Assembly (NCBI GenBank): GCA_000004985.1
Contig: GG738864.1
DNA length: 64,000 bases
DNA from: Naegleria gruberi
Taxonomy: Eukaryota
Reading direction: 5' to 3' (one strand)
This document shows, in pieces, positions 1-64,000 of this stretch (position 1 is its first letter; the number at the start of each line of letters is the position of its first letter). The position numbers were made by a program, and so were the translations under genes. The notes beneath the pieces are model-generated. The model did no database searches. It saw nothing but the letters and a program-made list of their open reading frames with translations, and was not told the origin of the DNA.

Positions 1-1
1 C

Positions 2-2062
2 TGTTATGTTTCCGGAAGTAAGCCAATCATTACAGATAATACCTCACTTGTTACAACATTTAATGAGATTGTTAATAATTGGAGTCTTTCAACCCCAATA
101 CTGTGCTATCTACTTGGCCATAAATATTCAAAAGCAGGTCTAAGCTTTGATTGTCTAAAGGGTAGTGATACAAAGATATTACAATTAATCAGACAATACA
201 ATGCCAAACACTCAGAACAAGGTATTGAAGTGTTTCTAGCAATGATGACGAAAACAGAGAGTGGGTATGGAGATCCATATAATATTGAGTGGGAAGAGAC
301 TTCTTACAGCATTACTCATATGATTGATGAGAGTGGTCATATTCATTCAAACACCAATAACTTGGATTTGGACGAAAGTGATTTCTTTCCAGAAGATGCT
401 CTAGAAGAATTAGAACAATCTGGTGAAGAAGTAAGTTCTATCTGTACATTAATTTATAACTCAGTTCGTTGTCATCTCTAGATTGAAGAACATACAGGTA
501 ATGAAGGAGCTACTGCTTCAAGATGGTACAAATCAGCATGCTTAATCATTTATCCAAAGAGATTCAAATATTTAATGGCATTGAAGTTTGGTGGTTCAAG
601 TGCTTATAAAGGACTCCAGGATTTATGGGAAGCTTATCTGAAAGATGCTTCATTAAGAAATCAACTCGTTCAATATTTGAAGAGTTTTATAGAAAAAACG
701 TATAGTCGTTATATGGTTGGCAATTTTAGTATTGGTAATTACATTTCCGAATTAAGAGAATTGAGTTTGGCAAAATTATTACTTTCTCAATATAAATGTT
801 CGAAAGAAGATGTTATTCAAATGGTATCAGCATTTGGAATTGACCCACTCAGAAACGAAATCATTGGATACTATAAGAACATGGATTTTAATTCCCTTGC
901 TGAATTTTTGGATGTATTTCCTGATAATAATTTGGCTCAATTATTAATTCCTACTCTTCTAACCAATAATAGATACTCTTATAGAAGTAATTCATCAACA
1001 GATTATGAGACTGCATTAACCGCTTGCTCAAAGTATAATATTACCTTGGACTCTGAAACAAAAAAGAAAATTCTATCCGATAGTTCATATAACACTACTC
1101 AACTCTATCAATTGGGATGCAAACTAAAAGATATTTATTGTTTGATGGAAGTATTGAAAAGATCATTCTCTATCAGCTTGAATTCAAACAGATTCTATTT
1201 AAATTCTAATACTGTAACACCTCCTACCACATTACCTGTTAAAATAATTGTAAATTGTATTCAAATTATTGGACTTGATAATTGTAGAGCCACATTAGAA
1301 CAATTAATTTCAGAATTTGTGAATAGAAATGGAATTTCATCATCTCTAGATAGTATTCAATTATTTAGTGATAATACAGATAATATTCACGTATCAGATT
1401 TCATTTCAAAGTCAATTGTTAAGAATATTAAGGCAAGAAATGATTTAAAATCTCAAAACATTGATATTTATGAAAAGATATTTATTCAATTCTACAAGTG
1501 TGGAGCAATTGATGAGATGAGTGATCTTGCTAAATTATTAATTTCTAATCCTAATTCTCAATATATTCACTCAACAATTAATCCACTTGTTTTGAAAATT
1601 TCAAGAGCCAATATTAATGTTATCAATAGTGAACCCCTTCAATTTTTAATTAGAAAATGTATTCAATACTATGATTCAGTAATTACAAACCAATCAAATG
1701 TACCAACACCTAATAATTGGGTCATTAATGCTACTTTGGGTTGTACATGTGGTAATTGTAAATCATGTAATGAATTCCTCAAATCAGCCACACAAGTTAC
1801 TCATTCGATAAAGGCATCAGCCAGCGTTAGAGATCATGTCGAGAGGGAGTCACGTAAAGTTACAATTGATTTGCAATATGATACACTCAGACAAGGTTCT
1901 CCACACACTCTCGTATTGACAAAGATTAGAAAATCACAAGAATTGAAACAGAGAGCATTACAAGAGTCCATTACTTCCAGAAATAATTTAACACCACTGG
2001 TGAGGAAAGCAGGAGCATCCACAAATGATCCACCTTCCAAGAAGCTTAAAAGTGAACATTAA
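2..2062 (+). CDS. Hypothetical protein, 5'-partial (continues upstream of window). Exon ..430, intron 431-481 (GTAAGT..CTCTAG, 51 nt, phase-preserving), exon 482-2062. Cys cluster CTCGNCKSC near C-terminus
   Basis: The 230..481 and 575..2062 ORFs share a frame and are separated only by an in-frame TAG lying inside a canonical 51-nt GT..AG intron. The frame stays open to position 2. No family recognised. Confidence 0.55.
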
Positions 2063-2656
2063 TAAAGATGATCTATTACGCCACAGAATATTTATTGTTC
2101 ATCCATTATGTTAAACTTGGTATTCCTTAATAATAATGTTGATGATTTTCTTTTTCTACGTATGTAATTTTCCCATTGTCATTTCATTTGTAATAGTACT
2201 ATCATCTCTCCTGTTGTTCAACATTTGATTTCCATCAATTAAATAAAAGAATTTATCATTAATTTCGGAATGAGAAGACAGTGTTGATTAGTGATTGTCT
2301 ATTGATGTTGAGATTGAATTGATTAATTCCATCATTTAATTGTCTAATTGTCTGCGATTAAAAACATTGCAAGAGATGAAAATATTTCCAATTTCAGGAA
2401 ATCAAGTGTTTGTCTGTTGTTTTTGTAACAAACTGATTCGGAAGGATTTACACTCTCACTTTGTTTACTAATCACCATGTTGAAGAGAGTCATTTTGGTT
2501 TGCAAGCTTCATTGTTGTACATCCTTGTTGTGGTGAGTGATGAAAATTTTTTCCAAGTCTATTGCTTGCCATTTTTCGCTGAAGAAATTCTTTGTTGTAA
2601 AATAATAGTTAACCAAGAATAAAAAACTTGTTGAAAAAAAATAAGTCGAAAGCACA

Positions 2657-3550
2657 ATGGTTTGTATTCATCTGCTGAATTTTATCTTTGCTTACACTTT
2701 GCTGTTTTAATATTAACACTAACCTCCTCTTCATACCCTATTGTTAATGTTGTTCTTCAAATTTAAACTATAATAGCCTCCAAAGAATCCACAAGAAAAG
2801 AAGGCCAAGAAAGTCGTCAAGACCTCTGGTAAGAAGATCCAAAAGGGTGACTTCAAGAATTTATTGGCTCCTAGACCAAAGGATATCGGTATTGGTAGAG
2901 ATTTGGGCGCTAAGATGAACTTGACTAGATTCGTCAAATGGCCAGTTTATGTCCGTCTCCAAAGACAAAAGAGAATTCTCTTGAAGAGAGTCAAGATTCC
3001 ACCAGCAATCAACCAATTCAGAATTGTTGCTGATAAGCCTTTGGCTCACTCTGTTGTCCAATTCCTTGCTAAATACAAGCCAGAAGATGAACAACAAAAG
3101 AAGGAAAGACTCAGACAAGCTGCTAAGGATAAGGTTGAAGGTAAGGCTGCTACTCCAAAGAAGAGTGAATCCTCCCTCATCCACGGTATTAACGAAGTTG
3201 TCAAGGCTGTTGAAAGAAAGCAAGCTTCATTGGTCGTTATTGCTCACGATGTTGAACCAATCGAACTCGTTTTGTTCCTCCCTGCTTTGTGTAAGAAGCT
3301 CGATATCCCATACGTCATTGTTAAGTCCAAGTCCAGATTGGGTCAATTGGTCCACATGAAGAACTGTGCTGCTGTTGCTTTGACTGAAGTCAAGAAGGAA
3401 GATAGAGATCAATTCGCCAAGATTGTTGAAGCCGTCAGAGGTGCTTTCGTTGACAGATTCAGAACTGTCAATACCAAGTGGGGTGGTGGTCAATTGAGCA
3501 AGAGATCAATCATCGAACAAAAGAACAGAATCAAGAAGCTCAAACAATAA
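2657..3550 (+). CDS. RPL8: 60S ribosomal protein eL8 (L7a). Exon 1 is ATG only (2657-2659), intron 2660-2776 (GTTTGT..CACTAAC..ATAG), exon 2 2777-3550
   Basis: The translation MPPKNPQEKKAKKVV...RFVKWPVYVRLQRQKRILLKRVKIPPAINQF...VIAHDVEPIELVLFLPALCKKLDIPY matches the eL8/L7Ae family throughout. An intron immediately after the start codon with a CACTAAC branch site is typical of yeast ribosomal-protein genes. Confidence 0.9.
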
Positions 3551-3648
3551 ATTCCAACATAAAAACCATAAATTTAAAATTAAAAACATTTTACTTTTTT
3601 ATTTACAAAATAGACTTGCCCTTTTACTTTGGTTTTGCAGAGCTCTCC

Positions 3649-5178
3649 TTAAGGTAAGAACATGGATAAGAATTCATCCATATTTTCATCACGTTCTTGT
3701 TGCTTTGTTTCTTCGTCTTCATCTTGGAGAAATACGTTTTCAAAGGATCCAATCATGGAATCTTCTTGGTTTGTATCAATCATTGAAATCTCATCTAGTG
3801 GTGTTTGTTGCATTGGCACAGTATTGTGAGAAGGTTCTTGTTGGTAAGATTCAGAGATGAGAAAAGATGAAAAATCATAACTTGGAATATCACTGTTTGA
3901 GGAATGGGAAGAGACAGGAGTTCTTGAGACTGGTGAATAACTGTAGCTTGAAGATGCAGTTTCCCTTATTCTCATCTTGTTTGCCTTTTGTTGAGGAATT
4001 TTGATTGGTTGATGGTTACTAGCATATCGTTGTTTGAATTGTTGATAGTTAAAGGATTGAGAAAGTTGACTCAAATCTACACTATTCATATTTACAACTG
4101 ATTGAGTTTGCTGGGAACTGTTTGGTTCATGAACATTACTATTAGCATTGACTGCATTCAAACTTCCACCTCTTGGTGTTGACACTGATGCTCTTCTAAT
4201 ACTGGATCTTCTCTGTCTATGAACTGAATCTGAAGTACCACTTTGAGTATTGCTTCCTCCAACATTGAACATTGAAGTATTGCCATTGCTTCCTTCCAAT
4301 TCTAACAACTTGGTAAAGAAATCAAATTCAGCACTTGGTTGACCTCCAAATGATTGAACTCTTTGCAAATTATTGTGAGCATTATTGGGTGGAGGACTAA
4401 TCATTCCACTATTGTTACTAGTGTATGAGCTTCTTGGAGTTGATGAATTAGAATTTGAATTCAAATCCATCATCATTGAATCAGTCATTCCTCCATAACT
4501 GAAATTATTTGGATATGAGGATGAGATTCTTACAACCTTTGTTGGAGTATAGATACTATCATTACTATAACTATGATACATACTTTGAGCTGATGTATCA
4601 ATAAAGAGTGGATGAGAATCATCACCATTCAATTCTGATGTTGCGGTTGTTGCTGTTGTAACCGAATTGAGATTTTGTTGTTGAGGATTAGTATTATTAC
4701 TATGATACAATTGATTCATCGAATCAGAATGATGCAAACCTGAAACATTAAAGGTAGTTTGCAAGAGAGAAATACCAGATATTGTGTTTCTTCTTTTATG
4801 TGAATAATTGCTATTGGCACTCGAAGAATCATGATGAATGGCAGCAGCATCATATTGAGAGGTGGAGGAGGAGAGGAAATCATCATCGGTTGGAGTTACA
4901 ACTGAATGAGAGGATGAGTTCTTACGTTTCTTCCTATCATTCTTATCAGTCTTGAAGAAAAAGTAGTTGGCTTGAAATTCGGTATTGCTTCTGAATTGCT
5001 TGTTGACTTTGAGCAGTTTATCTCCTTTCAATTGAGTCTTGAGTTTCACCTCATCTGTTAGATCGACAATTGAGAATTTGCCATTACCATTCGAATCATT
5101 CGTTGATGCAGTTGATATTGTTGTGGCAGATGCAATTCCATTATTGTTGGTATTCAATGATGAAGAGGCTTGTTGCAT
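3649..5178 (-). CDS. Ser/Asn/Thr-rich low-complexity protein with acidic C-terminus, 509 aa ORF; function unknown, possibly a regulatory or transcription factor
   Basis: Long uninterrupted ORF with coding-like codon usage. Low-complexity S/N/T tracts, RRxS motifs, acidic tail DEDEETKQQERDENMDEF. No conserved domain recognised. Confidence 0.4.
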   Translation of the reverse strand: MQQASSSLNTNNNGIASATTISTASTNDSNGNGKFSIVDLTDEVKLKTQLKGDKLLKVNKQFRSNTEFQANYFFFKTDKNDRKKRKNSSSHSVVTPTDDDFLSSSTSQYDAAAIHHDSSSANSNYSHKRRNTISGISLLQTTFNVSGLHHSDSMNQLYHSNNTNPQQQNLNSVTTATTATSELNGDDSHPLFIDTSAQSMYHSYSNDSIYTPTKVVRISSSYPNNFSYGGMTDSMMMDLNSNSNSSTPRSSYTSNNSGMISPPPNNAHNNLQRVQSFGGQPSAEFDFFTKLLELEGSNGNTSMFNVGGSNTQSGTSDSVHRQRRSSIRRASVSTPRGGSLNAVNANSNVHEPNSSQQTQSVVNMNSVDLSQLSQSFNYQQFKQRYASNHQPIKIPQQKANKMRIRETASSSYSYSPVSRTPVSSHSSNSDIPSYDFSSFLISESYQQEPSHNTVPMQQTPLDEISMIDTNQEDSMIGSFENVFLQDEDEETKQQERDENMDEFLSMFLP

Positions 5179-5309
5179 TCTTTTTTGTCAGTGTTTTGAT
5201 GAATATTGTTGGTGGAGCTCTCTCTCGTTCCAAGTTTTCATTCTTCCTTCCATAATTGAGGAGCAACAATTAAAACATGTCATCAATTGCTTTGAATTGT
5301 TGCAGACTA

Positions 5310-5505
5310 GTGAAAAATTCATTTCATGCATGCAAAAACCTTTTTTGTAATTTGGAGGACAATATCGACATCAATGCACAATCTGATCCTCTCACATAAC
5401 CAGCCAATCCTTCTTCTGTGCTCGTTGGTTGTTGTTATTGTTCAATAGTATAAAAAAGGAATGTTTGAAATAGTCCCAATTGTCTCTATTTAATTGTAAT
5501 GTTCA
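5310..5505 (+). repeat. Copy A of a ~190-bp intergenic direct repeat
   Basis: The 5' and 3' thirds are near-identical to 5912-6110 (ttcatttcatgca..aaaacctttt.tgtaatttggag ... aaaaggaa..ttgaaatagtcccaatt.tctcta..attgtaat). The centre is diverged. Confidence 0.6.
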
Positions 5506-5911
5506 TTGCGTGGTATTACAATGAATCTTCGTGTGAGATTTCTAATATTCTGTTCGATTCCTAAAAAATTCAGCAGCTGTTTGATATTAAATCAGGAAAA
5601 ACAGGATTTTTTTGACCCAGTAGCCAATTTTTCTAATAGCAATCGAATGAATATTGACAAATCTTACCATGATTGTTTAACTATATTTTTATCACTATTC
5701 ATACGCTGTCTAAAAATCTTCTGAATAAAATCAAAAAAACAAGCATTAGAAAAGATTAAGCAAATTGCTCCAACATTTGCATGTTTGTGTAATAAAGGAA
5801 GTGACCTGACAGATAGTGCAAATTATTGGTGCTTAACTCAAGGAGAATTGGCTTCAAGCAGACTTGAATCAACAATAAAAATCACTTGCCAACATGTTTC
5901 CCCCTCAGTCA

Positions 5912-6110
5912 ATACAACAATTTTCATTTCATGCAAAAACCTTTTATGTAATTTGGAGAATAATATTGTAGATAGGTTGTCCAATCTGATCCACAATCTA
6001 ATCCACTCATTTATCCATGTTAACCTTTTCTGTAAGGATTTGTAATAGTATTTAAAAGGAAATTTGAAATAGTCCCAATTTTCTCTAATCTATTGTAATA
6101 TTAAATGATG
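5912..6110 (+). repeat. Copy B of the ~190-bp intergenic direct repeat (period ~600 bp)
   Basis: See copy A. Overall identity is about 75% with conserved ends. Confidence 0.6.
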
Positions 6111-6116
6111 GTGAAA

Positions 6117-7247
6117 TCACTTTGAATTTTCTGAAGATACTGTTGTTGGAGTACTGTTTTTGGCTGCATTCTTAGATGAATCGTCAAATTTAGTTCTAAG
6201 ATTTTTGTAAGCTCTTGCTGTCTTTTCTTCATTACTGACATAATTTTGTCCGACTCCAGATCCACCATCATTACCAATTTTAGTACCATCTCGTGAGTAA
6301 ACTCTGTATCTATTGTTTTGAACACCTCTAACTCTATTCTCCTCGATTTCTTTCATTTTAGAGGTTTGAGCTTCTCTTCTCACAAGAGAGGTCATTCCTT
6401 TGAAAACTAAATAAATTGCAAAAACGTAAGCCACGTAAGCCATCAATTTCATACCGAGAGCAATGGCTTTAGTTGGAGTCATTCCGTTCATCTTAATGTC
6501 GTAAACAAAACTGAAAATGACTGGTGATTTCAACAAGACTTTTTTAACAAGCTCATGTTGGTCTTTGAAATGAGTTTGAATTATAGTTTCTCTTTGTTTC
6601 ATTTCTTTTTCTTGTCTTCTCTCTGAATTATACTTATTCATAATACCAAGGAAAGTGGTATGTTCTGAATCAGCAAACCATGTCTTTTCACCCTTCTTAT
6701 ATTTTTCAATTCTTGTCAGGAAATCATCATCTGAAAATGGGAATACATCGAATGGATTGTAACGAGATCCACTACTAAATGGATCCTTTCCCCAAAATCC
6801 TCTTGGATCTGATTGTCCTGTTCCAAATGGTGCACTATTTGGATTGTTTGGATTTTGAACATTTCCTTGTTTAATTTGAGAATAGGCTGCATTAATTTCA
6901 GCCATCTTATCTTTAGCATCCTCTGTCTTGTTAAGATCTGGGTGAAATTTCTTACTCAACTTGATATAAGCCTTTCTGACAACATCTTCACTTGCTCCAA
7001 ATTGAACTCCTAAAACTTCATATGGATTTTTCGTGGCATTTTGAAAAAAGGATTGTGTATGAAAGGAACGACTTGTTCCGATATTTAATAAATCCAAATA
7101 ATTATTATTGCGTTTTAATAAATTACTATTATTGCTACTATTAATGTTCCAAAGAAATAAATTATTCAGTGATGATGACAAACGTAAATTGGAGGAGAAG
7201 GTGGCGAAAGTTTGTCTTCGAGAGTATCGGGAAATCATTCGAGACAT
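6117..7247 (-). CDS. J-domain (DnaJ/Hsp40-like) protein with an N-terminal mitochondrial-presequence-like region and one TM segment, 376 aa
   Basis: J-domain [51 protein letters not shown] with the HPD motif. Arg/Ser-rich N-terminus [17 protein letters not shown]. Hydrophobic segment [22 protein letters not shown]. Confidence 0.75.
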
Positions 7248-7554
7248 TTTTTAATTAAAGTACAAGATATTATGTGGATGATGACGACAATATATTGTTG
7301 AACGAATACTTGCAAAAGTACTCATAAATCAGAAATGATTGAGGCATATTCTTATTGTTTTCATCAAGAATTACAACACCTTTGCAGAAGAGTGAGAGTT
7401 TCAAACTTGTGAAGTGGTAAAAATGAAGGGACGAAACTTTGATTGTAAAAACAAAAATCGGTGGTCATCCCAGGAAATTTTTTGAAAAAAAAAGCCCAAA
7501 CGTAAGTAGACCTTTTATTTCGCCCATCTCGTTACACAGACATTTTAATAGAAA

Positions 7555-7803
7555 ATGCAAAACGACGCCGGTGTCCAAGTTGATTACTATCACCCAAGAA
7601 AGTGTACTGCCACTAAGAATTTGATCACTGCTAAGGATCACGCTTCCGTTCAAATCACTGTTGGTTTGGTTGATGAAAACGGTGTTTACACTGGTGAAAA
7701 TGCCACTGTTGCTTTGTGCGGTGATTTGAGAATGAAGGCTAAGTCTGATGGTGCTGTCAACAGACTCATGCTCGAACAAAAGATTATGAAGGATATCCAA
7801 TAA
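7555..7803 (+). CDS. RPS21: 40S ribosomal protein eS21, 82 aa
   Basis: MQNDAGVQVDYYHPRKCTATKNLITAKDHASVQITVGLVDENGVYTGENATVALCGDLR matches the eS21 family end to end. A possible 50-nt 5'UTR intron lies at 7502-7551 (GTAAGT..TAATAG). Confidence 0.9.
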   Translation: MQNDAGVQVDYYHPRKCTATKNLITAKDHASVQITVGLVDENGVYTGENATVALCGDLRMKAKSDGAVNRLMLEQKIMKDIQ

Positions 7804-7937
7804 ATTCTCAACTAAAAAACTATTTAAAATATTAAATTTACCTTTACTTTTTCTAATTACAATAGTAGAATGACATTTGAAAAAGCATTAGATGATATTT
7901 CAACATCATTCGTTTTTGCTTATTATTTTCAAAAACA

Positions 7938-10601
7938 ATGTCTCTAATTGGCCCAAAGGATTTATCGGACCAATGCAAAATTCATATCAGCAAGGATTAT
8001 AACTTGCAGATTGTTAGCATTGTCATTTGCTTTCTGAGTATTATAAGTAGTGTTTTTGTATTTGCAGGAGTGTTTTTGTATAGGAAGGAGACCAAATCGC
8101 CTCGGATGAACATTTTAGCGTATGTATTAATCTAATTCTTCTCATCAACAACTTTATCTGTTTTACAATTCTTGTTAAATTTCATTATTTCACCAATGTT
8201 CTCTTTCAACAACAATATAACATCATTACGATAGTATAATCAACATTTTCGGATTCATCTATTGTTTATGTATTGAAATTGAATCAATAATTATCACATT
8301 GTGTAGGTTTTCGCAAAATGTAATAATACTAATTAATTAATCAACATGATTGTACATCATCAACTTTGTTCCGAATTCAATTCATCAAAAATCATCATCA
8401 AATCTGAAATAATACAGTGGGAAATGTCACTTACATTTATCCTCTATGCCAAATTCAAGCCTTTGTTGCAAATAGCTCTTCATTGTGTCTGAACACATTT
8501 TCTCTGTGTTTGACATTCTTCCTCTTCTACACAGTGGTTGTTAATAATCAGTATAGGAAATTGAAATCCCTCTACTCTAAACTCATTATCATCTTTTTAG
8601 TGCTTTGTTTCCTTGTCTCTATTCCATTCTTTGTATTTATATTTCCTGTTCCAGTTCCAAACTCTTCGAGATATGCAGAGCTCTATGGAAAATCATCGAA
8701 ATTGTGGTGTGATTTTGCCAATACCCCTAATCATTATATTAATCAAACTGATGATGCATCAATGAGTAGTTTTATTAGTCAATCATCACCTAAATTGCTA
8801 ATGACATCAACAATATCAACAATGGGAGAATTTTCGAGGAAGAATGCAACAGTGGCGGATCCTGTGGAAACTTATTGGGCTATTTTCTTTGAGATTGGAT
8901 TCTTTTATGTTCCAAATACTCTAATTCTGTTTGGGTATGTTTCCTATTTCATGACATGAATTAATATTTGGAAATTATAGAAATGTTCTCTTGTTTTTAG
9001 TGATTATTGTGAAAATTAGGAGGAATTCAACAATTCTTAAGAATCACCAACAGATGTTTTCATTGATGAGGGAGTCTTCTTCCAACACCTCTATTGTAGA
9101 TGATTCAGAGGTTTCTCAATCGGTTCCTATTAAAAATCCAAAGAGAGTTGGTTCTATGGCAAATATGAGTCCATCCAATAGGAGGAACACACCATCGGTT
9201 GGCTCTCTTGGAAATAATCTTTCATTTTCTAATGAATGTATTGATGAGGACAATCAGGAGGCAATAGATGAAGGAAGGCCATTACTGAATCCAAAAAAGT
9301 TTTTCACGAGTAATTCTTCTTCTTTAAATCTACTGGCAAAGAAGGGATCTTCAAATTCATTGGTTATTCCAAAAAGTGGCCCAAAGCCAAACTCAGTCAC
9401 ACAACCTTTGGAGGCATCTCTTCCTAGTACTTTTTCCTTCTTTATGTTTGGAAGTAATATCAAATATTCCACGTTAACACAGAGAGATATTGATGAATAT
9501 ATTCAATTTTTACATTCTCAATCTAGAACAGCCTTGTATTATATTGCCGTATTGACATTTAATTGGATTGTATGGATTGTTTCAAGGTTATGTTGGGAAT
9601 TTACACAATGTCAACAATCTGAGAGTCAATCTATTATCATTTTCGTTCTTTTATCGATAGCAGAACAATGTAGTGGACCTAGAATGAGTTCCATTCTGCT
9701 ATCTATTATTTTTGGTATTAGTGAGGATACAGTTTCACCATCAACACTTTTTGACATGTTCCAAGATGTAACATGTCTCAGATATTTTACGACATATTGT
9801 TCTGAGAGAGATTCAACAGTTTCTAACAAAGAACCACAAGAAGAAAAACCATTACCTATCGAATATGATAATTTGGTTTTCTTTTGGTTTGATATTTATC
9901 AACTCAAAGAGCTAATTATGAAGGAAGAGGAGACAGAGCAAGAATTGAGAAAGAAGAAAATATCTGCAAAGGTTCAAGATATTTGTGATCTCTACTTCTC
10001 TGAAACATCACAATTTAAAATCAATTCTGACATTGTTACGAATAAGGAGAAGAACTTCTTGAGGACAACATGTATTAATTATATTAAGGGAGGTGCTCAT
10101 GACGAATCTGATGACGAATATTCAGAGAGTAGTGATGTTGAAGGAGATTCAGCCTCAACTGTATCAGGAGCTCATGAAGGAGTTCCTAAAGAAGATTTGG
10201 TTCTTCTCAACACTTTGAAACAACCTTTAAAATCATCACTTAAAATTATGAATGATTTATTATCAGAATTTAAAACTAGCCCAGCTTTTGATGAACTTAT
10301 TAATATTTTGAGAATGAAAGCTGTTTCGCAAAGAAGAAGCTTATTCAAAGACATTATCTCCAAATTGGGAAGGTTATTTATTAACTGCTTTGGAATGTGT
10401 CAAGTGTTCTTTTTGTCCAGTAGACATGAAAGTGAAGTTGAAGGATATGAAACAGTTACAGATATTGAAAATAAGCATGTAGATCATGTTGATGTACAAA
10501 TCAAGGACTTGTGGTCCAAAGAATATTCGCAAGATGTTTTCGAATTCCTCGAAAGACTAAAGAATTTGAAATTGGATAATAGAAAGATTTGGGTAATTTA
10601 G
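7938..10601 (+). CDS. Seven-TM receptor-like protein with a C-terminal RGS domain (GPCR-RGS fusion). Proposed exons 7938-8119, 8476-8934 (alternative acceptor 8418), 8981-10601; intron 8935-8980 (GTATGT..TATAG, 46 nt)
   Basis: Seven hydrophobic helices (IVSIVICFLSIISSVFVFAGVFLY; FSLCLTFFLFYTVVV; LIIIFLVLCFLVSIPFFVFIF; YWAIFFEIGFFYVPNTLILFG+NVLLFLVIIV; TALYYIAVLTFNWIVWIV; IIIFVLLSIAEQ...ILLSIIFGI). They are followed by an RGS-like region (LRYFTTYCSERDS...NLVFFWFDIYQLKEL...AKVQDICDLYFSETSQFKINSDIV). The 8119 to 8476 junction is the only phase-consistent join found for intron 1 and remains uncertain. Confidence 0.55.
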
Positions 10602-10685
10602 TTAATATGTACTACAAAGTCAACAACAGAACACTCCACACGTTCTATTGTCATCTAATGTATTGATTAGTTAGTAATTTACAAG

Positions 10686-11761
10686 TTATTGTTTGAGTTC
10701 ATCAAAGTATGGATGTTTAAGGGCATCACTTGCACTTATTCTATTTGCAGGATTTATGACTAACATTCTTGATAGCAGATCCAATCCTTGGGAGTCTAAA
10801 GGTGTATTAATAAATTTTGATGCAAGCAAATTTACGTTCCATTTAGGGAATGTTGTTCTAAAGTTTGGTAATTGTGTTACAGCTCCATCAGAAGGTGTGC
10901 CTAATAATTGGAATACCTTAAATAAATGGTCAATTTCTGAATCGCTTGGGAATAATGGTTGTAATAAAACCAATTCAGCAAAGATACAACCAACTGTTTA
11001 AAGTAAATTAAAACAATAAACGAGTTCACTACTTACTTGACCATATATCTACTGAGGTTGAATATTTGTTTGCTCCCAATAAGAGTTCTGGGCATCTGTA
11101 CCACAAAGTAATGACTTCCTTAGTGAGTGTTCTGAGAGGAATATTGAATTCTCTGGCCAACCCAAAGTCTGCAAGTTTAATATTCCCCTGGGAATCTATC
11201 AGAATATTTTGTGGTTTGATATCTTTGAAGAGTTATAAAATAGGTTCAAAATGTGAAACAAACCTCTATGTAATACACGTCGTGCATGACAAAAAGCCAG
11301 AGCTTGTAACATCTGGAACATGTATTTCTTCACTAAAATTGGAGGGAAATATGTTTTAGTTTTTCTTTGTTGATCGATAAATACTTTAAGGTCACTATCT
11401 ACAAATTCAAATACTAAATTCAATTGATTGTTTTCGTGTATTACTTCAAAAAGTCTTTAGAATTTCAATACGAGAAATAGTTCAATAATTGAAACCTACC
11501 TTACAACACAAGGGTGACAAATATGTTTCAGCAAGGCAATTTCTCTCAATGTTGTGGATGGTACTCCTTCATCTTCCTTTTCTAATCTAATTCTCTTCAC
11601 TGCCACAACGTTATTATTTGTTAAATCTATGGCCTAAATGTATTTCAAGTTTAGATTAGATCAATAACAAGTAGAATCACAAAATACTGACTTTAAAAAC
11701 TACACCATATGTTCCTTCTCCAATCTTTTCTAACTTTTCATATTTGGCCAATTTACTTGAT
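10686..11761 (-). CDS. Cyclin-dependent kinase, Pho85/Cdk5-like (PSTTLRE variant of PSTAIRE). Exons (minus strand) 11761-11692, 11633-11500, 11454-11264, 11222-11037, 10993-10686; introns 58, 45, 41 and 43 nt. The start-codon exon is unresolved (candidate poly-Gln exon 11929-11844)
   Basis: Spliced translation: [18 protein letters not shown]|[45 protein letters not shown]|[27 protein letters not shown]...CHARRVLHR|[62 protein letters not shown]|IGCIFAEL...[21 protein letters not shown]...[10 protein letters not shown]. All junctions are phase-consistent. 5' splice sites are GTCAGT, GTAGGT, GTTTGT, GTAAGT. Confidence 0.8.
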
Positions 11762-12157
11762 CTGTGTAATGTAGTTGATTCCGTATCACAATCATGTTGT
11801 TGACAAATTATTCTTGTTATGTTATTAATTATTGAAACTCTACCCAAAGTTTGCTTGCTGTTGCACTTGTTGTTGCTGTTGTTGAATATGAATGTTTTGC
11901 GCGTAAATATTCGGTTGTTGTGTTTGCATTTTTTTTATTTGAATTTAAAAAGTTAGAAATTTTGGCGGCAACATTTAGAAAATACTAATTAAGATGACTA
12001 AGTGTTGTTAATATAACAATAAATGAAATTATTAATAGACTCTTTATTCTATCTTTACAAAAAATTAAAGGATTTAATAAACAATTAACGATTTACAAAA
12101 TGATAATACATATAATACGCCATAATGGTGGTGTGAAATAAGTTAAATAGGAAAAAT

Positions 12158-13650
12158 TTAAAGCTTCTTGGCAAACTCGACTTCTTCTTCGTCTTCCTTA
12201 AGGAATTCAATGAAATCTCCGAGACTCTTATCCTTGTATTCCTCAGATGTTGGATCATATTTAAATACATATTCATCTTCGGTTCCTTCCTTCAGTTTGA
12301 AAAGATCTTGATTCCACTTTTGTCCATTTTCTTCTCTCTTCTTTCTCAATCCACGTTGTTTTTCTTCAATCAAGTTCTTTTGTACGTTTGCATCTTCGAA
12401 TTCACTATCAGCTAAAGCTTTGGTGACCTTGTGCCAAACTCTACGAGATTCGTTTAATTTTTGACTGGCAACCTTCTTTACAAACCATGGAGCATGTTCG
12501 ACTTCCTTAGAATCAAAGAATAAGCTTTGTTTCTTGGTCTTGACACTACGGATTTGAACTTGACCAGTGATTGATCCATTAACCTTGTAGAGACGGTTTC
12601 CATCCTTTTTGATAGAACCCTTAATTTCATTGTCAGTACCAGATTTGAATTGAATCTTGGCAGAATAACCAGTACCTGGGCAAGAGATTTTCAAATCTTC
12701 ATTGATTTCAATACATTGAGTTCCCCATATTAATCCCTTGGCAACAACCCATGGGAAGACAATTTCATACACTTCGGTTTCTGGTTGGTTCAAGAAACGC
12801 ATTGTGATTGTACCTTCCAAGACAATTGATGCACTGTTACCATGGAATTTACTCTTAGGTTTTATCATGGCATTAACGAGGAGATTGTTTTTACGGTTCA
12901 TCAATACACAGGAAGCCATTGGGGGATGGTGAGATACTTGTTCCGCAATATATTCTGTTTTAGAAATTTCACCACTTGATGGATCCTTATGGATCCATTT
13001 ACAAGCAAAAACTTCACCAATAATTGGATTGTATGGTTTGGCTTGCATAATACCACCACGAGGTGTGTGGCTGGTATTACTCAACCACCATTTCAAAACT
13101 GAGATGAAACGTTGTTCTGGATCGAATGATTTGTGGGCACTTTAAAGAAACAAGAAACGTCATTATGTTGTATGTTTGACAGATTTAACACAAAAAGTTC
13201 AAGTGTCATTTTTCGGTTGATGATGAGTTGAAAAAGACGATTGGAGTTGAAAACAAAGTTTGTTGATAGATAAAGTAGATGATCGTGTCCAATAGATAAA
13301 GATCGTACGATTTTTTGATGAAGAAAATTAAATACTACAAAAGTTAAACTAATTACATACCTCAAGATATAATTTTGTGGTCTAACAAAGTAGGAAATAT
13401 ATTCAAGCATACTGATTGGAGCCAACAACGCGGATGGGAGAGAAATTCTGAACAAGTCTGCTCCGGTACGCAATTGTTTAACAACATCCATAATGATTGA
13501 TCCTCTGCTAATACCCTTTTCCTTCAAGGTTGATTCCTCAGCTTTAAATTGAGTTTGTCCATAATACTTTTGTTCTGTTGCGAGTTGTTCATCTGTTGGT
13601 TCGATATCCAAAATTTCGCTACCAGTTGTTGATGTTGGGGTGTCAGACAT
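12158..13650 (-). CDS. Oxysterol-binding protein homologue (short ORP, Kes1/Osh4-like). Exons 13650-13371 and 13139-12158, intron 13140-13370 (GTATGT..CTTTAAAG, 231 nt)
   Basis: OSBP signature EQVSHHPP. N-terminal LFRISLPSALLAPISMLEYISYF matches the Kes1 N-terminus. The two six-frame ORFs overlap at 13093-13096 and are joined in phase by the proposed intron. Confidence 0.8.
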
Positions 13651-14344
13651 TTTTTTTCGATGAGTAACGTTCCTATGCGTATTTTCTGTCGTGATGATGC
13701 ATTAAATTTTTTGGCTTGGATCTCAATCGCGCACAAAATTTCAAAAGGACGCTTGTATTTAAAGTACAACAGCAGATGGACCTCAGGTAAGGAATACCAT
13801 GTGACCTTTGGGTGTATTGAAATTGATATTTTACCAAGAGGTTCATTGGTGCTAATGATGTTGATGAACAGCAAGAATATCCCGTCCTATTGGTTTGTTC
13901 TCATCATTTTGTCGAGAATGCAGAGAGTGCAAAAAAGGCTCTTAATATTCCGTGGAGCTTTAATGGACTCTAAGAATCTCTAATCAAATAAATACTACTT
14001 ACGAATCGTTCCAACATTCGAAACATATGAAAAAGAATTTTCTTGATAATCATCATATTATAATGAATTAGATGGTGGCTAATGAGTAATGATGAATGGA
14101 TAATTATCCATTCATTCTAAATGGACGCTCTATGAAATCCTGACATACACTCGTTGAGGGAACATGGTTTTTTCAACGTTTAAGAGATGCTCATCTCTTC
14201 ATCGTTTGAAATTTACGATTGTATAGTTCATTCAATGGAGAAAAATGGTCTTCTTCCTTGTTTGCTGTTTGACTATATGAAGAATATTAAGGTATTTAGA
14301 AAATTACAAAAATATATATAACATTGAAGAATTGTATTGAGAAA

Positions 14345-17300
14345 TTAAGTATCTTCCTCCTTAACAGTGTAGAGGTGAGAATGTTTGTATACATGTCTAA
14401 GTTGTTCCTTAAGGAGATTGAATGGTTTTTGATGTTGTTCAATCTCAGAGTTGTGATTCATGCATTTTTCAATTAGATTCTTGCTGATATCTTGTAAGGT
14501 ATATCCAAATGATTCTCTATATACTCTAAAGAGTTTTGGAAGGATAATTATATTATTGGATTGAGAAGTAGAGTTGTTGAAATTGTTAATAATTTTGATG
14601 TTTTGTAGGAGGAATAATTCTGTTTCCTTTCTGACAAATGATTCATAGTTTTCTGGAGTAATGTATGGGAATAAAGTACAACAATTTCTCATTCTCATAT
14701 TCTTGAATTGTTGTGAGTTTGGAAGGATAGATATTTGAGATTTTTCATTCCACAATAGCTCACCATATCTGTACATTATAAATATCAATCTCAAATCAAC
14801 ATAATTAGAGTAGAAAGAAATAAATCGTGATCTTCTATCAAAAGATTTCATACCATTCCCATTCAAAACATTGATTGGAGGAGCTAACAATTTACTAGAG
14901 CCAACAATATTTTTCTGGTCGTGAGACATATCTGTAACAATACCATTAGGATAGCTCTTGTTTCCTCTCAAAATTCCATCACGAATGTCAGAAAGTGAAA
15001 ATATCAAGCCATCAACTTGATAAGCCATTCTATTATAGAAAATGAAAGTGGCATTATTTCCCACTAGTCTATACTTGCTGCTAGATCCCATTATCAATAA
15101 AGAATGATAGAATAGTGTTAAGAATAGGTTCAAAAAGAAACATCTGAATCTAACTCGTTCATTCTTTTCTTCATGAACATCCATAAGACTAGAAAGATCA
15201 ATTCTTGATAATTCATGGCAAAGAGGAAGTAACTGAGTTAGGTAAATGTGGTTTGTACACACAATTTTTCTAGAATGTTGGGATACAGTCTTGAAGAAAG
15301 TGGCATTTCGGAAATTATACTTTTCATATTTAGGGAATATTCCTTGATACATTTGTCTTAGGTATTCCATTAATTTGTAAAGAACTGCATTAGGTTCACA
15401 CCTATATGGAATGTTTTCAATCGATTCAGGATATGAAAATACGTCACTAATAGGTAAACTCATGTTAATAACTCGGATTGGGTTATCATTACTAAATCTA
15501 TACAAATAATAGCCATCAATAAATGATAGCCCATAGTTAACATGGTGAATAATGTTGGACTCAAGGAGAAGTTGATAGAATTCAACTGCTTGCTTTCTAC
15601 TTTCCATATTAATTACAACAAATGGTTGGCTGAGATCATTATTTTGGGTGTTGTTAAAATTCAAAAGCAAATCTATCGCCTCTTTAGATTCGAAACATTT
15701 TCTGTAAATCTTTCCTTTCAATAAATTATACAATGAAGTTGAATAATTACTTTGCTTTGGGTAACGAACTCTATCCAGTAGGGTAAGGTTATTCTTCAAA
15801 TAGGCTATTACAACTTGAATGTGTGAAACTAACTGATCAATATCGTGTGCCAATGGAAAGAATTTTTTAAGCTTGTTCAATACAATAATATCGTCCTTAT
15901 AGAGAAGAACCAATGAATTGATAGCAGAAAGTGGACCATCTACAATATTATTCTTAGGCTTCTTATCATTGGATGTAACTTGCTTGTACATATTAATCTT
16001 TGAAACCTCTTTCTTATTCAGGAATGATACATCATATTGATACTTTACATATTGGCCATAAATGGTTTGGTTATGAGCTGGTACAATATAAGGGGTTATT
16101 GATTTGGATTCAAACTGATTTTCAATAAAGTATTGAGAAATATATTCATCATATTCCTGTGATCTTTGAACTGATTGATCACTAATATTCTTTTCCTCAA
16201 TTAATTGGTTATTAAATTCGGTGGTATAATTAGAATACATATCCATATCATAACTAGGAATAACATTTCTTTCTATACATTTTCTTGCTTGTAAATTATT
16301 GTAAATAGAATTAACATCTACATTATAGAAATCTCTCAATACTTCAAATGAAATATTTGGATACTCATTACTCATTTTACCTTCTAATGATCTCAAAATT
16401 TCTCCCTGAGGAAGAACAGTTGTAGAGCCATTCTCGTTGAGAGTAAGCTTCATAGAGTTCATAATACTCTTAAGGATTTTTTCATTCTCTGCCACATTAT
16501 CAGAAGGTGTTGGGATTGGTGAAGTAGGTGATTTTTCTTGTTTCTTTTCGTGTGTCTTATTCTCCATTTCTTTCACTGGAAGAACTGATTCGATTTCATC
16601 TTCAACTTCAGAGTTAATAGTCAAAGAGAGCTGATCTAGCCTTTCATCACTCAGGTCTGTTATTTGTCTTGGATTATATGTTTCATCAAAATAGAGCTGG
16701 GAGGTAACTTGATTAGATACTTCCTCTTCATCATCTGAGTCATCAGAGTAATCGTCACAAGAGTCTTCTTCATCAGTAATCATACTTAAATCCCTATCAT
16801 CGTGTAAATAAATATCACCACTTTCCAAATCCCACAAATGTACTCCAAACAATCTAATGTGGAAACTTGGTTTATAGTTACCCAAAAATATATTGATAGC
16901 ATGTTGTTTCCACTCATCTTTAAAGTTACTACTATAATATCTTTTCATATTTGTCATTAAATCAGCCAAAACACCTCCTCTATTGTGAATATCAACACTA
17001 ACTGTTCTACTTCCACTGTATTGAATAGCAATATGGTCACTAACTTGTTCATACATTTGCATTAAAATTAAAATGAATTGACCATGGTGAACAAGATGAG
17101 GTGATTCAATAATTCCCAGTGAACATAATTGTTCTCCAAGAACATATTTGGCAATAATAAATTGAGCTACACCTGTTCTATCAAGACAATCAATACAATT
17201 AGTTCTTAAAACACCAGATTGTTCCTGTATCACTTTTCCATACTTGGATGTTGTGAAAAATTTACATTGTCTTACATGATTTTCTGCAATTGCATGGAGT

Positions 17301-19090
17301 TCATTCAATGCCTTTTCAGGTTTGTCTTTAATTGCATTCCTGAAATCAAATGGAACATATTCTATATGCTTCTTTTGTTTGAATGGTTCTTCATTTTTGT
17401 AAATATTCCTGTTAAGATATTCTATGCAAATCTTGAATTTTTCTCCCAATATTATTTCTCTTGGTTTTTTCTCGTGCTGTTTCACTAGATCCAGACACAT
17501 GATTGGAGAACCTTCGTATCTTTCGAATAGGTTATTGAAATGATGCATACTATCCAGATAGAGAGGATCAAATTTTGTAATAATAATATTAGGTTTTGAG
17601 AGTAGGTTTGATGTGGATGCTTTTGTTGTGGTAGTAGTAGTATTCTTTTGATCGTTTTCATCGACAGTGGTCGTGGTAGTGGTCATTGTTGTAGTGGTAG
17701 CAGTAGATTGAGACCAATATAGAGGAATACTTCCTCTCACTTGAACAAAGCTACTAAATGCACCTTGAGATTGATTATTGAATAAATGGTGATTTGCTTC
17801 ATAAACTATTTGCTCAATTTCAACATGATTGGCCACATGACCTCCATCTGAAATACCTCGTTTAAGGTATCTAGTACCAGCATAATATCGACTTCTCCTT
17901 GCAATAACTGTCAATACAATAGATATATTACTGTTACCTGTTTTAATTTGATTTTTCTGGAGTGTTTTGTTGAATTCTTCATGTTGAGAAGGTTTCATTA
18001 ATTCCTTTGAAGAGTTTCTTTTAACTGGCACTGGTTTGGTATAATCAGCAAGAGCCATTGAAACCTTGGATTGAATAAAGTGGCCATGAATGCATGGACA
18101 CATCCATTTAGACATTTTCGTCCTCTTCAATGGTTCAAGAAGATGTGAATTCCAAACAAACATATCACATGTTGTGTTTTTTGGTTCATCTCCATAAGTC
18201 ACTATTGGTGTAGAGTTTTGTTGCAATGTTTTTGTGAGATCATAGTTATAACTAAAGTAAAAATCCTGATTCAAATTAATATTATTAAATAATTCCTTAT
18301 ACTTGTCTTCGATTAACTGTTCTTGTTTTGAAAGGTTGTCATGCATAGATAATTTCACTAATTTAGTATCTTTAATTTCATAGACACTAGCATTACCAAT
18401 CATTCCAACTTTAAGTCTATCCGTTATCAAAACCAAATAATGATGAGATTTGAGTTCAATAAACCCCAAAATGCCATAAATATTATTAGTATGGAGTTTG
18501 ATATCTTGTTGAATACTCTTCATTGCAAATTTTATCATGTGCAATAGATCATTGATTTGTTTCAAGCTATACTCTCCAGCATCTTCATTTAAATAATTGA
18601 CAATGTCACAATCAGCTCCATTGGGTCTATCAATTTTTAACATTTTATACTTTGTTTTTGATCCATTGCATCCAACAAGATAAAATCTATTATATGCCTC
18701 GTATAATGTAAAGTTGCTATACTTTTCACCAAATGTAAAATCAATTTTACTATATTCACATTCAAATGATGAATTAAATTCCTGTTGAGGAATATCGTCT
18801 CCTCCCGTCTGAATATCCGTATCAGAATTGGTTGTGATGGGCTGAAATGATGAAATTGGAGGTTGAATTGGTGATGATGGTTCCACTACTTGTTCTTCAA
18901 CATTTCTCATTCGGGATTGATCTAATATTGGCGAATCATCATTGAATTCGTAGGTTGGTGATTTTTTGGATTTTTGATCACCATAGGGTGTGTTCTTTTG
19001 TGGGCTCGTATTTGAAGATGAAGGAACGAGCAACCTTTTGATGAACATTTTTTTTGTTAAAAAATCTTTTAAAGAAGCACTTAATATCAT
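14345..19090 (-). CDS. SAC-domain phosphoinositide phosphatase, very large (1581 aa) with long S/N-rich extensions
   Basis: Sac catalytic motif RTNCIDCLDRTG (CX5R) and upstream RYYAGTRYLKRGISDGGHVANHVEIEQIV. Single uninterrupted ORF. Confidence 0.75.
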   Translation of the reverse strand: MILSASLKDFLTKKMFIKRLLVPSSSNTSPQKNTPYGDQKSKKSPTYEFNDDSPILDQSRMRNVEEQVVEPSSPIQPPISSFQPITTNSDTDIQTGGDDIPQQEFNSSFECEYSKIDFTFGEKYSNFTLYEAYNRFYLVGCNGSKTKYKMLKIDRPNGADCDIVNYLNEDAGEYSLKQINDLLHMIKFAMKSIQQDIKLHTNNIYGILGFIELKSHHYLVLITDRLKVGMIGNASVYEIKDTKLVKLSMHDNLSKQEQLIEDKYKELFNNINLNQDFYFSYNYDLTKTLQQNSTPIVTYGDEPKNTTCDMFVWNSHLLEPLKRTKMSKWMCPCIHGHFIQSKVSMALADYTKPVPVKRNSSKELMKPSQHEEFNKTLQKNQIKTGNSNISIVLTVIARRSRYYAGTRYLKRGISDGGHVANHVEIEQIVYEANHHLFNNQSQGAFSSFVQVRGSIPLYWSQSTATTTTMTTTTTTVDENDQKNTTTTTTKASTSNLLSKPNIIITKFDPLYLDSMHHFNNLFERYEGSPIMCLDLVKQHEKKPREIILGEKFKICIEYLNRNIYKNEEPFKQKKHIEYVPFDFRNAIKDKPEKALNELHAIAENHVRQCKFFTTSKYGKVIQEQSGVLRTNCIDCLDRTGVAQFIIAKYVLGEQLCSLGIIESPHLVHHGQFILILMQMYEQVSDHIAIQYSGSRTVSVDIHNRGGVLADLMTNMKRYYSSNFKDEWKQHAINIFLGNYKPSFHIRLFGVHLWDLESGDIYLHDDRDLSMITDEEDSCDDYSDDSDDEEEVSNQVTSQLYFDETYNPRQITDLSDERLDQLSLTINSEVEDEIESVLPVKEMENKTHEKKQEKSPTSPIPTPSDNVAENEKILKSIMNSMKLTLNENGSTTVLPQGEILRSLEGKMSNEYPNISFEVLRDFYNVDVNSIYNNLQARKCIERNVIPSYDMDMYSNYTTEFNNQLIEEKNISDQSVQRSQEYDEYISQYFIENQFESKSITPYIVPAHNQTIYGQYVKYQYDVSFLNKKEVSKINMYKQVTSNDKKPKNNIVDGPLSAINSLVLLYKDDIIVLNKLKKFFPLAHDIDQLVSHIQVVIAYLKNNLTLLDRVRYPKQSNYSTSLYNLLKGKIYRKCFESKEAIDLLLNFNNTQNNDLSQPFVVINMESRKQAVEFYQLLLESNIIHHVNYGLSFIDGYYLYRFSNDNPIRVINMSLPISDVFSYPESIENIPYRCEPNAVLYKLMEYLRQMYQGIFPKYEKYNFRNATFFKTVSQHSRKIVCTNHIYLTQLLPLCHELSRIDLSSLMDVHEEKNERVRFRCFFLNLFLTLFYHSLLIMGSSSKYRLVGNNATFIFYNRMAYQVDGLIFSLSDIRDGILRGNKSYPNGIVTDMSHDQKNIVGSSKLLAPPINVLNGNGMKSFDRRSRFISFYSNYVDLRLIFIMYRYGELLWNEKSQISILPNSQQFKNMRMRNCCTLFPYITPENYESFVRKETELFLLQNIKIINNFNNSTSQSNNIIILPKLFRVYRESFGYTLQDISKNLIEKCMNHNSEIEQHQKPFNLLKEQLRHVYKHSHLYTVKEEDT

Positions 19091-19104
19091 TCCGAATATT
19101 TTGA

Positions 19105-19980
19105 TTATTTATCAGAATTTGAATCATTGGATGGTTTCCTATTCGAATACGAATATTGAAGTGCAAATTTAACACAACGTTGGAAATAATGACCTTCCCA
19201 AAAGAATTTTTTGCAAGTTGGACATTTTGTGACTGTTTGACCGTACAGATCATAAATTCGTTTTCCTCCCATAATTTTGGTCAATTCTTGAATTTCTTCT
19301 TCAGTAGTTGCTTTGATACACTGTACAGGATCGTTGCATTTCAAACATCTGGTGTAAATTTTTGCTGGATGAAACATGAGGTGGAATGATTTTACAATAT
19401 CTGAAATTGAGTCATGAAACTCAACTTTTCTTGAATCAATGAAAAGATATCGAATTTGTTTTGTTTCCTCATTATTCGAATTTTCTTCATTTTCTTCCTC
19501 GTCACTATCATAATAATCTTTCACTTTTGGTTTAGTTCCCTTGTTTTCACTCTTAATTTTTGAAGCCAAAGAAGCAGATCCAGTAACTATTATTCTATTC
19601 TCTGATCTAGCTTTATAAATAATATAATTCGTGGAATAGGATGGATCACTAATACAATCATATCCCAGTAATCTGATATGTTTGGCAATTTTTGAAATAC
19701 TTGTATCAGCAATAAATTTTGTATTTCGGAAAAAGCCATTAATTTCAGTTTGTTCTTCCTCAGTACAATCCACAAGAGGTTTATCTTGTTTTAAAACTCC
19801 CTTCGGAAATGTAAAATTCGATGTTTGTTCATTATTCTCCTTTTCCTCTTGATTCAGTACGAGAGAATTTGTTTGATTGATAATAGACATCATTTCTTCA
19901 TCCAAAAATTCATCTTCCTCTCCATTTGCTTGTTCGTCCACATTCCGAGCCTCCATCATAGGTTCATTACTTGCTAACAT
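19105..19980 (-). CDS. Mut7-C / PIN-like RNase domain protein with a C-terminal zinc ribbon, 291 aa
   Basis: IAKHIRLLGYDCISDP...RIIVTGS resembles the Mut7-C motif (LaRwLRlLGyD...RilLTrD). C-terminal CLKCN...CPTCKK Cys pairs. Its stop lies only 14 nt upstream of the SAC gene ATG on the same strand. Confidence 0.55.
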   Translation of the reverse strand: MLASNEPMMEARNVDEQANGEEDEFLDEEMMSIINQTNSLVLNQEEKENNEQTSNFTFPKGVLKQDKPLVDCTEEEQTEINGFFRNTKFIADTSISKIAKHIRLLGYDCISDPSYSTNYIIYKARSENRIIVTGSASLASKIKSENKGTKPKVKDYYDSDEEENEENSNNEETKQIRYLFIDSRKVEFHDSISDIVKSFHLMFHPAKIYTRCLKCNDPVQCIKATTEEEIQELTKIMGGKRIYDLYGQTVTKCPTCKKFFWEGHYFQRCVKFALQYSYSNRKPSNDSNSDK

Positions 19981-20207
19981 TTTTTATTTGTCTTTGCAAC
20001 AACTATTGTGTATTTCTTCAAATGGAAAAGAGTAGCATCTTCATGTTACGCTCTAAAATAGTACATTCTTATTACACCAGTTATTAATATTACCATTCAT
20101 CATCAAGTTGTTTCCTCTTCTTCCTACCTTGATAACATAAGAGAACGTTACGAAAGCAAGACTTTCTAAAAAATTTTGAAGTTGAAAAAATATTCAAAAA
20201 AATTGAA
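19981..20207. promoter_or_regulatory. Putative bidirectional promoter between the divergent Mut7-C gene (minus) and the RNA polymerase I subunit gene (plus)
   Basis: A 227-bp AT-rich spacer between two divergent start codons. Inferred from position only. Confidence 0.35.
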
Positions 20208-23200
20208 TTGAAAAAAATGTCCACCGTCATAGCAAAGAGCCTTCAATTCAAATTTTATTCGGACGAGGATATTGAAAAATTGTCAGTTCTCGAAGTTGAT
20301 AATGCTATTACACACGATGAATTCCAAATACCTGTGCGGGGAAGTTTATATGATCCAAAGATGGGTCTTAGGGACAATGATGGACCAATGGCAAGATGCG
20401 AAACTTGTGGATTGGTGAATACATTCTGTCCTGGACACTTTGGTCATATAAGTATTCCACAACCTGTTTTTAATGTATTGTTAAAAACCGACGTAACACA
20501 AGTTATGAATTTATGTTGTCCTTTTTGCGAAAAGTTGCATATACCAAAGGAAGAAAAGACAATATTATATTTGGTTTTGAGACTCTTAGATTGTGGATTA
20601 CCTTCCGAAGCCATGGAGTTAAACGATAAACCTCTCATGTTTTTGAGAAAGTACGGAAATGAACAAGAGGAAGAACCTATGAGCGAAGAGGAAGCAGAAG
20701 AAGGTAAAAAGAAAAAGAAGAAAAAGAAGAAAAAACTTGATTTGGAAACTGAACACTACAGATTTGAAGATGATTATCAAAAGCTTGTCTCAACTACTTT
20801 AGGTCTTATCCAACAACAAATTTTAAAATACGACGTGTCGAATGAATTGGAGCTCCATTCAAAATTCTTAAATGACGAAATTGTCTTTGATTTAAAACAT
20901 CAAATCAAGGAAAAGATTATGAAGACACATGCCCATCCACCTCTTTCCAAGATTAAGACTACAGGTTGTAGAAATTGTAAAGCTGTAAGAGTTCCATTTG
21001 CTATTCTCAACAAGGATTGTGTTGCTTTGCACGAGACTACTGTTGTTAATTTTGAATTTTTGAAAGCTCTTAAGGAATGGCATGGTAAATGTATCCACAA
21101 GGATTATGCTGACAAGAGTTTATTCGATGATGTGGACCAAGTTGATACCGTTCTTAAAAAGAGAATTGAAAAGCCATTCTGTTTAGCTAATAATTTCCAC
21201 TTGATGACAACTAAAATTTTGAAGGAAACTACTTCACTTTTCTATAATTACCTTCACACTGATGAAGTAGTAGATATGCTTGACCGTGTTTATTATAATG
21301 GTATTGAAACAGCTCTCAATGAAGTTTTATTCAAGATGGATATCAACAATGAAGAAGAACATTTATTTGATCTTATTGCTGGAAGTATCCAAGATAATAG
21401 AATCAGATATATGGATTCTTATATTTTACACTCCTTTTTTGATAACAGTCCTGCTCTCATGTTTACTAAGAAGGTTTTGGTGATGCCAGTTCGTTTCAGA
21501 CCAATTTCTCCTCTTCATATTGCTGCTAAGGAAGAAGGTAAAACTATGGTTACCTACGTTAAAACTGATATTGATATTCACTACATTAACGTTTTAAAGA
21601 CAAAGAAACTTTACGAAGATATTCAAGCTAAATTGGGAACAAGTACTATCAGATCTGATAACACAGCTATTGCTGTTTTGAGAGCTCTCCAATGTTACAT
21701 TAACGATATGTTGGACAGTACAAGTAATACTTCTTCTGGGTCAAATAGATTCTACTCATCACTTCTTAAGAAGAAGAAAACATCTACTACAACTTTGAAT
21801 CGTGGTATGAAACAATTGATGGATAAAAAGGCTGGTTTAGTCAGACAATCTATGATGGGTAAGCGTGTCAACTACAGTGCTCGTACAGTTATTTTGCCTG
21901 ATGTTGCTATTGCTTGTAATGAAGTCAGTTTCCCAGCAATGTTTGCTAAGAAGATGACATTCATGGAAACTGTCACTAACTTTAATATTAACAAGATGAG
22001 AGAATTAGTTATCAATGGTGCTAAACAATATCCTGGTGCTAATCAAATCGTTAAGAGTGGTAAAACTCAATCTGATGTTTCTTCCTCAACAGCTGTTGCT
22101 CCATATACTCGTCCTCCACTTTCAATTCAACTTAATGTTGTTAAATCAAAGAAACAAAGAGTTGCTATGGCTAATCAATTGCAAGTTGGTGATGTTGTCT
22201 ATCGTCACCTCCAAGATGGAGATATGTTGTTGATGAACAGACAACCTTCATTGCACAGACCTAGTATTTTAGCTCACAGAGCTAGAGTTATTGCTAACCA
22301 ACGTGTTATGCGTCTCCACTATGCCAGTTGTAAATCTTTCAATGCTGACTTTGATGGTGACGAAATGAATGCTCACTTTGTACAAAACCCAATTGCTCAA
22401 AGCGAAGCTCGTCAATTAATGGATGCTCAATTGTCTTTCTGTACTCCTACCAGTGGTGAACCATTGCGTGGCTTAATTCAAGATCACGTTTCATCTGCTG
22501 TCTTGTTGACTATGAAAGATAACTTTTTATCTCGTGAAGATTATCAAGAAATTTTGCTCAGTGCTAACATTTTTGATGTCAATGAAGTCATTCGCTCTGA
22601 AATTCCATCCATTTTGAAACCAACACCTTTGTGGACTGGTAAGCAAGTTATTACAAGTCTTTTGAAGCATGTTGCCAAGAAGAATACTCCAGCTGGTGCT
22701 CCAGTTTTTGGTGTCAATTTGGATTGTAAGACTAAGGTTAAAGGTACTGTTTGGGGTGCTCACAACGAAGAAGGAATGGTCATTATTAGAGATAACGAAC
22801 TCTTGACTGGTATTTTTGATAAGTCTCAAGTTGGTTCTTCAAAATATGGTATTTTGCACGCTTTTGATGAATGTTATGGTAACAACGCCAGTAATATGCT
22901 CATTTCATGTTTATCAAGAATGTTAACTTTCTACTTGCATTACTTTGCCATCAGTTGTGGTATTGATGACTGTCTCCTTTCCAAGTCTGCTGAAGCTAAC
23001 CGTATTGAAACTTTGAAAAACTCCAATGAAGCATGTCATCATGCTACTGCTTCCTACTGTGGTCTCCCAAAGAAGAAGGATGCTTCACAATATGATCACG
23101 ACAAGGTTAAGGAATTTTTGGCCAAACATATGCTTAACCCAACTGTTTCTAAACAAACAGGTGAAATTATCAATGAAAAGATTGTCCGTAAATTGGATTC

Positions 23201-25484
23201 AACTGTCAAGAAGAGTATTAACAAGTTCACAACAAAGGCTATCAATGATTCTATTCCTATGGGTCAATACAAGGCTTTCCCATACAATATGCTTTCACTC
23301 ATGACTGAAACTGGTGCCAAGGGTTCTATGGTTAACTCTTCACAAATTGCTGTCTGTTTAGGTCTTCAAGAATTTGAAGGTAAACGTGTTAACGTTCAAG
23401 TTAAGAGTGGTAAGACCCTGCCATCATTCGATTCTTTCGATTCAAACAATATTGCTAACGGTTACGTTGCTAGTAGATTCTTGACTGGTATCAAGCCACA
23501 AGAATTCTTCTTCCATTGTATGGCTGGTAGAGATGGTCTGATTGATACTGCTGTCAAGACAGCTCGTAGTGGTTACTTGCAAAGATGTTTGATTAAGCAC
23601 TTGGAAGACCTTTCCGTTCAATATGATGGTACTGTCAGAAATGGAAACAAGACAGTCGTCCAATTCTCTTACGGTGGTGACCATATTGATCCAATCAAGA
23701 CTGGTTATATGACTCAATTCGATTTCATGAGAATGAACCAAGATTTACTTTCTCAAAGATATAATGAAGAATCAGCTATTCAATACACTAAGGATGTTAA
23801 GGAATGGCAAGAAAAGACTAAGAATGCCACATCTACTATTTATAAGAACGACTTTGTTCAAATCGAAGATCCATGGAATTATTTGGGTGGTGTTTCTGAT
23901 GCTTACGATAAGAAGCTCAAGAAGTACATTGAGGCAACTAAGACCACTACTTTGTCTGATACAAAGAAGAAATTCGACCCAGAACGTATCAAGACATTGG
24001 CTCATCTCAAATATCTCCGTAGTTTGGTTAACGCTAGTGATCCAGTTGGTATTATTGCTGGTCAATCTATTGGTGAACCTTCAACACAGATGACTTTGAA
24101 CACTTTCCACTTTGCTGGTTTGGATATGGCTCACGTTACAGTTGGTATTCCTAGATTGGTTGAATTGTTGATGAGAGGTACTACTCGTGTCCTCACAATG
24201 AATGTTCCAGTTAAGAAGGAATGCGCTCAATACCAAGTCGAAAAGATTTACCAATATGCTGATAGTATTTCAAAGTTGCCATTCTTCAGAGTTTTGACTA
24301 ACATGGACATTCAAGAACAATTCAAGTTCTCCGTTGACGTTAAGCGTAAACAAATTTCAGTTTCTCTCTTCTTTGATATGAAGGACATTACTGAATACTA
24401 CCAAATTTCTAATGATGTTTTTGACAAGAAGGTTCAAACTCTTCTCATCTTGTTAACAGCAAGAATTGTTTCTCCAAAGAAGCTCATGTACTCTAGAATG
24501 AAGGCAATGTTATCCAAACTTGCCAGTTTTGGTGGTACTGGTGCTGTTGCTGATGGAGCTGCACCAGCTGAGGCAGAACCTGAAGAAAACAAGGAAGCCA
24601 CACCAATGGATGCATTCATGGGTACTGATACAGCTGAAATGATGAAAGAGGATAGTGATGAATCCAATGTAAAGAAACCTAAGAAGAAGAAAAAGAAGAG
24701 TGATAGCGACGACGAAGATGAAGATAATGACGAAGATGAAGAAGAAAAGAGATCTAAGAGAAAGAAGAAGAGGGATGAAGAAGAAGAAACACAAATTAAT
24801 AATGATGAAGGCCTTTCTGGAGAAGACCTTTTCATTAAGACTTTCGGATCTGCTTTGGGTGAATATGATGAACATTCTATCAATGCTAAGGAAGGTGTTG
24901 TCACTTTCACATTTACTCAAAAATCAGATGCTGGTAAGGTTTACATTGCTGAAGGTATTCAAGATGTTTTGAAGAATTGCTTCTTACAAAGTGTTGACGG
25001 TATTGAAAACGTTACAGTTGTTCCAACTAATGATGGATACGATCTTTCAATTGAAGGTTTCAACTTTTATGCTTTGCACGCTCTTCCAATGTCCCATGAA
25101 TTGCTCGACCTCAATCGTTTGGTCACAAACAATGTCAACATTATGAACGACCATTATGGTATTGAATCAGGATACGGATTGATTGTTAAGGATGTTTCTT
25201 ACGTCTTTGACATGTACGGTATGGAAGTCAGTCCAGCTCACATTCAATTGATTGCTGATTACCTTACATATCGTGGTTACTATTCCTCATGTAACAGATT
25301 TACCATTAAGAACAGCCCTTCAACATTCTACCGATCTTCTTTCGAACAAGCTTGTCAAAATCTCTTGAAGGCTGCTGTCAGAAGCGAAACTGATACTATG
25401 GTTTCTCCAACTGCTCGTGTTGCCTTGGGTACACCTGTTAGTGTTGGTACTGGCAGTTTTGATTTGTTGCTTGTAAATAAGTAA
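20208..25484 (+). CDS. RPA1: DNA-directed RNA polymerase I largest subunit (A190-like), 1758 aa, no introns
   Basis: N-terminal zinc motif CETCG...CPGHFGHI and catalytic YNADFDGDEMN. No C-terminal heptad CTD, so not Pol II. Length and acidic/lysine-rich insertions (KKKKKKKKKK; DSDDEDEDNDEDEEE) are typical of Pol I A190. Confidence 0.8.
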   Translation: MKKMSTVIAKSLQFKFYSDEDIEKLSVLEVDNAITHDEFQIPVRGSLYDPKMGLRDNDGPMARCETCGLVNTFCPGHFGHISIPQPVFNVLLKTDVTQVMNLCCPFCEKLHIPKEEKTILYLVLRLLDCGLPSEAMELNDKPLMFLRKYGNEQEEEPMSEEEAEEGKKKKKKKKKKLDLETEHYRFEDDYQKLVSTTLGLIQQQILKYDVSNELELHSKFLNDEIVFDLKHQIKEKIMKTHAHPPLSKIKTTGCRNCKAVRVPFAILNKDCVALHETTVVNFEFLKALKEWHGKCIHKDYADKSLFDDVDQVDTVLKKRIEKPFCLANNFHLMTTKILKETTSLFYNYLHTDEVVDMLDRVYYNGIETALNEVLFKMDINNEEEHLFDLIAGSIQDNRIRYMDSYILHSFFDNSPALMFTKKVLVMPVRFRPISPLHIAAKEEGKTMVTYVKTDIDIHYINVLKTKKLYEDIQAKLGTSTIRSDNTAIAVLRALQCYINDMLDSTSNTSSGSNRFYSSLLKKKKTSTTTLNRGMKQLMDKKAGLVRQSMMGKRVNYSARTVILPDVAIACNEVSFPAMFAKKMTFMETVTNFNINKMRELVINGAKQYPGANQIVKSGKTQSDVSSSTAVAPYTRPPLSIQLNVVKSKKQRVAMANQLQVGDVVYRHLQDGDMLLMNRQPSLHRPSILAHRARVIANQRVMRLHYASCKSFNADFDGDEMNAHFVQNPIAQSEARQLMDAQLSFCTPTSGEPLRGLIQDHVSSAVLLTMKDNFLSREDYQEILLSANIFDVNEVIRSEIPSILKPTPLWTGKQVITSLLKHVAKKNTPAGAPVFGVNLDCKTKVKGTVWGAHNEEGMVIIRDNELLTGIFDKSQVGSSKYGILHAFDECYGNNASNMLISCLSRMLTFYLHYFAISCGIDDCLLSKSAEANRIETLKNSNEACHHATASYCGLPKKKDASQYDHDKVKEFLAKHMLNPTVSKQTGEIINEKIVRKLDSTVKKSINKFTTKAINDSIPMGQYKAFPYNMLSLMTETGAKGSMVNSSQIAVCLGLQEFEGKRVNVQVKSGKTLPSFDSFDSNNIANGYVASRFLTGIKPQEFFFHCMAGRDGLIDTAVKTARSGYLQRCLIKHLEDLSVQYDGTVRNGNKTVVQFSYGGDHIDPIKTGYMTQFDFMRMNQDLLSQRYNEESAIQYTKDVKEWQEKTKNATSTIYKNDFVQIEDPWNYLGGVSDAYDKKLKKYIEATKTTTLSDTKKKFDPERIKTLAHLKYLRSLVNASDPVGIIAGQSIGEPSTQMTLNTFHFAGLDMAHVTVGIPRLVELLMRGTTRVLTMNVPVKKECAQYQVEKIYQYADSISKLPFFRVLTNMDIQEQFKFSVDVKRKQISVSLFFDMKDITEYYQISNDVFDKKVQTLLILLTARIVSPKKLMYSRMKAMLSKLASFGGTGAVADGAAPAEAEPEENKEATPMDAFMGTDTAEMMKEDSDESNVKKPKKKKKKSDSDDEDEDNDEDEEEKRSKRKKKRDEEEETQINNDEGLSGEDLFIKTFGSALGEYDEHSINAKEGVVTFTFTQKSDAGKVYIAEGIQDVLKNCFLQSVDGIENVTVVPTNDGYDLSIEGFNFYALHALPMSHELLDLNRLVTNNVNIMNDHYGIESGYGLIVKDVSYVFDMYGMEVSPAHIQLIADYLTYRGYYSSCNRFTIKNSPSTFYRSSFEQACQNLLKAAVRSETDTMVSPTARVALGTPVSVGTGSFDLLLVNK

Positions 25485-25589
25485 ATAAAACATTAAATCT
25501 TTAAAAATTATTTATCCTGTTCCAAATTTTAGGTTCCTAAATCCTTATGAAATAGCGAAAACTTTAATGCTACATTTATTAAGATTTAT

Positions 25590-27794
25590 TTATCTTCTTT
25601 TATAGTAACTGTTATTATTGCCACCACCATAGCTTGAGTGATAACCTCTTCTTGCACTGGTATTCACACAATCTCTCAAATACTTTGCAATAGATGAATT
25701 ATCATATAATGTACCTATTCCGACATAGTCAAAGTATTGTTTGAAAGATGAAACATTTTGAATCTTGAAAACTTCACGTTGTAACACATCTTCCAACAAT
25801 TCACCACTCTTTGTCTTTGGAGGACAGCCAAAGTTTGTATCGTACAATCTTCCAAATTCTTCCAAGGAGAGATCACTATATTCTTCAACAATGTTTCTCA
25901 AAAAGAAGACGTGGAACATGATCAATTTGCAGGAAACTTGGTTTGCTTCCCATGATTTGATACATCTTTCAGAGTCCATTTCGTTGAATCTAGCCAATCC
26001 AGGATGCATCTTGATAACCCACAATGCATTTCTAATTGAGGTTTCTTCAACAACAGAGGTCTTAATTGAGTTCCATGTTAATTTACTTGGACCCAGAACT
26101 GAAAGCTTTGGAAGGAATTCTCCAAGATTTGGACAGGAGCTCTTTAATCTAGCGCTTTCAGAGTTCTTGAATTGATTGACTTGATACTTTAAACGATCCA
26201 AAGCTTGTGGGAATTTTTCAATCAAGTAAATTAACCAACGATGGAAGTACATGTAACCGTAGAGAGCTTTGATTGAGGCATGAGTATTACCTTTCATAAT
26301 TTCAACAACCATAGTATTCATCAACTTGCACATCAATTCAATATAAATTGTTGCATTATCTAAGGATTCAGAGCTTGAAATTGAAGGATAAGCAATTTGA
26401 ATTTTCATCACTGACTGTTTCAAAATCTCAAAGTTACCATGCTTTCTGTTGATAAATACTGGGATCCAGTGAGAGAAACATCTTCCCCAGACACTCTTTC
26501 TGACATTCTCCTTATAGAAGGAAGTGTGAGAGAGAAGATCCAGAGGAGTTGAAATTGAGGCAATTGTGCCATCTTTCTTAGTTTCGAAAGATAGACCAAC
26601 ACCAAGTGTATCCTCATTAAATGTTTCCTTAGAGTGGAAACACACTAATTCTCTGGCTGTAGACAAGAATTTGTGTTCACACAAATCATAGAGATATTTG
26701 CTAGACTGTTCAACTCTCTTCAATTCAATAATATTAAGATAGCTGAGAGTGTGTAAAATCAATTCGTTAGGTAAGTCTTTGAGATGCTTCTTTGGTTCAG
26801 GAGTTTTCTTCAACATGCTTACAGCAATTAGGTTTTTGGAAGGTTGCGCAGGAGAAGCTGTTTCAATAATGGTTGATGATTCAACTGCAGACTTTTTCTT
26901 TTCCATCTTTTCTTGAACTTTCTTCAATCTGTTCAGTTTCTTTTTCTTGTTCTTTCCAATGTAGTTTGGATCCTTGGCTTCATCTTGAGATGGTTTTGGT
27001 TGTTCTTCCTTCTTGGCAACAACCTTAGTTGGATCAACATATTGAAAAGGAATATCCCAGGCATTTGTGTTGACTGGAACTGCTTTAGGTTCTGGTTTGG
27101 TTTCTACTGGTTTAGTTTCAGCTATTGTTTTAGGTTCTACAGGTTTAGTTTCAACTTTTGGTTCAACCGTCTTTGGAGTTTCTTTCTTTGGAACTGGCTT
27201 GACCACAGGTTTGTCTTTCTTTAGAACGACAGCTTTAACAGGTTGTGGAACATACTTTGAAGCAAGAATTTCTGAAACATTCCAATAAGGAGCACATGGA
27301 TATATGGTTCCCTTTGTTGGATTGTGTCCAGTTGTGGAATTAACATATTTCCTGGAAGCGTCAATATCACTCTGTATATATCTTTCCTGTCTATCCTCTT
27401 CTTCCAATAAGAATGATTGTAATTGCAACAAGATTGACAAACAAGAGTAACTTGTACTCCAACCCATGTATGGAATATCGTCAAAATAGTGAGCTTTCAA
27501 CATGTCCAAGCAGATCCACCCACCAAAAACGTGAGAGTGATGCAATTGAGTAAGGCAAGCAATTTGTGGAGGTTCATTAGGATAATCCTTTGGAAACTTG
27601 ATATCCAATACAACAATAATTCCATGATACTTGGATGTCTTTGGAGCTAACACAGTTGCATACCAATGAAACATGTCTCCTTGAAATGGCTCAGCATAGA
27701 CAGTTTCTAATGGATTCGATTGAATTTCCTTCAAGTCTCTCGTTATTCTTTTGAGAGCAGAAGAAGGGAGAGCCTTCGAGCTGCTGCTATTCAT
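25590..27794 (-). CDS. Ubiquitin-conjugating (UBC/E2) domain protein with a long Pro/Lys/Thr/Glu-rich linker and an F-box-like motif, 734 aa
   Basis: N-terminal UBC fold with catalytic Cys context HSHVFGGWICLDMLK. Repeats KPVEPK/KPVETK. F-box-like LPNELILHTLSYLNIIELKRVEQSSKYLYDLC. Confidence 0.55.
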   Translation of the reverse strand: MNSSSSKALPSSALKRITRDLKEIQSNPLETVYAEPFQGDMFHWYATVLAPKTSKYHGIIVVLDIKFPKDYPNEPPQIACLTQLHHSHVFGGWICLDMLKAHYFDDIPYMGWSTSYSCLSILLQLQSFLLEEEDRQERYIQSDIDASRKYVNSTTGHNPTKGTIYPCAPYWNVSEILASKYVPQPVKAVVLKKDKPVVKPVPKKETPKTVEPKVETKPVEPKTIAETKPVETKPEPKAVPVNTNAWDIPFQYVDPTKVVAKKEEQPKPSQDEAKDPNYIGKNKKKKLNRLKKVQEKMEKKKSAVESSTIIETASPAQPSKNLIAVSMLKKTPEPKKHLKDLPNELILHTLSYLNIIELKRVEQSSKYLYDLCEHKFLSTARELVCFHSKETFNEDTLGVGLSFETKKDGTIASISTPLDLLSHTSFYKENVRKSVWGRCFSHWIPVFINRKHGNFEILKQSVMKIQIAYPSISSSESLDNATIYIELMCKLMNTMVVEIMKGNTHASIKALYGYMYFHRWLIYLIEKFPQALDRLKYQVNQFKNSESARLKSSCPNLGEFLPKLSVLGPSKLTWNSIKTSVVEETSIRNALWVIKMHPGLARFNEMDSERCIKSWEANQVSCKLIMFHVFFLRNIVEEYSDLSLEEFGRLYDTNFGCPPKTKSGELLEDVLQREVFKIQNVSSFKQYFDYVGIGTLYDNSSIAKYLRDCVNTSARRGYHSSYGGGNNNSYYKRR

Positions 27795-28501
27795 TTGTAT
27801 TTGTTTTTTCTTTGTTGATATTGTTAAAGCATGGAACAGCCTTCCGAGCTATTTAAATAGTTTCAAAATTTGATGAACAGAGTAGAGCTGAAGTTGAATT
27901 TTCAAAGTAAATCCGGATCGATTTGATGAGATGTTATCAAGTAAATTGAATTTTCATCATTTTTTTAAGCGCCAAAAATAGCTTGAAAAGGTATTTGAAA
28001 CAAAAAGAAAGAGCTGTGATTACTTCTGGTTTACGGTCTGGAAAATTTTGCAAGTAATAACCTTAATCTTAAATAACTTCCCATGCATGATTAATCAATG
28101 TGATAATAAATATTTACCAAGAGAAGGTGATTAAAAAATGATTACCACAATCAACCTCATTTTTTCGTCAATAAAAAATTGTGAAGCATCTTTGCATCCT
28201 TTTAGAGCCTAATGATGATCACTAAATCATGACTAGAGTCTCCGAATCCCTGTGAGCGATAACCCAACAAACTCAACTCAACAACTCTGACAAGCTTATT
28301 ATCTTTACATTAATTTAATTGCTAAATATTAAATACACATTAATTTTTTAATTTTGAATCAATTTTCAAAATTGGAAAATCTAAGGAGATGACATACTCC
28401 TTCAAAACTCCTTGGAGATGGGAGTGAGTATCAAGAAGAAAACCTGGCGTGAAATTTAATGATCCTCTCGCTTGTCAATAGTTTTCATATCATAAAAAAA
28501 T

Positions 28502-30417
28502 ATGAAACAATCACTCTTGCTAGTTGTTGCTGTTTGTTCCGTGATGGCAATGTTATTGTCATCATTGGCCGTGGCACAAACTGAAAAGGATCATCTCGTT
28601 ACAACTCTCCCTGGTTATAAGGTATGTTTGTTTTATTGCATGGATGCTGATATGCTGAACCATTGACAATAATGCACGGGCAAATTATTCACAAATATTC
28701 ACTCTTGTATGAATTTTAATAATAATTAATAATATAGGATGGTAGAACACCACTTCCATTCAAATCATATACTGGTTATTTATTGGCAAATCAAACTAGA
28801 GGCCATTACTTGTTTTATTGGTTTTTTGAAGCTCAAACAAATAGTGACACAGCTCCTCTTGTTTTCTGGACAAATGGTGGACCAGGTTAGTAGTATAATC
28901 TGTTGTGGCATTCAATATTTTCTATGAAAATCATGCAATTTTTTTATGATATGGAACTATACAGGCTGTTCAAGTCTTGGAGGAGAAGCCAGTGAACGTA
29001 TGTATTTAAAAGTTATTATCAATTGAGGATCATTTAATATTATATAGATGGATTTTTACTTGTCAATGCTGATGGTGCTACTTTGAGAGAAAATCCATAC
29101 AGTTGGAATAGAAAGGCCAATATGTTGTACATTGAACAACCTATTGGTGTTGGTTTCAGTTATTCAAATCATACTTCTGATTATGGAGTTGTCAATGATG
29201 TGATGGCTGCTTCTGATATGGCTAATGCTTACAGAGATTTCATTAAGAGATTCCCAAAGTTTTTGAATAGAGATGTTTATTTGTCAGGTGAAGTAAGTAT
29301 ATTCACACATTGAATGAGATTGAATTTCTTACCAAATAATAGTCTTATGGAGGAGTTTATGTTCCAACTACTGCAGCTGAAATTATTCAAGGAAACCAAA
29401 ATGGACAAGTCCCATACATTAATTTGAAGGGTATTTTAGTCGGAAATGGTGTTACAGGTATGTTTACTGAAATGTTAAATTCCATAACAATTATTTCTAG
29501 ATGCTGAGGCTGACGCAAATAGCATTCCACCAATGATGAAATATCACAGTTTGATCTCTATCAAGTATTACGAGCAAGGTTTTGCTGCATGCAAGGGTGA
29601 TTTCTTTAACAATCAAAATGTTCCAGCTTGTGCTCAATTTTTGGACCAAAGTAACAATGTCATGGGTAATATTAACCCATACTACATTTATGACAGCTGT
29701 CCATGGTTGGGTATTACTTCTCAAAAAGCCAAGATTTCATTCCAAGAAAAGAAATTCAATGTTTTGAATGAACAAGGAAAGAAAGTCGATGTTCATCCAC
29801 TTTTCCAAATGTACAAACATGGTGGTTGGTCAAAGAGAGTTGCATTGCAATCAAATTCTAAGGTTAGAATGGAGTCTGACAGTCCATGTGTTCCAAATCA
29901 ATCCATTGCTAAATATTTCAAGAGATTGGATGTCCAAAAAGCCCTTGGTATTCAACACGGAACTGTTGATCCAAATGGTTGGGATATCTGTACCAATGCC
30001 ATTAATTATACTCAAGTTTATCCAAGTATTCTTCCATTCTATACAAAGTTGTTGCAACACATTAGAATTCTTGTTTTCTCTGGTGATGTAGACATGGTAA
30101 GTTCTCCATATTTCTAATTGTTTTTAATAATTACTAATTTTAATATTTTAATTCCATAGGTTGTTAACTCTTACGGAACTCAAGCTGCTATTGATAAATT
30201 GCAATTGCAAGAAACTTCATCTTGGAGAACTTGGGAACATGAAACAGTTACTGGAACAGTTGTTGGAGGATATATCAGAAAGTTTGGACCAGGCGGAAAG
30301 AATGGACAAGGATTGACCTTTATTACCATTAGAGGCGGTTCTCACATGGTTCCTATGGTGAAACCAGAAGCTGCTCTCACCTACTTTACTAAATTCTTGG
30401 ATGGTGATTGTTGTTAA
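28502..30417 (+). CDS. Secreted serine carboxypeptidase, peptidase family S10 (CPY-like). Seven exons: 28502-28621, 28738-28885, 28965-28997, 29048-29292, 29343-29457, 29501-30096, 30160-30417
   Basis: Signal peptide [26 protein letters not shown]10 motifs [25 protein letters not shown], active-site GESYGG, DxD (FSGDVDM), GGSHMVP. All six introns are GT(A/T)(A/T)GT..YAG and phase-consistent; intron 6 carries a TACTAAT branch motif. Confidence 0.9.
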
Positions 30418-30432
30418 ATAAAGTTAAACATT

Positions 30433-31008
30433 TTATTGAGATGATTCATTTGGATTCTTTAAATATTTAATAACCTTACAAGGATTTCCAGCAGCAACAA
30501 CATATGGAGGAATATCCTTAGTGACAACAGAACCAGCTCCAATAGTTGTTCCCTTTCCAATCTTAACTCCTGGAAGAATAATTGCAGCTCCACCAATCCA
30601 AACATCATCTCCAATCTCAATTGGTTTTGCATATTCCAATCCAGATTTTCTCTCCTCTGGATCCACTGGATGAGTTGCAGTATATACATTTACATTAGGT
30701 CCAAATAAAACATTATTTCCAATTCTAATTTCACACACATCCAACATGACACATCCAAAATTAGCAAAAAATGATTTTCCATAATGAATATTATATCCAT
30801 AATCACATCTAAATGTTGGTTCTAGAAAACTTCCCTCACCATGAGTTCCCATCAATTCTTTCAAAATTCCATCCATTACCTTCTTATCTTGTTCATTATT
30901 ATAGAGATGAACGAGTTGACGAGCTTTGGCTCTCTCTTGAACTAGCTGTTCATCCATGGCATTGTAGAGCTCTCCAGCGAGCATTTTCTCCTTTTCACTT
31001 CTTTGCAT
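30433..31008 (-). CDS. Maltose/galactoside O-acetyltransferase-like protein (left-handed beta-helix, hexapeptide-repeat acyltransferase), 191 aa
   Basis: Hexapeptide repeats IGNNVLFGPNVNVYTATHPVDP...IGDDVWIGGAAIILPGVKIGKGTTIGAGSVV closely match bacterial Maa/LacA-type enzymes. Yeast YJL218W is a known eukaryotic homologue. Confidence 0.8.
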   Translation of the reverse strand: MQRSEKEKMLAGELYNAMDEQLVQERAKARQLVHLYNNEQDKKVMDGILKELMGTHGEGSFLEPTFRCDYGYNIHYGKSFFANFGCVMLDVCEIRIGNNVLFGPNVNVYTATHPVDPEERKSGLEYAKPIEIGDDVWIGGAAIILPGVKIGKGTTIGAGSVVTKDIPPYVVAAGNPCKVIKYLKNPNESSQ

Positions 31009-31267
31009 TTTTTTTTGATTGTTTTTTGTAATAATTTAACTTGGATATTAATATTGGACGAATCTTATTTGGAAAGACACGTGTTTTTTCATTCTTTTCA
31101 GCTGAATTGAAAAAGAAATATCTTTTCAATAAATGTTTAAAGTTTAAAACAACTTACAAAATCCGCCAAATCAAGTTCTTTAAGTTTTGTAACACAATAT
31201 GGAGTTTACTTTAGTTATGTAACATGATATGGAGTTTACAATATTATAACACATCCCAACAAAAAAA
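31009..31267. promoter_or_regulatory. Divergent intergenic promoter region containing a tandemly duplicated ~26-bp motif (gtaacacaatatggagtttac / gtaacatgatatggagtttac)
   Basis: Direct tandem near-repeat at ~31185-31245 between the divergent acetyltransferase and 31268 genes. Function inferred from position only. Confidence 0.3.
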
Positions 31268-32764
31268 ATGTCAATATTTTCACCACAAAACGATAATGAT
31301 GAAGAATTTCTCATTCAAGATTTGATCAAGGCACATTTAGAAGGAAAATCATCACAAAAAACACTTGAAAAATTCCTAAATGATCCCTTCTATGGGATGT
31401 GTGATCGGATCAGAAGGTGGATTAAACAAGATGAATCGAGAGGATGTTCTGTTGCTTCGGAAGAAGTGATCAATGTGGATTTACTTAGAAAATTGGATGA
31501 TAATATCAAGTATGATATTATGGAATTTATTCCAACCTTTTCGAAATGGAAACAATTCAATCTGGAAAGGGAATATTTGAAAAGGATTAATTTTCCAAAA
31601 GAAATAATTCATTCCAATGAATATTATCTGGATAGCAACTTGGTAACCTTTCACAAAATGAGATTAATTTCCAAATCTTTCAATAGACGAATGATGATTA
31701 AAATATTGAATATTGAAGAAGTTTTCATTGATATGGAATTACCTAATGCAAGAGAACTAATCGAAGGTTTCAATATATTATTCGCTAAACAGACTAAATA
31801 TGTTAAGGAAAATAGAATATTACCAGATTCAACTTTGTATCTGTATTCAGATAAGACAGTTCCTGATCCTTTAGAAGCTTTGAAAAAGAGTGTTAAGAAG
31901 GTTAAGAAGAAAGCATCCTTGTTCGATGATGAGGATGAGGATGAGATGTTTCCTGTTGGAACGAGTAGCTCAATATTTGATGATTCATCTGAGGATGATT
32001 TCCTTCCGAAAGCATCTCATTCTCAAAAACCAATTGCAACAACCCATTATTCTTCCCTATTTGGTGATGAGGAAGATGACATTTCTGATTTCTCAGACTT
32101 TCTTAAAAAGAATAATCAATCCACAAGTCCTCTTGCTTCTAAAAATGATGTCAGAGCTCCATTCAAAAACAATAGAAGATCATTATCACCAAGAAGAGTC
32201 TCACCAGAAGTGTACTCCAATTTCTGTTACCCAACAGAGTTGAGGCGCCCAGATACTGTATCAAAGCCATCATCACATTCTTCATTCAGTCTCACTCAAG
32301 AAAATTCGACCATTACTCACTTGATTATTAGTGGAAGACTACCACTTGATTTGTTTCAGTTTTCTAATTTGAGAGCTCTTACTTTACTTCAAAGTTCGAC
32401 TTGTGAAATACCTAAAACTGTTAAACTTTTTACAATTTCCAATGAAAGAGATCTCCATGGAGGTTCATTATCTTCATTGGAAATGATCAAACATTTGATA
32501 ACAAAGAGATGTATTGGAGCTAATGGAATTCAAGCTATGTTGAAATATGGCACTAAATTCGGGTCATTATTCTCCTCTTCCACACAACTAATGGAAAATA
32601 TACTCTCTGAAACAACTGATCAGAGTATTTTGGATTACTTGTTTGTTGAGTTGGGAATTCCTATTGAGCTAATCGATTGTAGATCCAAACAACCAGCTTA
32701 TCAATATTTAGTATATTTATGTAATAAGGTGAGTTTTATTTGTTCTATTCCAATACCTAATTGA
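31268..32764 (+). CDS. Hypothetical protein with acidic/Ser-rich centre and leucine-rich C-terminus, 498 aa as read through. A possible extra 3' exon at 32837-33046 via intron 32729-32836 (GTGAGT..CCATAG)
   Basis: Long ORF with no recognised domain. The alternative 3' exon is phase-consistent and matches the 32840..33046 ORF frame. Unresolved. Confidence 0.4.
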   Translation: MSIFSPQNDNDEEFLIQDLIKAHLEGKSSQKTLEKFLNDPFYGMCDRIRRWIKQDESRGCSVASEEVINVDLLRKLDDNIKYDIMEFIPTFSKWKQFNLEREYLKRINFPKEIIHSNEYYLDSNLVTFHKMRLISKSFNRRMMIKILNIEEVFIDMELPNARELIEGFNILFAKQTKYVKENRILPDSTLYLYSDKTVPDPLEALKKSVKKVKKKASLFDDEDEDEMFPVGTSSSIFDDSSEDDFLPKASHSQKPIATTHYSSLFGDEEDDISDFSDFLKKNNQSTSPLASKNDVRAPFKNNRRSLSPRRVSPEVYSNFCYPTELRRPDTVSKPSSHSSFSLTQENSTITHLIISGRLPLDLFQFSNLRALTLLQSSTCEIPKTVKLFTISNERDLHGGSLSSLEMIKHLITKRCIGANGIQAMLKYGTKFGSLFSSSTQLMENILSETTDQSILDYLFVELGIPIELIDCRSKQPAYQYLVYLCNKVSFICSIPIPN

Positions 32765-33091
32765 GAAAGTATCAAAATGGAAGAATGTTTAACATTATGT
32801 CAAATAATGAGGAAGGAATATTGGACGAAACCATAGTATATGGTTGGAATTTCAAACAACAACTTTTTGAGATGCCATTTTTGTCTGATTCTTCACATGT
32901 TTGTTTCTGGTGTATTTAATCTCATGAAGAAACTTAGAAATCTTGTGCATGAAAAGAATAATAAGGGTATTTCACCAATTGATATTATTTCTAATAAGAA
33001 AAGAGTTGATCTTCAGACGAAAATTATTCTTTCAGAATTTCGTTAAAGAAACACAAAATTTTCTGTAGCAATTAATGAACTATTGATTTAT

Positions 33092-33853
33092 TTAGAATCT
33101 AAATCTCTTTGTTGTTCTCACTCGTGAAATATATGGAATCCAGCCTTGAACCTTTGGATGTTCCATAATTGTTTCCAATGAGTGATACTTTTCAGCCATT
33201 TCGTCCAACGTTATGAATGTATGTACAGCATCGTGACATGGTCTACAAATAAGAATAACCTTATTTAAATGTTCCTTAGAATATTGACCTCTTTTGAGGA
33301 ATTTTCTATGTGTCCATCTTGGAATCAAGTGATGTCTTGTCAATTTCATTTCTCTTTCACACATTACACAACAACCATCCTCAACATAGGCACCATCATC
33401 ATCGTCAGAATCAATTACAATACCATAATCTTCATATTTACATAATCTCAAATTTTGTAAATGTTCTTGAATTTCATTACAAATTGATTGAACTTCCTTT
33501 TCATCATCTAGAGCCAAATCATAATTTATCAAATGTTCCGACAAGATGTTTGTAATTAGTGTTAAACTCTTTTGTTTCTTTTCACCTTTAGTATTAGAAA
33601 TGGCAGAGAATGCCAATGTATGATTAGAAGCCTTGTTTTCACCTTTAGTTGGCAATGTTTCATCAACAGCACCACTTTGTAAAAGTACATTTAAATTATC
33701 TTGTAATAATTCACCTAGTAAATGTTCCAGAATGTCCTCATCCTCTATCAATTGTGGTAGAGCCTTCATCAGAGCCTTCTTTACACATGTTTCAATTTGT
33801 TCATCGGAGAGTTGATCAAAGGTTACGAGTGGAGTTTCTTCGTTTTGAGACAT
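33092..33853 (-). CDS. HNH-nuclease-motif protein, 253 aa
   Basis: C-terminal CVMCEREMKLTRHHLIPR...H...LICRPCHDAVH fits the HNH layout (CxxC...HH...CxxCH..H). Acidic N-terminal half. Confidence 0.5.
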   Translation of the reverse strand: MSQNEETPLVTFDQLSDEQIETCVKKALMKALPQLIEDEDILEHLLGELLQDNLNVLLQSGAVDETLPTKGENKASNHTLAFSAISNTKGEKKQKSLTLITNILSEHLINYDLALDDEKEVQSICNEIQEHLQNLRLCKYEDYGIVIDSDDDDGAYVEDGCCVMCEREMKLTRHHLIPRWTHRKFLKRGQYSKEHLNKVILICRPCHDAVHTFITLDEMAEKYHSLETIMEHPKVQGWIPYISRVRTTKRFRF

Positions 33854-34649
33854 TTTATTGTTATTTTGATGTTGCTGAGAGGTTGCTCATTTGATGATTT
33901 AAATAGATTGATATCAATTATGAAGAACATGCTGATTATCAGAGAGAGTTATTTCTAGAGTTGAACTTGCGGAATGAAGGTTCCGTGTTCGTTTTTCAAT
34001 TTGAATTGTGTAAGCAACAGCACATTACTAGTTAATAGAATATACCACCTCAAAATATGTTGCACTGAGGAATCAAAGATCCAACCTTGTGGAAAGCCTT
34101 TCTAATTGGCTATTCTAGCATTAATTTTGAAACAAACTAATTGGAAATGTGAAAGATTCTATTGTTCCAACTGTGAAACTAGGACAACTTACTAGCAAAG
34201 AAGCAAGAATAAGATGACATTGTATTGGAAGTCAATGTGATTAAGGGTGAAGTCTCAAAAGAAATCGAATTAAATCTCTCGATAACTAACTAAACTTTCT
34301 CCAATCAGTTGCCAATTTTCAAATTGTGAATAGGTACACAACAACTAGGACAACATTGATAAGCTCGGCCAATATTACAATGTCGGATTCGAGAAGTACA
34401 ATGTCTTCTAACTCTACTGCAAAGTATATTGACAAGTTAATTTAAAGAATTGATGACAATAATTATTAAAGACAATTACCCTCATGTTGTGTATTCTTTT
34501 TAACGTCAAAAATTCTCCAAATGGTATCTAGATAATTTTCATCATCACGATGAAGAAATAATAAACAATAATATTTAAATATCAAAGGACCCTGTTGGTG
34601 TGTGGATATTGTATATCCCAGAAATTTATTGGGTAAAAAAGCAGTTAAA

Positions 34650-34975
34650 TTATTGGACATCTTCTCTGAATGACTTCCAATCGACCTTGTAAACAGATCC
34701 GGAGGCAGTGTTATAATCGATTTCATATGGTGGCTTCAAACCTCTGTGTTTACTTTCCAAATACTATTGATATTAGTAAATACAACAACAAATAAATTTT
34801 AAATAATACATACGGAAGCATACTTGTTCTTATTCATGTGATAGTTGAAGTGATAGGCTTCATAGATACCCCAAACCAAAACTACTTCAGTGACAAGACC
34901 AATGAAGATTGGCTTCTTCCACTTCAAGAATAAGTCCTTAGCAACACCGTGAAAATGCATCTTAGCTCCAGTCAT
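34650..34975 (-). CDS. Small single-TM protein (91 aa), possibly a mitochondrial respiratory-complex accessory subunit. Exons 34975-34814 and 34763-34650, intron 34764-34813 (GTATGT..CAATAG, 50 nt)
   Basis: MTGAKMHFHGVAKDLFLKWKKPIFIGLVTEVVLVWGIYEAYHFNYHMNKNKYAS|YLESKHRGLKPPYEIDYNTASGSVYKVDWKSFREDVQ. The listed 34466..34726 ORF is an out-of-frame read-through of this locus. Confidence 0.45.
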
Positions 34976-35433
34976 TTTTTATTATTTTTTTTTAAGTTTG
35001 CCTTCTGTTGCTTTTGCGACTATTATGGACATTTTTCGAGTTAACTCTTACAATTGCAAAATGGCGCTCAAGATGGTAAAACAAATAGATCCACAGCAGG
35101 CTCTCAAAGAAAAAGTTGGCAGTTTGTTGTTGAGGTGTTGTTTATGAGATGCGTTATCCACTCACTTTAAAAGATGAATAGACTTCATCACGGGTTTTTA
35201 TTTTCAAGATATTTTAAATGAGTAATTTAGATTGGATGTTGACACAAACAGAATGAATCTATGCAATTTTTGACAAGGAATTCAATAAGTCTATTTGAAA
35301 TGCAACCAAGACCAAAAATTGAATGACACCACAATCTCTTCAAAGAAAAACTACTAAACAAGATCAAAGATCAATACTAAAAACATGCCAATTCCAATAC
35401 CAAATATTTCATCCAAATCTTTGAACAAAAAAA

Positions 35434-36585
35434 ATGAAACCACAAAATACTGAGAATGATATTTTATTTGACAAGACATTAAAGTTTACTCCCGATATTG
35501 AAAATTATAAACCATACACCAAGAATCAGGCAAATTCAACATCACTCTCAGAGAAATCAACATTATCAAATATTTGTGTGATTAGTGTGATTTCGAAAGA
35601 GCATACAATTCCGAATAATAATTCACAAACAATTAAACAAGTCACAATTCCTCAAAAACCAATGAATATGAATAATGAAGTATTATTTGATTTGGATAAT
35701 TTATCTTTTATTCCAGACATGGAAAATTATTTACCATATTCAAAAGGGTTAATGTATAGAATGGGAAGTAAATTATTCGGAGGAATGACAGAATTTGCTA
35801 AAAATCATTACACTGCTAATATTGCAAAATACTGGGAAAAGTTTTTCAAAAAGAATAATGATAAATTCTTTAAAAACAGACAGTGGATGTTGAGAGAATA
35901 TCTCCAATTGAAGGATGCTATTGAAAAGAATGAAACATTTACTTTTTGTGAAATTGGATGTGGATGTGGTAACACAATTAATGGAATTTTATCCAATGTA
36001 AAGTCAATTAATGAAAATTTTGATGCAGCTAAACAGATGGAAATTTATGGATTTGACTGCTCATCTCATGCAGTGGAACTTTTGAAAGAAACTTATAAGG
36101 AGCATGAAAATATTCACCTCTTTGTTCATGACTTGTTGGAAAAGAAGAGTATCTTGGAAAGTGAGGCAACCAGTGCAAGACACACACCTCCTCCACCTCA
36201 TTTCATTCAATATTCGACAATGATATATGTATTGAGTGCATTCAGTTCACTAGAAGATATGAAATACATGCTCAATGTAAAGATTCACGAGTTACTCTCA
36301 AAGGGAGGTATTTTGTTTTTACGTGACTATGCTGTTGAGGATTTAGCTCACAAGAGATACCTAGAAGAGAAGGACATTTACACAAAACAATTGAGTGAAA
36401 CTTGTTTTGTAAGAGGAGATGGAACTTTGGTTTACTTTTTCTCAATTCCTGAACTGACCTCGCTCTTTGATACAGAAAAGTATGACGTACTGTCATGTGA
36501 ATATATCTATAAGGTGGTTGAAAATAGAGGAGAAAGCTTGACAATGAATAGAAAATTTATACAAATCGTTTGCAGGGCTAAATAA
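35434..36585 (+). CDS. SAM-dependent methyltransferase of the METTL2/METTL6/Trm140 family (tRNA m3C-type), 383 aa
   Basis: ANIAKYWEKFFKKNNDKFFKNRQWMLREY...FCEIGCGCGNTINGIL...LFLRDYAVEDLAHKRY matches the METTL2/Trm140 fold. Duplicated N-terminal motif LFD..L.F.PD.ENY.PY.K. Confidence 0.7.
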   Translation: MKPQNTENDILFDKTLKFTPDIENYKPYTKNQANSTSLSEKSTLSNICVISVISKEHTIPNNNSQTIKQVTIPQKPMNMNNEVLFDLDNLSFIPDMENYLPYSKGLMYRMGSKLFGGMTEFAKNHYTANIAKYWEKFFKKNNDKFFKNRQWMLREYLQLKDAIEKNETFTFCEIGCGCGNTINGILSNVKSINENFDAAKQMEIYGFDCSSHAVELLKETYKEHENIHLFVHDLLEKKSILESEATSARHTPPPPHFIQYSTMIYVLSAFSSLEDMKYMLNVKIHELLSKGGILFLRDYAVEDLAHKRYLEEKDIYTKQLSETCFVRGDGTLVYFFSIPELTSLFDTEKYDVLSCEYIYKVVENRGESLTMNRKFIQIVCRAK

Positions 36586-36586
36586 A

Positions 36587-37054
36587 TTATTGTTGTTGTT
36601 GAGCAGCAGGTCCGAAATAATTCATCAACAATCCCATAACTGAAAACATGATAGTTGTAACAGTTTGTTTGAAATCCATTTCAGAATATTTCAAATTACA
36701 CAATCCACTCACGCAGAACAAGGCTCCCAACCATGAAATATATTTCATCTTTAACATTAAACCCATCACACCACAAAATAATGATAACATTGAAGGAATA
36801 TCTGTTGGAGCCTCTTCTTCAGGTATATCATCAGGATACATAAATTCCTTTTCTTCATGTGCTGCCGATCTTCTTGTTCCGTTCGATGGAATAATTTTAT
36901 TTTGTGTTGTTGTAGATGGTGATATAGCAGCTGTGGTTGTGGTTGTTGTTGTGGATGGTGATGTAGTAGTGGTAGATACTTCTTCCGATGATGATGAAGC
37001 AACAGGTGTACTGTTCTCCTCCAAAGAAATTGTTTCCTCGTTTGATGATGACAT
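36587..37054 (-). CDS. Asterix / UPF0139 (WDR83OS, PAT-complex) homologue with a Thr-rich N-terminal extension, 155 aa
   Basis: C-terminal SMLSLFCGVMGLMLKMKYISWLGALFCVSGLCNLKYSEMDFKQTVTTIMFSVMGLLMNYF aligns with metazoan Asterix ([59 protein letters not shown]). Its stop is 1 nt from the converging methyltransferase stop. Confidence 0.7.
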   Translation of the reverse strand: MSSSNEETISLEENSTPVASSSSEEVSTTTTSPSTTTTTTTAAISPSTTTQNKIIPSNGTRRSAAHEEKEFMYPDDIPEEEAPTDIPSMLSLFCGVMGLMLKMKYISWLGALFCVSGLCNLKYSEMDFKQTVTTIMFSVMGLLMNYFGPAAQQQQ

Positions 37055-37236
37055 TTTTTATTCGGTTTTTTAAAGATTTTCAATATTATTTATTCTTCTC
37101 GACTTGTCAGCTTGTGATGAAAGGCTTTAGAGTTGATACTGCTCTATTGGCTTGAAGCAGTATGTGTCCATTTAATTGTTTTCTAATATCGTGTTGTTTC
37201 TTACCATTCAATTAAAAAGTTATTTAATTTAAAAAA

Positions 37237-37516
37237 ATGAGAGTGTTTACAGGTTTGATGATTGCCGCTGTTATTGGACCAGCTGTCTTTTTGTTGGAAG
37301 ATACCGGAAGAGCTTTTATTGATTGGAGAGATGCTAGAGTACGTATTATTTGCAATACGTTTTATTGATTGGAATTTTTAATTATTGTTATTATTTTGAT
37401 GATGATTTTTAATATAATAGAAAGCCAGTCAAGTTGCTGAAATGAAGAAATATCAAGCTGATTTGGCTGTATGGGAAGAAAATGTTAGGAATATTGCTGA
37501 AAAGTACCAAAAGTAA
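37237..37516 (+). CDS. Small single-TM protein (65 aa). Exons 37237-37338 and 37421-37516, intron 37339-37420 (GTACGT..AATAG)
   Basis: MRVFTGLMIAAVIGPAVFLLEDTGRAFIDWRDAR|KASQVAEMKKYQADLAVWEENVRNIAEKYQK. Canonical splice signals. No family recognised. Confidence 0.45.
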
Positions 37517-37658
37517 ACGGATAAAACCATTGTACTTTTGATAAAACAACATATAATCGCGATTTAGGACCTTTAATAAAACAAAAACTATTTAATTATA
37601 ATTTATAATACAATGTAGTATTAGTCTGTAGAATCCAATACCAATTAATTAATATTAT

Positions 37659-39355
37659 TTGATGATGAAAACTTTATTAACAACAATAATTATAAAAATG
37701 TCATCATCAGCATCTCCTCAACCACAACCACAACAAGTGAGCAATAACAACTCCGTGCTGGTGATTCAACTCTCATCTTATGGTATACGGTATGATTGGA
37801 ATGATTTAGAGTCGACAGAGCCAAAAACTCTCATCAATTGTATGGCCATTCCAAAACACATTATTCAGTCCTTTGCCAAGCCTTCCCAATCACACCCGAC
37901 AACAACAATAGACGATCATGAGGATGATGAGGTTCCTCTACCGTCCTCTTCATCATCAACTTTAAAGGATCAAACAAAACATTCCTTCCTAAGTTCTACT
38001 TGTGAAAAACAAGTCATGTCAATTAGAGGTAAAATTCTAGTGGATAGAAAAGTACTGCCAGAAAATAGGATTGAAACTGATAATTATTTGGAACCAGTGA
38101 CAATGGAAAATAGTAGTACAATCAAACAGAAATATACCTCTCAAGAATATGAATTATCGAGTTTTCTAGTTGGTAAACAAGCCATTGATACAAAGAGAAT
38201 TTATCCAAATGATTTTGTATTATATTTTCCAATCAAGTATGGATTGTTAAATTGTGATTTGACTGGTTATGGACATATTGATGAAAATGTTGCTTTGGAA
38301 ATTCAAATTAATTTGTTATCAAGATGTATTGAAGAATTAATTCAAACATCATCTAGTACTAGCTTTTCTTTATTGATGATTTTCAGTGATACATTCCTAT
38401 CACAACAATTGAAACATTTAAAGAGAATTATTGAGGATTTATTAACTCAATTTACAAATATCGAGAATATTTCCATTCAAAAGGATAGTGTAATGTCACT
38501 TTATGGAAGTGGAATCTCTCATCAACAGAATGAGCTCTATACTGTAGATATGGGTCTGACAAAGACATCTATTTATGCCTATCAACCAAATGGAAGATTG
38601 GCAAGTGTAATTCATTATCCATATGGAGGATATGATGTATATCATTTAATTATGGAATATTACAAATGTCAAAATTCAATCACAAGATAGATATTTTCAC
38701 AAATTTAGTCGAGTATGATGAAAATGTTAGAAAGTATTGTTTGACACTCAAATCAAACACTCACCAAGAAACAGTTCAGCATTTACACAATATTTATTTG
38801 GAAGACACTCAAGAATTTGCTTCATCGATATCAGTTTCAACAGATGTTTTCTACATTGCCAGTAATTTATATTTCAATACCAAGTTATTGCCCTCTCCAA
38901 AGAAGAAACTCTACTCTCTATTGAATCCAACACAACAATCCAAGATTGCATCCATTGAAAAATACCTTTCAAAGATTTTCAAAGGAGGAACAGGTAGTGT
39001 CACCATTTGTTTAACAGGTGGATTTTCAAATATTCAATTCTTCCCAGAACACTTGAAGGAAATGCTTAAAAAGAAGAGAATCAAGATATTAATTTCGAAT
39101 GAAAGAGACAAATTAGTTCCATCCCATTGCACCACATGGAAAGGAGGAGTAATTATTACACACATTATGAATCCTGACAATTATCAATATGAAGAGGATG
39201 ATTCCACATCCAATGCCTCCAATACTGACAAATCCAATCTCACCAACAAGTTATTCTTCCACAGAAATGAACTATTCCAGCACTCTTCTCAATCTTTGGC
39301 ATCAAACATTCCAAAATTTGTCAATAGTTCCATTCTCTTAGAAAGAACTCTCTAA
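37659..39355 (+). CDS. Divergent actin-fold (actin-related protein-like) protein. Exons 37659-38636 and 38687-39355, proposed intron 38637-38686 (GTATAT..CACAAG, 50 nt)
   Basis: Actin-fold motifs VLVIQLSSYGIRY, TVDMGLTKTSIYAYQPNG, ICLTGGFSNIQFFPEHLKEML. The 37659..38690 and 38666..39355 ORFs are in different frames; the 50-nt intron joins them in phase 0. A frameshift is the alternative. Confidence 0.5.
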
Positions 39356-39547
39356 TTTTTTACACAATTTCTTTTTTTGAACTGTTCATAATTTATAATA
39401 CTTTACACAGGTTGTGTGAAGCTACAGTGATCTAAATTCATCTAGTACAATAATAATAGTATCAGTGTGATATTATTCAATAATTTATAAAATTCAATAT
39501 AATTTAAAACATAAAATATTTGAACAATTTGAATTTCAATAAAAAAA

Positions 39548-40681
39548 ATGAGCAACAATAATTATCAACTCGGCGATTTGTCCAAACTCTTCGGATCATC
39601 AACAACAACAGAGGAATCAGAAAGTAAAGCATTGTGGGTTACAAAAGCACAAGCTAAAACTGATGATAATGATGAATTAATAACAAAATTGAAGAAGGAA
39701 AAGGAATCGAGCGATGATAAACCAAAGAGACAAAGAAAGGAAAAGAGAGAAAAGAAGAAGGAAAATAAAAAGGACAAAAAGCAAGTAAATAACAAGAGAA
39801 AGGCTAAAGAAGAATCCGATGGTGAATCAGATGATGAAGATAAACAAGAAGCTAAGAAATCTAAATATGAAGCCAAAGATGGTGAATTAGATGAAAAAGA
39901 TGATGACGATAAGAATGATGAAGAAACAAATGATAAGAATAATGATGAAGATATTTTCAAATCAGTTCCAAAGAGAAAGAAACAAAACAGATCAGAAAAG
40001 AGAACTAATAATGAAGAAAAAAAGAAGGAAGAAGAAAAGACAATATTCATTTCAAACTTCCCAATTCCACTTGAAGATAAGAATTTAAAGAAATCGAAGA
40101 AATTAGTGACAAAATTGTTCTCTGTTTATGGTGAAATTGAAAGTATAAGATTTAGATCATTGGGATTTGAAAAATCTAAAATTCCAACAAGAAAAGGTCA
40201 CTTGGCTGCTGGATTGAGAACGAAAGATTATGGTACTGTATATGTTCACTTTTCTGAAATGACTGCTGAAATGTCAAAGATTATTTCTGATCTTAATGGA
40301 AAGGTTTTGCACGGAAGACACTTGAATGTTGATACTGCATCTCATAAGGAAACATCAAAGGACGAAAACGATTCATCTATTTTCATTCAAAACTTGCCTT
40401 TTGAAATTGATGATGAAGAGGTTTGGGAAACAATAGGATCAGAACATGAAATTGTCAGAGTTCGTATTGTTAGAGATCCAATTTCAGGTAAATGCAAAGG
40501 ATTCGGTTATGTTCAACTCAAGGATAAGGAAACTGTCGAAGAAATTTTGAAGAGTATTAAATCAAGAAAAGCCCACGTTATTCAAGGAAGAAAGATTGAA
40601 ATTTTAAGGTGTAAACAATCTACTCCAAAGACTCCAAAGACTCCAAAAACTCCAAAAGCTCCAAAAGCTTCATCCAAGTAA
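39548..40681 (+). CDS. Lys/Glu-rich nucleolar-type RNA-binding protein with two RRMs (Nop12/RBM34-like), C-terminal (KTP)n repeats, 377 aa
   Basis: RRM1 IFISNFP...VYGEIESIRFRS and RRM2 IFIQNLPFEIDDEEVWETIG...KGFGYVQLKD. Highly basic/acidic N-terminus. Tail TPKTPKTPKTPKAPKA. Confidence 0.65.
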   Translation: MSNNNYQLGDLSKLFGSSTTTEESESKALWVTKAQAKTDDNDELITKLKKEKESSDDKPKRQRKEKREKKKENKKDKKQVNNKRKAKEESDGESDDEDKQEAKKSKYEAKDGELDEKDDDDKNDEETNDKNNDEDIFKSVPKRKKQNRSEKRTNNEEKKKEEEKTIFISNFPIPLEDKNLKKSKKLVTKLFSVYGEIESIRFRSLGFEKSKIPTRKGHLAAGLRTKDYGTVYVHFSEMTAEMSKIISDLNGKVLHGRHLNVDTASHKETSKDENDSSIFIQNLPFEIDDEEVWETIGSEHEIVRVRIVRDPISGKCKGFGYVQLKDKETVEEILKSIKSRKAHVIQGRKIEILRCKQSTPKTPKTPKTPKAPKASSK

Positions 40682-40708
40682 ATATTCTATTCATTTACAA
40701 CTTTGTAA

Positions 40709-42348
40709 TTACGCCTCAATTGGAAAGGTATGAAAACGCTTTGGTATCATTGCATTGCCATAAGCAGTTTCATTTCTTAATATTTTCCAAGTGTTCAAGT
40801 TATCCGACATTAACTCATTCATAAAACCATTTTGAATAATAGCAGTTCTGAAATAGCTCACAAGGTAATCCTCTTTGCTTCGTCTAATTGCTAATCCTCT
40901 TAAACATAGCCCATTCACTTTCAAAAGACTAACACAAAAATCAACATCCTGTTTCAGCTCTTCATCAATAAATAGAGTACAGAGAGGATTTTCCATGCTT
41001 GCTTGAAAAACAAAATCTCTGTCTTTCTTAAGTGATTCATCAACGTAATTCATTATTTCATGATCTTGTTTTAAAAGTGGAAGAATAAAGGATTTGTCTG
41101 TTTTGAATTCTTGGGGCATGAAATAGAGAAGAGATGGAAATGAATTCATTAAGAGTTGAGAGTTGAAATCTCTGTCACTTTTAAGTCTACCAGATGCGTG
41201 CCTAAAAGCAAAAGTGTTTTGAAGCATTGCTATTTCAAGAGTTTCTAAATCATCCCTCAAATGTTCAGAAGCATATTCCAGTTGATGTCCATTTTTAAGT
41301 ACGCAAGCTTGTACAATTTCCTATCTGGTAGACTTATCAGGAGAAGCTCGTTGGATTCAGCTAATTTCAGAATGTCCTCTCTATCCATAAATACTGGAGT
41401 CTCCAGAGAATTGGAATGGGTTATTAGTTGGTACTTTGCAAAATATAGATCCGATTTCAATTGATCTGATGCAAATCTGAATGCTCCATTACAGTTCTGT
41501 ACTGCCTTCTCCACAACTTCTCTTTTTCAATATGAATTTTAATTGAAAAATCAAGCTTACCTATCATTTCTCAAACGGTAAGATGCATGTTCTAATTCCA
41601 TACCATATTTGCTAACAACATTCAATACTAACTCTTTGTCATCTTTCCACTCTTCTGGTGCATAAGCTAACGGGAAAAAATTATTGAGCTCTTTTCTCAC
41701 TCTTTTTAAAAATTCCACATTTTCAGTTAATGATTTAGAGGCATATGTTATCACAAAAGGTGATTGCTTAATAGCATCCATAACAAAATCAGGATCCTCT
41801 CTTAATTGCATAGAAGCCTTTTCCAAATAATTGGCATCTATTTGTATCAATCGTTTCATAAATTTTTGTTTCCTTTTCAAATTACAGAATCTAATAGCTG
41901 TATGTTTCTCTTCCAATGCCCATTCAAAAAACCGATCCGTTTCTAACACTTTCGTTGAAGTATATAAAAGAATTTTAACATTAACTCTAGCCAACCTTAT
42001 CACAAATTCCACATTATTCTGCAAATGTTTCTTCAGGTGAGGAATTGAATAAACTATTGATCTGAAATTTGGTGGAAAATTCTCTATCAATCTCATCATG
42101 AATTTTTCAATCACTTCCAAATCATTCATAAATTCAATCGGAATAAAAGAATGTTGTCCATATTGATTAAAAGCAATGGATGGAATTTTGTATAGCAGAA
42201 AATTCATTCTCTCCGATAACCACTTGGCCAATCCTCTACATTCTCTTCTGTATTTTCCCTTGAATATTTGGTAGAGGAAATTGTTATTTTCTTGAGAAAA
42301 GTCTTTGAGGATGAATGTAATGGGAAGGCTCGGATCAAGTTGTTTCAT
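40709..42348 (-). CDS. DUF4116-repeat protein, disrupted as sequenced. Exon 42348-41561, 39-nt intron 41522-41560 (GTAAGC..AAAAAG), exon 41521-~41295, then a +1 frameshift at a T5/A5 run near 41292-41296 before the rest of the ORF to 40709
   Basis: Repeated ~40-aa motif (LEYASEHLRDDLETLEIAMLQN; AFRFASDQLKSDLYF; AFRHASGRLKSDRDFNSQLL; ITYASKSLTENVEF; ELEHASYRLRNDREVVEKAVQNCNG) characteristic of DUF4116. Three consecutive six-frame ORFs; the splice is phase-consistent. The frameshift may be a homopolymer sequencing error or a pseudogene lesion. Confidence 0.5.
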
Positions 42349-42387
42349 TTTTTTTTATTGTAAACTTTCGAGTTAAAGATTGGCAAG

Positions 42388-43827
42388 TTATTCTTCTATT
42401 CCAACCAAGTAGTACCTTAAAGAACCACTGTCTGTTGCAGTGCAGTGAAATGCATCAATAATTGGAAGTTTTTCAAGAAGTGAATCAATTACAAATTCTA
42501 TAAAAGAGATGACTGAATCGAATTGGCTGTCAATTTTCAATTCGTTTAAACTCTTATCTCCCTTTCCCCAAACCACTGTATCGTATGTTCCATAGGCTAT
42601 TCCACTTAACCCATAATATTTCTTTGTTTTAGGATCAATGATGGAAAATGAATGTTCACCTTCGTATCCATCACATCCATAGTAGAACACTTCCTTAACT
42701 TCTAATTCACATTTGTAAATATCATTATTTAAACGCATGTCGAATGTTGTCTGGATAAAGTGCATGTCTTTCCTGAATGCGTTTGAATAGGCAGCTCCTT
42801 TGACATTTGTAATATCAAATAGTGAACCCTCATCTTGGTTAAAATTATTCAAACAATTGGAATACATATTGGAAACTACTCTTTCCATTATTGATACAGG
42901 TTCGTTCAATTTTTTAACATTTTCAAGAGGTTTTTGAATTAGTCTTTCCCTCAAATCATCCGAATATTTGAATTTAAGCGCATGATTGCAGACCTGATCT
43001 CTTAAAGTCAATTTTGGTTCAGAGGTAAGTTCATGCTTTGGAAAATCAAGGAAAATGCGTAATAACTTAAAGCAGAACGAATCCCCTCTGAATCGTTCCT
43101 CTAAAAGTAAAGAACCAACATAATTAAAGAACGTTGGATTTTGCCAATACTCTACCTCTTGATAAAGTCCAGATTCCTCTCCATCAAGTTGATGAACAAG
43201 AATGTTGTTTACACTTGGGTCAATATTCAGCAAATTCCAATCAAATGTTGGATCTTCATTTTGTTCAACAGTTATATAGACAAGCTCATCCTCTGTATTC
43301 GATAAATGTATGTGTATTCTAATTTTGATACCTTCCTTAATATGAATCATTAATTCAATATGGGAGCCATCATCGACCCAACCAACAGATGAAGAGATCA
43401 CAGTCATTGTTGGATACTTGTCAACCACTAAAGGATTTGGTGTATCACTAAAAAAGCCAGGCTCTTTAGAAGCCAGAGTCAATGAATACAGCTTTCCATC
43501 AATCCACTTCTTTAAACTCACGTACAACTCATCATTTCTCTCAGTGCTTAAACATTCCACACAATAATCCATCAAATTTTTGACAGCATAAAAAGAGGGA
43601 ACCCTCCGTGATCCTACAATTTCATTCCAAGTTGTATTAACAAGTCTACAATTCAACAATTCTTCAATGGTCATATAATTCATGATATAACCGAGACTAT
43701 CATAATCTAAATTTGCTAAATGATTTATTTTCAAGCCAAATGATGAGCCTCCTCCTTCAATCTTGCTTCTCTTCTCATCACTTGCATCAGATGGCGAAAG
43801 AGATTCCGAATCAAAGTGTCGTTTCAT
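42388..43827 (-). CDS. F-box domain protein, 479 aa
   Basis: N-terminal F-box-like LDYDSLGYIMNYMTIEELLNCRLVNTTWNEIV. The rest is unassigned. Confidence 0.5.
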   Translation of the reverse strand: MKRHFDSESLSPSDASDEKRSKIEGGGSSFGLKINHLANLDYDSLGYIMNYMTIEELLNCRLVNTTWNEIVGSRRVPSFYAVKNLMDYCVECLSTERNDELYVSLKKWIDGKLYSLTLASKEPGFFSDTPNPLVVDKYPTMTVISSSVGWVDDGSHIELMIHIKEGIKIRIHIHLSNTEDELVYITVEQNEDPTFDWNLLNIDPSVNNILVHQLDGEESGLYQEVEYWQNPTFFNYVGSLLLEERFRGDSFCFKLLRIFLDFPKHELTSEPKLTLRDQVCNHALKFKYSDDLRERLIQKPLENVKKLNEPVSIMERVVSNMYSNCLNNFNQDEGSLFDITNVKGAAYSNAFRKDMHFIQTTFDMRLNNDIYKCELEVKEVFYYGCDGYEGEHSFSIIDPKTKKYYGLSGIAYGTYDTVVWGKGDKSLNELKIDSQFDSVISFIEFVIDSLLEKLPIIDAFHCTATDSGSLRYYLVGIEE

Positions 43828-44132
43828 TTTTTTTTTGGATTTTTTCTCCGTAAATGAGGTATTCTATTGTTTACAATATTGCTGTCCTTGAAGAGTATTA
43901 GGAGGACTAGTTGTGTAAATTAATTTTAACTTTACATCAACATTTTAATCAACCAGTAGTTCAGTATCATTTTCATATCTCGTTGTAATCCATAAATATT
44001 CACATATTATTATTTACAATATTAAAAATCGAATCTTTTTAGAATCTCGCTTCAAATTATTATCTTTGATAAACAATGTATTCATAGGTACCTACTTGAA
44101 CTTATTTAGCGCTCAAAAACATTAGAAAAAAA

Positions 44133-46672
44133 ATGTCTTCACTGTATAGACCAGCTAAGATTATTGATAGAGATGGCAAGGAGGACAAGACCTACCTGAC
44201 TGATGTGATTCATACATCGGATTCTGTGGTGTGGAGTGGTGATGATGAAGATAGCAGCAGCAATAATGGAAAGAGTCATTCTAAGAGGAGTAATTATTCA
44301 TTGTTGTTTTTTGCAATGGTTGCCCTCCTGTTATCGGTGTATATTTATCAAAGTGATGGAATTAATACAATGAAGAGTGTTGTGAGTTCTGTGATACAGG
44401 ATTCAAATGCTAAAGCTATTAGAAACAAACCACAAAAAGTTCATACAAAAAGATCAAATTTTGTGTCTAAACCAAAAGTTCAAAAATCCGAGCGTTTATA
44501 TGATGTAGTTGATTATGTATATAATTGCAGTAATGATCATTCTGTTACTGAATTGCCTGGTTATGGATCTATTTCAAGAGAAGACGAATCTCTTTATTCA
44601 TTTGCTGGTCATTTATCAGTCCATAGAGAGGATACTAATAAGGACAGATTTGGAGCTTTGTTTTATTGGTTCTTTGGTAGAAAGGATTCTGAAAGACCAA
44701 TCATGCTCTGGCTTCAAGGAGGTCCATCAGCTTCAAGCATGATTGCAGGTATGTTTACAATGAATTTTGAAATAATTTTACAATATTAGCATTTGAGGAA
44801 TTTATTTCACCCTTCTATATTAGTAATTCAACAAATCAATTGAATTTACATTATAATAATCAGTCATGGATTTCACAATGTGATTTATTATTTATTGACC
44901 AACCTGTTGGAGCTGGTTTCAGCTATGAATATCCTACAAATGATTTTACAACCACTAGACATCAAGTATCAAATGATTTATACAGTGTATTACTTAACTT
45001 TTTTGATAAATATCCACAATTCAGAAATAGAGATTTGATTTTTGCTGGAGAAAGTTATGCTGGAAAGTATTTGCCTTCTCTTGCTGAGAGAGTTTATTTA
45101 CTCAAGATGGAAGGAGACGAACCAACTTATGAACCTGTTCAAAAGCATGGTATTCACAAGAGACTCAAAGGTATTATTATTGGAGATGGGTTTACTGCAC
45201 CAATTGTTCAAAGAGTTTTGAAAGCAGATCAAGCTTACTGGAGTGGACTTCTTGGATATCAACAACGTCAACAATTGAAAACCTTGCAAAGAGATTGTGT
45301 CAGACACATTCAAGAGGGAAACACTGTTGAGCTTGGATCTGCATGTGAGGCTGTCAAGTCTTATATTTTAATTGCCTCTGGTGTTATTAATATTTATGAT
45401 ATTAGAACCTTTTCTCCTTCAACTGATAAACCTAGATTGGAAGGCTATCTCAATCAACCAGATGTTAAGAAAGCCCTTCACATTCTTGATAGAGACATTC
45501 CAAACAAACCAGAAGACATCAAATTTTGGTCAACTCGTCCACATCCTGTCTACGACTACCTTAAGGCTGATATTTTGACGGATTTGAGAGATTTGTTACC
45601 TCAAATTGCAGAAAGAACTAAATTATTACTCTATGGAGGTAATTTCGATTTGCAGGATGGACCTCAACCTATTGAAAGATTTTTATTAACAATTAATGAC
45701 CCAATGATTAAGAGATGGGTTGAAGCTCCAAGAAATCTCTTCTTTGTAAATAACAAAGTTGCTGGATATGAAAAGAGCTCTGGAAACTTTTCCTTAGTGA
45801 CAATTTTCGGAAATGGCCACTTTGTACATAGTCAAAAGGACTCTATGAGAGCTTTACTCAAAAAGTTTATTGCCCTAACCTATCAGCCAACTGCTGATTT
45901 GTCATTCTGTTCTGAAAGTGAAACCATTCCTGTAAGGTTCAAGACTCTAACTCCTTCTACCTTCCTCAAATATTTGTACGATAACGAAACTATGGAGCAC
46001 AGAATTCCATGTCAAAGTCAACAATTGATTTGTGAAAAGATTTTGAAGAATTGTAATGGACACGGTACTTGTGTTCATGGATATTGTAAATGTATTCCTG
46101 GATATACTGGAGAAACATGTGAAAATGTGGTTCAAGTCATTCCAATTGGATATGAATCTGAGGAACCATTCGTTATGAAACAACAAGAATTATTCTATGG
46201 AAAAGTTCATTTGGAAGAAAGAAAGGCCATTACAACAGTGCAAGTAAATTGGAGACCAAAGGAAGTGAATGAATTTGACCAACCTCTAAAAGCACCAAAC
46301 TACAAGTATGATTCAGTTTCCAAACCATCATCCAAGATGTGTTTGATTATTAAAAGAGGCTCTCTTCCAAAGATGGATGATTATGACAAAGTTCATTGTA
46401 AGGACTCTCATTTGGATGGTCCTCTTTTAGTTGTTTCGAATAGTACTCAAACTGAAGAAATGAAAGGAAGATTATTCTTTGGAATTGTCAACACACAACA
46501 ATATGAAGTTGAGTGTGAATTGAAAGTTTTATCATGGAATCAAGAGTATTCTGTATTCTTACTGGACGAAACTGTTTCAAAGTTAAATAACGAGAGAAAT
46601 TTCCTTCTAGGAAGCACCATTCTTCTGCTAATAATTGTAATTATTGGTGGATTCATGTTAAAATGTAAATAA
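44133..46672 (+). CDS. Membrane-anchored S10 serine carboxypeptidase-like protein (Kex1-like) with a C-terminal EGF-like Cys motif and a terminal TM helix. Exons 44133-44748 and 44790-46672, intron 44749-44789 (GTATGT..TATTAG, 41 nt)
   Basis: N-terminal hydrophobic anchor YSLLFFAMVALLLSVYIY. S10 motifs WLQGGPSASSMIAG|AFEEFISP...IDQPVGAGFSY, active-site GESYAG, LLYGGNFDLQDG, FGNGHFVH. EGF-like CNGHGTCVHGYCKCIPGYTGETCE. C-terminal TM LLGSTILLLIIVIIGGFML. Junction phase verified. Confidence 0.75.
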
Positions 46673-46725
46673 ATTAATTAGAAATTCTAAATATTATTTA
46701 ATGGAAAAATAACTATTATTCGAAA

Positions 46726-48057
46726 TTAAATTAAGTAAACTTGTTCTTCCATAAAACCAAGAGTTGTGTTTTGGTGTGTGAAACATGATTGTTGGACGCC
46801 AAGTTTTAACTTGTTCCACTTGAATTCAGTAAGAGCTTGCTCAGAATTAGTTGATGGATTAATTTTCATGTTTAAGAATAAAAACCAAGCCATAGCATCA
46901 TCAGCATGTTGGAAAATCAAATCAATAGTTCTATTCTTTCCTGATTTTGTTTTAACTGAAATGGATAAACAGTTTCCACAATCATAACCATTCATTGTCT
47001 TTTCCAAATATCTTTGGAATGTGTTTGTTGAAACGCCATGATAAACAGCAGATACTTGTGAAATATTCAAATGTCTATCCAATAATTGATTGACATTGTC
47101 ATCCTCTTCTTGTGACATTTTTGCAGTTGATGAATGAATTGTTTGAGTTCCCCATCTAATAACATTACCATTCTTTGATAATTGTAAAAATCTCTTCTTT
47201 TCAACACCTGAACAAGCACCTAAATATGGTAATTTCATAACCTTACAACCAAGTTGACATTGATTTAAACTCCAACTATTCCATCGTTTTGAATTTTCAT
47301 CAATCTTTGAAGGAACAATTGGTAAATTCTTTGGAGGTAAAGAAGGAGGAGTACTAACAGTAGCAGTACTAGTAGCTGTCAAATGTTTGTGAACAACATT
47401 CAATTTTGATGGAATTGTCAAATTTGGAGAAGAAACAGGAACTGGTTGACTTTCCTTAGTATCATTTAAAATAGCAGTTGATCCTTGTTTTGCCAAATTC
47501 AAATAATTTAACCATTTCTTTTGTTCATTTTCATCATCACAACAAAGGAAATATTCTCTTCCACTTTTAGTAACAATTTTAATACCAAATCTTTTAACCT
47601 TATTAAATTGAATTGCTTCAACCAATTCAACTCCAAATCTAATACTTATCGAACTGATTGATTCTTGATCAGTTGGATTTTTAAAATAATACAACAAAAT
47701 ATCTGTTGTATTCGAATCGAATGATGTTAATCCGAAACTTGCATTCGATCGACTACTACTTGCTCCACTCACACTTGCTCTTACATTACTACTACTAATT
47801 CCTAATTGTTGTTGTTGTTGATTTAATATTAAATTTAGTGATGAATTTGCTGTTGTGGTCGTTGTTGTTCCTGTCTTGTAGATTAGAATAAAAAAACGTT
47901 TTCTCCACATGACTCCCATCTTACGATCCTGTTTGTTTAACATGCCAGAAATGATGGCATTAGGTGCTTGGGCTACTTCATAGGCTGGCTTGGAGAAATT
48001 GAAGGGTGGATCCTTTTCACCAACAATGAACGAGGACGATGAAGCTGATGATGACAT
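46726..48057 (-). CDS. Protein with two pleckstrin-homology-like domains, 443 aa
   Basis: The N-terminal segment ISGMLNKQDRKMGVMWRKRFFIL fits the start of a PH domain. A second PH-like region lies around GVEKKRFLQLSKNGNVIRWG. Poly-Q/T linker. Confidence 0.55.
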   Translation of the reverse strand: MSSSASSSSFIVGEKDPPFNFSKPAYEVAQAPNAIISGMLNKQDRKMGVMWRKRFFILIYKTGTTTTTTANSSLNLILNQQQQQLGISSSNVRASVSGASSSRSNASFGLTSFDSNTTDILLYYFKNPTDQESISSISIRFGVELVEAIQFNKVKRFGIKIVTKSGREYFLCCDDENEQKKWLNYLNLAKQGSTAILNDTKESQPVPVSSPNLTIPSKLNVVHKHLTATSTATVSTPPSLPPKNLPIVPSKIDENSKRWNSWSLNQCQLGCKVMKLPYLGACSGVEKKRFLQLSKNGNVIRWGTQTIHSSTAKMSQEEDDNVNQLLDRHLNISQVSAVYHGVSTNTFQRYLEKTMNGYDCGNCLSISVKTKSGKNRTIDLIFQHADDAMAWFLFLNMKINPSTNSEQALTEFKWNKLKLGVQQSCFTHQNTTLGFMEEQVYLI

Positions 48058-48779
48058 TTTTTATTGATTGTTTTTTTAGCCTTGGAGACAGGAAATGGTT
48101 TCTACCATGGGTTAATGATGGATGAAAGATCAATTATTGTGGTGGGAGGTTCATTTGGTGGTTAGTTATGTGTGATCAAGTAACGGTCGATTCAGATCTC
48201 TTAATATTTAAAAAGTTTTTTGAAAAATTGAAATTGTTTCAATAATTATGAAAATTATTGGTGTTTAAATTATGACGCAAGCAAATTGTCATCTTTAGAA
48301 TTTGATGAGCTGTAATATTTTATTTCACACACTTCCATGAATCCTTTTAGAACTGGTAATTTTGATTTCAATTCTTCATTTGCTGAAAAATAGAAGTTAT
48401 GGAGACAATGGTGCCACGGTTCGCTTGTTGTGGATTTAGGTATTTTTGAAAAATTTCCTTAAATAATACTCCAGTTGAAAAAAATGATATCAAAACTTGG
48501 TTGATTATCTCAATAAATATAGGAAGGCACACCTTCCTGTTTTTAACGCATGTAGATCAGACTATTATACATCACATTGGTAAGCTATAAGATCTGAGCA
48601 TGTGTGGATCCCAAACCAGAGAGATAATGACAGGTACCAAACCCAACACATGACCAAGAGGTGATACATCTACCAATCCAATCCAATTACATTATTAAAG
48701 CTATCCTAATTTCCAAAATTTCAGTATCATTCTATATTTTCTAAACTGCAAAAGATTTGAAATAAACTAAAATTTTATC

Positions 48780-48850
48780 TCGAACGCCGGGAATTGAACC
48801 CGGGTCGCCAGAGTGACAGTCTGGAATGCTACCACTATACCACGCCCGAT
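48780..48850 (-). tRNA. tRNA-Asp (anticodon GTC), 71 nt
   Basis: Minus-strand sequence TCGGGCG-TG-GTATAGTGGTAGCAT-T-CCAGA-CTGTCAC-TCTGG-CGAC-CCGGG-TTCAATT-CCCGG-CGTTCGA-G folds as a cloverleaf: 7-bp acceptor (two G·U pairs), anticodon loop CTGTCAC, T-arm with GGTTCAATTCC. The D-stem has one A·C mismatch. No encoded CCA. Confidence 0.8.
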
Positions 48851-48945
48851 TACATTGATAACGAAACACGTCCTTAGATCGCCTTACTAACAAACCCGCT
48901 TGACTTTATTGAGGCAATAATTCTTACCATTTATCAAAAATGAAA

Positions 48946-49797
48946 TTATTGTGCAAATTTTACAACTTGATCAAAGTCAATTCCATGTTCAGAAACATCA
49001 TGACTTGGAAAGAATTTCTCCACCTTATCTTTCATTGAATTAACCAATTTCTTTGTGAGTTCAATCGATTCCTTAATATTTGGAGATGATATTGATGGTG
49101 AAAATTCCAACTTGTTCTTTAAATTCATAATTAAATCTAATTTCCAATATTAAATGTTTACACAAATATAAATGTCCTCTATTTCAATTAAAAACTTACC
49201 ACTCCCAATCAAGACTCTATCTTCCTCATGATAAAAACAACAATGACCTGGTGTATGTCCAGGACAATGACAAAATTTCATCTTTCCACATTTCTTTTCC
49301 TCACTAGCTCCATAAGCATTCATAATTTCAGAATGCGAAATTCCAGGAATTCCCAATGTTGGTTGTCCAATCAATTTCTTTGACATTTTAAACACCCAAT
49401 TATCAGATTTTACATTATCAAAATTCGGATGTACCTCTGCCAAAAAATCCACCTCATCTTGATGACATGAAATATGCATCGACTGATCAGAGAGTTCATA
49501 CAAGGCACGTGCACTTCCACAATGATCAACATGATAGTGAGTTAGAATGATGGCATCAATTTCCTTTAAAATTGAAAAATTCTTTTCATCATTAATTTCC
49601 TTGTCGAAGAATTTGGCCAAAGCTTGAATGATTAATTTTTCCGAATTTGGAGGGCCAGCATCGATGAGATAATAACGTGAATTATCTTGAACGAGATAGA
49701 TAGAAACTGGAATGGAAGGGAAGAGAAAATTGGCCTTGTACACTAAATCCAAACGATGAACGTTGTTGGAGAGTTGGTGAAACTCTGGTTGAGACAT
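48946..49797 (-). CDS. Metallo-beta-lactamase-fold hydrolase (glyoxalase II / MBL superfamily). Exons 49797-49200 and 49136-48946, intron 49137-49199 (GTAAGT..ATTAG, 63 nt)
   Basis: HxHxDH motif ILTHYHVDHCGSARAL and downstream CHCPGHTPGHCCF. The two minus-strand ORFs are joined in phase (phase 1) by the intron. Confidence 0.7.
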
Positions 49798-49974
49798 TTT
49801 TTTGTAATCTTTATAGGAAAATATTTTGATTTCTTCCGTTCGTACCGATGGAACTTTTTTATTTCAAATGAAACGCAATGAGACACTATCAAAAATCTTA
49901 TTTTGATTTTCTTGATTTTTAAATAATTGTAATATTTTCTTACAAAATTCAATCAAAAAAGTAAATTAAAAAAA

Positions 49975-50931
49975 ATGATTCGTCTCAACACCAGCACCAG
50001 CACTAACAACAACAATAGTACCAATGGCAGTACTCTAGGAGGAGGAGGACTCAACTCATCACCACAACTCCGATATGGTTGTATTTTCAATAATAAAATT
50101 CATCCACTCCGACAATATTATCAAAACAATCAAATGAATTATGATTTGGAATTGAAGAGAAGTGATGTATTTTCGGAAAGGCTTCATGTACATTTGGTGA
50201 TTCACTTTTTAAGTTTAAATAATATCATTCCGAATGTTACAAGTATTATTTATATTAATGGAAGGTATTATGGTACAATTGATAAGATGAATCAGGCTTT
50301 GGAAGTTGATTTATTATATGAAAATAGTATTTTTGTATCTATTAAGGAAATGAATACTTTAATATTTAATAGTACTTTTAAAGAGGAAAAGTTTCAAAGT
50401 ATTTTGGGAAAATATAAAAATTCATTCTTTGATAATATTAATTTGAATATGGTAAAGAATTATATTAAAAGTGGAAAATTGGGATTGGAATATAATGAAT
50501 TGGACAAGTTTTTAAATGATGAAAATGTTAAATTGAATAATGAAATGAAAAAATTCAAATCAATTATTCAATTACAAACAAGTGATTTGACAGATAAACT
50601 CAATTATCAAACTAAGAATGCAAGTCCAAAGGGTGCTACTAATGATGAACAATTGGTTGAATGGGCTACTAGGCAATTTAAATTAATAGAAGATGATATG
50701 ATGAATAGATACTTGAATATTTTGCAATGTGTGAATATTATGAAACATTTCAATTCAAATATTTTGCCAAATGCTGACCCAAATACTGCCAAGCAAATTA
50801 AACTATTATTTGAACTTATTCAAGACAAATCACTAGATAAGATTTCATCTCCAGAATTGAAAAATCAAAGAAAAGACATTAATTATCTCATTTCTGAAAA
50901 ACTTGAAATTTTGAAAAGAAGTCAAGAATAA
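49975..50931 (+). CDS. Asn-rich hypothetical protein, 318 aa
   Basis: Uninterrupted ORF with coding-like composition. No domain recognised. Confidence 0.4.
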   Translation: MIRLNTSTSTNNNNSTNGSTLGGGGLNSSPQLRYGCIFNNKIHPLRQYYQNNQMNYDLELKRSDVFSERLHVHLVIHFLSLNNIIPNVTSIIYINGRYYGTIDKMNQALEVDLLYENSIFVSIKEMNTLIFNSTFKEEKFQSILGKYKNSFFDNINLNMVKNYIKSGKLGLEYNELDKFLNDENVKLNNEMKKFKSIIQLQTSDLTDKLNYQTKNASPKGATNDEQLVEWATRQFKLIEDDMMNRYLNILQCVNIMKHFNSNILPNADPNTAKQIKLLFELIQDKSLDKISSPELKNQRKDINYLISEKLEILKRSQE

Positions 50932-51102
50932 CATTTCAATAATTAATAAATTATTCATTTGAATTGTTTCCAAGAAACAAGTGCTTTATTGTCTGGTCAA
51001 CTAACTAGCTCAATTTAATCATGCACATAATTCAACTCTTGACCAAAAGTGATTTCTAATCATCATAATGCTCATAATTCCAATAAAATTACTCTTTAAT
51101 TA

Positions 51103-51580
51103 TTATTCATTCTTCATAATCATTACTAATCCAGTCATAATAATAGCATATCCAATATACCACTGATAAGTAATAATTTCACCAAACACGAAAACTCCAA
51201 ACAAGGAAGTAAAAACAAAATTACTAGCCAAATTAGTAGTTGTTGCTGTGAGTGTTGATAATCCTTTCAATGCTCTATTTGAATCAATGCAATCAATACA
51301 CGTTAGTTCAAATAATGAAAACTCACCTCCCCTGAAATACAATCATAAACACTGTCAGTAATATATTCAAACAAAAGAATAAAATCGTTGATTCATTACT
51401 GGATATCATCTTGCCGCAAACACTTGATAAACTTCCTAAAAATCCAGCAATTATTGCATTTCCAAAATGGAGTGAAATTTTATCATCTTTTTTCAAAGAA
51501 GTCTCTTGTTCTTCCTCCTGTTGTGATGATAATTTTGATTGTGATGTTTGTGTGGATGGTTTATCTTGTTGTGATGACAT
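51103..51580 (-). CDS. Small polytopic membrane protein (TMEM42/EamA-like, ~140 aa). Exons 51580-51327 and 51274-51103, intron 51275-51326 (GTGAGT..AACTAAC..AAATAG, 52 nt)
   Basis: Hydrophobic segments ISLHFGNAIIAGFLGSLSSVCG, ILFFCLNILLTVFMIVF, NLASNFVFTSLFGVFVFGEII, IGYAIIMTGLVMI. The splice is phase-consistent. Its ATG lies 3 nt after the stop of the upstream GTPase gene. Confidence 0.5.
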
Positions 51581-51583
51581 TTT

Positions 51584-53044
51584 TTATTTTTTGGTTGCTG
51601 ATTTTCTACGTTCCTCTCTGATCTTGTACTTTACAATGTCTTCATAGGATTTGTATTGTTTGTCACTTCTATTGACCTTATCATCGAGGTGTTTGGTTCT
51701 TTGAACGTACTTGTTTTGCTTTGTCAAGGTACCCATTTGAATTGTGGATATTTTAATGTGCTTCTTTGGAGCAGTTGACTTTGGTGTTGCTTGTTTGGAT
51801 TCAGTTTCAAACTCATCATCATCATTGGAGACTTCTTCCTTTGTTGGTTTGTCTTTTGATTTCTTTTCTGGAGTGGCAATTACTTGTGGAATTTCAATTT
51901 CCTCCTCTTCATATTCGTCTTCCTCTCCACCGAAAATGGCTCCTCGTTCAGTATCATCTCCTTCCTCAAACTCATTAACAGAAATTTCAGAAAACTTTGA
52001 ATTTTCTTCCAATAAATCCAATGATGAAGTCACTGTACTGGCAATAAAGTTTCTAATTTCTGGAATACCATGTCCTCTCTTTGCGCTAGAAAGAATAATG
52101 TTTGGAGAAATGTTGACAGTCTTGGTCATCTTTAACTCTTTCAATTCCCTCAAGAGTAAAATTCTCAAACTCTTGATAACTTCTCCCAATACATTGTAAT
52201 TTTGCTTATCTACTTTCGTCAGAACTATTGTGTATGGAATTTCATTCTTTACCAAATAATGGAAGAATTCCACGTCAGACTTTTTCAATCCAAGAGTTGG
52301 ATTTGTTGCATTTTCTGGATTTTTTGCAATAGCATCTGCAAAATCCTTGATTCTTCTCACATCCAACAACCATAAAGTAATTAAATACTTGTCATAATTC
52401 ATCCTATGTTTAAAATAATCTCTAATTAAAACATGCCATCCTCTTAAAAGTGATTTTGGAACTTTAGCGAATCCATAACCTGGCATATCAACCAAATATA
52501 AATTCAATCTTTTGAGAAGGAAATAATTTAGTGTTTGAGTTCTTCCAGGTGTCTTACTTATTTTCACATCGGTTGCCTTTCCTTTAAATATTGATGAAAC
52601 TAGTGATGATTTTCCGACATTTGACCTTCCAATAATTGCAATTTCAAACTTTTTGTGTGATGTTGTTGGCACTTTATCATAGGATGCCACAAATGAATGA
52701 TCTAGAAAGTAATTATTTCCTATCGAATTTGTCCTATCAATTCCATTCAAAAATTCATTAAATTGAAAACATTTTGAAATAAAATCGGAATCTGGAGTCT
52801 TGTAATTATTTGCTTTAAAAACATTCCACTCATAATCCTCATTCCTCGTTAAACTATTTGACACACAAGTTTTAAAATTAGCAACCATTTCCTTCATCAT
52901 TAAATTGCTCATTGATATCTGAGGATGATGAGTATTGAAACAACCCAACAGATGCTTATTATTCATAAATATTAACTTGGAAACTCTTCTTGGAACGGAA
53001 GAGCACACAGACGAACTCAATCTCTTCATTTTCACTTTTATCAA
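51584..53044 (-). CDS. EngB/YihA (YsxC)-family GTPase, probably mitochondrial ribosome biogenesis (GTPBP8-like), with a Lys/Glu-rich C-terminal extension, 486 aa
   Basis: G1 IAIIGRSNVGKSSLVSSIF, G2/G3 KTPGRTQTLNYF...LVDMPGYGFA, G4 TKVDK. Confidence 0.75.
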   Translation of the reverse strand: MIKVKMKRLSSSVCSSVPRRVSKLIFMNNKHLLGCFNTHHPQISMSNLMMKEMVANFKTCVSNSLTRNEDYEWNVFKANNYKTPDSDFISKCFQFNEFLNGIDRTNSIGNNYFLDHSFVASYDKVPTTSHKKFEIAIIGRSNVGKSSLVSSIFKGKATDVKISKTPGRTQTLNYFLLKRLNLYLVDMPGYGFAKVPKSLLRGWHVLIRDYFKHRMNYDKYLITLWLLDVRRIKDFADAIAKNPENATNPTLGLKKSDVEFFHYLVKNEIPYTIVLTKVDKQNYNVLGEVIKSLRILLLRELKELKMTKTVNISPNIILSSAKRGHGIPEIRNFIASTVTSSLDLLEENSKFSEISVNEFEEGDDTERGAIFGGEEDEYEEEEIEIPQVIATPEKKSKDKPTKEEVSNDDDEFETESKQATPKSTAPKKHIKISTIQMGTLTKQNKYVQRTKHLDDKVNRSDKQYKSYEDIVKYKIREERRKSATKK

Positions 53045-53384
53045 TATTGTCGTGTTTTATATTTCTCTTGTTCTACCCTGCGTCACTCACAGAAGAAAGA
53101 TTCTTCTATCTAATAGGAATATTTGTCGTTGTTGCCTTCTGTTCTCTTCAACCACAAATGACCCAATGTACAATTTTGGTTGAGGTACTTGGGTGGTGTT
53201 TTTTATTAGACTTGTATTTTATTATATAAAATTAATTAAAAATACAAAAAGTTCTAACAAGAGTGGCTCGAGTTGGATACAACAAAGAATCAACTGCCGA
53301 AGAATATTATTGCGAGAATTTTATAGTCAAATAGTTTTACTGTTGCTATCCTAGGATTATCATCACAATCACCATCATTATAAA

Positions 53385-53795
53385 ATGCAAACTCAAGTAC
53401 AGGAAAAACCAGTGGAAGATAAGAACGTAGAAGCTGAAGATGACTCATCATCATCCGATGACGAGGAAGAAACCACCAAGGTACCATTGAAAGAAAGAAT
53501 TATCAAATATGCCAAAAAGACCAAAAGAGACACAAAATATTTGATTTTCCATAGAACCAAGGGTAGAAGCTATTTCTGTTCAAATACTTGCGGATTTTGG
53601 TGTTCTCAACTTTTCTTCCTGATTTTCCTCTATGTTGTTTTGACTGGATTCTTCCTTGCTTATATGGCTATTGGTTCTGAAATGATGCCATTCACATTCT
53701 TTTTCTTAAAATACAGAGATCCTAATGATGTACCTGCCCCTCTTGAATCTAGACAATACTTTGGTTCTTCAAACAATACAAACTCCACTAAATAA
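53385..53795 (+). CDS. Small protein with acidic N-terminus and one or two TM helices, 136 aa; unknown
   Basis: ORF with DDSSSSDDEEE tract, then CSQLFFLIFLYVVLTGFFLAYMAIG. No family assigned. Confidence 0.35.
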   Translation: MQTQVQEKPVEDKNVEAEDDSSSSDDEEETTKVPLKERIIKYAKKTKRDTKYLIFHRTKGRSYFCSNTCGFWCSQLFFLIFLYVVLTGFFLAYMAIGSEMMPFTFFFLKYRDPNDVPAPLESRQYFGSSNNTNSTK

Positions 53796-53818
53796 ACAAC
53801 TTTATTGAGATAGAAATA

Positions 53819-55835
53819 TTATATGTGGTAGTAGTGACTATTACTGATTCTTTCGTGAGAAAAAATTTGTTTTTCTGCAAGAGCTAATCTTCTCATTTCA
53901 CGAATTGGATCAGGCGGAGCAAAATGAATCTTTGGATTTGTAATTTCCTCAATACTTGTTTCTGTATGAGTTTTGGTTGGTTTAGCTCCTGCAAGAGCAG
54001 ATGCAACATGTCTCTTACGTAAAATGTCCAACTTGGCTTTTGCAGCTCTATCCTCTTCCACTGCTTTCTGATACATTTCGTCTAATTGATTTTTCTCTTC
54101 CTGTTTCTTTAACTTTTGAATTAATTTATCTCTCTTGAGAAGAACTTTCTTTGTACTTGTAAGATCAATGTTGTGAACCTTCATTTGCTCGTCCAAACTT
54201 TGTATAACCTCTATGGTATTTGATTCATTCTCTGACATTAGTGATTTCAAAAGGGATTTATCCTTATTTGTCCTATTTGTTAATGAGTCTGGGTTGACCA
54301 AATTATTTTGCAAACCAGCAGAAAATTCAATCAAATCTCTTTCCATCAAATCTTTGTAGTGGAGTGGGTTTTGCTTTTCTAGTTGTTCTAAAAGGTCCTC
54401 GTGTCTAATGGAAATAAGCGGTTCGGTGTACTTCTTATGTCTCTTTGTTCTATCAGAATAGGCTTGGTTTACCAATAAAGTTGGAAGTTGCATTTGAACT
54501 TGAATTTGTTCCAATATATCCTTTGGAACTGAAATATCACTTCTCTTGTCTGCAGACATTACACGGTTGTAGGCTTGGTTTTCATCTTCTTCCTCTGGAT
54601 CAATTACTGAATCAGCATCATTAAATGTATTTTCCTCACTAAAATGTTGAACCCTTCCAAAGGATCCAGACTGTGGAGCTTTTCTAGCTATTTCTTGGTG
54701 CATATTTCTCAGCATATTGACTGTATTGTTGGAAGCAATACTTCTCATTGATTTGGTATGGTTTTGGTTCAATTCAGAGAGCCTCGAAGGTCTTCCATCT
54801 TCGTCATCATCACTGTAATCATCTGTCTTTTTAAGGGCAGTCAAGAAGAAAGACGATTCATCTCCAGTCTTCGATAGCATTGATTGGTTTTCATCTTCAA
54901 ATTCATATTCTTCAACTTTTCTCGTTCCATAATACTTAAAATACATTCTTGGATTTTTAGGAAGGGCTAAAGGCGATTGAGAATTGAGTTCTTTTTCTTC
55001 CAAATAGGTGTACAGTTGGGGATATCTTTCAATAAGATTCTTTAAATCTGTTGCCATTTTCAAAACATAATCTGATTCATCGAAAAGATAGGTATCCCTA
55101 TCTGTGTCTGTTTGCTTAGCTTTCCATGTTTCTATTTTGAATTAATTGTCAATAACTTTCAAAATACAACTTACCTATATATTCAATAATGTACAGACTG
55201 ACAGTTCTAAATAGGACAATTTCATCACCTAAAAGTTTACCTAATGTTTTAACATCCACAAAACTAGGATCTTTAGGACTGAGAGAACTTTTTTGACAGA
55301 TGTTTTTCAAACTCCTCAAACTGTTCTCTCTTTGTTCAATTAATCCCTTAATTCTGAGATCCAACCACCTAATCTCAAATACTCGCATAGTTTCTTTTGA
55401 AATATTCTCGAAATTTTTATGGGCATCATCATTGAAATTTGAATGAGTAAATGTTTCTCTGTGTGCCCAGTTTGTTTCAGAATCTTCCCACAATGTTGAG
55501 AGAATTCTCTTCTTTGCCTCTAATAATTCCAAAACAGCTGGTGATATCTTTTTTCTTGCTCTATTATGTGAGGAAGTAATTTGTTCCTCTCTTAAGTGGG
55601 AGTTCATAAGATGGTCATCTTCCAAAAACTTTTTCAATCGTTGTTCCATAGCTTGTGATTCCTTATCTATTCCTGCTTTAAAATCATTTTCAGCCTCCTC
55701 TGCTTTCCGATCATTAAGAGAAAACTTTAATAACGAATTGGCTTCATCTACTGTTGTTGAGAATTTTGGTGTATCCTCTTTATGATCATCATCTTTCTTG
55801 AATGATGGTTTACTTTTTAAAATTCCCTTCTTCAT
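53819..55835 (-). CDS. Coiled-coil protein (~645 aa). Exons 55835-55175 and 55131-53819, intron 55132-55174 (GTAAGT..AAAATAG, 43 nt)
   Basis: The 55149..55835 and 53819..55063 ORFs are joined in phase 1; exon 2 extends upstream of the listed M. Predicted helical/charged heptad-like regions. No specific family. Confidence 0.5.
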
Positions 55836-55949
55836 TGCCTCACTGTTTCTCCTTATATAATTCAGTTACTCTTGAGAATGGTAGTGATAATGTATTTAGC
55901 TCTTTTTTTATTAGTATTACTTCAGTAATTTAAATATTGGCGGCAAAAA

Positions 55950-56567
55950 ATGGATGAAAATACTTTTGTTAGAGAATGTGTAGAGTTGATGTCGAGAGAC
56001 GAAATGAAGAAACAAGGCTGGAATTGGATGGGAGAGTACGCAGAATTAATGACACATATTCATTCTCCACAAATCAATTTTGAAAATATTTCATCGGCAC
56101 AATCCGATCATTCTTTTGACAATGAGGAAGATATTGTGGAGGATATTGAAGATGTAACTACCAGCGATACTTCTTGGATAATTAATTCTTCAAATCAAAA
56201 TTCTCAAATTTTCTCAATTAGATATCACATTGTTTATAATCAGATATTTAAATGTCCAACACTTTATTTCAATATTTATAATAATAATAATGAATTATTA
56301 TTACCTACTCAACTCATGGAAATATTTCAAAAGATTGGAGAATCTAAAGGACTAATTCCAACTGAAAATTTCAATCCCTATACGTTCATCACACAAGGAG
56401 AGCATCCAATTCTTGGTACAATTTTCTATTATATCCACCCATGTGAAACTAGAACAGTTATGGAAACTGTTTGCACAAACACTCCAGTCAATTATGTTTA
56501 CACATGGCTTACATTTTTTGGAAAAGTGGTATTGGTAAATACTCCAATAATTACTGAATTTTGTTAA
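55950..56567 (+). CDS. ATG10: Autophagy E2-like enzyme Atg10-like, 205 aa
   Basis: Motifs IRYHIVYNQIFKCPTLYFNIY and catalytic-Cys context FYYIHPCETR resemble Atg10 (Y.I.YS.SY.VPVLYF...HPC). Size fits Atg10 rather than Atg3. Confidence 0.55.
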   Translation: MDENTFVRECVELMSRDEMKKQGWNWMGEYAELMTHIHSPQINFENISSAQSDHSFDNEEDIVEDIEDVTTSDTSWIINSSNQNSQIFSIRYHIVYNQIFKCPTLYFNIYNNNNELLLPTQLMEIFQKIGESKGLIPTENFNPYTFITQGEHPILGTIFYYIHPCETRTVMETVCTNTPVNYVYTWLTFFGKVVLVNTPIITEFC

Positions 56568-57638
56568 TTCTTTGATGGAGAAATAGTAGACTCAATTTCC
56601 TCTTCTTCTTGAAGAATGCTCCAAAGAAAGATGCTATAATCACTAGAGGCATCACATGCTAAACCAACTTCATGTAAACTCCAATCAAATGTAGTAATAG
56701 GTAAAGTATGAGTTTTGTAAGATTTGATACATTCCAATTGTTCCTTTTCTTCCTTTGATTTAAGATGCCATAAATGAAAATAATTATCTGTACTTGATGT
56801 ACCAAGAAGTGCTTCATCGTGAGGATTGAATTTGATTTGAGAAACTGCTAAACCATGAGCTTGGTGGCTATGTATTGGCTTTTTCAAAGACCTTAAATCC
56901 CAAATATAAGCCATACCTTGTTCGTCACCAACTGAGAGCATGAATTCATTATATGGATTAATCGACATGCAGGAAAATATTATGTCATCTGGTGGTGTAA
57001 TTGTATAGAGCTTTTTTTGTTCTTGTCTATCCCATAGCTCAATTCTTGTATCTCTGTATTATGTTAATTACCAATAATTATTATTGAGAAATTCACTTAC
57101 AGAGGTGCTGCCAATAAAAGACTTGGGTTTTGAGAATGATAAGTGACACCTAACATTGGAAATGAAGATTCATTGTTTGCGGAAAAGATTGGCTCACTCT
57201 CAGCAATATCCCAAATTGCAAAACTGCTATCTTTACTGCATGAAACAAATTCATTTCCATTAAATGGCGACACACTAACATCCTCTACACTCATATTGTG
57301 ATGTGTATATCTTTTGATTGGTTTTCTCAATTCATTCAAAGTCCATAATCTTAAAATTGGATCTGTGTGGCCAGTAATTAAAAAAGAATCATAATGAGAA
57401 GTTTCCGAAACACAAACACCACCAGTATCCAATCCTACACTTTGAATTTCATCTAATTGTCCAACACTTGATAATCTCCAATAATTTAATTGACCAACAC
57501 TTAATTTGATTAGTATCCAAATAAATCAACCTACTATTTAGTTTCAAATGTATCGGAAGTTATTCCTATCAAACCCTTCTCATCAAACTTTGAAAATTTT
57601 AAATCGGAACAAATAAACTCAGTCTCCAATCGAAGCAT
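56564..57638 (-). CDS. WD40-repeat protein (Pex7-like?), multi-exon. Confident exons 57432-57101 and 57053-56564, intron 57054-57100 (GTAAGT..AATACAG, 47 nt). The 5' exon or exons are unresolved
   Basis: WD repeats (ITGHTDPILRLWTL; SCSKDSSFAIWDI; SVGDEQGMAYIWDL; GTSSTDNYFHLWHL; CDASSDYSIFLWSI). An upstream ATG exon (57638-57537, MLRLETEFICSDLKFSKFDEKGLIGITSDTFETK) ends at an in-frame TAG unless a weak GTTTGA donor is used. A TACTAAT branch motif is present. Confidence 0.55.
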
Positions 57639-57933
57639 TTTTTGATAATTTAATTGTGATGATTGTATTTTCTTTTAATATTTAATTCATATAGAGTAGA
57701 ACCATTGTGTTTTAATTGAAATAACCTTTCATAATTTTGACGATACAAAATGAAGAGTGATTGGTGTATTCTTCATCACCGCACAGTTGTTATCATCTTC
57801 AGCCCTTGCTATTCAATTCTAAAATTACAAAAAAAATAACATCCCATCATCGATTAATACATCGATCATTTTGATTGTTATTAAAATCATCATCTCTTTT
57901 TAAAAAAGATTTCATATTAGTTTTAAAACACGC

Positions 57934-60522
57934 ATGAAACGTAGTGGTAACAACAATCTGAGTAGTTTAAGTTCAGTTAGTGGTAGCAATAACATTGGAA
58001 ATAGAAAGCCTTTTAATAAAGTGAATGTACCAAAGCCTGTAAATCTTCCAATTGCTGGCAATACCTCTGGTACAATCACTTCAAACAGCACCACAACAAC
58101 AAACACAACTCTAAACAATAGTAATATTGCAACAAGTACAAATCCAGGACCAACTTTGACTGGAAATAACTCGACTACATCAACTCTAAATAATGCTAAT
58201 TCTACTCCAAATAATGCAGGTAATGCTTGGAATACAAGACAATTACAATCATCTTGGTTTCAACATAACCCATCTTCTTCGAACGTTGAATCATCAAGTA
58301 CAGATCCGATTAACGTGAGTCAATCTGATAATAGCAAGCCTACCACCATTAATACAACTCCATCTTTGCCTGTAAGATCAACCCGTACACCAATTACACC
58401 AACAAAGGATACAAATAATAATAATTCGGCTTCATTGACACCACAAACAACAGCAAATAGTAATAACGAGGAAACTAGCCATCATGAAAAAAAGCAAACA
58501 AATCCAGCAGCTACAACTCATGCTGGACACGACAGTAACTGGGGTGAAATTTATGATGATGATGATGATTTTTATGATTCGGATCTAGAAGAACTCATAG
58601 AAAAGGAAAATAAGACAAATGCTCCAACACAAGCCAAGACTAAGAAACAGAAATATTTGGAAAAGAAGAAGCTTCTCAGAGAACAACAAATGATTGCTGA
58701 AAAGTCAAACAAATCCGAACATAGTGAACCTAAAACTGTTTCCACTCCTTCCAATACCTCTAATTCTACTCCTTCCAATACATCCCCTCAAAATTCATTA
58801 CCATCTTCTCCTCCTTGTTTGAATTTTGCTGATACAATAGAAGAAGAACAACAAATAGAAGAAATAGAAGAAATAGAGCAAACAGAACAAACAGAACAAA
58901 CAGAACAAACAGAGCATACAGAGCAAATAGAAGAACAACACATAGAAAATCCAGTTCATAATTCTCCTCCTTCTCCTCAAGAAGAGGTTCCTAAACAACA
59001 TACCGAACCTCAACATCAAACATCAATTCTTCCAAAGAATACCCCTGTTACTTCTCATCGACCACCATCTTTTTTCTCTATTGGACGTATTCCAAAGGAA
59101 AATACCAGACCTTCTCATCCACTTTCCACTCATCCAATTCATACCACCGATAACCATGTACCAAAAATACTTCCTGCCGAACCTCAACAAGATACCACCA
59201 AGCCAAAAGAAGAACTTATTAAAACAATTAAAGAGCAAGAGGTTTTGTTAAATGAAACTGCTGAAAGAAGAAGAAGAGAAAAAGAGGAGGAAGAAGATAG
59301 AATCGAAAGAGAAAGAAAGGAAAGGGCTCTTTCAAAATTAAAGGAATTAGAAAAAAAGCTTGCCGAGAAAAAACCATCAGTTCCAGAACCAGTTGCCCAA
59401 CCAATAGAAAATACTCAACCTGTTGTTGCTGAAACATCGAACACTGAACCAACCAGCTTCAGTAGTCAACAAAACTCAAATGGAGTTAAAATTCTCAAAT
59501 CTCATAACAATGGGGGTCATTCTACTAGAGGAAATCATCATGGAAGAGGAGGTTCAACTCATAAAACTCAAAGACCAACAAGTGAACAACCTCCAAAGGT
59601 TCAACATGAAAAAGTTGAGGAAAAATCCATAACAGATACTGACAACAATTGGAGAAGTTCAAATGTCAAGTTGACAAAACCACCATTTGGACTTCCTCAA
59701 ACTATGACAAGAGAAGCAACTAATACTACAGCTACTACCCATTCACAGGAAGGTAATGCCCACAACAATTCTGGAGGTAGAGGAGGACACTCAACAAGAG
59801 GAAGGCCAAACACAAGAGGTGGTCATACTAATCGTAATCCTAGAAAACAAGTTGATAATGAAAATAGTGTTCCAAAATCATCATCTGAATCAAATTCAGC
59901 AATTGATCTCAGTAATATACTTAAAAATATTAATCCAAACGAGGCAAAGAATAAGATTTCATTTGGTATGTTTGATGACGAACCAAAAGTTTCACAATTG
60001 AACAATGCTCCTCAACCTGCAACAACTCATCCAGAGAATTCAGCAAATCCAAGACCTGAGAGACCTCACACTGGTAAACAATCTCATCACCGTGAACATC
60101 AACACAAGAGAAATAATCCAGTCCAAGCGAACAATACTGAGCCAGTCCCTAACACTACAACTAGGCAACCACATCAAAACAAGCCTCCAAGACAAAAACA
60201 TAATGATAACCGAAACAATGAAAATCAAGCTCATCCAAGACCAAGACGTAATCAAGAATTTGTCAAAACTGCCAATCATGAAGAGGTAAAATCAGTCCCT
60301 GCCGATAGTGCACCTGACCAAAAAGAAACTCAATCAACCACTGGTAGTGATATTCAAGCAGGTGAAAATCAAAGAATGAATGGATCACAACGTTCTAATA
60401 ATAATAGAAGAGGTAATCATCATAATGGTACTCCAAGAAATCATCATCATGAAAAGCACACTCCTAAAAGTAGAATTTGTTTTGTTAAGGTAGATAATAC
60501 AACCACCACCAGTCAAGAGTAA
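57934..60522 (+). CDS. Large low-complexity Ser/Thr/Asn/Pro-rich protein with basic/acidic coiled region, (EQT)n repeat and RG/HH-rich C-terminus, 862 aa
   Basis: Single long ORF. Microsatellite-encoded EQTEQTEQTEQTEHTEQ (~58880-58930). RRRREKEEEEDRIERERKER charged helix. No domain recognised. Confidence 0.45.
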   Translation: MKRSGNNNLSSLSSVSGSNNIGNRKPFNKVNVPKPVNLPIAGNTSGTITSNSTTTTNTTLNNSNIATSTNPGPTLTGNNSTTSTLNNANSTPNNAGNAWNTRQLQSSWFQHNPSSSNVESSSTDPINVSQSDNSKPTTINTTPSLPVRSTRTPITPTKDTNNNNSASLTPQTTANSNNEETSHHEKKQTNPAATTHAGHDSNWGEIYDDDDDFYDSDLEELIEKENKTNAPTQAKTKKQKYLEKKKLLREQQMIAEKSNKSEHSEPKTVSTPSNTSNSTPSNTSPQNSLPSSPPCLNFADTIEEEQQIEEIEEIEQTEQTEQTEQTEHTEQIEEQHIENPVHNSPPSPQEEVPKQHTEPQHQTSILPKNTPVTSHRPPSFFSIGRIPKENTRPSHPLSTHPIHTTDNHVPKILPAEPQQDTTKPKEELIKTIKEQEVLLNETAERRRREKEEEEDRIERERKERALSKLKELEKKLAEKKPSVPEPVAQPIENTQPVVAETSNTEPTSFSSQQNSNGVKILKSHNNGGHSTRGNHHGRGGSTHKTQRPTSEQPPKVQHEKVEEKSITDTDNNWRSSNVKLTKPPFGLPQTMTREATNTTATTHSQEGNAHNNSGGRGGHSTRGRPNTRGGHTNRNPRKQVDNENSVPKSSSESNSAIDLSNILKNINPNEAKNKISFGMFDDEPKVSQLNNAPQPATTHPENSANPRPERPHTGKQSHHREHQHKRNNPVQANNTEPVPNTTTRQPHQNKPPRQKHNDNRNNENQAHPRPRRNQEFVKTANHEEVKSVPADSAPDQKETQSTTGSDIQAGENQRMNGSQRSNNNRRGNHHNGTPRNHHHEKHTPKSRICFVKVDNTTTTSQE

Positions 60523-60583
60523 TTTCAAATTGGCGCCTAAAGTTTCCCTCCAATAAATTAAACGTAAAAATTTAAAAAAAAGA

Positions 60584-61878
60584 ATGAATGCTTCGGCGAG
60601 TGTAATCGTTCATCAAATTAAACAATTACTCACTCAACATTTGAAGGAATTAAGAGTGTTCGGATCATCATGTAAAGCATACAGGAGATTTCTAACTAGA
60701 TTTAAGGGATGTCCTTTTCAATTATTTTCTCTGCATATTTCTCTGAGATGGAATGAAACTATCAAAGCCTGGCACAATCAATTAAAAGAACATGAATCAT
60801 ATTGTTTTGTATTGAATGAAGCAATAGCTTTCATGAGATCTCTTCCTAAACATTCCCTCTTTTCCGAATTTCATGAATTGAAGAGATTTAATACAGAAAT
60901 CGGAGCCAATCTACGACTTGCTCTTGATTATGCATTTGAGAAATATAGAAAATTACATGCCTTCATTGCTAGTTTCATGTCCAAAATTAAGAATCTTGCT
61001 GAATGTAAGTCAACTTGAACTAGTTATTGATTTTCAAAATAGTACCAAGAGAAAAGTGGCCAGGTGGTTGGTTTTGTTCAGAACATGATGATAAGCACCA
61101 CAAGAAAATAGATATTGAAATGAGACACCAATTCATATATGTTGTCCCTTATGAAATTGGGCAAAAAGCGAGAATACCAAAGAATAAGTTCGATCAAGAT
61201 AAGGCTGCAGCTTATTTGATAGAATTGAAAAGGCAATTGGATAATACGATAAGAAAGTTTGTTGGGAAACAAGGTATTCATCCACCTGAAACTACTTTAC
61301 CAGTTCGAGTGAGTTTTACAGAAAAGAAAGGATTGTTTTTGGATCACACTCACATCAATAGATTGGAAGACAGAGAAAAGAAGAAAGAAAGCAGAAGAAA
61401 CTGTACAAGAGTAGAATTAACAAAAACAACTTCAAATGAGAAACCAACAAGAACTATTGAAACTCGAGAGCCTACCCATTACGAATCCTTTTATTCAGAG
61501 CCTAAATCATTTGAGCCTCCTTCTAGGTTTGTAAGAAAATCAGAATTCCATGAAATGACAGACAAGAAACTTGAAAGGGAAAATGCAGACATTAATCCAT
61601 ATGTTTTGTGGAGTTTCCCAACATCTACATTCTTTACAGACGAAAGATTTCAAAGTCATAACGAAAATATGACGAAGCGAAAGAAGATGGAAAAATTAGG
61701 TAAATTCGATTACAACGATGTTATCTCAATGCGGCACTACAAGAGTATGGTACAAGATGTGGAAGATGGTGATGATATTATTCATGCTTTGCAAGATCAA
61801 CAACAAAGGTATATGTGTAATTTAGGAGTTCAAGATTGTATTCATGTTGGTAAACATTTGGATTGGTCAAATAAATAA
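60584..61878 (+). CDS. Hypothetical basic protein (~419 aa). Exons 60584-61004 and 61043-61878, intron 61005-61042 (GTAAGT..AAATAG, 38 nt)
   Basis: Two ORFs joined in phase 1 by a 38-nt canonical intron. The N-terminus has basic, amphipathic character (possibly organellar). No family recognised. Confidence 0.5.
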
Positions 61879-61918
61879 AAGTGTAATTATACATAAGTAG
61901 TTTTTAATAGTTTACAAG

Positions 61919-62982
61919 TTAATGAGTGTTGAAAAGAGAATCCTTGACTGATTGAGAAATAATTCCTTGTAAAACTTCAGTGCTCAATTTAACAGCATCC
62001 TTTGTCAACTTATCCAATTGAGTTTCTTCCTTCTTCTTTGATTCCTTTTCCATCATGAAACCAGAAAGTTTACCACCACGTCCGATTTCGTGTTCAGCCT
62101 TGTCCATCTTTCTGGCAATATCATTAATAGAATCGTTTGTATAATTTCTATTCTTGATGGCAGCAGATGATGACAAAATGTTGATCCAGTACTTATTCCA
62201 GAGAACGTTCAACAATTTTGTATCAGTTGAGGACTTGAAAAATTCACATTCCAATTGATAGTACTTGTCATGATAAACACCATAATCTTCAATCTTATCC
62301 ATAGGAATTGATTGATATTCTGAACTTGATGAAGCACTTGGAGTGTGACCTTCTGGGTATGTTCTGAAAGCACCAATTTCAACTCTACCAGCTGAGACAG
62401 TTCTGACAGGATCAACAACAATAGCAACAAAAGGATCTTGGTATTGTTGGTTAGTTAATTGAGTGTTAACGTCAATACCTGACAACCAACAACCATAACC
62501 AGGGTGAGAGTGATACCATCCGACAACGTTTTCTGGTCTTCCAACAAGTTGACTCAAATCCATATATCTACCCATATATTCGATAGCTTCATTACCAGCA
62601 TTAACACGAGTTTCGGTACCTTCAACAGGTAAAGCAAATGCATCCATAACAATGAATGAATCTCCATCAATTTTACCTTGCATCAAACCCATAACTTCGA
62701 GTGGTTGACCTTTAGTTGTGTGCATAGCCATTTTGAGAAGAGCCAAGGCAGAGATTTTAACCTTCTTGAAGTATTTAACACTATTTTAAAATTGATCATC
62801 ATTTGTATCGTCATCAATTAATTTTCGTGATGATCAAAAAATACTTACTCTTTTTCCCAAGGTCTTTCTTCACGGACCTTTTGTTCCTTTTCTTCATCAT
62901 ATTTATACAATTGTTCATCAGTAACTTCCTTGACTTTATTTTCAAGTTCCCATTGTTTTTGAGCGTCCTTTGAGCCTAACAT
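61919..62982 (-). CDS. CSN5: COP9 signalosome subunit 5 (CSN5/Jab1), JAMM/MPN+ metalloprotease. Exons 62982-62849 and 62780-61919, intron 62781-62848 (GTAAGT..AAAATAG, 68 nt)
   Basis: JAMM motif [64 protein letters not shown] is near-identical to CSN5 (and distinct from Rpn11). The spliced N-terminus [16 protein letters not shown]...ERPWEKD|[18 protein letters not shown] restores the conserved [19 protein letters not shown] region. Confidence 0.85.
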
Positions 62983-63176
62983 TTTTACACTATACTACAA
63001 TCTGGTGATGAAGAGAATTTTTTTGAGTGATAGAGAAAGTTTTTCATCAGCTAATGCGCAAGCTGTGTTATTTCGAGTTCATTATGGAGGCTCTAAAAAT
63101 AACTCTATTTACAATGCTGGTTCTCTCTTGCTTGTCAAAGATTTCCACTGGCTCTCTTCAGCACACAAGACAAAAA

Positions 63177-64000
63177 ATGAGTTCAATGCAAACCACTGAT
63201 GAAATTGTAGTCGGTGACCAATCAGTGCCATCATCAGCATCTTCGGGAGAGAGAATCGTTACCCAAACACTTGATTTGGAAAATAAAGAACTTTTGGCAC
63301 AAGGAGCTGAAGGGGTGAGTATTTTAAATATTGTGTGGAAATTTAATGATGGGTAGAGAGTTTTCTTGTTGAAAAATTATTTTGGAAAACAAGCAATTAT
63401 GAAGGAAAGATTTAGTAAAAAATATAGACATCCTACATTGGATAGTAAATTAACAAAACAAAGACTTGTAAAGGAATCAAAGAATATTTCAAAGTGTAGA
63501 CAATTAGGAATTGAAGTTCCTACAGTTTATAATGTAGATAAAACAAATAATTTAATTTTTATGGAATATATTGAAGGATGTTCAGTCAAGGAATATTTTA
63601 GGAAATTTGAACAATTAGCAAATGCATCAACTGAACACATTTGGGATGAATCATGTCTTGAAATAGCTCATTCTATGGGTAAAGTTATTGCCACTATACA
63701 CAAGAATAAGCTTGTTCATGGTGATTTGACAACATCAAATTTAATGTTGAGAAATGGAGAAAAGGACAAATTGGTTGTTATTGATTTTGGTCTCAGTTTT
63801 GGTACAACTCTTGATGAAGACAAGGCTGTTGATTTATATGTTTTGGAAAGAGCCTTACTTTCAACACATCCAAATTCTGAAAAATTGGTAAGTATTGTCA
63901 CATTTATTATTACAATAACCATTTCAGTTTGATCAATTAATAGAAGGTTACAAAATTATTGATGCCACTCAAAGCAAGACAGTTTTGAAAAAGTTAGATC
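63177..64000 (+). CDS. BUD32: Bud32/TP53RK-type atypical kinase (KEOPS complex), 3'-partial. Exons 63177-63314, 63357-63887, 63928->64000; introns 42 nt (GTGAGT..GGTAG) and 40 nt (GTAAGT..TTTCAG)
   Basis: LAQGAEG|RVFLLKNYFGKQAIMKERFSKKYRHPTLD...CRQLGIEVPTVYNVD...IFMEYIEGCSVKEY...LVHGDLTTSNLMLRNGEKDKLVVIDFGLS matches Bud32/PRPK motifs. Splice phases verified. Confidence 0.8.

What the first reader, a model, noticed from the sequence alone, without database searches (positions are those of the whole stretch)
7938..10601. 7TM receptor fused to an RGS domain (GPCR-RGS, AtRGS1 / fungal class VI type)
Seven predicted TM helices spread over three exons are followed by a recognisable RGS box. Such self-regulating receptor-GAP fusions are restricted to plants, some fungi and some protists. 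They are candidate sugar or nutrient sensors acting directly on G-alpha. The exon 1 to exon 2 junction could not be fixed unambiguously (phase-consistent acceptor at 8476; the nearer AG at 8418 is out of phase). A micro-exon or alternative splicing is possible.
Basis: partly seen in the sequence, partly recalled or inferred. Interest (0 to 1): 0.65.

Follow-up and report, generated by a model that had tools for sequence, protein, structure and literature searches.

The report
Naegleria seven-helix receptor with hidden RGS domain
This is a real four-exon gene of a Naegleria-type amoeba that joins a seven-helix membrane receptor to a divergent RGS domain, a design already documented in this genus, so it is a new member of a known class rather than a surprise.

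Summary
The exon model was wrong. There are four exons, not three: 7938-8119, 8235-8302, 8418-8934 and 8981-10601, giving 795 aa. With it, the "out of phase" acceptor at 8418 is in phase and 8476 is not used. The N. lovaniensis orthologue (65% identity, same gene order) has introns at the same three positions.

The seven-helix part has GPCR-like topology but only weak similarity to rhodopsin-type receptors.

GAP activity is unproven. Counterparts of RGS4 Asn88 and Asn128 exist here but vary across the family, and Asp163, Ser164 and Arg167 are not kept.

7TM-RGS proteins are already described in Naegleria fowleri (28 genes, Bosch 2022), and the N. fowleri orthologue is auto-named "RGS domain-containing protein". 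Modest interest.

The parts
7938..8119 (+). Exon 1: start codon, short extracellular N-terminus with conserved Cys13, TM1 (aa 23-48), first intracellular loop, start of TM2
   Evidence: First ATG after an in-frame stop. Donor GTATGT at 8120. Aligns with the N. lovaniensis orthologue.
8120..8234 (+). Intron 1 (115 nt, phase 2), GTATGT...TAG
   Evidence: The N. lovaniensis gene has an intron at the same position.
8235..8302 (+).
   Evidence: It restores the reading frame. The peptide is present in P0002, P0004, P0006 and P0010. The DNA is conserved against N. lovaniensis while the flanks are not.
8303..8417 (+). Intron 2 (115 nt, phase 1), GTAGGT...CAG
   Evidence: Same splice position in N. lovaniensis: TTGT|gtatgt ... 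acag|TGGGAAATGTC.
8418..8934 (+). Exon 3: end of TM2, TM3 (aa 94-125, begins at Cys94), TM4 (139-161), long second extracellular loop with Cys181 and three N-glycosylation sequons, first part of TM5
8935..8980 (+). Intron 3 (46 nt, phase 2), GTATGT...TAG
   Evidence: Same position in N. lovaniensis.
8981..10601 (+). Exon 4: rest of TM5, third intracellular loop, TM6, TM7, RGS domain, tail, stop TAG 10599-10601
   Evidence: P0001 (99% identical, Logan assembly) is this ORF.
9018..9476 (+). Third intracellular loop (aa 269-421), Ser/Asn-rich, poorly conserved, predicted disordered
   Evidence: Alignment A1. pLDDT 25-33 in the orthologue model.
9477..9719 (+). Conserved cytoplasmic extension of TM6 (DIDEYIQFLHSQSRT), TM6 (aa 440-461), third extracellular loop with invariant Cys466, TM7 (aa 473-502, CSGPR motif)
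   Evidence: Invariant columns D425, Y429, F432, L433, Q436, R438, C466, G488, P489 and R490. Helices in the model.
9741..10310 (+). RGS-fold domain (aa 510-699), starting about 8 residues after TM7
9813..9860 (+). Insert 1 in the alpha3-alpha4 loop of the RGS domain (aa 534-549), variable in length across the family
   Evidence: pLDDT below 50 at model residues 44-54. Gapped columns in A1.
10089..10187 (+). Insert 2 (aa 626-658), acidic and Ser-rich, between alpha6 and alpha7 of the RGS domain
   Evidence: pLDDT about 31 at model residues 135-160. Variable length across the family. Removing it together with insert 1 restores the Pfam RGS hit.
10311..10412 (+). Best-conserved motif of the family (VLRMKAVSxxRSLY[KR]D; R700, K702, R708, S709, D713 invariant in A1), followed by a hydrophobic Cys-containing segment (NCFGMCQVFF)
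   Evidence: Invariant columns. Cys clusters at this place in the other members. Hydropathy 1.28, similar to TM7. A role in lipid anchoring is inference only.
10413..10598 (+). C-terminal tail (aa 734-795) with a conserved Y/F-x-Y/F-[IV]-x-x-x-K motif near the end
   Evidence: Alignment A1, columns 1183-1200.

Best explanation
One four-exon gene of a Naegleria-type heterolobosean amoeba encodes a 795-aa membrane protein.

Anatomy (shown):
- N-terminus outside, then seven membrane helices with GPCR-like topology.
- A long disordered third intracellular loop.
- About 8 residues after TM7, a divergent RGS-fold domain carrying two disordered inserts.
- After that, a highly conserved basic helix and a Cys-rich hydrophobic patch.

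Mechanism (inferred): it belongs to the 7TM-RGS class already described in Naegleria, plants and Trichomonas. The RGS domain, held against the inner face of the membrane, most likely binds activated G-alpha and probably speeds GTP hydrolysis. The state of the seven-helix bundle, set by an unknown extracellular cue, would control that access.

Shown here: gene structure, architecture, RGS fold and family membership. Inferred: G-alpha binding, GAP activity, ligand control.
For: Gene model:
- Canonical GT..AG at all three introns and an open 795-codon frame.
- Full-length collinearity with N. lovaniensis C9374_008307 at 65% identity and 99% coverage.
- The same three intron positions and the same neighbours, DnaJ(-), RPS21(+), gene(+), kinase(-).

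RGS domain:
- 10/10 insert-deleted cores hit PF00615 as top family, E 3.6e-6 to 5.5e-3, five of them above the gathering score.
- 11 of 13 PDB hits of the core profile are RGS-domain proteins.
- hhalign against an R4 RGS profile aligns 118 columns across the entire box, E 0.013.
- UniRef names the N. fowleri orthologue an RGS domain protein.

7TM part:
- Seven long helices in the model, with a beta-hairpin in the second extracellular loop.
- Five segments with hydropathy above 1.9, plus TM6 at 1.58 and TM7 at 1.21.
- Lys/Arg-rich first and second intracellular loops.
- Four conserved cysteines, all on the predicted outer side (13, 94, 181, 466).
- Glycosylation sequons in the extracellular loops.
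- Weak in-register matches of TM5-TM6 to aminergic receptors.

Context: N. fowleri has 13 G-alpha subunits and 28 7TM-RGS proteins. GAP activity was shown for the RGS domains of three of them (PMC9283941).
Against: - Native sequences do not reach any RGS model. There is no PF00615 hit, no RGS hit in the PDB, and the native domain profile finds only 13 family members among 1.84 billion representatives.
- The closest folds are SNX13 and Axin, whose RGS domains are not typical GAPs.
- In the alignment to RGS4, the Asn88 and Asn128 counterparts are N553 and N604 in this protein. Across the family these positions read N/S/D/L/I and N/G/Q/H/P/S.
- In the same alignment Asp163 falls in a gap or on a variable column, Ser164 becomes Leu, and Arg167 becomes Glu or varies.
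- The most conserved residues of the family lie outside the classical G-alpha contact set.
- Pfam 7tm_1 does not hit the window protein.
- No cDNA, expression or biochemical data exist for this gene.
Confidence: 0.55

Rival explanations
1. Same gene and same architecture, but the RGS-fold domain is an RGS-homology module without GAP activity, as in Axin, SNX14, GRK2 or mammalian RhoGEFs. It would serve as a docking surface for G-alpha without catalysis, for another partner, or for the receptor's own intracellular face. The seven-helix part would then act as an ordinary receptor or as an anchor.
For: - The alpha4 motif [DN]-L-[LV]-F-F-W-F-D has the SNX13/RGS22 spacing, one residue longer than the canonical E-N-x-x-F-W.
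- The Asp163, Ser164 and Arg167 counterparts are absent or variable, and the Asn88 and Asn128 counterparts vary across the family.
- The strongest conservation lies in alpha6 (SNxERNxIRT) and in the post-RGS helix.
- SNX14 binds G-alpha-s without GAP activity, according to PMC8864675.
Against: - Within Naegleria itself (window, N. lovaniensis, N. fowleri) both Asn counterparts are kept.
- The other Naegleria 7TM-RGS domains that were tested are GAPs using the canonical interface.
- Residue mapping rests on weak sequence alignments (E about 0.01), not on a structural superposition.
Confidence: 0.33
2. The seven helices are only a membrane anchor and not a ligand-sensing receptor. They would place an RGS-type domain at a particular membrane, as the N-terminal anchor does for SNX13/14/25.
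For: - No significant match of the 7TM part to any receptor family for the window protein.
- No relatives outside the family were found with the 7TM profile.
- DRY, CWxP and NPxxY motifs are absent, as seen directly in the sequence.
Against: - Strong conservation of extracellular features: four cysteines and the YPxCQIQAF and WCDF motifs.
- Strong conservation of the cytoplasmic extension of TM6.
- In-register weak matches of TM5-TM6 to aminergic receptors.
- The PROSITE family-1 profile name on the orthologues.
Confidence: 0.1
3. Two separate genes: the exon at 7938 belongs to another transcript, and the RGS protein starts further downstream.
For: No cDNA is available. The public N. fowleri model (P0138) is itself inconsistent, since it skips TM2-TM4.
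Against: - Only 134 nt separate the RPS21 stop from ATG 7938.
- All junctions are canonical and in frame.
- Five independent homologues are collinear from the N-terminal QCK motif to the C-terminus.
- Intron positions are shared with N. lovaniensis.
Confidence: 0.03

Closest known systems
Naegleria fowleri 7TM RGS proteins (28 genes; Bosch, Jeck and Siderovski, J Biol Chem 2022, PMC9283941)
   Same: Same genus-level lineage and same architecture: seven helices followed by a C-terminal RGS domain. The cellular context is also the same, with 13 G-alpha subunits, some of them self-activating. The N. fowleri orthologue of this gene (FDP41_000262) is auto-named 'RGS domain-containing protein'.
   Different: - Nf 7TM RGS1-4, the four members the paper illustrates and cloned, have large extracellular regions with EGF-like, lectin-type and GPS motifs. 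This protein has a 22-residue N-terminus and none of these.
- Its RGS domain carries two inserts and is invisible to Pfam RGS on the native sequence.
- Whether it is among the 28 could not be checked.
- The public N. fowleri model lacks TM2-TM4.
Arabidopsis AtRGS1 (plant 7TM-RGS)
   Same: Seven helices plus a cytoplasmic C-terminal RGS box in one chain. In the proposed logic, the receptor controls a GAP acting on self-activating G-alpha (as described in PMC9283941 and PMC3971589).
   Different: - No sequence comparison with AtRGS1 was made here.
- From my own knowledge, the linker between TM7 and the RGS box is much longer in AtRGS1.
- A glucose-related role cannot be transferred.
- GAP activity is proven for AtRGS1 and untested here.
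SNX13 / SNX25 RGS domains and the Axin RGS-homology domain
   Different: Sequence identity is only 14-15%. There are no PXA/PX/PXC or Axin DIX/beta-catenin modules. Here the domain is fused directly to TM7 of a seven-helix protein.
Rhodopsin-type (class A) GPCRs
   Same: - N-out, C-in topology.
- A Cys at the top of TM3 paired in position with a Cys in the second extracellular loop, and a predicted hairpin in that loop.
- A Pro in TM5 (FFYVPN) and a Trp in TM6, which align in register with the alpha1B adrenergic and 5-HT1E receptors.
- The PROSITE family-1 name on the orthologues.
   Different: - E-values are only 0.03-0.7.
- Pfam 7tm_1 does not hit the window protein.
- No DRY, CWxP or NPxxY motifs; TM7 has CSGPR instead.

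Membership tests
7TM-RGS proteins (AtRGS1 / Naegleria / Trichomonas type) | Seven transmembrane helices in the N-terminal part | tested here: met
   Seven long helices at the expected places in the orthologue model. Hydropathy peaks are 2.77, 2.08, 1.91, 3.19, 2.38, 1.58 and 1.21. Positive-inside loops and conserved outer cysteines. This holds only with the corrected four-exon model.
7TM-RGS proteins (AtRGS1 / Naegleria / Trichomonas type) | C-terminal RGS box (Pfam PF00615 or the RGS fold) | tested here: met
7TM-RGS proteins (AtRGS1 / Naegleria / Trichomonas type) | Both parts in one transcript and one polypeptide | tested here: met
   The evidence is comparative only. The spliced frame is open, five homologues are collinear, and intron positions and gene order are shared with N. 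lovaniensis. No cDNA was available.
7TM-RGS proteins (AtRGS1 / Naegleria / Trichomonas type) | GAP activity on G-alpha, or conservation of the G-alpha contact residues (RGS4 Glu87/Asn88, Asn128, Asp163/Ser164/Arg167) | tested here: inconclusive
   N553 and N604 align with Asn88 and Asn128 but vary across the family. The Asp163, Ser164 and Arg167 counterparts are not kept. The alignments are weak (E about 0.01). Activity itself cannot be tested with these tools.
7TM-RGS proteins (AtRGS1 / Naegleria / Trichomonas type) | Sequence homology of the 7TM part to AtRGS1, to fungal class VI (GprK) receptors or to the characterised Nf 7TM RGS1-4 | not tested
The 7TM profile search found only members of this family.
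Rhodopsin-type class A GPCR (Pfam 7tm_1) | Significant match to the 7tm_1 profile | tested here: not met
   No hit for the window protein, either native or with the third intracellular loop removed. One family member hits at E 2.9e-4. PDB profile hits are the alpha1B adrenergic receptor at E 0.029 and 5-HT1E at E 0.7. UniRef's family-1 name on the orthologues is a source annotation.
Rhodopsin-type class A GPCR (Pfam 7tm_1) | Signature motifs: DRY at the end of TM3, CWxP in TM6, NPxxY in TM7 | tested here: not met
   Read directly from the sequence and the family alignment. TM3 ends in FLFYTVVV, TM6 has FNWIVWI and TM7 has CSGPRMSSILLSII.
Rhodopsin-type class A GPCR (Pfam 7tm_1) | Conserved Cys pair between the top of TM3 and the second extracellular loop | tested here: met
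   C94 (YPLCQ) and C181 (LWCDF) are invariant in the family. The disulfide bond itself is inferred.
Non-GAP RGS-homology domains (Axin, SNX13/14/25 type) | RGS fold with a diverged G-alpha contact surface | tested here: inconclusive

The most novel reading that the evidence does not exclude
This small family has 13 representative clusters in 1.84 billion proteins; the only named members are from Naegleria. It may be a rhodopsin-like receptor lineage in which an RGS-fold domain was welded directly onto TM7, in the position of helix 8, and then lost the classical GAP surface. The domain, the invariant post-RGS helix (VLRMKAVSxxRSLY[KR]D) and the conserved cytoplasmic extension of TM6 would then form a built-in transducer. 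Such a transducer would bind G-alpha, or another partner, in a non-catalytic and receptor-state-dependent way. That would be a signalling mode distinct from both GPCR-as-exchange-factor and AtRGS1-type receptor-GAP.
Probability: 0.2. Interest if true: 0.55.

Novelty: new member of a known kind. Interest (0 to 1): 0.3.

Why it matters
Naegleria is unusual in having both self-activating and exchange-limited G-alpha subunits together with dozens of 7TM-RGS proteins (PMC9283941). Its receptors and their ligands are essentially unknown, and N. fowleri is a lethal pathogen.

This gene adds a subfamily that standard domain searches miss, because two disordered inserts hide the RGS box. Its orthologues are described inconsistently in public records:
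- The N. fowleri model lacks TM2-TM4 and is named only as an RGS protein.
- The N. lovaniensis models are named only as GPCR-profile proteins.

Counts of 7TM-RGS genes based on Pfam-type models plus helix prediction may therefore be underestimates. Whether this class-A-like subfamily is a GAP or a non-catalytic RGS-homology protein bears on how receptor-GAP signalling diversified. The result is useful for annotation and for choosing biochemical targets, but it does not change the current picture.

Tried and rejected
1. It is in frame but deletes TM2 and the conserved start of TM3, and it disagrees with every homologue.
2. Donor at 8320 (GTAATA) for exon 2. It is phase 0 and incompatible with the 8418 acceptor. 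Donor 8303 (GTAGGT) fits and matches N. lovaniensis.
3. Pfam on native proteins gave no RGS hit.
4. PDB profile searches with the native full-length and native C-terminal alignments gave no RGS hits, only chance coiled-coil or acidic-stretch matches and weak 5-HT1E matches.
5. An exhaustive profile search with the native C-terminal domain found only 13 family members and no bridge to canonical RGS proteins.
7. hhalign of the native alignment against RGS4 aligned only a 23-residue stretch.
8. A 7TM-only profile search of the 5.8-billion-protein set found no relatives outside the family. The candidate cap even lost known full-length members.
10. Pfam on 7TM cores with the third intracellular loop removed gave no 7tm_1 hit.
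11. Bacterial readings such as operons or prokaryotic ORFs were set aside at once. The window has spliced eukaryotic genes and Naegleria orthologues.
Full report
**Origin of the window.** The window is AT-rich (about 33% G+C) and carries spliced eukaryotic genes. The predicted product of the finding has its best named relative in Naegleria lovaniensis: hypothetical protein C9374_008307, 817 aa, 65% identity over 99% of the query. The neighbouring RPS21 gene (7555-7803) and DnaJ gene (6117-7247, minus strand) recur in the same order and orientation next to the N. lovaniensis orthologue, followed by a protein kinase gene on the minus strand, as in the window. Exact copies of window proteins were found only in assemblies of one run labelled as a metagenome (ERR1078381). 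The source is therefore a Naegleria-type heterolobosean whose species I cannot name.

**Gene structure.** The ATG at 7938 is the first start after an in-frame stop, 134 nt downstream of RPS21. Exon 1 ends at 8119 before GTATGT, with two bases carried over. Reading the intervening sequence shows a short exon at 8235-8302. It is preceded by TAG and followed by GTAGGT, and it encodes IINIFGFIYCLCIEIESIIITL, a hydrophobic helix.

With it the chain is:
- exon 1, 7938-8119, phase 2;
- exon 2, 8235-8302, phase 1;
- exon 3, 8418-8934, phase 2;
- exon 4, 8981-10601.

All junctions are GT..AG, and the product is 795 aa. The N. lovaniensis protein reads ...LNILGVINIFGFIYCLCIEVESIIITLLGNVTYIYPLCQIQAF..., and three environmental homologues also contain this segment. 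Mapping P0002 back on its genomic locus shows introns at exactly these three positions (TTGT|gtatgt ... acag|TGGGAAATGTC), plus a fourth 49-nt intron between TM6 and TM7 that the window lacks. A DNA alignment shows exon 2 conserved, with mostly third-position changes, between introns that differ in sequence and length: 115 and 115 nt in the window against 78 and 55 nt.

**The seven-helix part.** Hydropathy gives five strong segments and two weaker ones, TM6 at 1.58 and TM7 at 1.21. The AlphaFold model of the N. lovaniensis orthologue has seven long helices at these places and a beta-hairpin in the second extracellular loop. Confidence in the bundle is low, with pLDDT about 55-65 there and a mean of 51.

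The topology is receptor-like:
- The first and second intracellular loops are rich in Lys/Arg (0.40 and 0.31 per residue), while the first and third extracellular loops have none.
- Four family-conserved cysteines (13, 94, 181, 466) all lie on the predicted outer side. C94 at the top of TM3 and C181 in the second extracellular loop sit in the classical GPCR positions.
- Glycosylation sequons lie in the first and second extracellular loops.

**The RGS domain.** On native sequences the claim fails every sequence test:
- no PF00615 hit at E<=10 for the window protein or six homologues;
- no RGS protein among PDB hits of the native profiles;
- only 13 family members, all below 1e-30, in an exhaustive profile search of 1.84 billion representatives.

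- then RGS22, RGS7, a second RGS4 entry (1ezy) and RGS9.

The RhoGEF rgRGS domains follow at ranks 11 and 12, after one unrelated channel chain. The independent orthologue model gives the same list. Foldseek was much less sensitive, with only SNX13 at E 0.24.

The model shows two low-confidence segments that are also length-variable in the family. One lies in the alpha3-alpha4 loop (aa 534-549) and one is an acidic stretch between alpha6 and alpha7 (aa 626-658). When low-occupancy columns and the acidic insert are removed, all ten cores tested hit PF00615 as their best Pfam family, with E from 3.6e-6 to 5.5e-3. Five are above the gathering score. The window core scores 24.8 bits against a cut-off of 23.9 and covers profile positions 5-116 of 117. 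The core profile then finds RGS22 (3e-5), SNX13 (6e-3), RGS12, RGS14, RGS10, SNX25 and Axin in the PDB, so 11 of its 13 hits are RGS-domain proteins. It also aligns over the entire RGS box with a profile of vertebrate R4 RGS proteins (118 columns, E 0.013). UniRef names the N. fowleri orthologue "RGS domain-containing protein". The RGS domain is therefore real, and it was hidden by inserts.

**Is it a GAP?** The rat RGS4 sequence was checked against PDB entry 1EZT and numbered from 1AGR. The contact residues of the RGS4-Gi-alpha1 complex are cited from my own knowledge of that structure. The alignments place them as follows:
- N553 falls opposite Asn88. The family, like SNX13 and RGS22, has one extra residue before the F-W of alpha4.
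- N604 falls opposite Asn128.
- Asp163 falls in a gap or on a variable column, Ser164 falls on Leu, and Arg167 falls on Glu685.

Across the family the Asn88 column reads N, S, D, L or I, and the Asn128 column reads N, G, Q, H, P or S. The Asp163 and Arg167 columns are variable. The residues the family conserves best lie elsewhere: FFWFD in alpha4, Y-x-S-E at the end of alpha5, SNxERNxIRT in alpha6, and above all the helix after alpha9, VLRMKAVSxxRSLY[KR]D. In the Naegleria species themselves both asparagines are kept. These alignments are weak, and I could not superpose coordinates, so GAP competence remains open.

**Other anatomy.** The RGS domain begins about 8 residues after TM7, so it must sit directly under the bundle. 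The cytoplasmic extension of TM6 (D425, Y429, F432, L433, Q436, R438) is invariant. The third intracellular loop (about 150 aa) is disordered and variable. After the conserved post-RGS helix every member has a Cys-containing hydrophobic patch (NCFGMC here, and CSICCSC, CAQCC or CFHICCC in others), as hydrophobic as TM7. Lipid anchoring of the far end of the RGS domain is a reasonable inference, but it is untested.

**Most likely mechanism.** Bosch et al. (PMC9283941) report that N. fowleri has 13 G-alpha subunits, some of them self-activating, and 28 seven-helix RGS proteins. The RGS domains of three of these accelerate GTP hydrolysis through the canonical interface. The simplest reading is that this gene is a further, divergent member of that class. 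It would be a membrane protein whose RGS domain engages activated G-alpha at the membrane, under control of the seven-helix bundle.

I give about 0.9 to the architecture and about 0.5 to actual GAP activity. The main rival, at about 0.33, is a non-catalytic RGS-homology role of the Axin/SNX type. SNX14, for example, binds G-alpha-s without GAP activity according to PMC8864675. The two-gene reading is very unlikely.

**Comparison with what is known, and novelty.** 7TM-RGS architectures are known in plants, many protists, chytrids, filastereans and ichthyosporeans (PMC3971589), and specifically in Naegleria (PMC9283941). The orthologues are already in public databases with partial automatic names. 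The following points are new but modest:
- the correct four-exon model for this species;
- the RGS box of this subfamily is masked by two inserts;
- the seven-helix part is short-tailed and weakly rhodopsin-like, whereas the four N. fowleri members illustrated by Bosch et al. are adhesion-like with EGF or GPS motifs;

I classify it as a new member of a known kind and score interest at 0.3.

Noticed in passing
P0138 (N. fowleri FDP41_000262, 710 aa), compared with window 8120-8700: The public N. fowleri gene model of the orthologue jumps from ...SPRLNILG straight to SAELYGKSSKLWCDF. It therefore lacks TM2, TM3 and TM4 and is probably mis-spliced. UniRef names it only as an RGS domain protein, while the N. 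lovaniensis orthologues are named only as GPCR family-1 profile proteins.
   Followed up: partly
L003 4629-4677 (N. lovaniensis), compared with window about 9597-9600: The N. lovaniensis orthologue has an extra 49-nt intron between TM6 and TM7 (RLCW|E|FIQCQ). The window gene lacks it, reading through in frame. This is an intron gain or loss between Naegleria species.
   Followed up: partly
P0002 and P0137 (N. lovaniensis C9374_008307 on a 12-kb contig, C9374_006233 on a 614-kb contig): Two 817-aa copies fall in one 90%-identity cluster in the same assembly. One sits on a small contig that repeats the DnaJ-RPS21-gene-kinase neighbourhood. This is either a recent duplication or an uncollapsed haplotype or assembly duplicate.
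   Followed up: no
window 10311-10412 (aa 700-733): The most conserved stretch of the entire family is not in the RGS box. It is the helix just after it, VLRMKAVSxxRSLY[KR]D, with invariant R-S, followed in every member by a Cys cluster. The function is unknown; a phosphorylation site and a palmitoylation site are guesses.
   Followed up: partly
window 6117-7247 (-), 7555-7803 (+), 10686-11500 (-): The neighbours are a DnaJ-domain protein, ribosomal protein S21e and a spliced CDK-like protein kinase. The same order and orientation occur in N. lovaniensis, so local gene order is conserved.
   Followed up: partly
window 25590-27794 (-): A single 734-aa ORF combines a ubiquitin-conjugating enzyme domain (aa 15-133) with an F-box (aa 338-374), an uncommon pairing of E2 and SCF-adaptor modules in one chain.
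   Followed up: no
window 14345-19090 (-): A 1581-aa ORF carries a SacI-homology phosphoinositide phosphatase domain, a DEP domain and DUF547. DEP domains often occur in G-protein signalling proteins.
   Followed up: no
window 44840-46672 (+): A serine carboxypeptidase S10 domain is followed by teneurin-type EGF-like repeats in one ORF.
   Followed up: no
window 575-2062 (+), 3649-5178 (-), 31268-32764 (+), 57934-60522 (+): Four long ORFs (495-862 aa) have no Pfam family at E<=0.001.
   Followed up: no
whole window, and L001/L002: Exact copies of window proteins (RPS21, the exon-3 ORF, and the exon-4 ORF at 99% identity) were found only in ENA and Logan assemblies of run ERR1078381 (PRJEB11402, labelled metagenome). 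None was found in a named Naegleria genome, so the source species is not identified.
   Followed up: partly

Follow-up and report, generated by a model that had tools for sequence, protein, structure and literature searches.

Where does translation of the CDK gene on the minus strand of this stretch of Naegleria gruberi DNA begin, and what type of CDK does it encode? The kinase core spans positions 11761-10686 of the window (the whole 64,000-nt stretch that was analyzed) and is complete after removal of four introns. From 11934 on, the kinase frame runs without a stop and has no ATG before the Gly-loop, and scanning it from that position confirmed the original prediction that the first kinase exon lacks an in-frame ATG. 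The locus corresponds to NAEGRDRAFT_83119 (XP_002678015.1, UniProt D2VD55), filed as NgruCDKAb in the source data of Medina et al. (2016), and its best database match is an N. gruberi protein of 99% identity, followed by proteins from N. lovaniensis (76%) and Willaertia (67%). The gene is already known and published, and the result presented here is ordinary biology together with an annotation fix. Comparison with the N. lovaniensis orthologue shows functional constraint (pN of 0.154 vs. a saturated pS of 0.777). The stop codon TAA (10688-10686, minus strand) lies 84 nt from the stop codon (10599-10601) of a convergent gene on the plus strand.

The kinase core is composed of exon 2 (11761-11692), with beta1 and the Gly-loop (GEGTYG at 11721-11704); exon 3 (11633-11500), with the catalytic Lys (VAVKRI) and the cyclin-binding helix PSTTLRE at 11561-11541; exon 4 (11454-11264), which covers the hinge and alphaD-alphaE and ends at the HR of the catalytic loop HRDIKPQN; exon 5 (11222-11037), with the catalytic loop, DFG (11169-11161), the T-loop Thr (TLTKE, 11130-11116) and YRCPE; and exon 6 (10993-10686), with the C-lobe and the stop codon, all on the minus strand. 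Joined together, these segments give an unbroken core of 295 aa, and the spliced CDK aligns to human CDK2 with E = 1.5e-107 and zero gaps at the four splice junctions, in agreement with the layout of exons and introns originally proposed. The KLAKY of exon 2 is kept in N. lovaniensis and N. fowleri and reads KLARY in Willaertia.

All four core introns, likewise on the minus strand, have GT...AG boundaries that restore the frame, and their junctions are confirmed by homology. Three of the four recur at the same positions in the N. lovaniensis orthologue: the 45-nt intron at 11499-11455 (GTAGGT...CTAAAG; donor GTAAGT in N. lovaniensis), the 41-nt intron at 11263-11223 (GTTTGT...TTCAAAG; donor GTATGT in N. 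lovaniensis) and the 43-nt intron at 11036-10994 (GTAAGT...AAACAG). The 58-nt intron at 11691-11634 (GTCAGT...TTTAG) is specific to N. gruberi; the N. lovaniensis orthologue lacks it and encodes the identical junction peptide, GVVFKAID, in uninterrupted DNA. The core is split by four introns of the U2-type GT-AG class, 41-58 nt in length.

For splice-site scoring we used a reference set of 21 introns, which may serve as a modest, local standard for the splice sites of N. gruberi. G+5 is invariant in this set and T+6 nearly so (C+6 occurs once), while +3 is A in 16 of the 21 introns and T or C in three; donors follow GTNNGT, acceptors are mostly TAG and the length mode is 38-63 nt. The four core introns conform to the G+5/T+6 rule and have the same T-rich, stop-containing composition. 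Indeed, the GTTTGT and GTCAGT donors singled out in the original prediction are used, by the 41-nt and 58-nt core introns, respectively, and the eL8 gene does have a GTTTGT donor (ATG|GTTTGT, intron 2660-2776). The lineage-specific GTNNGT preference that had been suggested from them was not supported: the 21 introns follow an ordinary eukaryotic consensus of the GTRAGT/GTATGT type, and T or C at +3 in 3/21 is too few to indicate a peculiarity of the lineage. Two sets of candidate non-consensus donors were discarded, namely GTTAAA/GTCAAA in OSBP, where the real intron uses GTATGT (13360-13140), and GTATTT in CSN5, where it uses GTAAGT (62848-62781). A rule that joined exons by the least open frame lost was also abandoned, as it picked false joins, and the ab initio intron scan was too noisy. 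The CSN5 and serine-carboxypeptidase junctions were checked by motifs of these proteins rather than by alignment.

With regard to family, the kinase had been described as Pho85/Cdk5-like, a placement that our comparisons contradict. Among PDB entries it scores best with human CDK2 and CDK1 (362 and 357 bits; 6GUE and 4Y72), and CDK5, at 318 bits, falls 44 bits below CDK2. Identity over 289 alignment columns is 57% to CDK1/2, 53% to CDK5, 50% to Chlamydomonas CDKB and 46% to Pho85, so the spliced protein is less similar to both CDK5 and Pho85 than to CDK1/2; over CDK1/2/CDKA as a whole, identity is 57-60%. In a neighbour-joining tree built from these 289 columns with 46 named references, the PSTTLRE proteins form a clade with 100% bootstrap that is sister, with moderate support (76%), to heterolobosean PSTSIRE CDKs. 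Both lie within the Cdk1-3/CDKA-type part of the tree, and the PSTTLRE clade stands apart from CDK5/Pho85, CDKB, CRK6 and CDK4/6. A Pho85/Cdk5-type CDK would account for an N-terminal stretch of 18 residues identical to human CDK5 and for the helix Leu (xxxxLRE) in common with the PSSALRE of CDK5; a 14-residue start and the helix Leu are what the Naegleria protein and CDK5/Pho85 have alike, whereas signatures, scores, identity and tree placement differ. The Naegleria kinase has the T-loop Thr, PE and DSEID, and not the Ser (YSAE/FSSE), PD and NDVDD/TNDEE of CDK5/Pho85, whose reference sequences we verified to be 100% identical to the PDB entries. Together with the lack of grouping with CDK5/Pho85 in the tree, this makes such an assignment highly improbable.

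We therefore regard the protein as a CDK of the CDK1/CDK2/CDKA (Cdc2) type, probably belonging to a clade of paralogues that is confined to Heterolobosea (Naegleria spp. and Willaertia); CDK-like proteins of N. fowleri have likewise been grouped with CDK1/2 (PMC13556005). The regulatory and catalytic residues are present, i.e., GEGTYG (Thr14/Tyr15), VAVKRI (Lys33), LRE (Glu51), HRDIKPQN, DFG and RTLTKE (Thr160), and judging from them the protein would be a cyclin-activated Ser/Thr kinase controlled by phosphorylation of the T-loop Thr and by inhibitory phosphorylation of the Gly-loop Thr/Tyr. With human CDK2/CDK1 it shares the GEGTYG Thr/Tyr, the catalytic Lys and Glu, HRD..KPQN, DFG, the T-loop Thr and DSEID, but it differs in PSTTLRE for PSTAIRE, TLTKE for TYTHE, YRCPE for YRAPE, SDSEIDH for GDSEIDQ and HRDI for HRDL, and in an added N-terminal extension of ~30 aa. 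Three of these features, PSTTLRE for PSTAIRE, Lys/Arg for His after the T-loop Thr, and YRCPE for YRAPE, characterize the clade, as does a further stretch of 10 residues. The PSTSIRE paralogues NgruCDKAc and NgruCDKAa, which also have orthologues in N. lovaniensis and Willaertia, are 58-62% identical to NgruCDKAb. They share with it QNIL, Leu at the position of the T-loop Tyr (TLT), ADSEID/SDSEID and N-terminal extensions, one of them poly-Gln, but keep His after the T-loop Thr and YRAPE, and have RAF where the PSTTLRE clade has REF/REY.

The helix departs from canonical PSTAIRE in two positions (A to T, I to L), with the catalytic Glu retained. The original prediction regarded this variant as unusual, which is correct in that only 4 of the best 120 matches among CDK1/2-type kinases carry it, all of them the heterolobosean orthologues, the four of which all keep PSTTLRE. 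It is not new, being the CDKB motif of Chlamydomonas, Volvox, Gonium and Arabidopsis CDKB2;1 (PMC8533097). Could the kinase then be a true CDKB orthologue outside plants? Its helix is identical to that of Chlamydomonas CDKB (CDKB1), Physcomitrium CDKBb and Arabidopsis CDKB2;1 and fits the CDKB motif P[PS]T[AT]LRE, but none of four other CDKB features is present (a beta4-beta5 insertion, DLG, in place of which it has DFG, YGKVY and DSE[LFY]QQLLHIF), its identity to CDKBs is 49-53%, and the tree places it as sister to the heterolobosean PSTSIRE CDKs and not with CDKB. We thus hold out scarcely any chance for a CDKB orthologue, and the absence of the other CDKB features, the low identity and the separate clade indicate that the PSTTLRE likeness is convergent. 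The CRK6 group of Medina et al. (2016), with microsporidian, diatom and trypanosome members, has P[SA]TT[IL]RE, T.TKE/T.TNE and PELLLGA in common with the Naegleria CDK, and Edhazardia CRK6 a further stretch of 12 residues, but at 48-51% identity and a separate position in the tree, the likeness is confined to scattered motifs.

As for the start of the gene, the ORF from the ATG at 11929 to 11844 joins the kinase in phase through GTAGAG...ACACAG, with removal of 82 nt, to give a product of 324 aa. Translation would begin at this ATG, and the probable exon 1 (11929-11844, minus strand; ATG, 28 codons and GG, MQTQQPNIYAQNIHIQQQQQQVQQQANFG) would encode a Gln-rich, in part poly-Gln, N-terminal extension of 29 residues. 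This exon would be joined to SSKLAKYEK... through a putative first intron at 11843-11762 (minus strand, GTAGAGT...ACACAG) that interrupts a Gly codon in phase 2 (GG|A), with CAAACTTTGG|ATCAAGTAAATTGG as the predicted spliced junction.

Several features point to this start. The ATG at 11929 is the first in a good, A-rich context, and at putative exon 1 the base composition changes from T-rich intergenic (T 0.44) to A/C-rich (T 0.16), with a coding score inside the range of real coding sequence. Six nucleotides upstream of the ATG lies the motif TTCAAATA (11943-11936, minus strand), which is also found in the N. fowleri and N. lovaniensis orthologues, 12 nt upstream of the ATG. With 18 copies on both strands of the window (12.8 expected), the chance of one falling within 30 nt of a given ATG is ~0.4%, and we did not find the motif upstream of the other candidate ATGs at 12123, 11974 and 11795. 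The absence of enrichment led us to reject TTCAAATA as a general promoter word. The end of the exon and the donor, TTGG|GT(A)GAGT, resemble the TTGG|GTGAGT of the N. fowleri and N. lovaniensis orthologues, and the pattern T[TG]GG|GT.?GAGT occurs only once among 6175 GT sites. Intron 1 of both orthologues splits a Gly codon in phase 2 in the same way, and the 82-nt intron appears to be orthologous to it. The donor may represent the GTGAGT of the orthologues with one inserted base and could pair with U1 in a bulged register, of which examples have been documented in humans (PMC4856993). The acceptor at 11762 scores 4.7 bits (91st percentile). Removal of the 82 nt leaves 31 residues before KLAKY, the length seen in N. 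lovaniensis, and the extensions of the paralogues are 22-28 aa long and partly poly-Gln, that of NgruCDKAa being poly-Gln. The start exon put forward in the original prediction has thus gained comparative backing from the motif, the donor context, the phase and the split Gly codon, and is probably right; that splicing uses exactly the 11843/11762 junction we favour by a small amount only.

The atypical donor and the exon-like composition of the 82 nt count against this junction. GTAGAG scores -0.8 bits, which puts it at the 72nd percentile of all GT sites, against a median of 9.8 in the reference introns, and it lacks G+5 and T+6 unless a bulged base is assumed, as in GT(A)GAGT; the G+5 rule of the reference introns therefore speaks against the donor in the form in which it was first proposed. 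The T content of the segment (0.28) is below that of all 21 reference introns (0.32-0.51), and it is A-rich like exons. It is open in the kinase frame, while 20 of the 21 reference introns have a stop in the frame of the downstream exon, and it is mildly coding-like in that frame, with a coding score above all 21 reference introns. The candidate N-terminal peptides show no significant similarity to the extensions of either N. lovaniensis or N. fowleri (p = 0.16-0.9). A match of RVS[IV] at the same length of 31 residues was judged to be due to chance, because the codons differ completely.

One way to accommodate these observations is to retain the ATG at 11929 and change the first junction, for which there are three options, all in frame. 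In the first, a GC-AG intron of 97 nt (11858-11762, ACA|GCAAGC...ACACAG) is removed, giving 319 aa and the junction ...GTGCAACA|ATCAAG; GCAAGC keeps G+5 and has A+3 and A+4 as in the reference set, where its C+6 is found once, but none of the 21 reference introns has a GC donor, and it is at 11843, not at 11858, that the donor context resembles the orthologues. In the second, a 31-nt intron (11843-11813, junction TTTGG|AATAATTTG) leaves 19 residues of the segment coding, in line with its coding score, which is +0.17 bits/codon in the distal 51 nt and -0.16 in the proximal 31 nt. Such an intron would be shorter than the shortest reference intron (38 nt), although N. fowleri mapping has used a minimum intron of 30 nt (PMC8296547). 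The third uses a tandem acceptor at 11756, 6 nt downstream, with an intron of 88 nt. AAG acceptors are used twice in the CDK gene, but the CAG at 11762 is the best acceptor, at 4.7 bits vs. 3.3 and 3.0 for the alternatives. We consider a different first junction from the same ATG unlikely overall.

Alternatively, the 82-nt segment could be coding throughout, with no first intron and a discrepancy of 1 nt (or of 4 nt, GTAG) at TTTGGGTAG due to an assembly error or a frameshifted allele. Deletion of one G, or of GTAG, at TTTGGGTAG joins the frames, and the true protein would then have an extension of ~60 aa and the true sequence would read TTTGGTAG or lack the GTAG. In line with this, no stop interrupts the 57 codons of the kinase frame that precede SSK, the segment resembles exons, and none of the 21 introns, in both composition and coding score, and a second gene in the window (41394-41321) has a similar 1-nt problem in its frame. 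Open frames do run through introns by chance, however, e.g., for ~75 codons in the OSBP intron, and the coding score of the segment is below 97% of true coding windows. An extension of 60 aa would also exceed that of every orthologue and paralogue, where ~4 (Willaertia) to ~35 (N. fowleri) residues precede the KLAKY/KLARY position, and the intact orthologue-like donor context at 11843 argues for a functional splice site and against a continuous exon, which we find quite unlikely. The one independent sequence, an ENA contig of 99.6% identity, ends at 11997, short of the disputed site, and exact look-ups and homology searches with locus-specific ORFs retrieved no further independent sequence of it.

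The first exon might also lie further upstream, at the ATG at 12123 with GTATTA, GTAAAT or GTTAAT as donor, with TTTGGGTAG serving as the acceptor (11840) and the 82-nt segment forming the 5' part of exon 2, like the layout with a short exon 1 of N. lovaniensis and N. fowleri. KLAKY would then be preceded by 28 codons, as it is in N. fowleri, and the junction would fall in phase 2, as it does in the orthologues. But at -3.2 bits the acceptor is at the 12th percentile, none of the donors, at -1.0 to -4.3 bits, has G+5, the ATG is just 35 nt past the OSBP stop codon and without the TTCAAATA motif, and the similarity of the peptide is not significant (p = 0.16-0.48), all of which renders an upstream exon very unlikely. 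Another alternative start, at the ATG at 11795 with a 56-nt intron (MILEKIGEG), was rejected, as it loses the conserved KLAKYEK and has a GTGATA donor scoring -7.8 bits.

A reading with neither splicing nor a sequence error would invoke non-AUG initiation at the TTG at 11847, which has A at -3 and G at +4, or +1 frameshifting at GGG-UAG-A. The geometry of the latter fits, since the ATG ORF has to shift by +1 to enter the kinase frame and a GGG-to-GGU slip would bring AGA, a frequent codon, into the A site, and the segment itself is open and mildly coding-like. But neither site is conserved, the orthologues having a normal spliced start; frameshifting lacks both a stimulatory element and a known precedent in the lineage; and the orthologue-like donor favours splicing over both. 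We regard either event as extremely improbable.

Lastly, the public RefSeq/JGI model has a different N-terminus. This model of 292 aa begins with MDVVKQLQ, and MDVVKQL is encoded at 13491, inside exon 1 of OSBP. Were the model correct, the MDVVKQL exon would be spliced over 1.7 kb to KIGEGTYG (13470/11730 junction). It does have the standing of the deposited model, but around the MDVVKQL ATG the OSBP reading frame and its own intron (13360-13140) are coherent, the GTACCG that would have to serve as donor scores -8.7 bits (8th percentile), and KLAKYEKLE, a stretch kept by all orthologues and encoded in frame at the locus, is missing from the model. The chance that it is right is next to negligible. 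Taken from within the OSBP gene upstream, and passing over conserved residues, the public N-terminus is a prediction artefact. The record (XP_002678015.1, D2VD55) would hence need an annotation correction, for a false, OSBP-derived N-terminus and for missing conserved beta1 residues, and a published CDK phylogeny already includes the flawed sequence. The 324-aa spliced product has no exact entry in a collection of 15 billion proteins, and no transcript-derived version of it was among the matches in our homology searches.

In summary, we propose, with a probability of roughly 70% for the account as a whole, that the locus encodes a heterolobosean paralogue of the CDK1/CDK2/CDKA type with four core introns, a start at the ATG at 11929 followed by an 82-nt intron, and a public N-terminus that is an artefact. 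These findings leave the understanding of CDKs or of splicing unchanged. PSTTLRE, usually a hallmark of CDKB, also marks a conserved, CDKA-derived clade in Heterolobosea, which calls for caution when CDKs are classified by the helix motif alone. A tentative and rather doubtful extension of this result is that Heterolobosea evolved their own CDKB-like specialist by duplication of a CDKA-type kinase, as a conserved paralogue with the PSTTLRE helix of the mitotic CDKB of the green lineage and a distinct (e.g., B-type) cyclin partner; decoding of the 82-nt segment by +1 frameshifting at GGG-UAG-A would be more exotic still and is much less likely. If the CDKB-like specialist were real, plants/algae and Naegleria would have arrived by convergence at a division of labour in which a PSTTLRE kinase works beside CDKA.

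The spliced protein found its best database match in a "predicted protein [Naegleria gruberi]" with 99% identity (EFC45271.1 / XP_002678015.1 / UniProt D2VD55, locus NAEGRDRAFT_83119), and Medina et al. 2016 (PMC4862756) had already entered the identical model as ">NgruCDKAb" in their source data. Orthologues occur in N. lovaniensis (76% identity), Willaertia magna (67%) and N. fowleri. CDK-like proteins of N. fowleri were placed with CDK1/2 in a 2026 paper (PMC13556005), whose "protein3, FDP41_0002611" is probably, by inference, the orthologue FDP41_000261. Purifying selection on the gene is strong (pN 0.154 and pS 0.777, the latter saturated, against N. lovaniensis). It is a known and ordinary CDK gene, in a window of clearly eukaryotic character (G+C ~33%), but its public start is wrong.

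Translation of five joined minus-strand exons (11761-11692, 11633-11500, 11454-11264, 11222-11037 and 10993-10686, with the TAA stop at 10688-10686) gave an uninterrupted kinase core of 295 residues. The introns between them are 11691-11634 (58 nt, GTCAGT..TTTAG), 11499-11455 (45 nt, GTAGGT..AAAG), 11263-11223 (41 nt, GTTTGT..AAAG) and 11036-10994 (43 nt, GTAAGT..ACAG). The frame was restored, and the alignment with human CDK2 (E = 1.5e-107) is gap-free at all four junctions. In N. lovaniensis, three of the introns lie at identical codon positions, with the donors GTAAGT, GTATGT and GTAAGT, while the GTCAGT intron is absent; there the GVVFKAID junction is encoded by contiguous DNA, which independently validates this splice. 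The predicted structure of the core is confirmed, and the gene-structure interpretation as a whole was largely correct. The Willaertia orthologue (L002, 3001-3965) has one 47-nt intron (GTATGT...TTTAG) after ADF, a site unused in Naegleria, pointing to fast turnover of intron positions in this clade. Two deposited orthologue models are mis-spliced: C9374_006232 of N. lovaniensis lacks 17 residues and CAG4710775.1 of N. fowleri lacks 31 (IGCIFAEL...FQLLG). Downstream, the stop of a convergent plus-strand gene (ORF 8991-10601) lies 84 nt from the CDK stop (10599-10688), so the 3' UTRs are necessarily very short or overlapping.

The original prediction had also seen a lineage-specific GTNNGT splice preference, citing a GTTTGT donor in the eL8 (L7Ae) ribosomal protein gene (2657-3547, plus strand). 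Indeed, exon 1 of eL8 is the ATG codon alone, and the gene reads ATG|GTTTGT into a 117-nt intron (2660-2776, GTTTGT...CTAAC...AATAG). Our reference set, 21 introns of the window plus CSN5, is biased to consensus donors, by which many members were recognised; position +5 is G in all donors, +6 is T in 20 and C in one, and +3 is A in 16, G in two, T in two and C in one. With A at +3 in 16 donors and T or C in only three, such a preference is not established. The acceptors are TAG (15), AAG (4) and CAG (2), and 17 introns measure 38-63 nt, three 116-117 nt and one 221 nt. Two seeming donor exceptions, in OSBP and CSN5, gave way to consensus donors once homology was used. In the CSN5/Jab1-like gene, which we take to be CSN5 from its likeness to the human sequence, a GTATTT donor was initially indicated by an open frame that proved spurious; the real intron (62848-62781, minus strand, 68 nt, GTAAGT...AAATAG) joins ...EERPWEK to the 19 residues that follow. 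A gene at 29038-30414 (plus strand), presumably serine-carboxypeptidase-like by its motifs, is interrupted by three or more tiny introns (29293-29342, 29458-29500 and 30097-30159), the first splitting the presumed catalytic GESYGG motif.

The deposited CDK model (292 aa) begins MDVVKQLQ|KIGEGTYG. MDVVKQL is encoded at 13491, within exon 1 of the upstream oxysterol-binding-protein (OSBP, ORP) gene (ATG 13650 to stop 12158, minus strand), from which the public model borrows its ATG. It requires a 1.7-kb intron with a GTACCG donor in the 8th percentile, and omits KLAKYEKLE, which is in frame at the locus and kept in all orthologues. We rejected this start; the N-terminus of the public model is artefactual. 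The OSBP intron itself (13360-13140, minus strand, 221 nt, GTATGT...TTTAAAG) is T-rich, and the frame of the preceding exon stays open in it for ~75 codons by chance. An independent environmental metagenome contig (ENA ERZ929261, k127_20307) is 99.6% identical to window positions 13846-11997 only (1850 nt, with 5 mismatches and 1 gap), ending 68 nt short of ATG 11929. On inspection by eye, the 161 nt of intergenic DNA that follow the OSBP stop contain three of the five mismatches, an indication of a second strain or haplotype. The N. lovaniensis assembly holds the orthologue locus twice, on 12-kb and 614-kb contigs with identical neighbours, so one copy is probably a haplotig.

As predicted, the first kinase exon lacks an in-frame ATG: its frame is open from 11934, with none before the Gly-loop. 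Non-AUG initiation or +1 frameshifting is scarcely credible to us, and we give ATG 11929 a probability of about three in four as the start codon. From there, a putative poly-Gln exon (11929-11844) would be joined to the core across an 82-nt intron (11843-11762, GTAGAG donor), an exact junction that we favour narrowly. Not a single GTNNGT hexamer occurs between the OSBP stop and exon 2. N. fowleri and N. lovaniensis have a common 20-nt exon 1 (ATGGAGC...GTGT[TG]GG, GTGAGT donor), followed by phase-2 introns of ~133 and 159 nt that split a Gly codon and have diverged interiors. The N. gruberi junction is likewise phase 2 within a Gly codon (TTT GG|...|A), the putative exon ends in exactly the TTGG of N. 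fowleri, and the donor, GT-A-GAGT, is GTGAGT with one additional base; among the window's 6175 GT sites, T[TG]GG|GT.?GAGT is found once, here. For human cells, 1-nt bulge registers have been described at 5' splice sites (PMC4856993); this donor may pair with U1 in a putative bulged register. TTCAAATA precedes ATG 11929 by 6 nt and the ATG of each of the two orthologues by 12 nt, and none of the other candidate ATGs has it upstream; it is not generally enriched (18 copies vs 12.8 expected), so the chance that it occurs no more than 30 nt from any one ATG is ~0.4%. The 11762 acceptor scores well (4.7 bits, 91st percentile), the resulting 31 residues ahead of KLAKY are as many as in N. lovaniensis, and the N. 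gruberi paralogues have N-terminal extensions of 22-28 residues, partly poly-Gln. The Willaertia orthologue begins at MQAHKLARY, without an extension.

Against this junction, the donor (tggGTAGAGtt) scores -0.8 bits vs a reference median of 9.8, in the 72nd percentile of all GT sites. Use of a different junction with this ATG (a GC-AG intron at 11858, one of 31 nt, or the acceptor at 11756) is unlikely but deserves some weight. The 82-nt segment is also A-rich and exon-like (T 0.28 vs 0.32-0.51 in introns) and stop-free in the kinase frame; at +0.02 to +0.13 bits/codon it lies above all 21 introns (-2.76 to -0.12, 20 with stops), as would suit one unbroken exon in which TTTGGGTAG carries a discrepancy of 1 or 4 nt. 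That reading is improbable, as the segment scores below 97% of genuine coding windows. An upstream first exon from ATG 12123 is more doubtful still, the rival GGGTAG acceptor being weak (-3.2 bits, 12th percentile). The 228 nt that separate the OSBP stop from ATG 11929 contain two short ATG ORFs (12123-11948, minus strand), MAYYMYYHFVNR at 12123 and MLPPKFLTF at 11974, each closed by a stop; should transcription of the CDK gene begin that far upstream, they would be upstream ORFs. An ambiguity of the same kind occurs at 41394-41321 (minus strand) in a repeat-protein gene, where two coding-looking frames meet at CCAGATAGGAAATTG: either 74 nt of A-rich DNA are removed as an 'intron' whose GTATTT donor is weak, or the sequence is one G short of an in-frame L.DREIVQACV repeat, which looks DUF4116-like to us.

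Lastly, the assignment as "Pho85/Cdk5-like" was wrong. PDB scores were 362 bits for CDK2, 357 for CDK1 and 318 for CDK5, and identities were 59-60% to several protist Cdc2s, 57% to CDK1/2, 53% to CDK5, 50% to Chlamydomonas CDKB and 46% to Pho85. We built a neighbour-joining tree (46 sequences, 289 columns, 200 bootstraps) from named references (Medina et al. 2016 source data, PMC4862756), database hits, and human CDK5 and yeast Pho85, the latter two verified to match PDB entries at 100% identity. The PSTTLRE proteins of N. gruberi, N. lovaniensis and Willaertia form one clade (100% support), sister to the heterolobosean PSTSIRE CDKs (NgruCDKAa, NgruCDKAc and orthologues; 76%) and separate from CDK5/Pho85, plant/algal CDKB, the "CRK6" group and CDK4/6. 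Residue hallmarks give the same placement: the T-loop Thr, PE and DSEID are common to CDK1/2 and the N. gruberi protein, whereas the Ser, PD and NDVDD/TNDEE of CDK5/Pho85 are missing.

The PSTTLRE motif (11561-11541, minus strand) is unusual among the best 120 hits, where PSTAIRE occurs in 89, PSTSIRE in 8 and PSTTLRE only in 4 heterolobosean orthologues, but it is the standard CDKB motif in Chlamydomonas, Volvox, Gonium and Arabidopsis CDKB2;1 (PMC8533097). The motif shared with CDKB is convergent, because every other CDKB hallmark checked (beta4-beta5 insertion, DLG, YGKVY, QQLLHIF) is missing and the proteins do not group with CDKB in the tree. Mildly intriguing are the atypical, exon-like putative first intron and the convergent PSTTLRE helix that a conserved paralogue of Heterolobosea carries.

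What the first reader, a model, noticed from the sequence alone, without database searches (positions are those of the whole stretch)
19085..19110. Second ultra-tight tandem pair: Mut7-C gene stop 14 nt upstream of the 1581-aa SAC phosphatase ATG
The Mut7-C ORF ends TAA at 19107-19105 and the SAC-domain ORF starts at 19090 on the same strand, in a different frame. Either the two are co-transcribed, the SAC gene starts at a downstream Met (e.g. MFIKRLL at ~19048), or an unrecognised splice fuses them. Two such pairs within 35 kb suggests a real genomic habit rather than chance.
Basis: seen in the sequence. Interest (0 to 1): 0.6.

Follow-up and report, generated by a model that had tools for sequence, protein, structure and literature searches.

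The report
Tightly packed neighbouring Naegleria genes
Two ordinary, separately annotated genes of the amoeba Naegleria gruberi sit about 56 bases apart; the apparent 14-base gap comes from counting a probably unused upstream ATG, and such tight spacing is normal for this compact genome.

Summary
The ORF geometry is as described. A 291-aa Mut7-C ORF on the minus strand ends with TAA at 19107-19105. The longest SAC-phosphatase ORF begins with ATG at 19090, 14 nt further on. The window is Naegleria gruberi, and both genes are already annotated as separate neighbours: XP_002678017.1, and XP_002678016.1 (1567 aa), which starts at the second Met (19048).

Three lines of evidence favour 19048 as the real start:
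- It has the A-run start context seen at most starts in the window and at the orthologues' starts. It scores +6.2 bits (99th percentile of all ATGs), against -5.5 bits for 19090.
- In a second N. gruberi-like strain, 8 of the 13 differences over 1984 nt fall in the 38 nt between the two ATGs. Most would change amino acids.
- No orthologue has a counterpart of the 14-aa extension.

The real spacer is therefore about 56 nt. The orthologous spacers are 62 nt (N. lovaniensis), 118 nt (Willaertia) and 925 nt (N. fowleri). I found no sign of a fusion, a bridging intron or a polycistronic layout.

Tight packing is a genuine, already published habit of this genome: the median 3' UTR is 39 nt and some stop codons double as poly(A) signals. 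The finding is ordinary and of low interest. No transcript data could be examined here.

The parts
19105..19980 (-). Mut7-C (PIN-like RNase domain) gene, 291 aa plus TAA stop. Identical to N. gruberi XP_002678017.1 / NAEGRDRAFT_66915.
   Evidence: ORF. Pfam PF01927, E 2.5e-23. Exact match to the NCBI protein. Orthologues lie directly upstream of the SAC gene in N. lovaniensis, N. fowleri and Willaertia magna.
19104..19113 (-). One-mismatch variants of the AAUAAA poly(A) signal around the Mut7-C stop: GATAAA at 19113-19108 abuts the stop codon and AATAAT at 19109-19104 overlaps it. Candidate 3'-end signal for an ultrashort 3' UTR (inferred).
   Evidence: The W. magna orthologue has an exact AATAAA over its stop, and in N. 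lovaniensis AATAAA ends 6 nt before the stop. AAUAAA use, stop codons that double as poly(A) signals and 22-39 nt 3' UTRs in N. gruberi come from PMC11529991.
19049..19104 (-). 56-nt spacer between the Mut7-C stop and the probable SAC start codon. Holds the elements listed in the next rows.
   Evidence: Orthologous spacers are 62 nt (N. lovaniensis), 118 nt (W. magna) and 925 nt (N. fowleri). The spacers cannot be aligned between species.
19095..19100 (.). AATATT, a palindromic hexamer that is the most enriched upstream motif of genes in this window. It lies 52 nt upstream of Met15. Candidate promoter or transcription-start element of the SAC gene (inferred).
   Evidence: 13 of 20 genes carry it at -70..-9, against 2.2 expected (p 1.3e-8). 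Against a non-coding background, 3.2 are expected (p 1.3e-6). The commonest position is -28..-33. It is unchanged in strain L003.
19088..19090 (-). Upstream in-frame ATG ('ATG1') that opens the 1581-aa maximal ORF. Probably not the main initiation codon.
   Evidence: Start-context score -5.5 bits, the 43rd percentile of all 2673 ATGs in the window. The reference annotation does not use it, and the 1581-aa sequence is absent from the 15-billion-protein collection. No orthologue has an equivalent.
19056..19093 (-). Hypervariable stretch between two N. gruberi strains: 7 substitutions and one 3-nt indel in 38 nt.
   Evidence: Window compared with metagenome contig L003. Eight of the 13 differences over 1984 aligned nt fall here (Fisher p 3e-10). 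If the stretch were translated, 4 of the 5 codon changes would be non-synonymous and one residue would be inserted.
19046..19055 (-). Run of 7 A (19055-19049) followed by ATG (19048-19046): the probable SAC initiation codon (Met15 of the maximal ORF, Met1 of XP_002678016.1).
   Evidence: Start-context score +6.16 bits, the 99.25th percentile. An A-run precedes most ORF starts in the window and the SAC starts of N. lovaniensis, N. fowleri and W. magna. Identical in L003.
14345..19048 (-). SAC-domain phosphoinositide phosphatase gene (Fig4-like SAC domain plus DEP plus DUF547), 1567 aa plus stop.
   Evidence: Pfam hits. 100% identical to P0001 = XP_002678016.1. Orthologues P0002-P0004.

Best explanation
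These are two independent, ordinary genes packed closely together in the gene-dense nuclear genome of Naegleria gruberi. The upstream gene encodes a 291-aa Mut7-C RNase-domain protein and has its own promoter region, 236 nt shared with a divergently transcribed RNA polymerase large-subunit gene. The downstream gene encodes a large SAC/DEP/DUF547 phosphoinositide phosphatase. Its translation most likely starts at the ATG at 19048 (Met15 of the longest ORF), not at 19090. The real coding-to-coding spacer is therefore 56 nt, not 14 nt.

The inferred layout of that spacer is as follows:
- AAUAAA-like hexamers sit on the Mut7-C stop codon. They would give that mRNA a 3' UTR of roughly 10-25 nt.
- An AATATT element lies at 19100-19095. 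It is the most enriched upstream motif of genes in this window.
- A 38-nt unconstrained linker follows. It happens to contain an in-frame ATG.
- The A-rich leader that precedes most start codons in this organism comes last.

Shown here: the gene identities, the annotation, conserved gene order with variable spacing, the start-codon context statistics, the clustering of strain differences, and the absence of a polycistronic layout. Inferred, not shown: where the Mut7-C mRNA actually ends and where the SAC mRNA actually begins. Because the two genes are so close, some control elements of the SAC gene may overlap the end of the Mut7-C gene. That could explain why the adjacency has survived from Willaertia to Naegleria.
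For: Identity and annotation: the window is N. gruberi. Both proteins are annotated as consecutive separate genes, and the SAC model starts at Met15.

Start context: most ORF starts in the window, and 8 of 10 annotated starts in N. lovaniensis, are preceded by an A-run. ATG 19048 scores +6.16 bits (99.25th percentile of 2673 ATGs) and ATG 19090 scores -5.5 bits (43rd percentile). The orthologous SAC starts are also A-run ATGs.

Strain comparison: 7 substitutions and a 3-nt indel fall within 19093..19056. Only 5 substitutions fall in the other 1928 nt. The next 325 SAC codons are identical at the protein level.

Orthologues: the N-termini have no counterpart of the 14-aa extension.

Spacing: the Mut7-C to SAC gap is 62, 118 and 925 nt in three relatives. 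Annotated tandem gaps of 38-94 nt are common in those loci. In a more distant relative the SAC homologue sits 44 nt behind an unrelated gene.

Compaction in the window: a 39-nt tandem gap, and convergent stop codons 1 nt apart or overlapping by 4 nt.

Published direct-RNA sequencing of N. gruberi: AAUAAA signal, median 3' UTR 39 nt, and stop codons doubling as poly(A) signals with a median 3' UTR of 22 nt (PMC11529991). Ten of 33 stops in the window overlap AWTAAA.

AATATT enrichment upstream of genes, with one copy in the spacer.
Against: No transcript, 5'-end or proteomic data for this locus could be examined.

The upstream ATG and the open frame are both retained in the second strain, because the indel is 3 nt. 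A minor 1581-aa isoform is therefore not excluded.

The Mut7-C stop carries only one-mismatch variants of AAUAAA. The next exact AWUAAA on that strand is about 730 nt inside the SAC gene, so the Mut7-C mRNA might run into the SAC gene.

The stretch between AATATT and the start codon is free of ATG in the 12 other genes that carry the motif. I tallied this by eye from the sequences printed; roughly 4 out-of-frame ATGs would be expected, p about 0.02. This hints that transcription may start near the motif, in which case ATG 19090 would be on the mRNA, though only a few nt from its 5' end.

The start-context model was trained on first-ATG calls from 24 ORFs of the same window, a few of which are probably wrong. 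AATATT is not enriched in N. lovaniensis (1 of 10 genes).
Confidence: 0.8

Rival explanations
1. The SAC protein really starts at ATG 19090 (1581 aa), at least for a share of transcripts that begin inside or just after the Mut7-C coding region. The true gap would then be 14 nt and the SAC promoter would lie wholly within the Mut7-C gene.
For: The ATG and the open frame persist in both strains, since the indel is a multiple of three. There is a purine at -3 of this ATG. ATG depletion between AATATT and the start codons of other genes (tallied by eye) suggests that transcription may begin near the motif, which lies 5 nt upstream of this ATG.
Against: The start context is that of a random ATG, -5.5 bits at the 43rd percentile, whereas Met15 has the typical A-run. 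The 14 codons carry 5 codon changes, 4 of them amino-acid changes, plus an insertion between strains that differ at 0.26% elsewhere. There is no orthologous extension. The reference annotation uses Met15. From established knowledge of scanning initiation, an AUG within about 10 nt of the cap is recognised poorly. The chance of a spurious upstream in-frame ATG is about 20%.
Confidence: 0.12
2. Mut7-C and SAC are co-transcribed as one bicistronic (operon-like) mRNA from the Mut7-C promoter. SAC protein is made from that RNA by reinitiation or internal entry, or after an unknown processing step. The adjacency is conserved for that reason.
For: Same-strand adjacency is conserved from Willaertia to Naegleria while the outer neighbours differ. 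There is no exact AAUAAA between the Mut7-C stop and the SAC start. Naegleria belongs to Discoba, the group whose euglenozoan members use polycistronic transcription.
Against: Heterolobosea show about 2 genes per same-strand run and no polycistronic architecture (bioRxiv 10.64898/2026.07.29.740908). This window averages 1.4, with a maximum of 3. N. fowleri has 925 nt between the genes. Twenty-four AUGs precede the SAC start on such an RNA, and the Mut7-C AUG has a strong context, so leaky scanning is ruled out. The spacer has no polypyrimidine tract and no conserved element. It does carry the same AATATT and A-run features as the upstream regions of other genes in the window. More distant SAC homologues have unrelated upstream genes.
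Confidence: 0.05
3. An unrecognised intron removes the Mut7-C stop codon and fuses the two ORFs into one Mut7-C-SAC protein.
For: Only the proximity and the shared strand. Some N. gruberi genes do have short introns.
Against: The last 300 nt of Mut7-C contain no GTRAG donor. Mut7-C orthologues in three other species are intronless and stop within 2-45 residues of the last aligned residues of the domain (the conserved YS near its end). Spacer length and frame relation vary freely between species. None of the 120 listed SAC homologues carries PF01927, and all Mut7-C homologues found are stand-alone proteins of 291-339 aa.
Confidence: 0.02

Closest known systems
Compact gene spacing with ultrashort UTRs and stop codons that double as poly(A) signals in protists (Giardia; shown for N. 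gruberi by direct RNA sequencing, PMC11529991)
   Same: Coding-to-coding gaps are tens of nucleotides. An AAUAAA-type signal lies at or on the stop codon: exact in the W. magna orthologue, 6 nt upstream of the stop in N. lovaniensis, and one-mismatch variants in N. gruberi. Ten of 33 stops in this window overlap AWTAAA, in the same direction as the published 11-13% for AAUAAA alone.
   Different: The Mut7-C stop in N. gruberi itself lacks an exact AAUAAA, so its use as a dual signal is only inferred. The 3' end of this particular mRNA was not seen.
Overlapping or multigene transcription, and gene-order conservation, in compacted eukaryotic genomes (microsporidia and nucleomorphs; Williams et al. 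2005 as cited in PMC2099475; Corradi et al. 2007, PMC2099475)
   Same: Intergenic spacers are very short. Of the three adjacencies around this locus, only the tightest (Mut7-C to SAC) is kept between genera. [quoted passage not shown]
   Different: Naegleria is free-living, with a genome of roughly 40 Mb (from memory) and more than 15,000 predicted genes, not a reduced parasite genome. No transcript overlap has been demonstrated here. N. fowleri tolerates a 925-nt insertion in the spacer.
Polycistronic transcription units of Euglenozoa (kinetoplastids, diplonemids, euglenids)
   Same: Same eukaryotic supergroup (Discoba). Same-strand neighbours with a short spacer.
   Different: There are no long same-strand gene arrays (mean run 1.4 genes here; about 2 reported for Heterolobosea). 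The spacer has no polypyrimidine/AG trans-splice signal. The downstream gene has upstream motifs of its own.
Bicistronic mRNAs of green algae (PMC7896298; title and abstract seen, mechanism recalled from memory)
   Same: Two conserved, adjacent same-strand ORFs with a short inter-ORF distance.
   Different: In those mRNAs the downstream ORF is reached by leaky scanning past a short upstream ORF with a weak start (recalled, not read here). Here the upstream ORF is 876 nt, has a strong start context and places 24 AUGs before the downstream start. The spacing is not conserved (56 to 925 nt).

Membership tests
Two independent monocistronic genes in a compact genome (ordinary annotation) | Each ORF is a complete, separately conserved protein with its own start and stop. 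| tested here: met
   Mut7-C orthologues of 256-339 aa end shortly after the domain. SAC orthologues of 1318-1603 aa start with their own A-run ATG. Both are annotated separately in N. gruberi.
Two independent monocistronic genes in a compact genome (ordinary annotation) | The downstream gene has the upstream sequence features typical of other genes in the same genome. | tested here: met
   A-run start context at the 99th percentile. AATATT lies 52 nt upstream of Met15, within the -17..-53 range seen for other A-run-start genes.
Two independent monocistronic genes in a compact genome (ordinary annotation) | Separate transcripts: a poly(A) site for the upstream gene and a transcription start for the downstream gene. 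| not testable with these tools
   No RNA data are accessible. The supplements of PMC11529991 are not held.
Stop codon doubling as poly(A) signal | AAUAAA (AWUAAA) overlaps the stop codon. | tested here: not met
   Only the one-mismatch variants GATAAA and AATAAT occur at the N. gruberi Mut7-C stop. The W. magna orthologue has an exact overlap. The locus may work like a dual-use site but is not an exact member.
Stop codon doubling as poly(A) signal | A 3' UTR of about 20 nt for the transcript. | not testable with these tools
   This needs poly(A)-site mapping of NAEGRDRAFT_66915.
Euglenozoa-type polycistronic transcription unit | Long arrays of same-strand genes. | tested here: not met
   Same-strand runs in the window hold 1-3 genes, mean 1.4. 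The literature gives about 2 for Heterolobosea.
Euglenozoa-type polycistronic transcription unit | A trans-splice acceptor (polypyrimidine tract plus AG) ahead of each ORF, and a spliced-leader RNA. | tested here: not met
   The spacer is 45% pyrimidine and its longest pyrimidine run is 7 nt. Spliced-leader RNA genes were not searched for.
Bicistronic mRNA translated by leaky scanning or reinitiation | Weak start context or a short upstream ORF with few AUGs, so that ribosomes reach the second ORF. | tested here: not met
   The Mut7-C start is 'aaataaaaaATG', a strong context. Twenty-four further AUGs precede the SAC start.
Bicistronic mRNA translated by leaky scanning or reinitiation | A short inter-ORF distance conserved across species. 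| tested here: not met
   56, 62, 118 and 925 nt.
Mut7-C-SAC fusion gene | A continuous frame or a bridging intron, and fused homologues elsewhere. | tested here: not met
   The frames differ and a stop codon is conserved in four species. No GTRAG donor is present. No SAC homologue carries PF01927, and no Mut7-C homologue longer than 339 aa was found.

The most novel reading that the evidence does not exclude
The SAC gene may depend on transcription that starts in or upstream of the Mut7-C gene, either as a functional read-through or bicistronic RNA or from a promoter embedded in the Mut7-C coding sequence. That dependence would be what has kept the two genes adjacent from Willaertia to Naegleria. 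It would be the first functional multigene transcript reported in Heterolobosea, the sister lineage to the polycistronic Euglenozoa.
Probability: 0.05. Interest if true: 0.55.

Novelty: already known. Interest (0 to 1): 0.1.

Why it matters
It matters little beyond annotation hygiene. The case shows that taking the longest ORF in Naegleria can add spurious N-terminal residues. It also shows that the A-run before the ATG is a useful guide to the real start. The tight spacing illustrates a published property of this genome: prokaryote-like gene density and 3' UTRs of about 20-40 nt. If long-read RNA data did show functional co-transcription, that would bear on how polycistronic transcription arose in Discoba, but the evidence here points the other way.

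Tried and rejected
- **De novo poly(A) signal from the 33 stop regions of the window.** Only generic AT-rich k-mers were enriched. My initial TGTAA idea was present downstream of only 10 of 33 stops, so I dropped it in favour of the published AAUAAA signal with an upstream UGUA auxiliary element (PMC11529991).
- **Aligning the spacer between species.** It cannot be aligned (53% mean column identity), so there is no conserved non-coding element.
- **Protein alignment of SAC N-termini.** The first ~90 residues of the N. gruberi protein are not conserved in other species. The alignment cannot place the start by itself; it only shows that no orthologue has the extension.
- **Contig look-ups for P0001 and P0003.** Neither is on record. 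The N. fowleri locus was reached through its Mut7-C protein instead.
- **Rfam scans of the junction and of the N. fowleri 925-nt spacer.** No hits.
- **Supplementary tables of PMC11529991, searched for the locus tags.** Not held.
- **Literature search on read-through and bicistronic terms.** It returned only viral papers. A search containing "3' UTR" was rejected by the tool.
- **My brief belief that the Mut7-C gene was missing from the N. gruberi annotation (after).** This was wrong. It is XP_002678017.1, hidden inside a 90%-identity cluster.
- **AATATT as a pan-Naegleria motif.** It is not enriched in N. lovaniensis (1 of 10 genes).
Full report
**Observation.** On the minus strand, a 291-aa ORF (19980..19105) ends with TAA at 19107-19105. 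The longest form of the next ORF (19090..14345, 1581 aa) opens with ATG at 19090. That leaves 14 nt (19104..19091) between the two ORFs, which are in different frames. Pfam assigns Mut7-C (PF01927, E 2.5e-23) to the first. It assigns SacI homology (Syja_N, E 1.7e-72), DEP and DUF547 to the second.

**Source and existing annotation.** The SAC protein is 100% identical to N. gruberi XP_002678016.1 / EFC45272.1. That protein is 1567 aa and begins MFIKRLL, which is Met15 of the maximal ORF at window position 19048. The Mut7-C protein is exactly XP_002678017.1 / EFC45273.1 (NAEGRDRAFT_66915). The two are therefore already annotated as consecutive, separate genes with a 56-nt coding-to-coding gap. 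The 1581-aa sequence is not present in the 15-billion-protein collection.

**Which ATG is the start?** Three independent lines favour 19048.

- *Start context.* Most ORF starts in the window are preceded by a run of A (for example aaaaaATG). So are 8 of 10 annotated starts in the N. lovaniensis locus, and the SAC starts of N. lovaniensis, N. fowleri and Willaertia magna. I built a position weight matrix from 24 other ORF starts of the window. It scores 19048 (aacaaaaaaaATG) at +6.16 bits, the 99.25th percentile of all 2673 ATGs in the window. It scores 19090 (aatattcggaATG) at -5.5 bits, the 43rd percentile, which is indistinguishable from a random ATG.
- *Strain comparison.* Metagenome contig L003 (ERZ929261) carries the same locus from a closely related N. 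gruberi-like strain. Over 1984 aligned nt there are 12 substitutions and one 3-nt indel. Seven substitutions and the indel lie within 19093..19056, between the two ATGs. Four lie in the 876-nt Mut7-C coding region, one in the 976 nt after Met15, and none in the 76 nt upstream of Mut7-C. The clustering is highly significant (Fisher p about 3e-10). Read as codons, the changes are one synonymous change, four amino-acid changes and one inserted residue across 14 codons. The following SAC residues on the contig are all identical. This is the behaviour of unconstrained non-coding sequence, not of a protein N-terminus.
- *Orthologues.* None has a counterpart of the 14-residue extension. Cross-species conservation begins only near residue 90 (SDTDIQTGGDDIPQ), so the protein alignment alone cannot place the start.

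From base composition, a true start acquires an upstream in-frame ATG before the next stop in about 20% of cases. ATG 19090 therefore needs no special explanation.

**Neighbourhood in relatives.** Mut7-C lies directly upstream of the SAC gene on the same strand in three relatives:

| Species (locus) | Gap |
|---|---|
| N. lovaniensis (L001) | 62 nt |
| W. magna (L002); Mut7-C orthologue 45% identical, E 4e-51 | 118 nt |
| N. fowleri (L004) | 925 nt |

The 925-nt spacer in N. fowleri has no convincing ORF and no Rfam match. In Willaertia the outer neighbours are different genes, so of the three adjacencies around this locus only the tightest is retained between genera. In two more distant environmental homologues with SAC and DEP domains, the upstream gene is unrelated. 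One is a cytochrome b5/FMN dehydrogenase gene 44 nt away on the same strand. The other is a low-molecular-weight phosphatase gene on the opposite strand. The spacers cannot be aligned between species. All Mut7-C orthologues are intronless and stop shortly after the domain. No listed SAC homologue contains PF01927, and no Mut7-C homologue exceeds 339 aa. The last 300 nt of Mut7-C contain no GTRAG splice donor. A fusion by splicing is therefore very unlikely.

**Is tight spacing a habit of the genome?** Yes, and it is already documented.

- In this window an F-box gene (43827..42388) is followed after 39 nt by a DUF4116 gene (42348..41557) that has its own A-run ATG.
- Convergent genes have stop codons 1 nt apart (methyltransferase and Asterix, 36585/36587) or overlapping by 4 nt (Atg3-like and WD40, 56567/56564). 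Further pairs are 27, 40 and 53 nt apart.
- Annotated tandem gaps in the N. lovaniensis and Willaertia loci run from 38 to 547 nt, and a quarter are 64 nt or less.
- Published work describes Naegleria gene density as being in the prokaryotic range (PMC9465069), with 58-73% coding sequence (PMC9928731).
- Direct RNA sequencing of N. gruberi found an AAUAAA signal 15-20 nt before the cleavage site and a median 3' UTR of 39 nt. It also found AAUAAA overlapping 11-13% of stop codons, with a median 3' UTR of 22 nt for those genes (PMC11529991). In this window 10 of 33 stops overlap AWTAAA.

**Is this polycistronic transcription?** The window has runs of only 1-3 same-strand genes, mean 1.4. A comparative study reports about 2 genes per run and no polycistronic architecture for Heterolobosea (bioRxiv 10.64898/2026.07.29.740908). 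On a hypothetical bicistronic RNA, 24 AUGs would precede the SAC start, and the Mut7-C AUG itself has a strong context. The spacer has no polypyrimidine tract. The 925-nt spacer in N. fowleri shows that close coupling is not required.

**Anatomy of the 56-nt spacer (inferred function).**

- The Mut7-C stop is flanked and overlapped by one-mismatch variants of AAUAAA: GATAAA at 19113-19108, which abuts the stop, and AATAAT at 19109-19104, which overlaps it. The Willaertia orthologue has an exact AATAAA over its stop, and in N. lovaniensis AATAAA ends 6 nt before the stop. With the published 15-20 nt distance from signal to cleavage site, the Mut7-C mRNA could end around 19100-19080.
- At 19100-19095 lies AATATT. 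An unbiased scan found this to be the most enriched hexamer at -70..-9 upstream of 20 genes with A-run starts in the window. It occurs in 13 of 20, against 2.2 expected (p 1.3e-8). Against a non-coding background, 3.2 are expected (p 1.3e-6). Its commonest position is -28..-33 from the ATG, and other copies lie at -44..-53. The SAC copy is at -52 from Met15.
- Both AATATT and the A-run with ATG15 are unchanged in strain L003. All eight strain differences lie between them.

The spacer thus looks like a miniature but typical N. gruberi upstream region.

**Caveats.**

- The Mut7-C stop has no exact AAUAAA. The next exact AWUAAA on that strand is at 18376, so read-through into the SAC gene is possible.
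- The interval between AATATT and the start codon contains no ATG in the 12 other genes with the motif. I tallied this by eye from the sequences printed; roughly 4 out-of-frame ATGs would be expected, p about 0.02. This hints that transcription might begin close to the motif. ATG 19090 would then be on the mRNA, but only a few nt from the cap, where scanning ribosomes recognise AUGs poorly (established knowledge of scanning initiation, not tested here).
- AATATT is not enriched in N. lovaniensis (1 of 10 genes).

**Verdict.** The sequence observation is accurate, but the 14-nt gap is an artefact of extending the ORF to its maximum. The most likely arrangement is two independently expressed, already annotated genes 56 nt apart, in a genome where such spacing and ultrashort UTRs are normal and published. 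My confidence is about 0.8 for the main explanation, 0.12 for a genuine 1581-aa start, 0.05 for functional co-transcription and 0.02 for a splice fusion. Novelty: already known. Interest: low.

Noticed in passing
window-wide; example copies at 19100-19095, 5207-5202 (upstream of the gene at 3649-5178) and 20189-20194: The palindromic hexamer AATATT (often CAATATT) is the most enriched hexamer at -70..-9 upstream of start codons. It occurs in 13 of 20 genes against 2.2 expected, with a commonest position 28-33 nt before the ATG. It may be a core-promoter or initiator element of N. gruberi. It is not enriched in the N. lovaniensis locus.
   Followed up: partly
window-wide start codons (for example 19980, 20217, 42348, 43827): Most ORF starts are preceded by a run of 4-9 A (aaaaaATG). 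This is a strong species-specific start context that separates real starts from spurious upstream ATGs. ORFs whose first ATG has a poor context (575, 29533, 37662, 55835, 57934) may be mis-started.
   Followed up: partly
window 19056-19093 compared with L003 964-1003: Seven substitutions and a 3-nt indel lie within 38 nt between two strains that differ at only 0.26% elsewhere, with 0 differences in the 76 nt of the other intergenic stretch. This is far above any plausible neutral rate, so it points to a single complex mutation or a local hotspot. It is unexplained.
   Followed up: partly
L004 11021-11945 (N. fowleri): The Mut7-C to SAC spacer is 925 nt in N. fowleri, against 56-118 nt in relatives. 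There is no convincing ORF (the longest is 87 aa) and no Rfam match. It is probably an insertion of unknown origin in the middle of the ancestral short spacer.
   Followed up: partly
window 36585/36587 and 56564-56567: Convergent gene pairs have stop codons 1 nt apart (methyltransferase + / Asterix -) or overlapping by 4 nt (Atg3-like + / WD40 -). Their 3' UTRs must run antisense into the neighbouring coding region.
   Followed up: partly
window 42349-42387: This is the tightest unambiguous tandem pair in the window: an F-box gene followed after 39 nt by a DUF4116 gene. AATAAA sits 31 nt after the F-box stop and runs straight into the A-run of the next gene's start. The upstream mRNA is therefore predicted to end inside the downstream coding region.
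   Followed up: partly
L002 9112-13957 compared with window 14345-19980: The Mut7-C to SAC adjacency is conserved between Naegleria and Willaertia although both outer neighbours differ. This fits the idea that very short spacers resist rearrangement (PMC2099475), but it rests on a single locus.
   Followed up: partly
window 12158-13650 (minus strand): The oxysterol-binding-protein gene is split across two overlapping ORFs in different frames (12158-13096 and 13093-13650). A short intron or a frameshift is likely. The orthologues are single 416-aa models.
   Followed up: no
window 37651-37745: The ORF at 37662 has a poor start context. An A-run ATG at 37699 in another frame is followed by CAA|GTGAGC, which suggests a short first exon and an intron.
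   Followed up: no
window 48779-48849 (minus strand): A tRNA-Asp (GTC) gene is the only tRNA in the window.
   Followed up: no
L006 1851-6015: In one environmental relative the SAC+DEP part and the DUF547 part are called as two genes 49 nt apart. This could be an intron, a frameshift or a real split of the three-domain architecture.
   Followed up: no

What the first reader, a model, noticed from the sequence alone, without database searches (positions are those of the whole stretch)
25590..27794. Unusual architecture: E2 (UBC) catalytic domain, then a long KP/ET-rich linker, then an F-box-like motif in one polypeptide
E2 enzymes and F-box adaptors normally sit on opposite sides of the SCF ligase. 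A single protein carrying both would be an E2 that docks to Skp1 directly. The UBC active-site Cys context is intact (GGWICLDML), so it is potentially catalytic.
Basis: partly seen in the sequence, partly recalled or inferred. Interest (0 to 1): 0.6.

Follow-up and report, generated by a model that had tools for sequence, protein, structure and literature searches.

The report
E2, F-box and UBR4-like module fused
This Naegleria gene encodes one protein that joins a ubiquitin-conjugating (E2) domain, a genuine F-box and a large C-terminal domain shaped like the E2-binding ligase module of UBR4, and it belongs to a large protist family that we did not find described in the paper library we could search.

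Summary
Window 25590-27794 (- strand) is one uninterrupted 734-codon ORF, identical to an annotated Naegleria gruberi protein. It has:
- a UBC/E2 domain (Pfam E=2.6e-21, Cys95 present);
- a disordered linker of about 150 residues rich in K, P, V and E;
- an F-box (PF12937 above its cut-off; superposes on Skp1-bound F-boxes at 0.8-1.7 Å).

A profile of this domain finds 2,835 cluster representatives. Among the 160 examined, it is almost always joined to this UBC type, with or without an F-box. Members come from Heterolobosea, Amoebozoa, Anaeramoeba and a diatom.

Best reading: a self-contained E2/E3 hybrid that the F-box hooks to Skp1. The domain composition is solid. The mechanism is inferred.

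The parts
25590..27794 (-). Complete single-exon ORF of 734 aa plus stop codon, equal to the annotated N. gruberi 'ubiquitin-conjugating enzyme family protein'.
   Evidence: 100% identity, 100% coverage, same length.
27255..27761 (-). UBC (E2) domain with its C-terminal extension, residues 12-180.
27510..27512 (-). Codon of the catalytic Cys95 (context WICLDML).
   Evidence: Cys is kept in 100 of 105 family UBC domains.
27531..27539 (-). H86-S87-H88 at the position of the canonical E2 HPN triad.
   Evidence: Alignment to UBE2D. In the family this position is N in 55 and H in 39 of 103 sequences.
27324..27341 (-). Residues 152-157 (NSTTGH), a degenerate copy of the family-conserved C-x2-C-x-H knuckle that follows the UBC core. 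Only the His is retained here.
   Evidence: Family counts: C152 93/109, C155 85/108, H157 101/108.
26787..27245 (-). Disordered linker rich in K, P, V, E and T, residues 184-336. It includes a basic helix at about residues 281-302 (KKKKLNRLKKVQEKMEKKK), which may be a nuclear localisation signal (inference).
   Evidence: Composition. pLDDT below 50 for 184-274 and 297-336, with a helix at 281-302. A weak 27-nt tandem repeat lies at 27079-27130. Linker length is highly variable among homologues.
26661..26780 (-). F-box, residues 339-378 (KDLPNELILHTLSYLNIIELKRVEQSSKYLYDLCEHKFLS).
26436..26657 (-). Beta-rich N-terminal subdomain of the C-terminal domain, residues 380-453. It is hemiRING-like but lacks the C2HC ligand set. 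It contains the invariant Cys385 (codon 26640-26642) and the near-invariant His452.
   Evidence: AlphaFold strands. 291 of 353 residues of 8btl_A align, which is more than the 235-residue UZI part, so at least about 56 aligned residues fall in the hemiRING part (with boundaries from PMC10873205). Conservation: C385 149/149, G398 154/154, P445 157/157, H452 150/156.
25629..26435 (-). Helical bundle, residues 454-722, with 11 major helices. It is UZI-like.

Best explanation
The gene encodes a three-part ubiquitin enzyme from a large family that we did not find described in the searchable literature.

1. An N-terminal UBC domain, presumed to be charged with ubiquitin on Cys95.
2. A long flexible linker followed by an F-box that docks the protein to Skp1.
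3. Directly after the F-box, a domain of about 340 residues with the fold of the UBR4 hemiRING-UZI E3 module.

Proposed mechanism. The C-terminal module binds the protein's own UBC~ubiquitin, in cis or in trans within an oligomer. This is what UBR4's module does with UBE2A. Together they make a self-contained E2/E3 hybrid. The F-box then places this unit on Skp1, either inside a Cul1-Rbx1 SCF complex, which would then have a built-in E2, or in a cullin-independent Skp1 complex.

Shown here: the three domains, their order, their conservation and the fold relationship.

Inferred only: ubiquitin charging, UBC-to-CTD contact, Skp1 binding and cullin involvement.
For: Domains are confirmed by Pfam and PDB sequence searches.

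UBR4's module binds E2 through the hemiRING and activates E2~Ub through the UZI subdomain (PMC10873205).

The CTD profile finds 2,835 cluster representatives. Of the 160 examined, 114 also match the family's UBC profile and most of the rest are short sequences, probably fragments (inference). One subfamily has only 11-37 residues between UBC and CTD, followed by LRR and RRM domains. This argues that UBC and CTD are the functional pair, and that the F-box or LRR-RRM parts are interchangeable targeting add-ons.

The catalytic Cys is kept in 100 of 105 sequences.

The F-box lies 2-5 residues before the CTD, as in canonical F-box proteins, and matches Skp1-bound F-boxes.
Against: - The HPN asparagine is His and the proline is Ser, which could impair catalysis.
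- The UBR4 zinc ligands (C4838, C4841, H4887, C4890) have no clear counterpart set. Only Cys385 and His452 are conserved in that subdomain.
- No di-Gly element like UBR4 G4979/G4980 is evident.
- There is no sequence-level link to UBR4 or to Pfam. The relationship rests on AlphaFold models built from 14-17 sequences.
- The F-box score is modest. PF00646 falls below its cut-off, the usual Trp of helix 3 is absent, and the F-box has low pLDDT in the full-length model.
- No coordinates or PAE were available, so UBC-CTD docking could not be examined.
Confidence: 0.5

Rival explanations
1. It is a conventional SCF substrate receptor with a tethered E2. The C-terminal domain binds substrates, as WD40 or LRR domains do in other F-box proteins. 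The UBC domain on its long leash works with Rbx1. The UZI-like fold is only a scaffold.
For: The F-box-then-domain order is the canonical receptor layout. The hemiRING zinc ligands and the di-Gly element are not conserved. A disordered linker of about 150 residues could span an SCF complex.
Against: The CTD co-occurs with this UBC type even where no F-box is present, with linkers of only 11-37 residues. Those proteins carry separate LRR-RRM domains that look like the actual recognition modules. The only strong structural relative of the CTD is an E2-binding module.
Confidence: 0.2
2. The UBC domain is a catalytically impaired pseudo-E2. It serves as a ubiquitin-, E3- or CTD-binding module, and the protein acts as a regulator or scaffold rather than an enzyme.
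For: H-S-H replaces HPN. The active-site loop 97-110 carries an insertion and has low pLDDT. Pfam matches only positions 1-113 of the 140-position UBC model. The Naegleria/Willaertia clade has also lost the C-x2-C knuckle.
Against: Cys95 is kept in 100 of 105 family members, including all those with His at the Asn position (39 of 103), which suggests selection on the thiol. Known UEV-type pseudo-E2s lack the Cys (established knowledge).
Confidence: 0.13
3. The F-box is a degenerate relic that no longer binds Skp1. It serves as an intramolecular cap or an oligomerisation element for the CTD.
For: The Pfam score is marginal, PF00646 is below its cut-off, and the conserved Trp is missing. The F-box abuts the CTD, and its confidence is higher when modelled with the CTD alone (73-87) than in the full-length model.
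Against: The Leu-Pro and hydrophobic core positions are conserved across the family. Superposition on Skp1-bound F-boxes is at 0.8-1.7 Å with 23-39% identity. Most homologues pass Pfam F-box models.
Confidence: 0.12
4. It is an annotation or assembly artefact. Two neighbouring genes, an E2 and an F-box protein, are joined by an accidentally open low-complexity spacer or an unrecognised intron.
For: The linker is low-complexity, fast-evolving and weakly repetitive.
Against: The reading frame is continuous for 734 codons. The same order is found in three further Naegleria/Willaertia species, in two full-length N. gruberi paralogues, in single assembled transcripts of several Amoebozoa, and in a diatom gene model.
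Confidence: 0.02

Closest known systems
UBR4 hemiRING-UZI E3 module (human UBR4 residues 4831-5183, PDB 8BTL; PMC10873205)
   Different: Identity is only 10-12%, with no HMM-level similarity. The C2HC zinc ligands and the Gly-Gly non-RING element are not recognisably conserved. There is no UBR box or giant scaffold. The partner UBC is closest in structure to UBE2J2, UBE2G2 and UBE2D, not to UBE2A/B.
Canonical F-box proteins (Skp2, FBXL2, Fbw7, Fbx4)
   Same: A three-helix F-box with the Leu-Pro start and hydrophobic core, followed directly by a folded C-terminal domain.
   Different: The domain after the F-box resembles an E2-binding ligase module, not a WD40, LRR or other substrate receptor. 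An E2 domain lies upstream in the same chain.
E2/E3 hybrid enzymes UBE2O and BIRC6
   Same: These are large single polypeptides in which a UBC domain is combined with regions that confer E3-like function.
UBR1-3 RING-UZI / yeast Ubr1 (PDB 7MEY)
   Different: The similarity is much weaker than to UBR4. Ubr1 has a full two-zinc RING.
UBE2J2/Ubc6 and UBE2G2/Cdc34-type E2s
   Different: HPN reads H-S-H. The PxxPxP-type loop after helix 2 is replaced. There is no transmembrane anchor or acidic tail. A family-specific extension follows, which is C-x2-C-x-H in most members.

Membership tests
UBC / E2 superfamily (Pfam PF00179) | UBC fold recognised by profile and by structure | tested here: met
UBC / E2 superfamily (Pfam PF00179) | Catalytic cysteine at the conserved position | tested here: met
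   Cys95 aligns with UBE2D Cys85. It is conserved in 100 of 105 family members.
UBC / E2 superfamily (Pfam PF00179) | His-Pro-Asn triad upstream of the Cys | tested here: not met
   H86-S87-H88. More distant family members keep HPN.
UBC / E2 superfamily (Pfam PF00179) | E1-dependent thioester formation with ubiquitin or a Ubl | not testable with these tools
   Needs biochemistry.
F-box proteins | Profile match above the curated threshold | tested here: met
   PF12937 26.2 bits against 24.3, E=6.7e-6. PF00646 19.6 against 20.5, just below.
F-box proteins | Three-helix F-box fold superposable on Skp1-bound F-boxes | tested here: met
F-box proteins | Binding to Skp1 | not testable with these tools
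   No multimer prediction or experiment was available, and the N. gruberi Skp1 sequence was not retrieved.
UBR4-type hemiRING-UZI E3 module | Two-subdomain fold (beta-rich finger plus 11-helix UZI bundle) | tested here: met
UBR4-type hemiRING-UZI E3 module | Sequence or profile membership (Pfam UBR4 C-terminal family; HMM similarity to the 8BTL sequence) | tested here: not met
   No Pfam hit at E<=1 for 14 members. The CTD profile does not hit 8btl at E<=10.
UBR4-type hemiRING-UZI E3 module | C2HC zinc site (C-x2-C ... H-x2-C) | tested here: inconclusive
   The subdomain has one invariant Cys (C385, in C-x-H) and a near-invariant H452, but no C-x2-C or H-x2-C. A family-conserved C-x2-C-x-H lies before the linker, but it is lost in this protein. 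No coordinates were available to check geometry.
UBR4-type hemiRING-UZI E3 module | Binds an E2 and promotes the closed E2~Ub state (Gly-Gly non-RING element) | not testable with these tools
   No residue-level superposition was available. No obvious GG in the loop between helices 1 and 2 (residues 469-481).
UBE2O / BIRC6 E2-E3 hybrids | Homology of the non-UBC regions (CR1-CR3 of UBE2O; BIR and armadillo scaffold of BIRC6) | tested here: not met

The most novel reading that the evidence does not exclude
UBC plus the hemiRING/UZI-like domain is an ancient, covalently fused E2-E3 catalytic unit, found in Discoba, Amoebozoa, Anaeramoeba and stramenopiles. UBR4's 'atypical' ligase module would be the free-standing relative of this unit.

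In this lineage the K/P/E-rich linker and the F-box would have been inserted between the first zinc knuckle (C-x2-C-x-H, directly after the UBC core) and the rest of the finger (C385-x-H). The result would be an SCF receptor whose 'substrate-binding' domain is itself an active E2-E3 machine.

That arrangement would amount to an E3-E3 super-assembly encoded in one gene.
Probability: 0.3. Interest if true: 0.85.

Novelty: new variant of a known kind. Interest (0 to 1): 0.66.

Why it matters
E2s and F-box receptors are textbook examples of separate SCF components. Here they are fused to each other and to a fold so far known only from the ligase module of UBR4, with distant relatives in UBR1-3.

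If the C-terminal domain binds and activates its own UBC domain, three things follow:
- The family is a natural single-chain E2-E3 that plugs into Skp1.
- The hemiRING-UZI fold is an old and widespread E2-handling module, not a UBR4 peculiarity.
- There is a small, tractable model for an E3 module that is hard to study in the 574-kDa UBR4.

The family is large, with at least 2,800 clusters at 50% identity, and includes members in pathogens (Naegleria fowleri, Balamuthia, Acanthamoeba). No member from animals, fungi or plants appeared among the roughly 25 family members whose source could be read. That would make it a lineage-specific ubiquitin enzyme of possible practical interest.

Tried and rejected
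- Sequence-level link between the CTD and UBR4. Pfam scans of 14 members and a profile search of all PDB sequences at E<=10 found nothing. The relationship is structural only.
- A word-indexed profile search added few members and no UBR4-like proteins.
- Literature searches on E2/F-box fusion, Naegleria, UQ_con architectures and UZI/hemiRING found no description of this architecture. One attempt failed on term length.
- Gene-fusion artefact was rejected on ORF continuity and cross-lineage conservation.
- A residue-level mapping of the UBR4 zinc ligands and the Gly-Gly element was not possible. Neither model coordinates nor the 8BTL sequence could be obtained.
- UBC-CTD docking in the full-length model could not be inspected, because no PAE or coordinates are returned.
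- Membership in UBE2O or BIRC6 was considered and rejected.

Full report
**What is there**

Window 25590..27794 on the minus strand is one uninterrupted ORF of 734 codons starting with ATG. It is 100% identical over its full length to the GenBank protein 'ubiquitin-conjugating enzyme family protein [Naegleria gruberi]'. The window is therefore Naegleria gruberi nuclear DNA, about 33% G+C.

The gene lies tail-to-tail with an RNA-polymerase largest-subunit paralogue at 20208..25484. The neighbouring genes are functionally unrelated. Gene context is not informative in a eukaryote.

**Checking the observation**

- **UBC domain.** Pfam finds UQ_con at residues 16-134 (E=2.6e-21). PDB sequence search gives UBE2D1-3 at about 2e-20 and aligns Cys95 with the UBE2D catalytic Cys.
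- **F-box.** Pfam finds F-box-like PF12937 at residues 339-375 (E=6.7e-6, 26.2 bits against a gathering score of 24.3). The classical PF00646 model falls just short, 19.6 against 20.5.
- **Linker.** The intervening 153 residues contain 35 K, 21 P, 18 V, 15 E and 11 T. They are predicted disordered except for a basic helix at 281-302.

One correction is needed. The alignment to UBE2D shows that the HPN triad is H86-S87-H88, so the active-site context is not fully canonical. There is also an insertion of about 9 residues right after the Cys, where the alignment to UBE2D breaks and the model is uncertain (pLDDT below 50 for residues 97-110).

**Is the fusion real and conserved?**

The same UBC, F-box and C-terminal domain order is found in:
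- N. gruberi paralogues NAEGRDRAFT_59412 and _65426;
- N. lovaniensis, N. fowleri, Willaertia magna and Acrasis kona;
- single assembled transcripts of the amoebozoans Cavostelium, Pellita, Pyxidicula and Protostelium;
- Arcella, Mastigamoeba and Balamuthia;
- the diatom Seminavis robusta.

Linker length varies from a few tens to several hundred residues. An intron or two-gene artefact is therefore excluded for practical purposes.

Residues about 380-722, nearly half of the protein, are the best-conserved region of the family (45% mean column identity). They match no Pfam family.

A profile of this domain searched against 1.84 billion cluster representatives finds 2,835 proteins at E<=1e-3 and 1,023 at E<=1e-30. 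I examined 160 sequences, namely the 17 first hits plus the new ones among the best 150 of that search, using family-specific HMMs. Of these, 114 carry the family's UBC domain upstream. Most of the rest are short sequences, probably fragments (inference). 61 have a detectable F-box immediately before the domain.

A separate clade has no F-box and only 11-37 residues between the UBC domain and the C-terminal domain. In its members the core is followed by RNI-type LRRs and an RRM. Members include Anaeramoeba, Acrasis and Percolomonas.

The constant pair is therefore UBC plus this C-terminal domain. The F-box and the LRR-RRM look like alternative add-ons.

**What the C-terminal domain is**

According to PMC10873205:
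- The module consists of a single-zinc 'hemiRING' (residues 4835-4948; ligands C4838, C4841, H4887, C4890) that binds the E2.
- It also has an 11-helix UZI subdomain (4949-5183) that stabilises the finger and helps close E2~Ub through G4979/G4980.
- The authors found no similar fold in the PDB.

The Naegleria domain has the same layout, a beta-rich subdomain (380-453) followed by 11 major helices. Because 291 aligned residues exceed the 235 of UZI, part of the hemiRING is matched too.

At the sequence level there is no detectable similarity, and the C2HC ligand set is not recognisable. The subdomain has one invariant Cys (C385, 149/149, in a C-[FY]-[HYF]-[ST]-[KR] motif) and a near-invariant His452 (150/156).

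The fold relationship is therefore strong. Common ancestry is likely but unproven, and conservation of the zinc site and of the E2-binding function is open.

**The UBC domain in family context**

The catalytic Cys is kept in 100 of 105 sequences. The Asn of HPN is Asn in 55 and His in 39 of 103. All three full-length N. gruberi paralogues have His.

Retention of the Cys in the His-bearing members argues for a working thiol rather than a UEV-like pseudo-enzyme, but this is inference.

Most family members carry a C-x2-C-x-H knuckle right after the UBC core (93/109, 85/108, 101/108). The Naegleria/Willaertia clade, including this protein (N-S-T-T-G-H), has lost both cysteines.

**Most likely mechanism**

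*Shown.* One polypeptide holds an E2 domain with its Cys, a Skp1-type F-box, and a domain with the fold of an E2-binding and E2-activating ligase module. The E2 and the module are an evolutionarily fixed pair.

*Inferred.*
- The module binds the tethered UBC~Ub, in cis or across an oligomer, giving a self-contained E2/E3 hybrid.
- The F-box docks this unit on Skp1, either within Cul1-Rbx1, which would make an SCF with a built-in E2-E3, or in a cullin-free Skp1 complex.
- The disordered linker of about 150 residues gives the UBC domain the reach to cycle between E1, the module and possibly Rbx1.

I put about 0.5 on this overall picture.

*Rivals.*
- The C-terminal domain is an ordinary substrate receptor with a tethered E2 (0.2).
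- The UBC domain is a pseudo-E2 or regulator (0.13).
- The F-box no longer binds Skp1 (0.12).
- The fusion is a gene-model artefact (0.02).

**Comparison with known systems and novelty**

The protein works like, but is not a member of, the E2/E3 hybrids UBE2O and BIRC6, with which it shares no homology outside the UBC domain.

It meets the F-box profile and fold criteria. It meets the UBC criteria except for HPN. It meets the fold criterion of the UBR4 module, but not the sequence criterion, and the zinc-ligand test was inconclusive.

Database records already flag UBC and F-box Pfam domains on this protein, so the co-occurrence is recorded. Five literature searches found no description of the architecture, the family or its link to UBR4.

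I rate it a new variant of known kinds (E2/E3 hybrid and F-box protein) with above-average interest.

**Limits**

- The structural inferences rest on AlphaFold models from shallow alignments of 14-17 sequences.
- No coordinates, PAE or multimer predictions were available, so UBC-CTD and F-box-Skp1 contacts are untested.
- Only the top 150 of the 2,835 hits could be inspected. Absence from animals, fungi and plants is therefore suggested by the sampled names, not demonstrated.

Noticed in passing
window 27324-27341 (residues 152-157); family members P0009, P0010, P0048, P0127 and others: Most family members have a conserved C-x2-C-x-H knuckle directly after the UBC core (93/109, 85/108, 101/108). 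This protein and its Naegleria/Willaertia relatives have lost both cysteines. In short-linker members the knuckle lies about 30-45 residues before the invariant Cys385-x-His motif. That spacing is reminiscent of the two zinc knuckles of UBR4's hemiRING, so the site may be a split or shared zinc site.
   Followed up: partly
window 26640-26642 (Cys385): This Cys is absolutely invariant (149/149) at the very start of the C-terminal domain, in a subdomain that otherwise lacks a zinc-ligand set. It could be a relic metal ligand or a functional thiol. This is unresolved.
   Followed up: partly
P0089, P0064, P0082, P0127, P0056, P0159 (related proteins, not in the window): A second recurrent architecture in the same family is UBC, C-terminal domain, RNI-type LRRs and an RRM, about 1,200-1,400 aa, with no F-box. 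It occurs in Anaeramoeba ignava, Acrasis kona, Percolomonas and metagenomes. It may be an RNA-linked E2/E3 hybrid.
   Followed up: partly
window 26889-26966 (residues about 277-302): A strongly basic predicted helix (GKNKKKKLNRLKKVQEKMEKKK) lies in the otherwise disordered linker. Similar basic patches occur upstream of the F-box in several homologues. It may be a nuclear localisation signal or an E2-affinity element like the unresolved region upstream of UBR4's hemiRING.
   Followed up: no
window 20208-25484 (+): A 1,758-aa single-ORF RNA polymerase largest-subunit paralogue has Rpb1 domains 1-5, no heptad CTD, and long poly-K and acidic insertions. It is convergent with the E2 gene, and the two stop codons are only about 105 bp apart.
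   Followed up: partly
window 14345-19090 (-) and 19105-19980 (-): A 1,581-aa protein combines a Sac1-homology phosphoinositide phosphatase domain with DEP and DUF547 domains. Only 14 bp separate its ORF from that of a 291-aa Mut7-C RNase-domain protein at 19105-19980 on the same strand.
   Followed up: partly
window 57934-60522 (+): An 862-aa ORF encodes a low-complexity protein rich in N, T, S, Q, H and P with no Pfam match. It coincides with the strongest strand compositional skew in the window (AT skew +0.30, GC skew -0.18).
   Followed up: no
window 44840-46672 (+) and about 29083-29313 (+): There is a serine carboxypeptidase S10 with teneurin-like EGF modules at 44840-46672. A second S10-like fragment ([11 protein letters not shown] motif) lies just downstream of the E2 gene and appears to be split by introns.
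   Followed up: no
P0100 (NAEGRDRAFT_76881) and P0020 (N. fowleri FDP41_009268): These are shorter gene models. One is 233 aa, 80% identical to part of the C-terminal domain. The other is 474 aa with an F-box and CTD but no UBC. They may be truncated annotations or genuine UBC-less paralogues.
   Followed up: no
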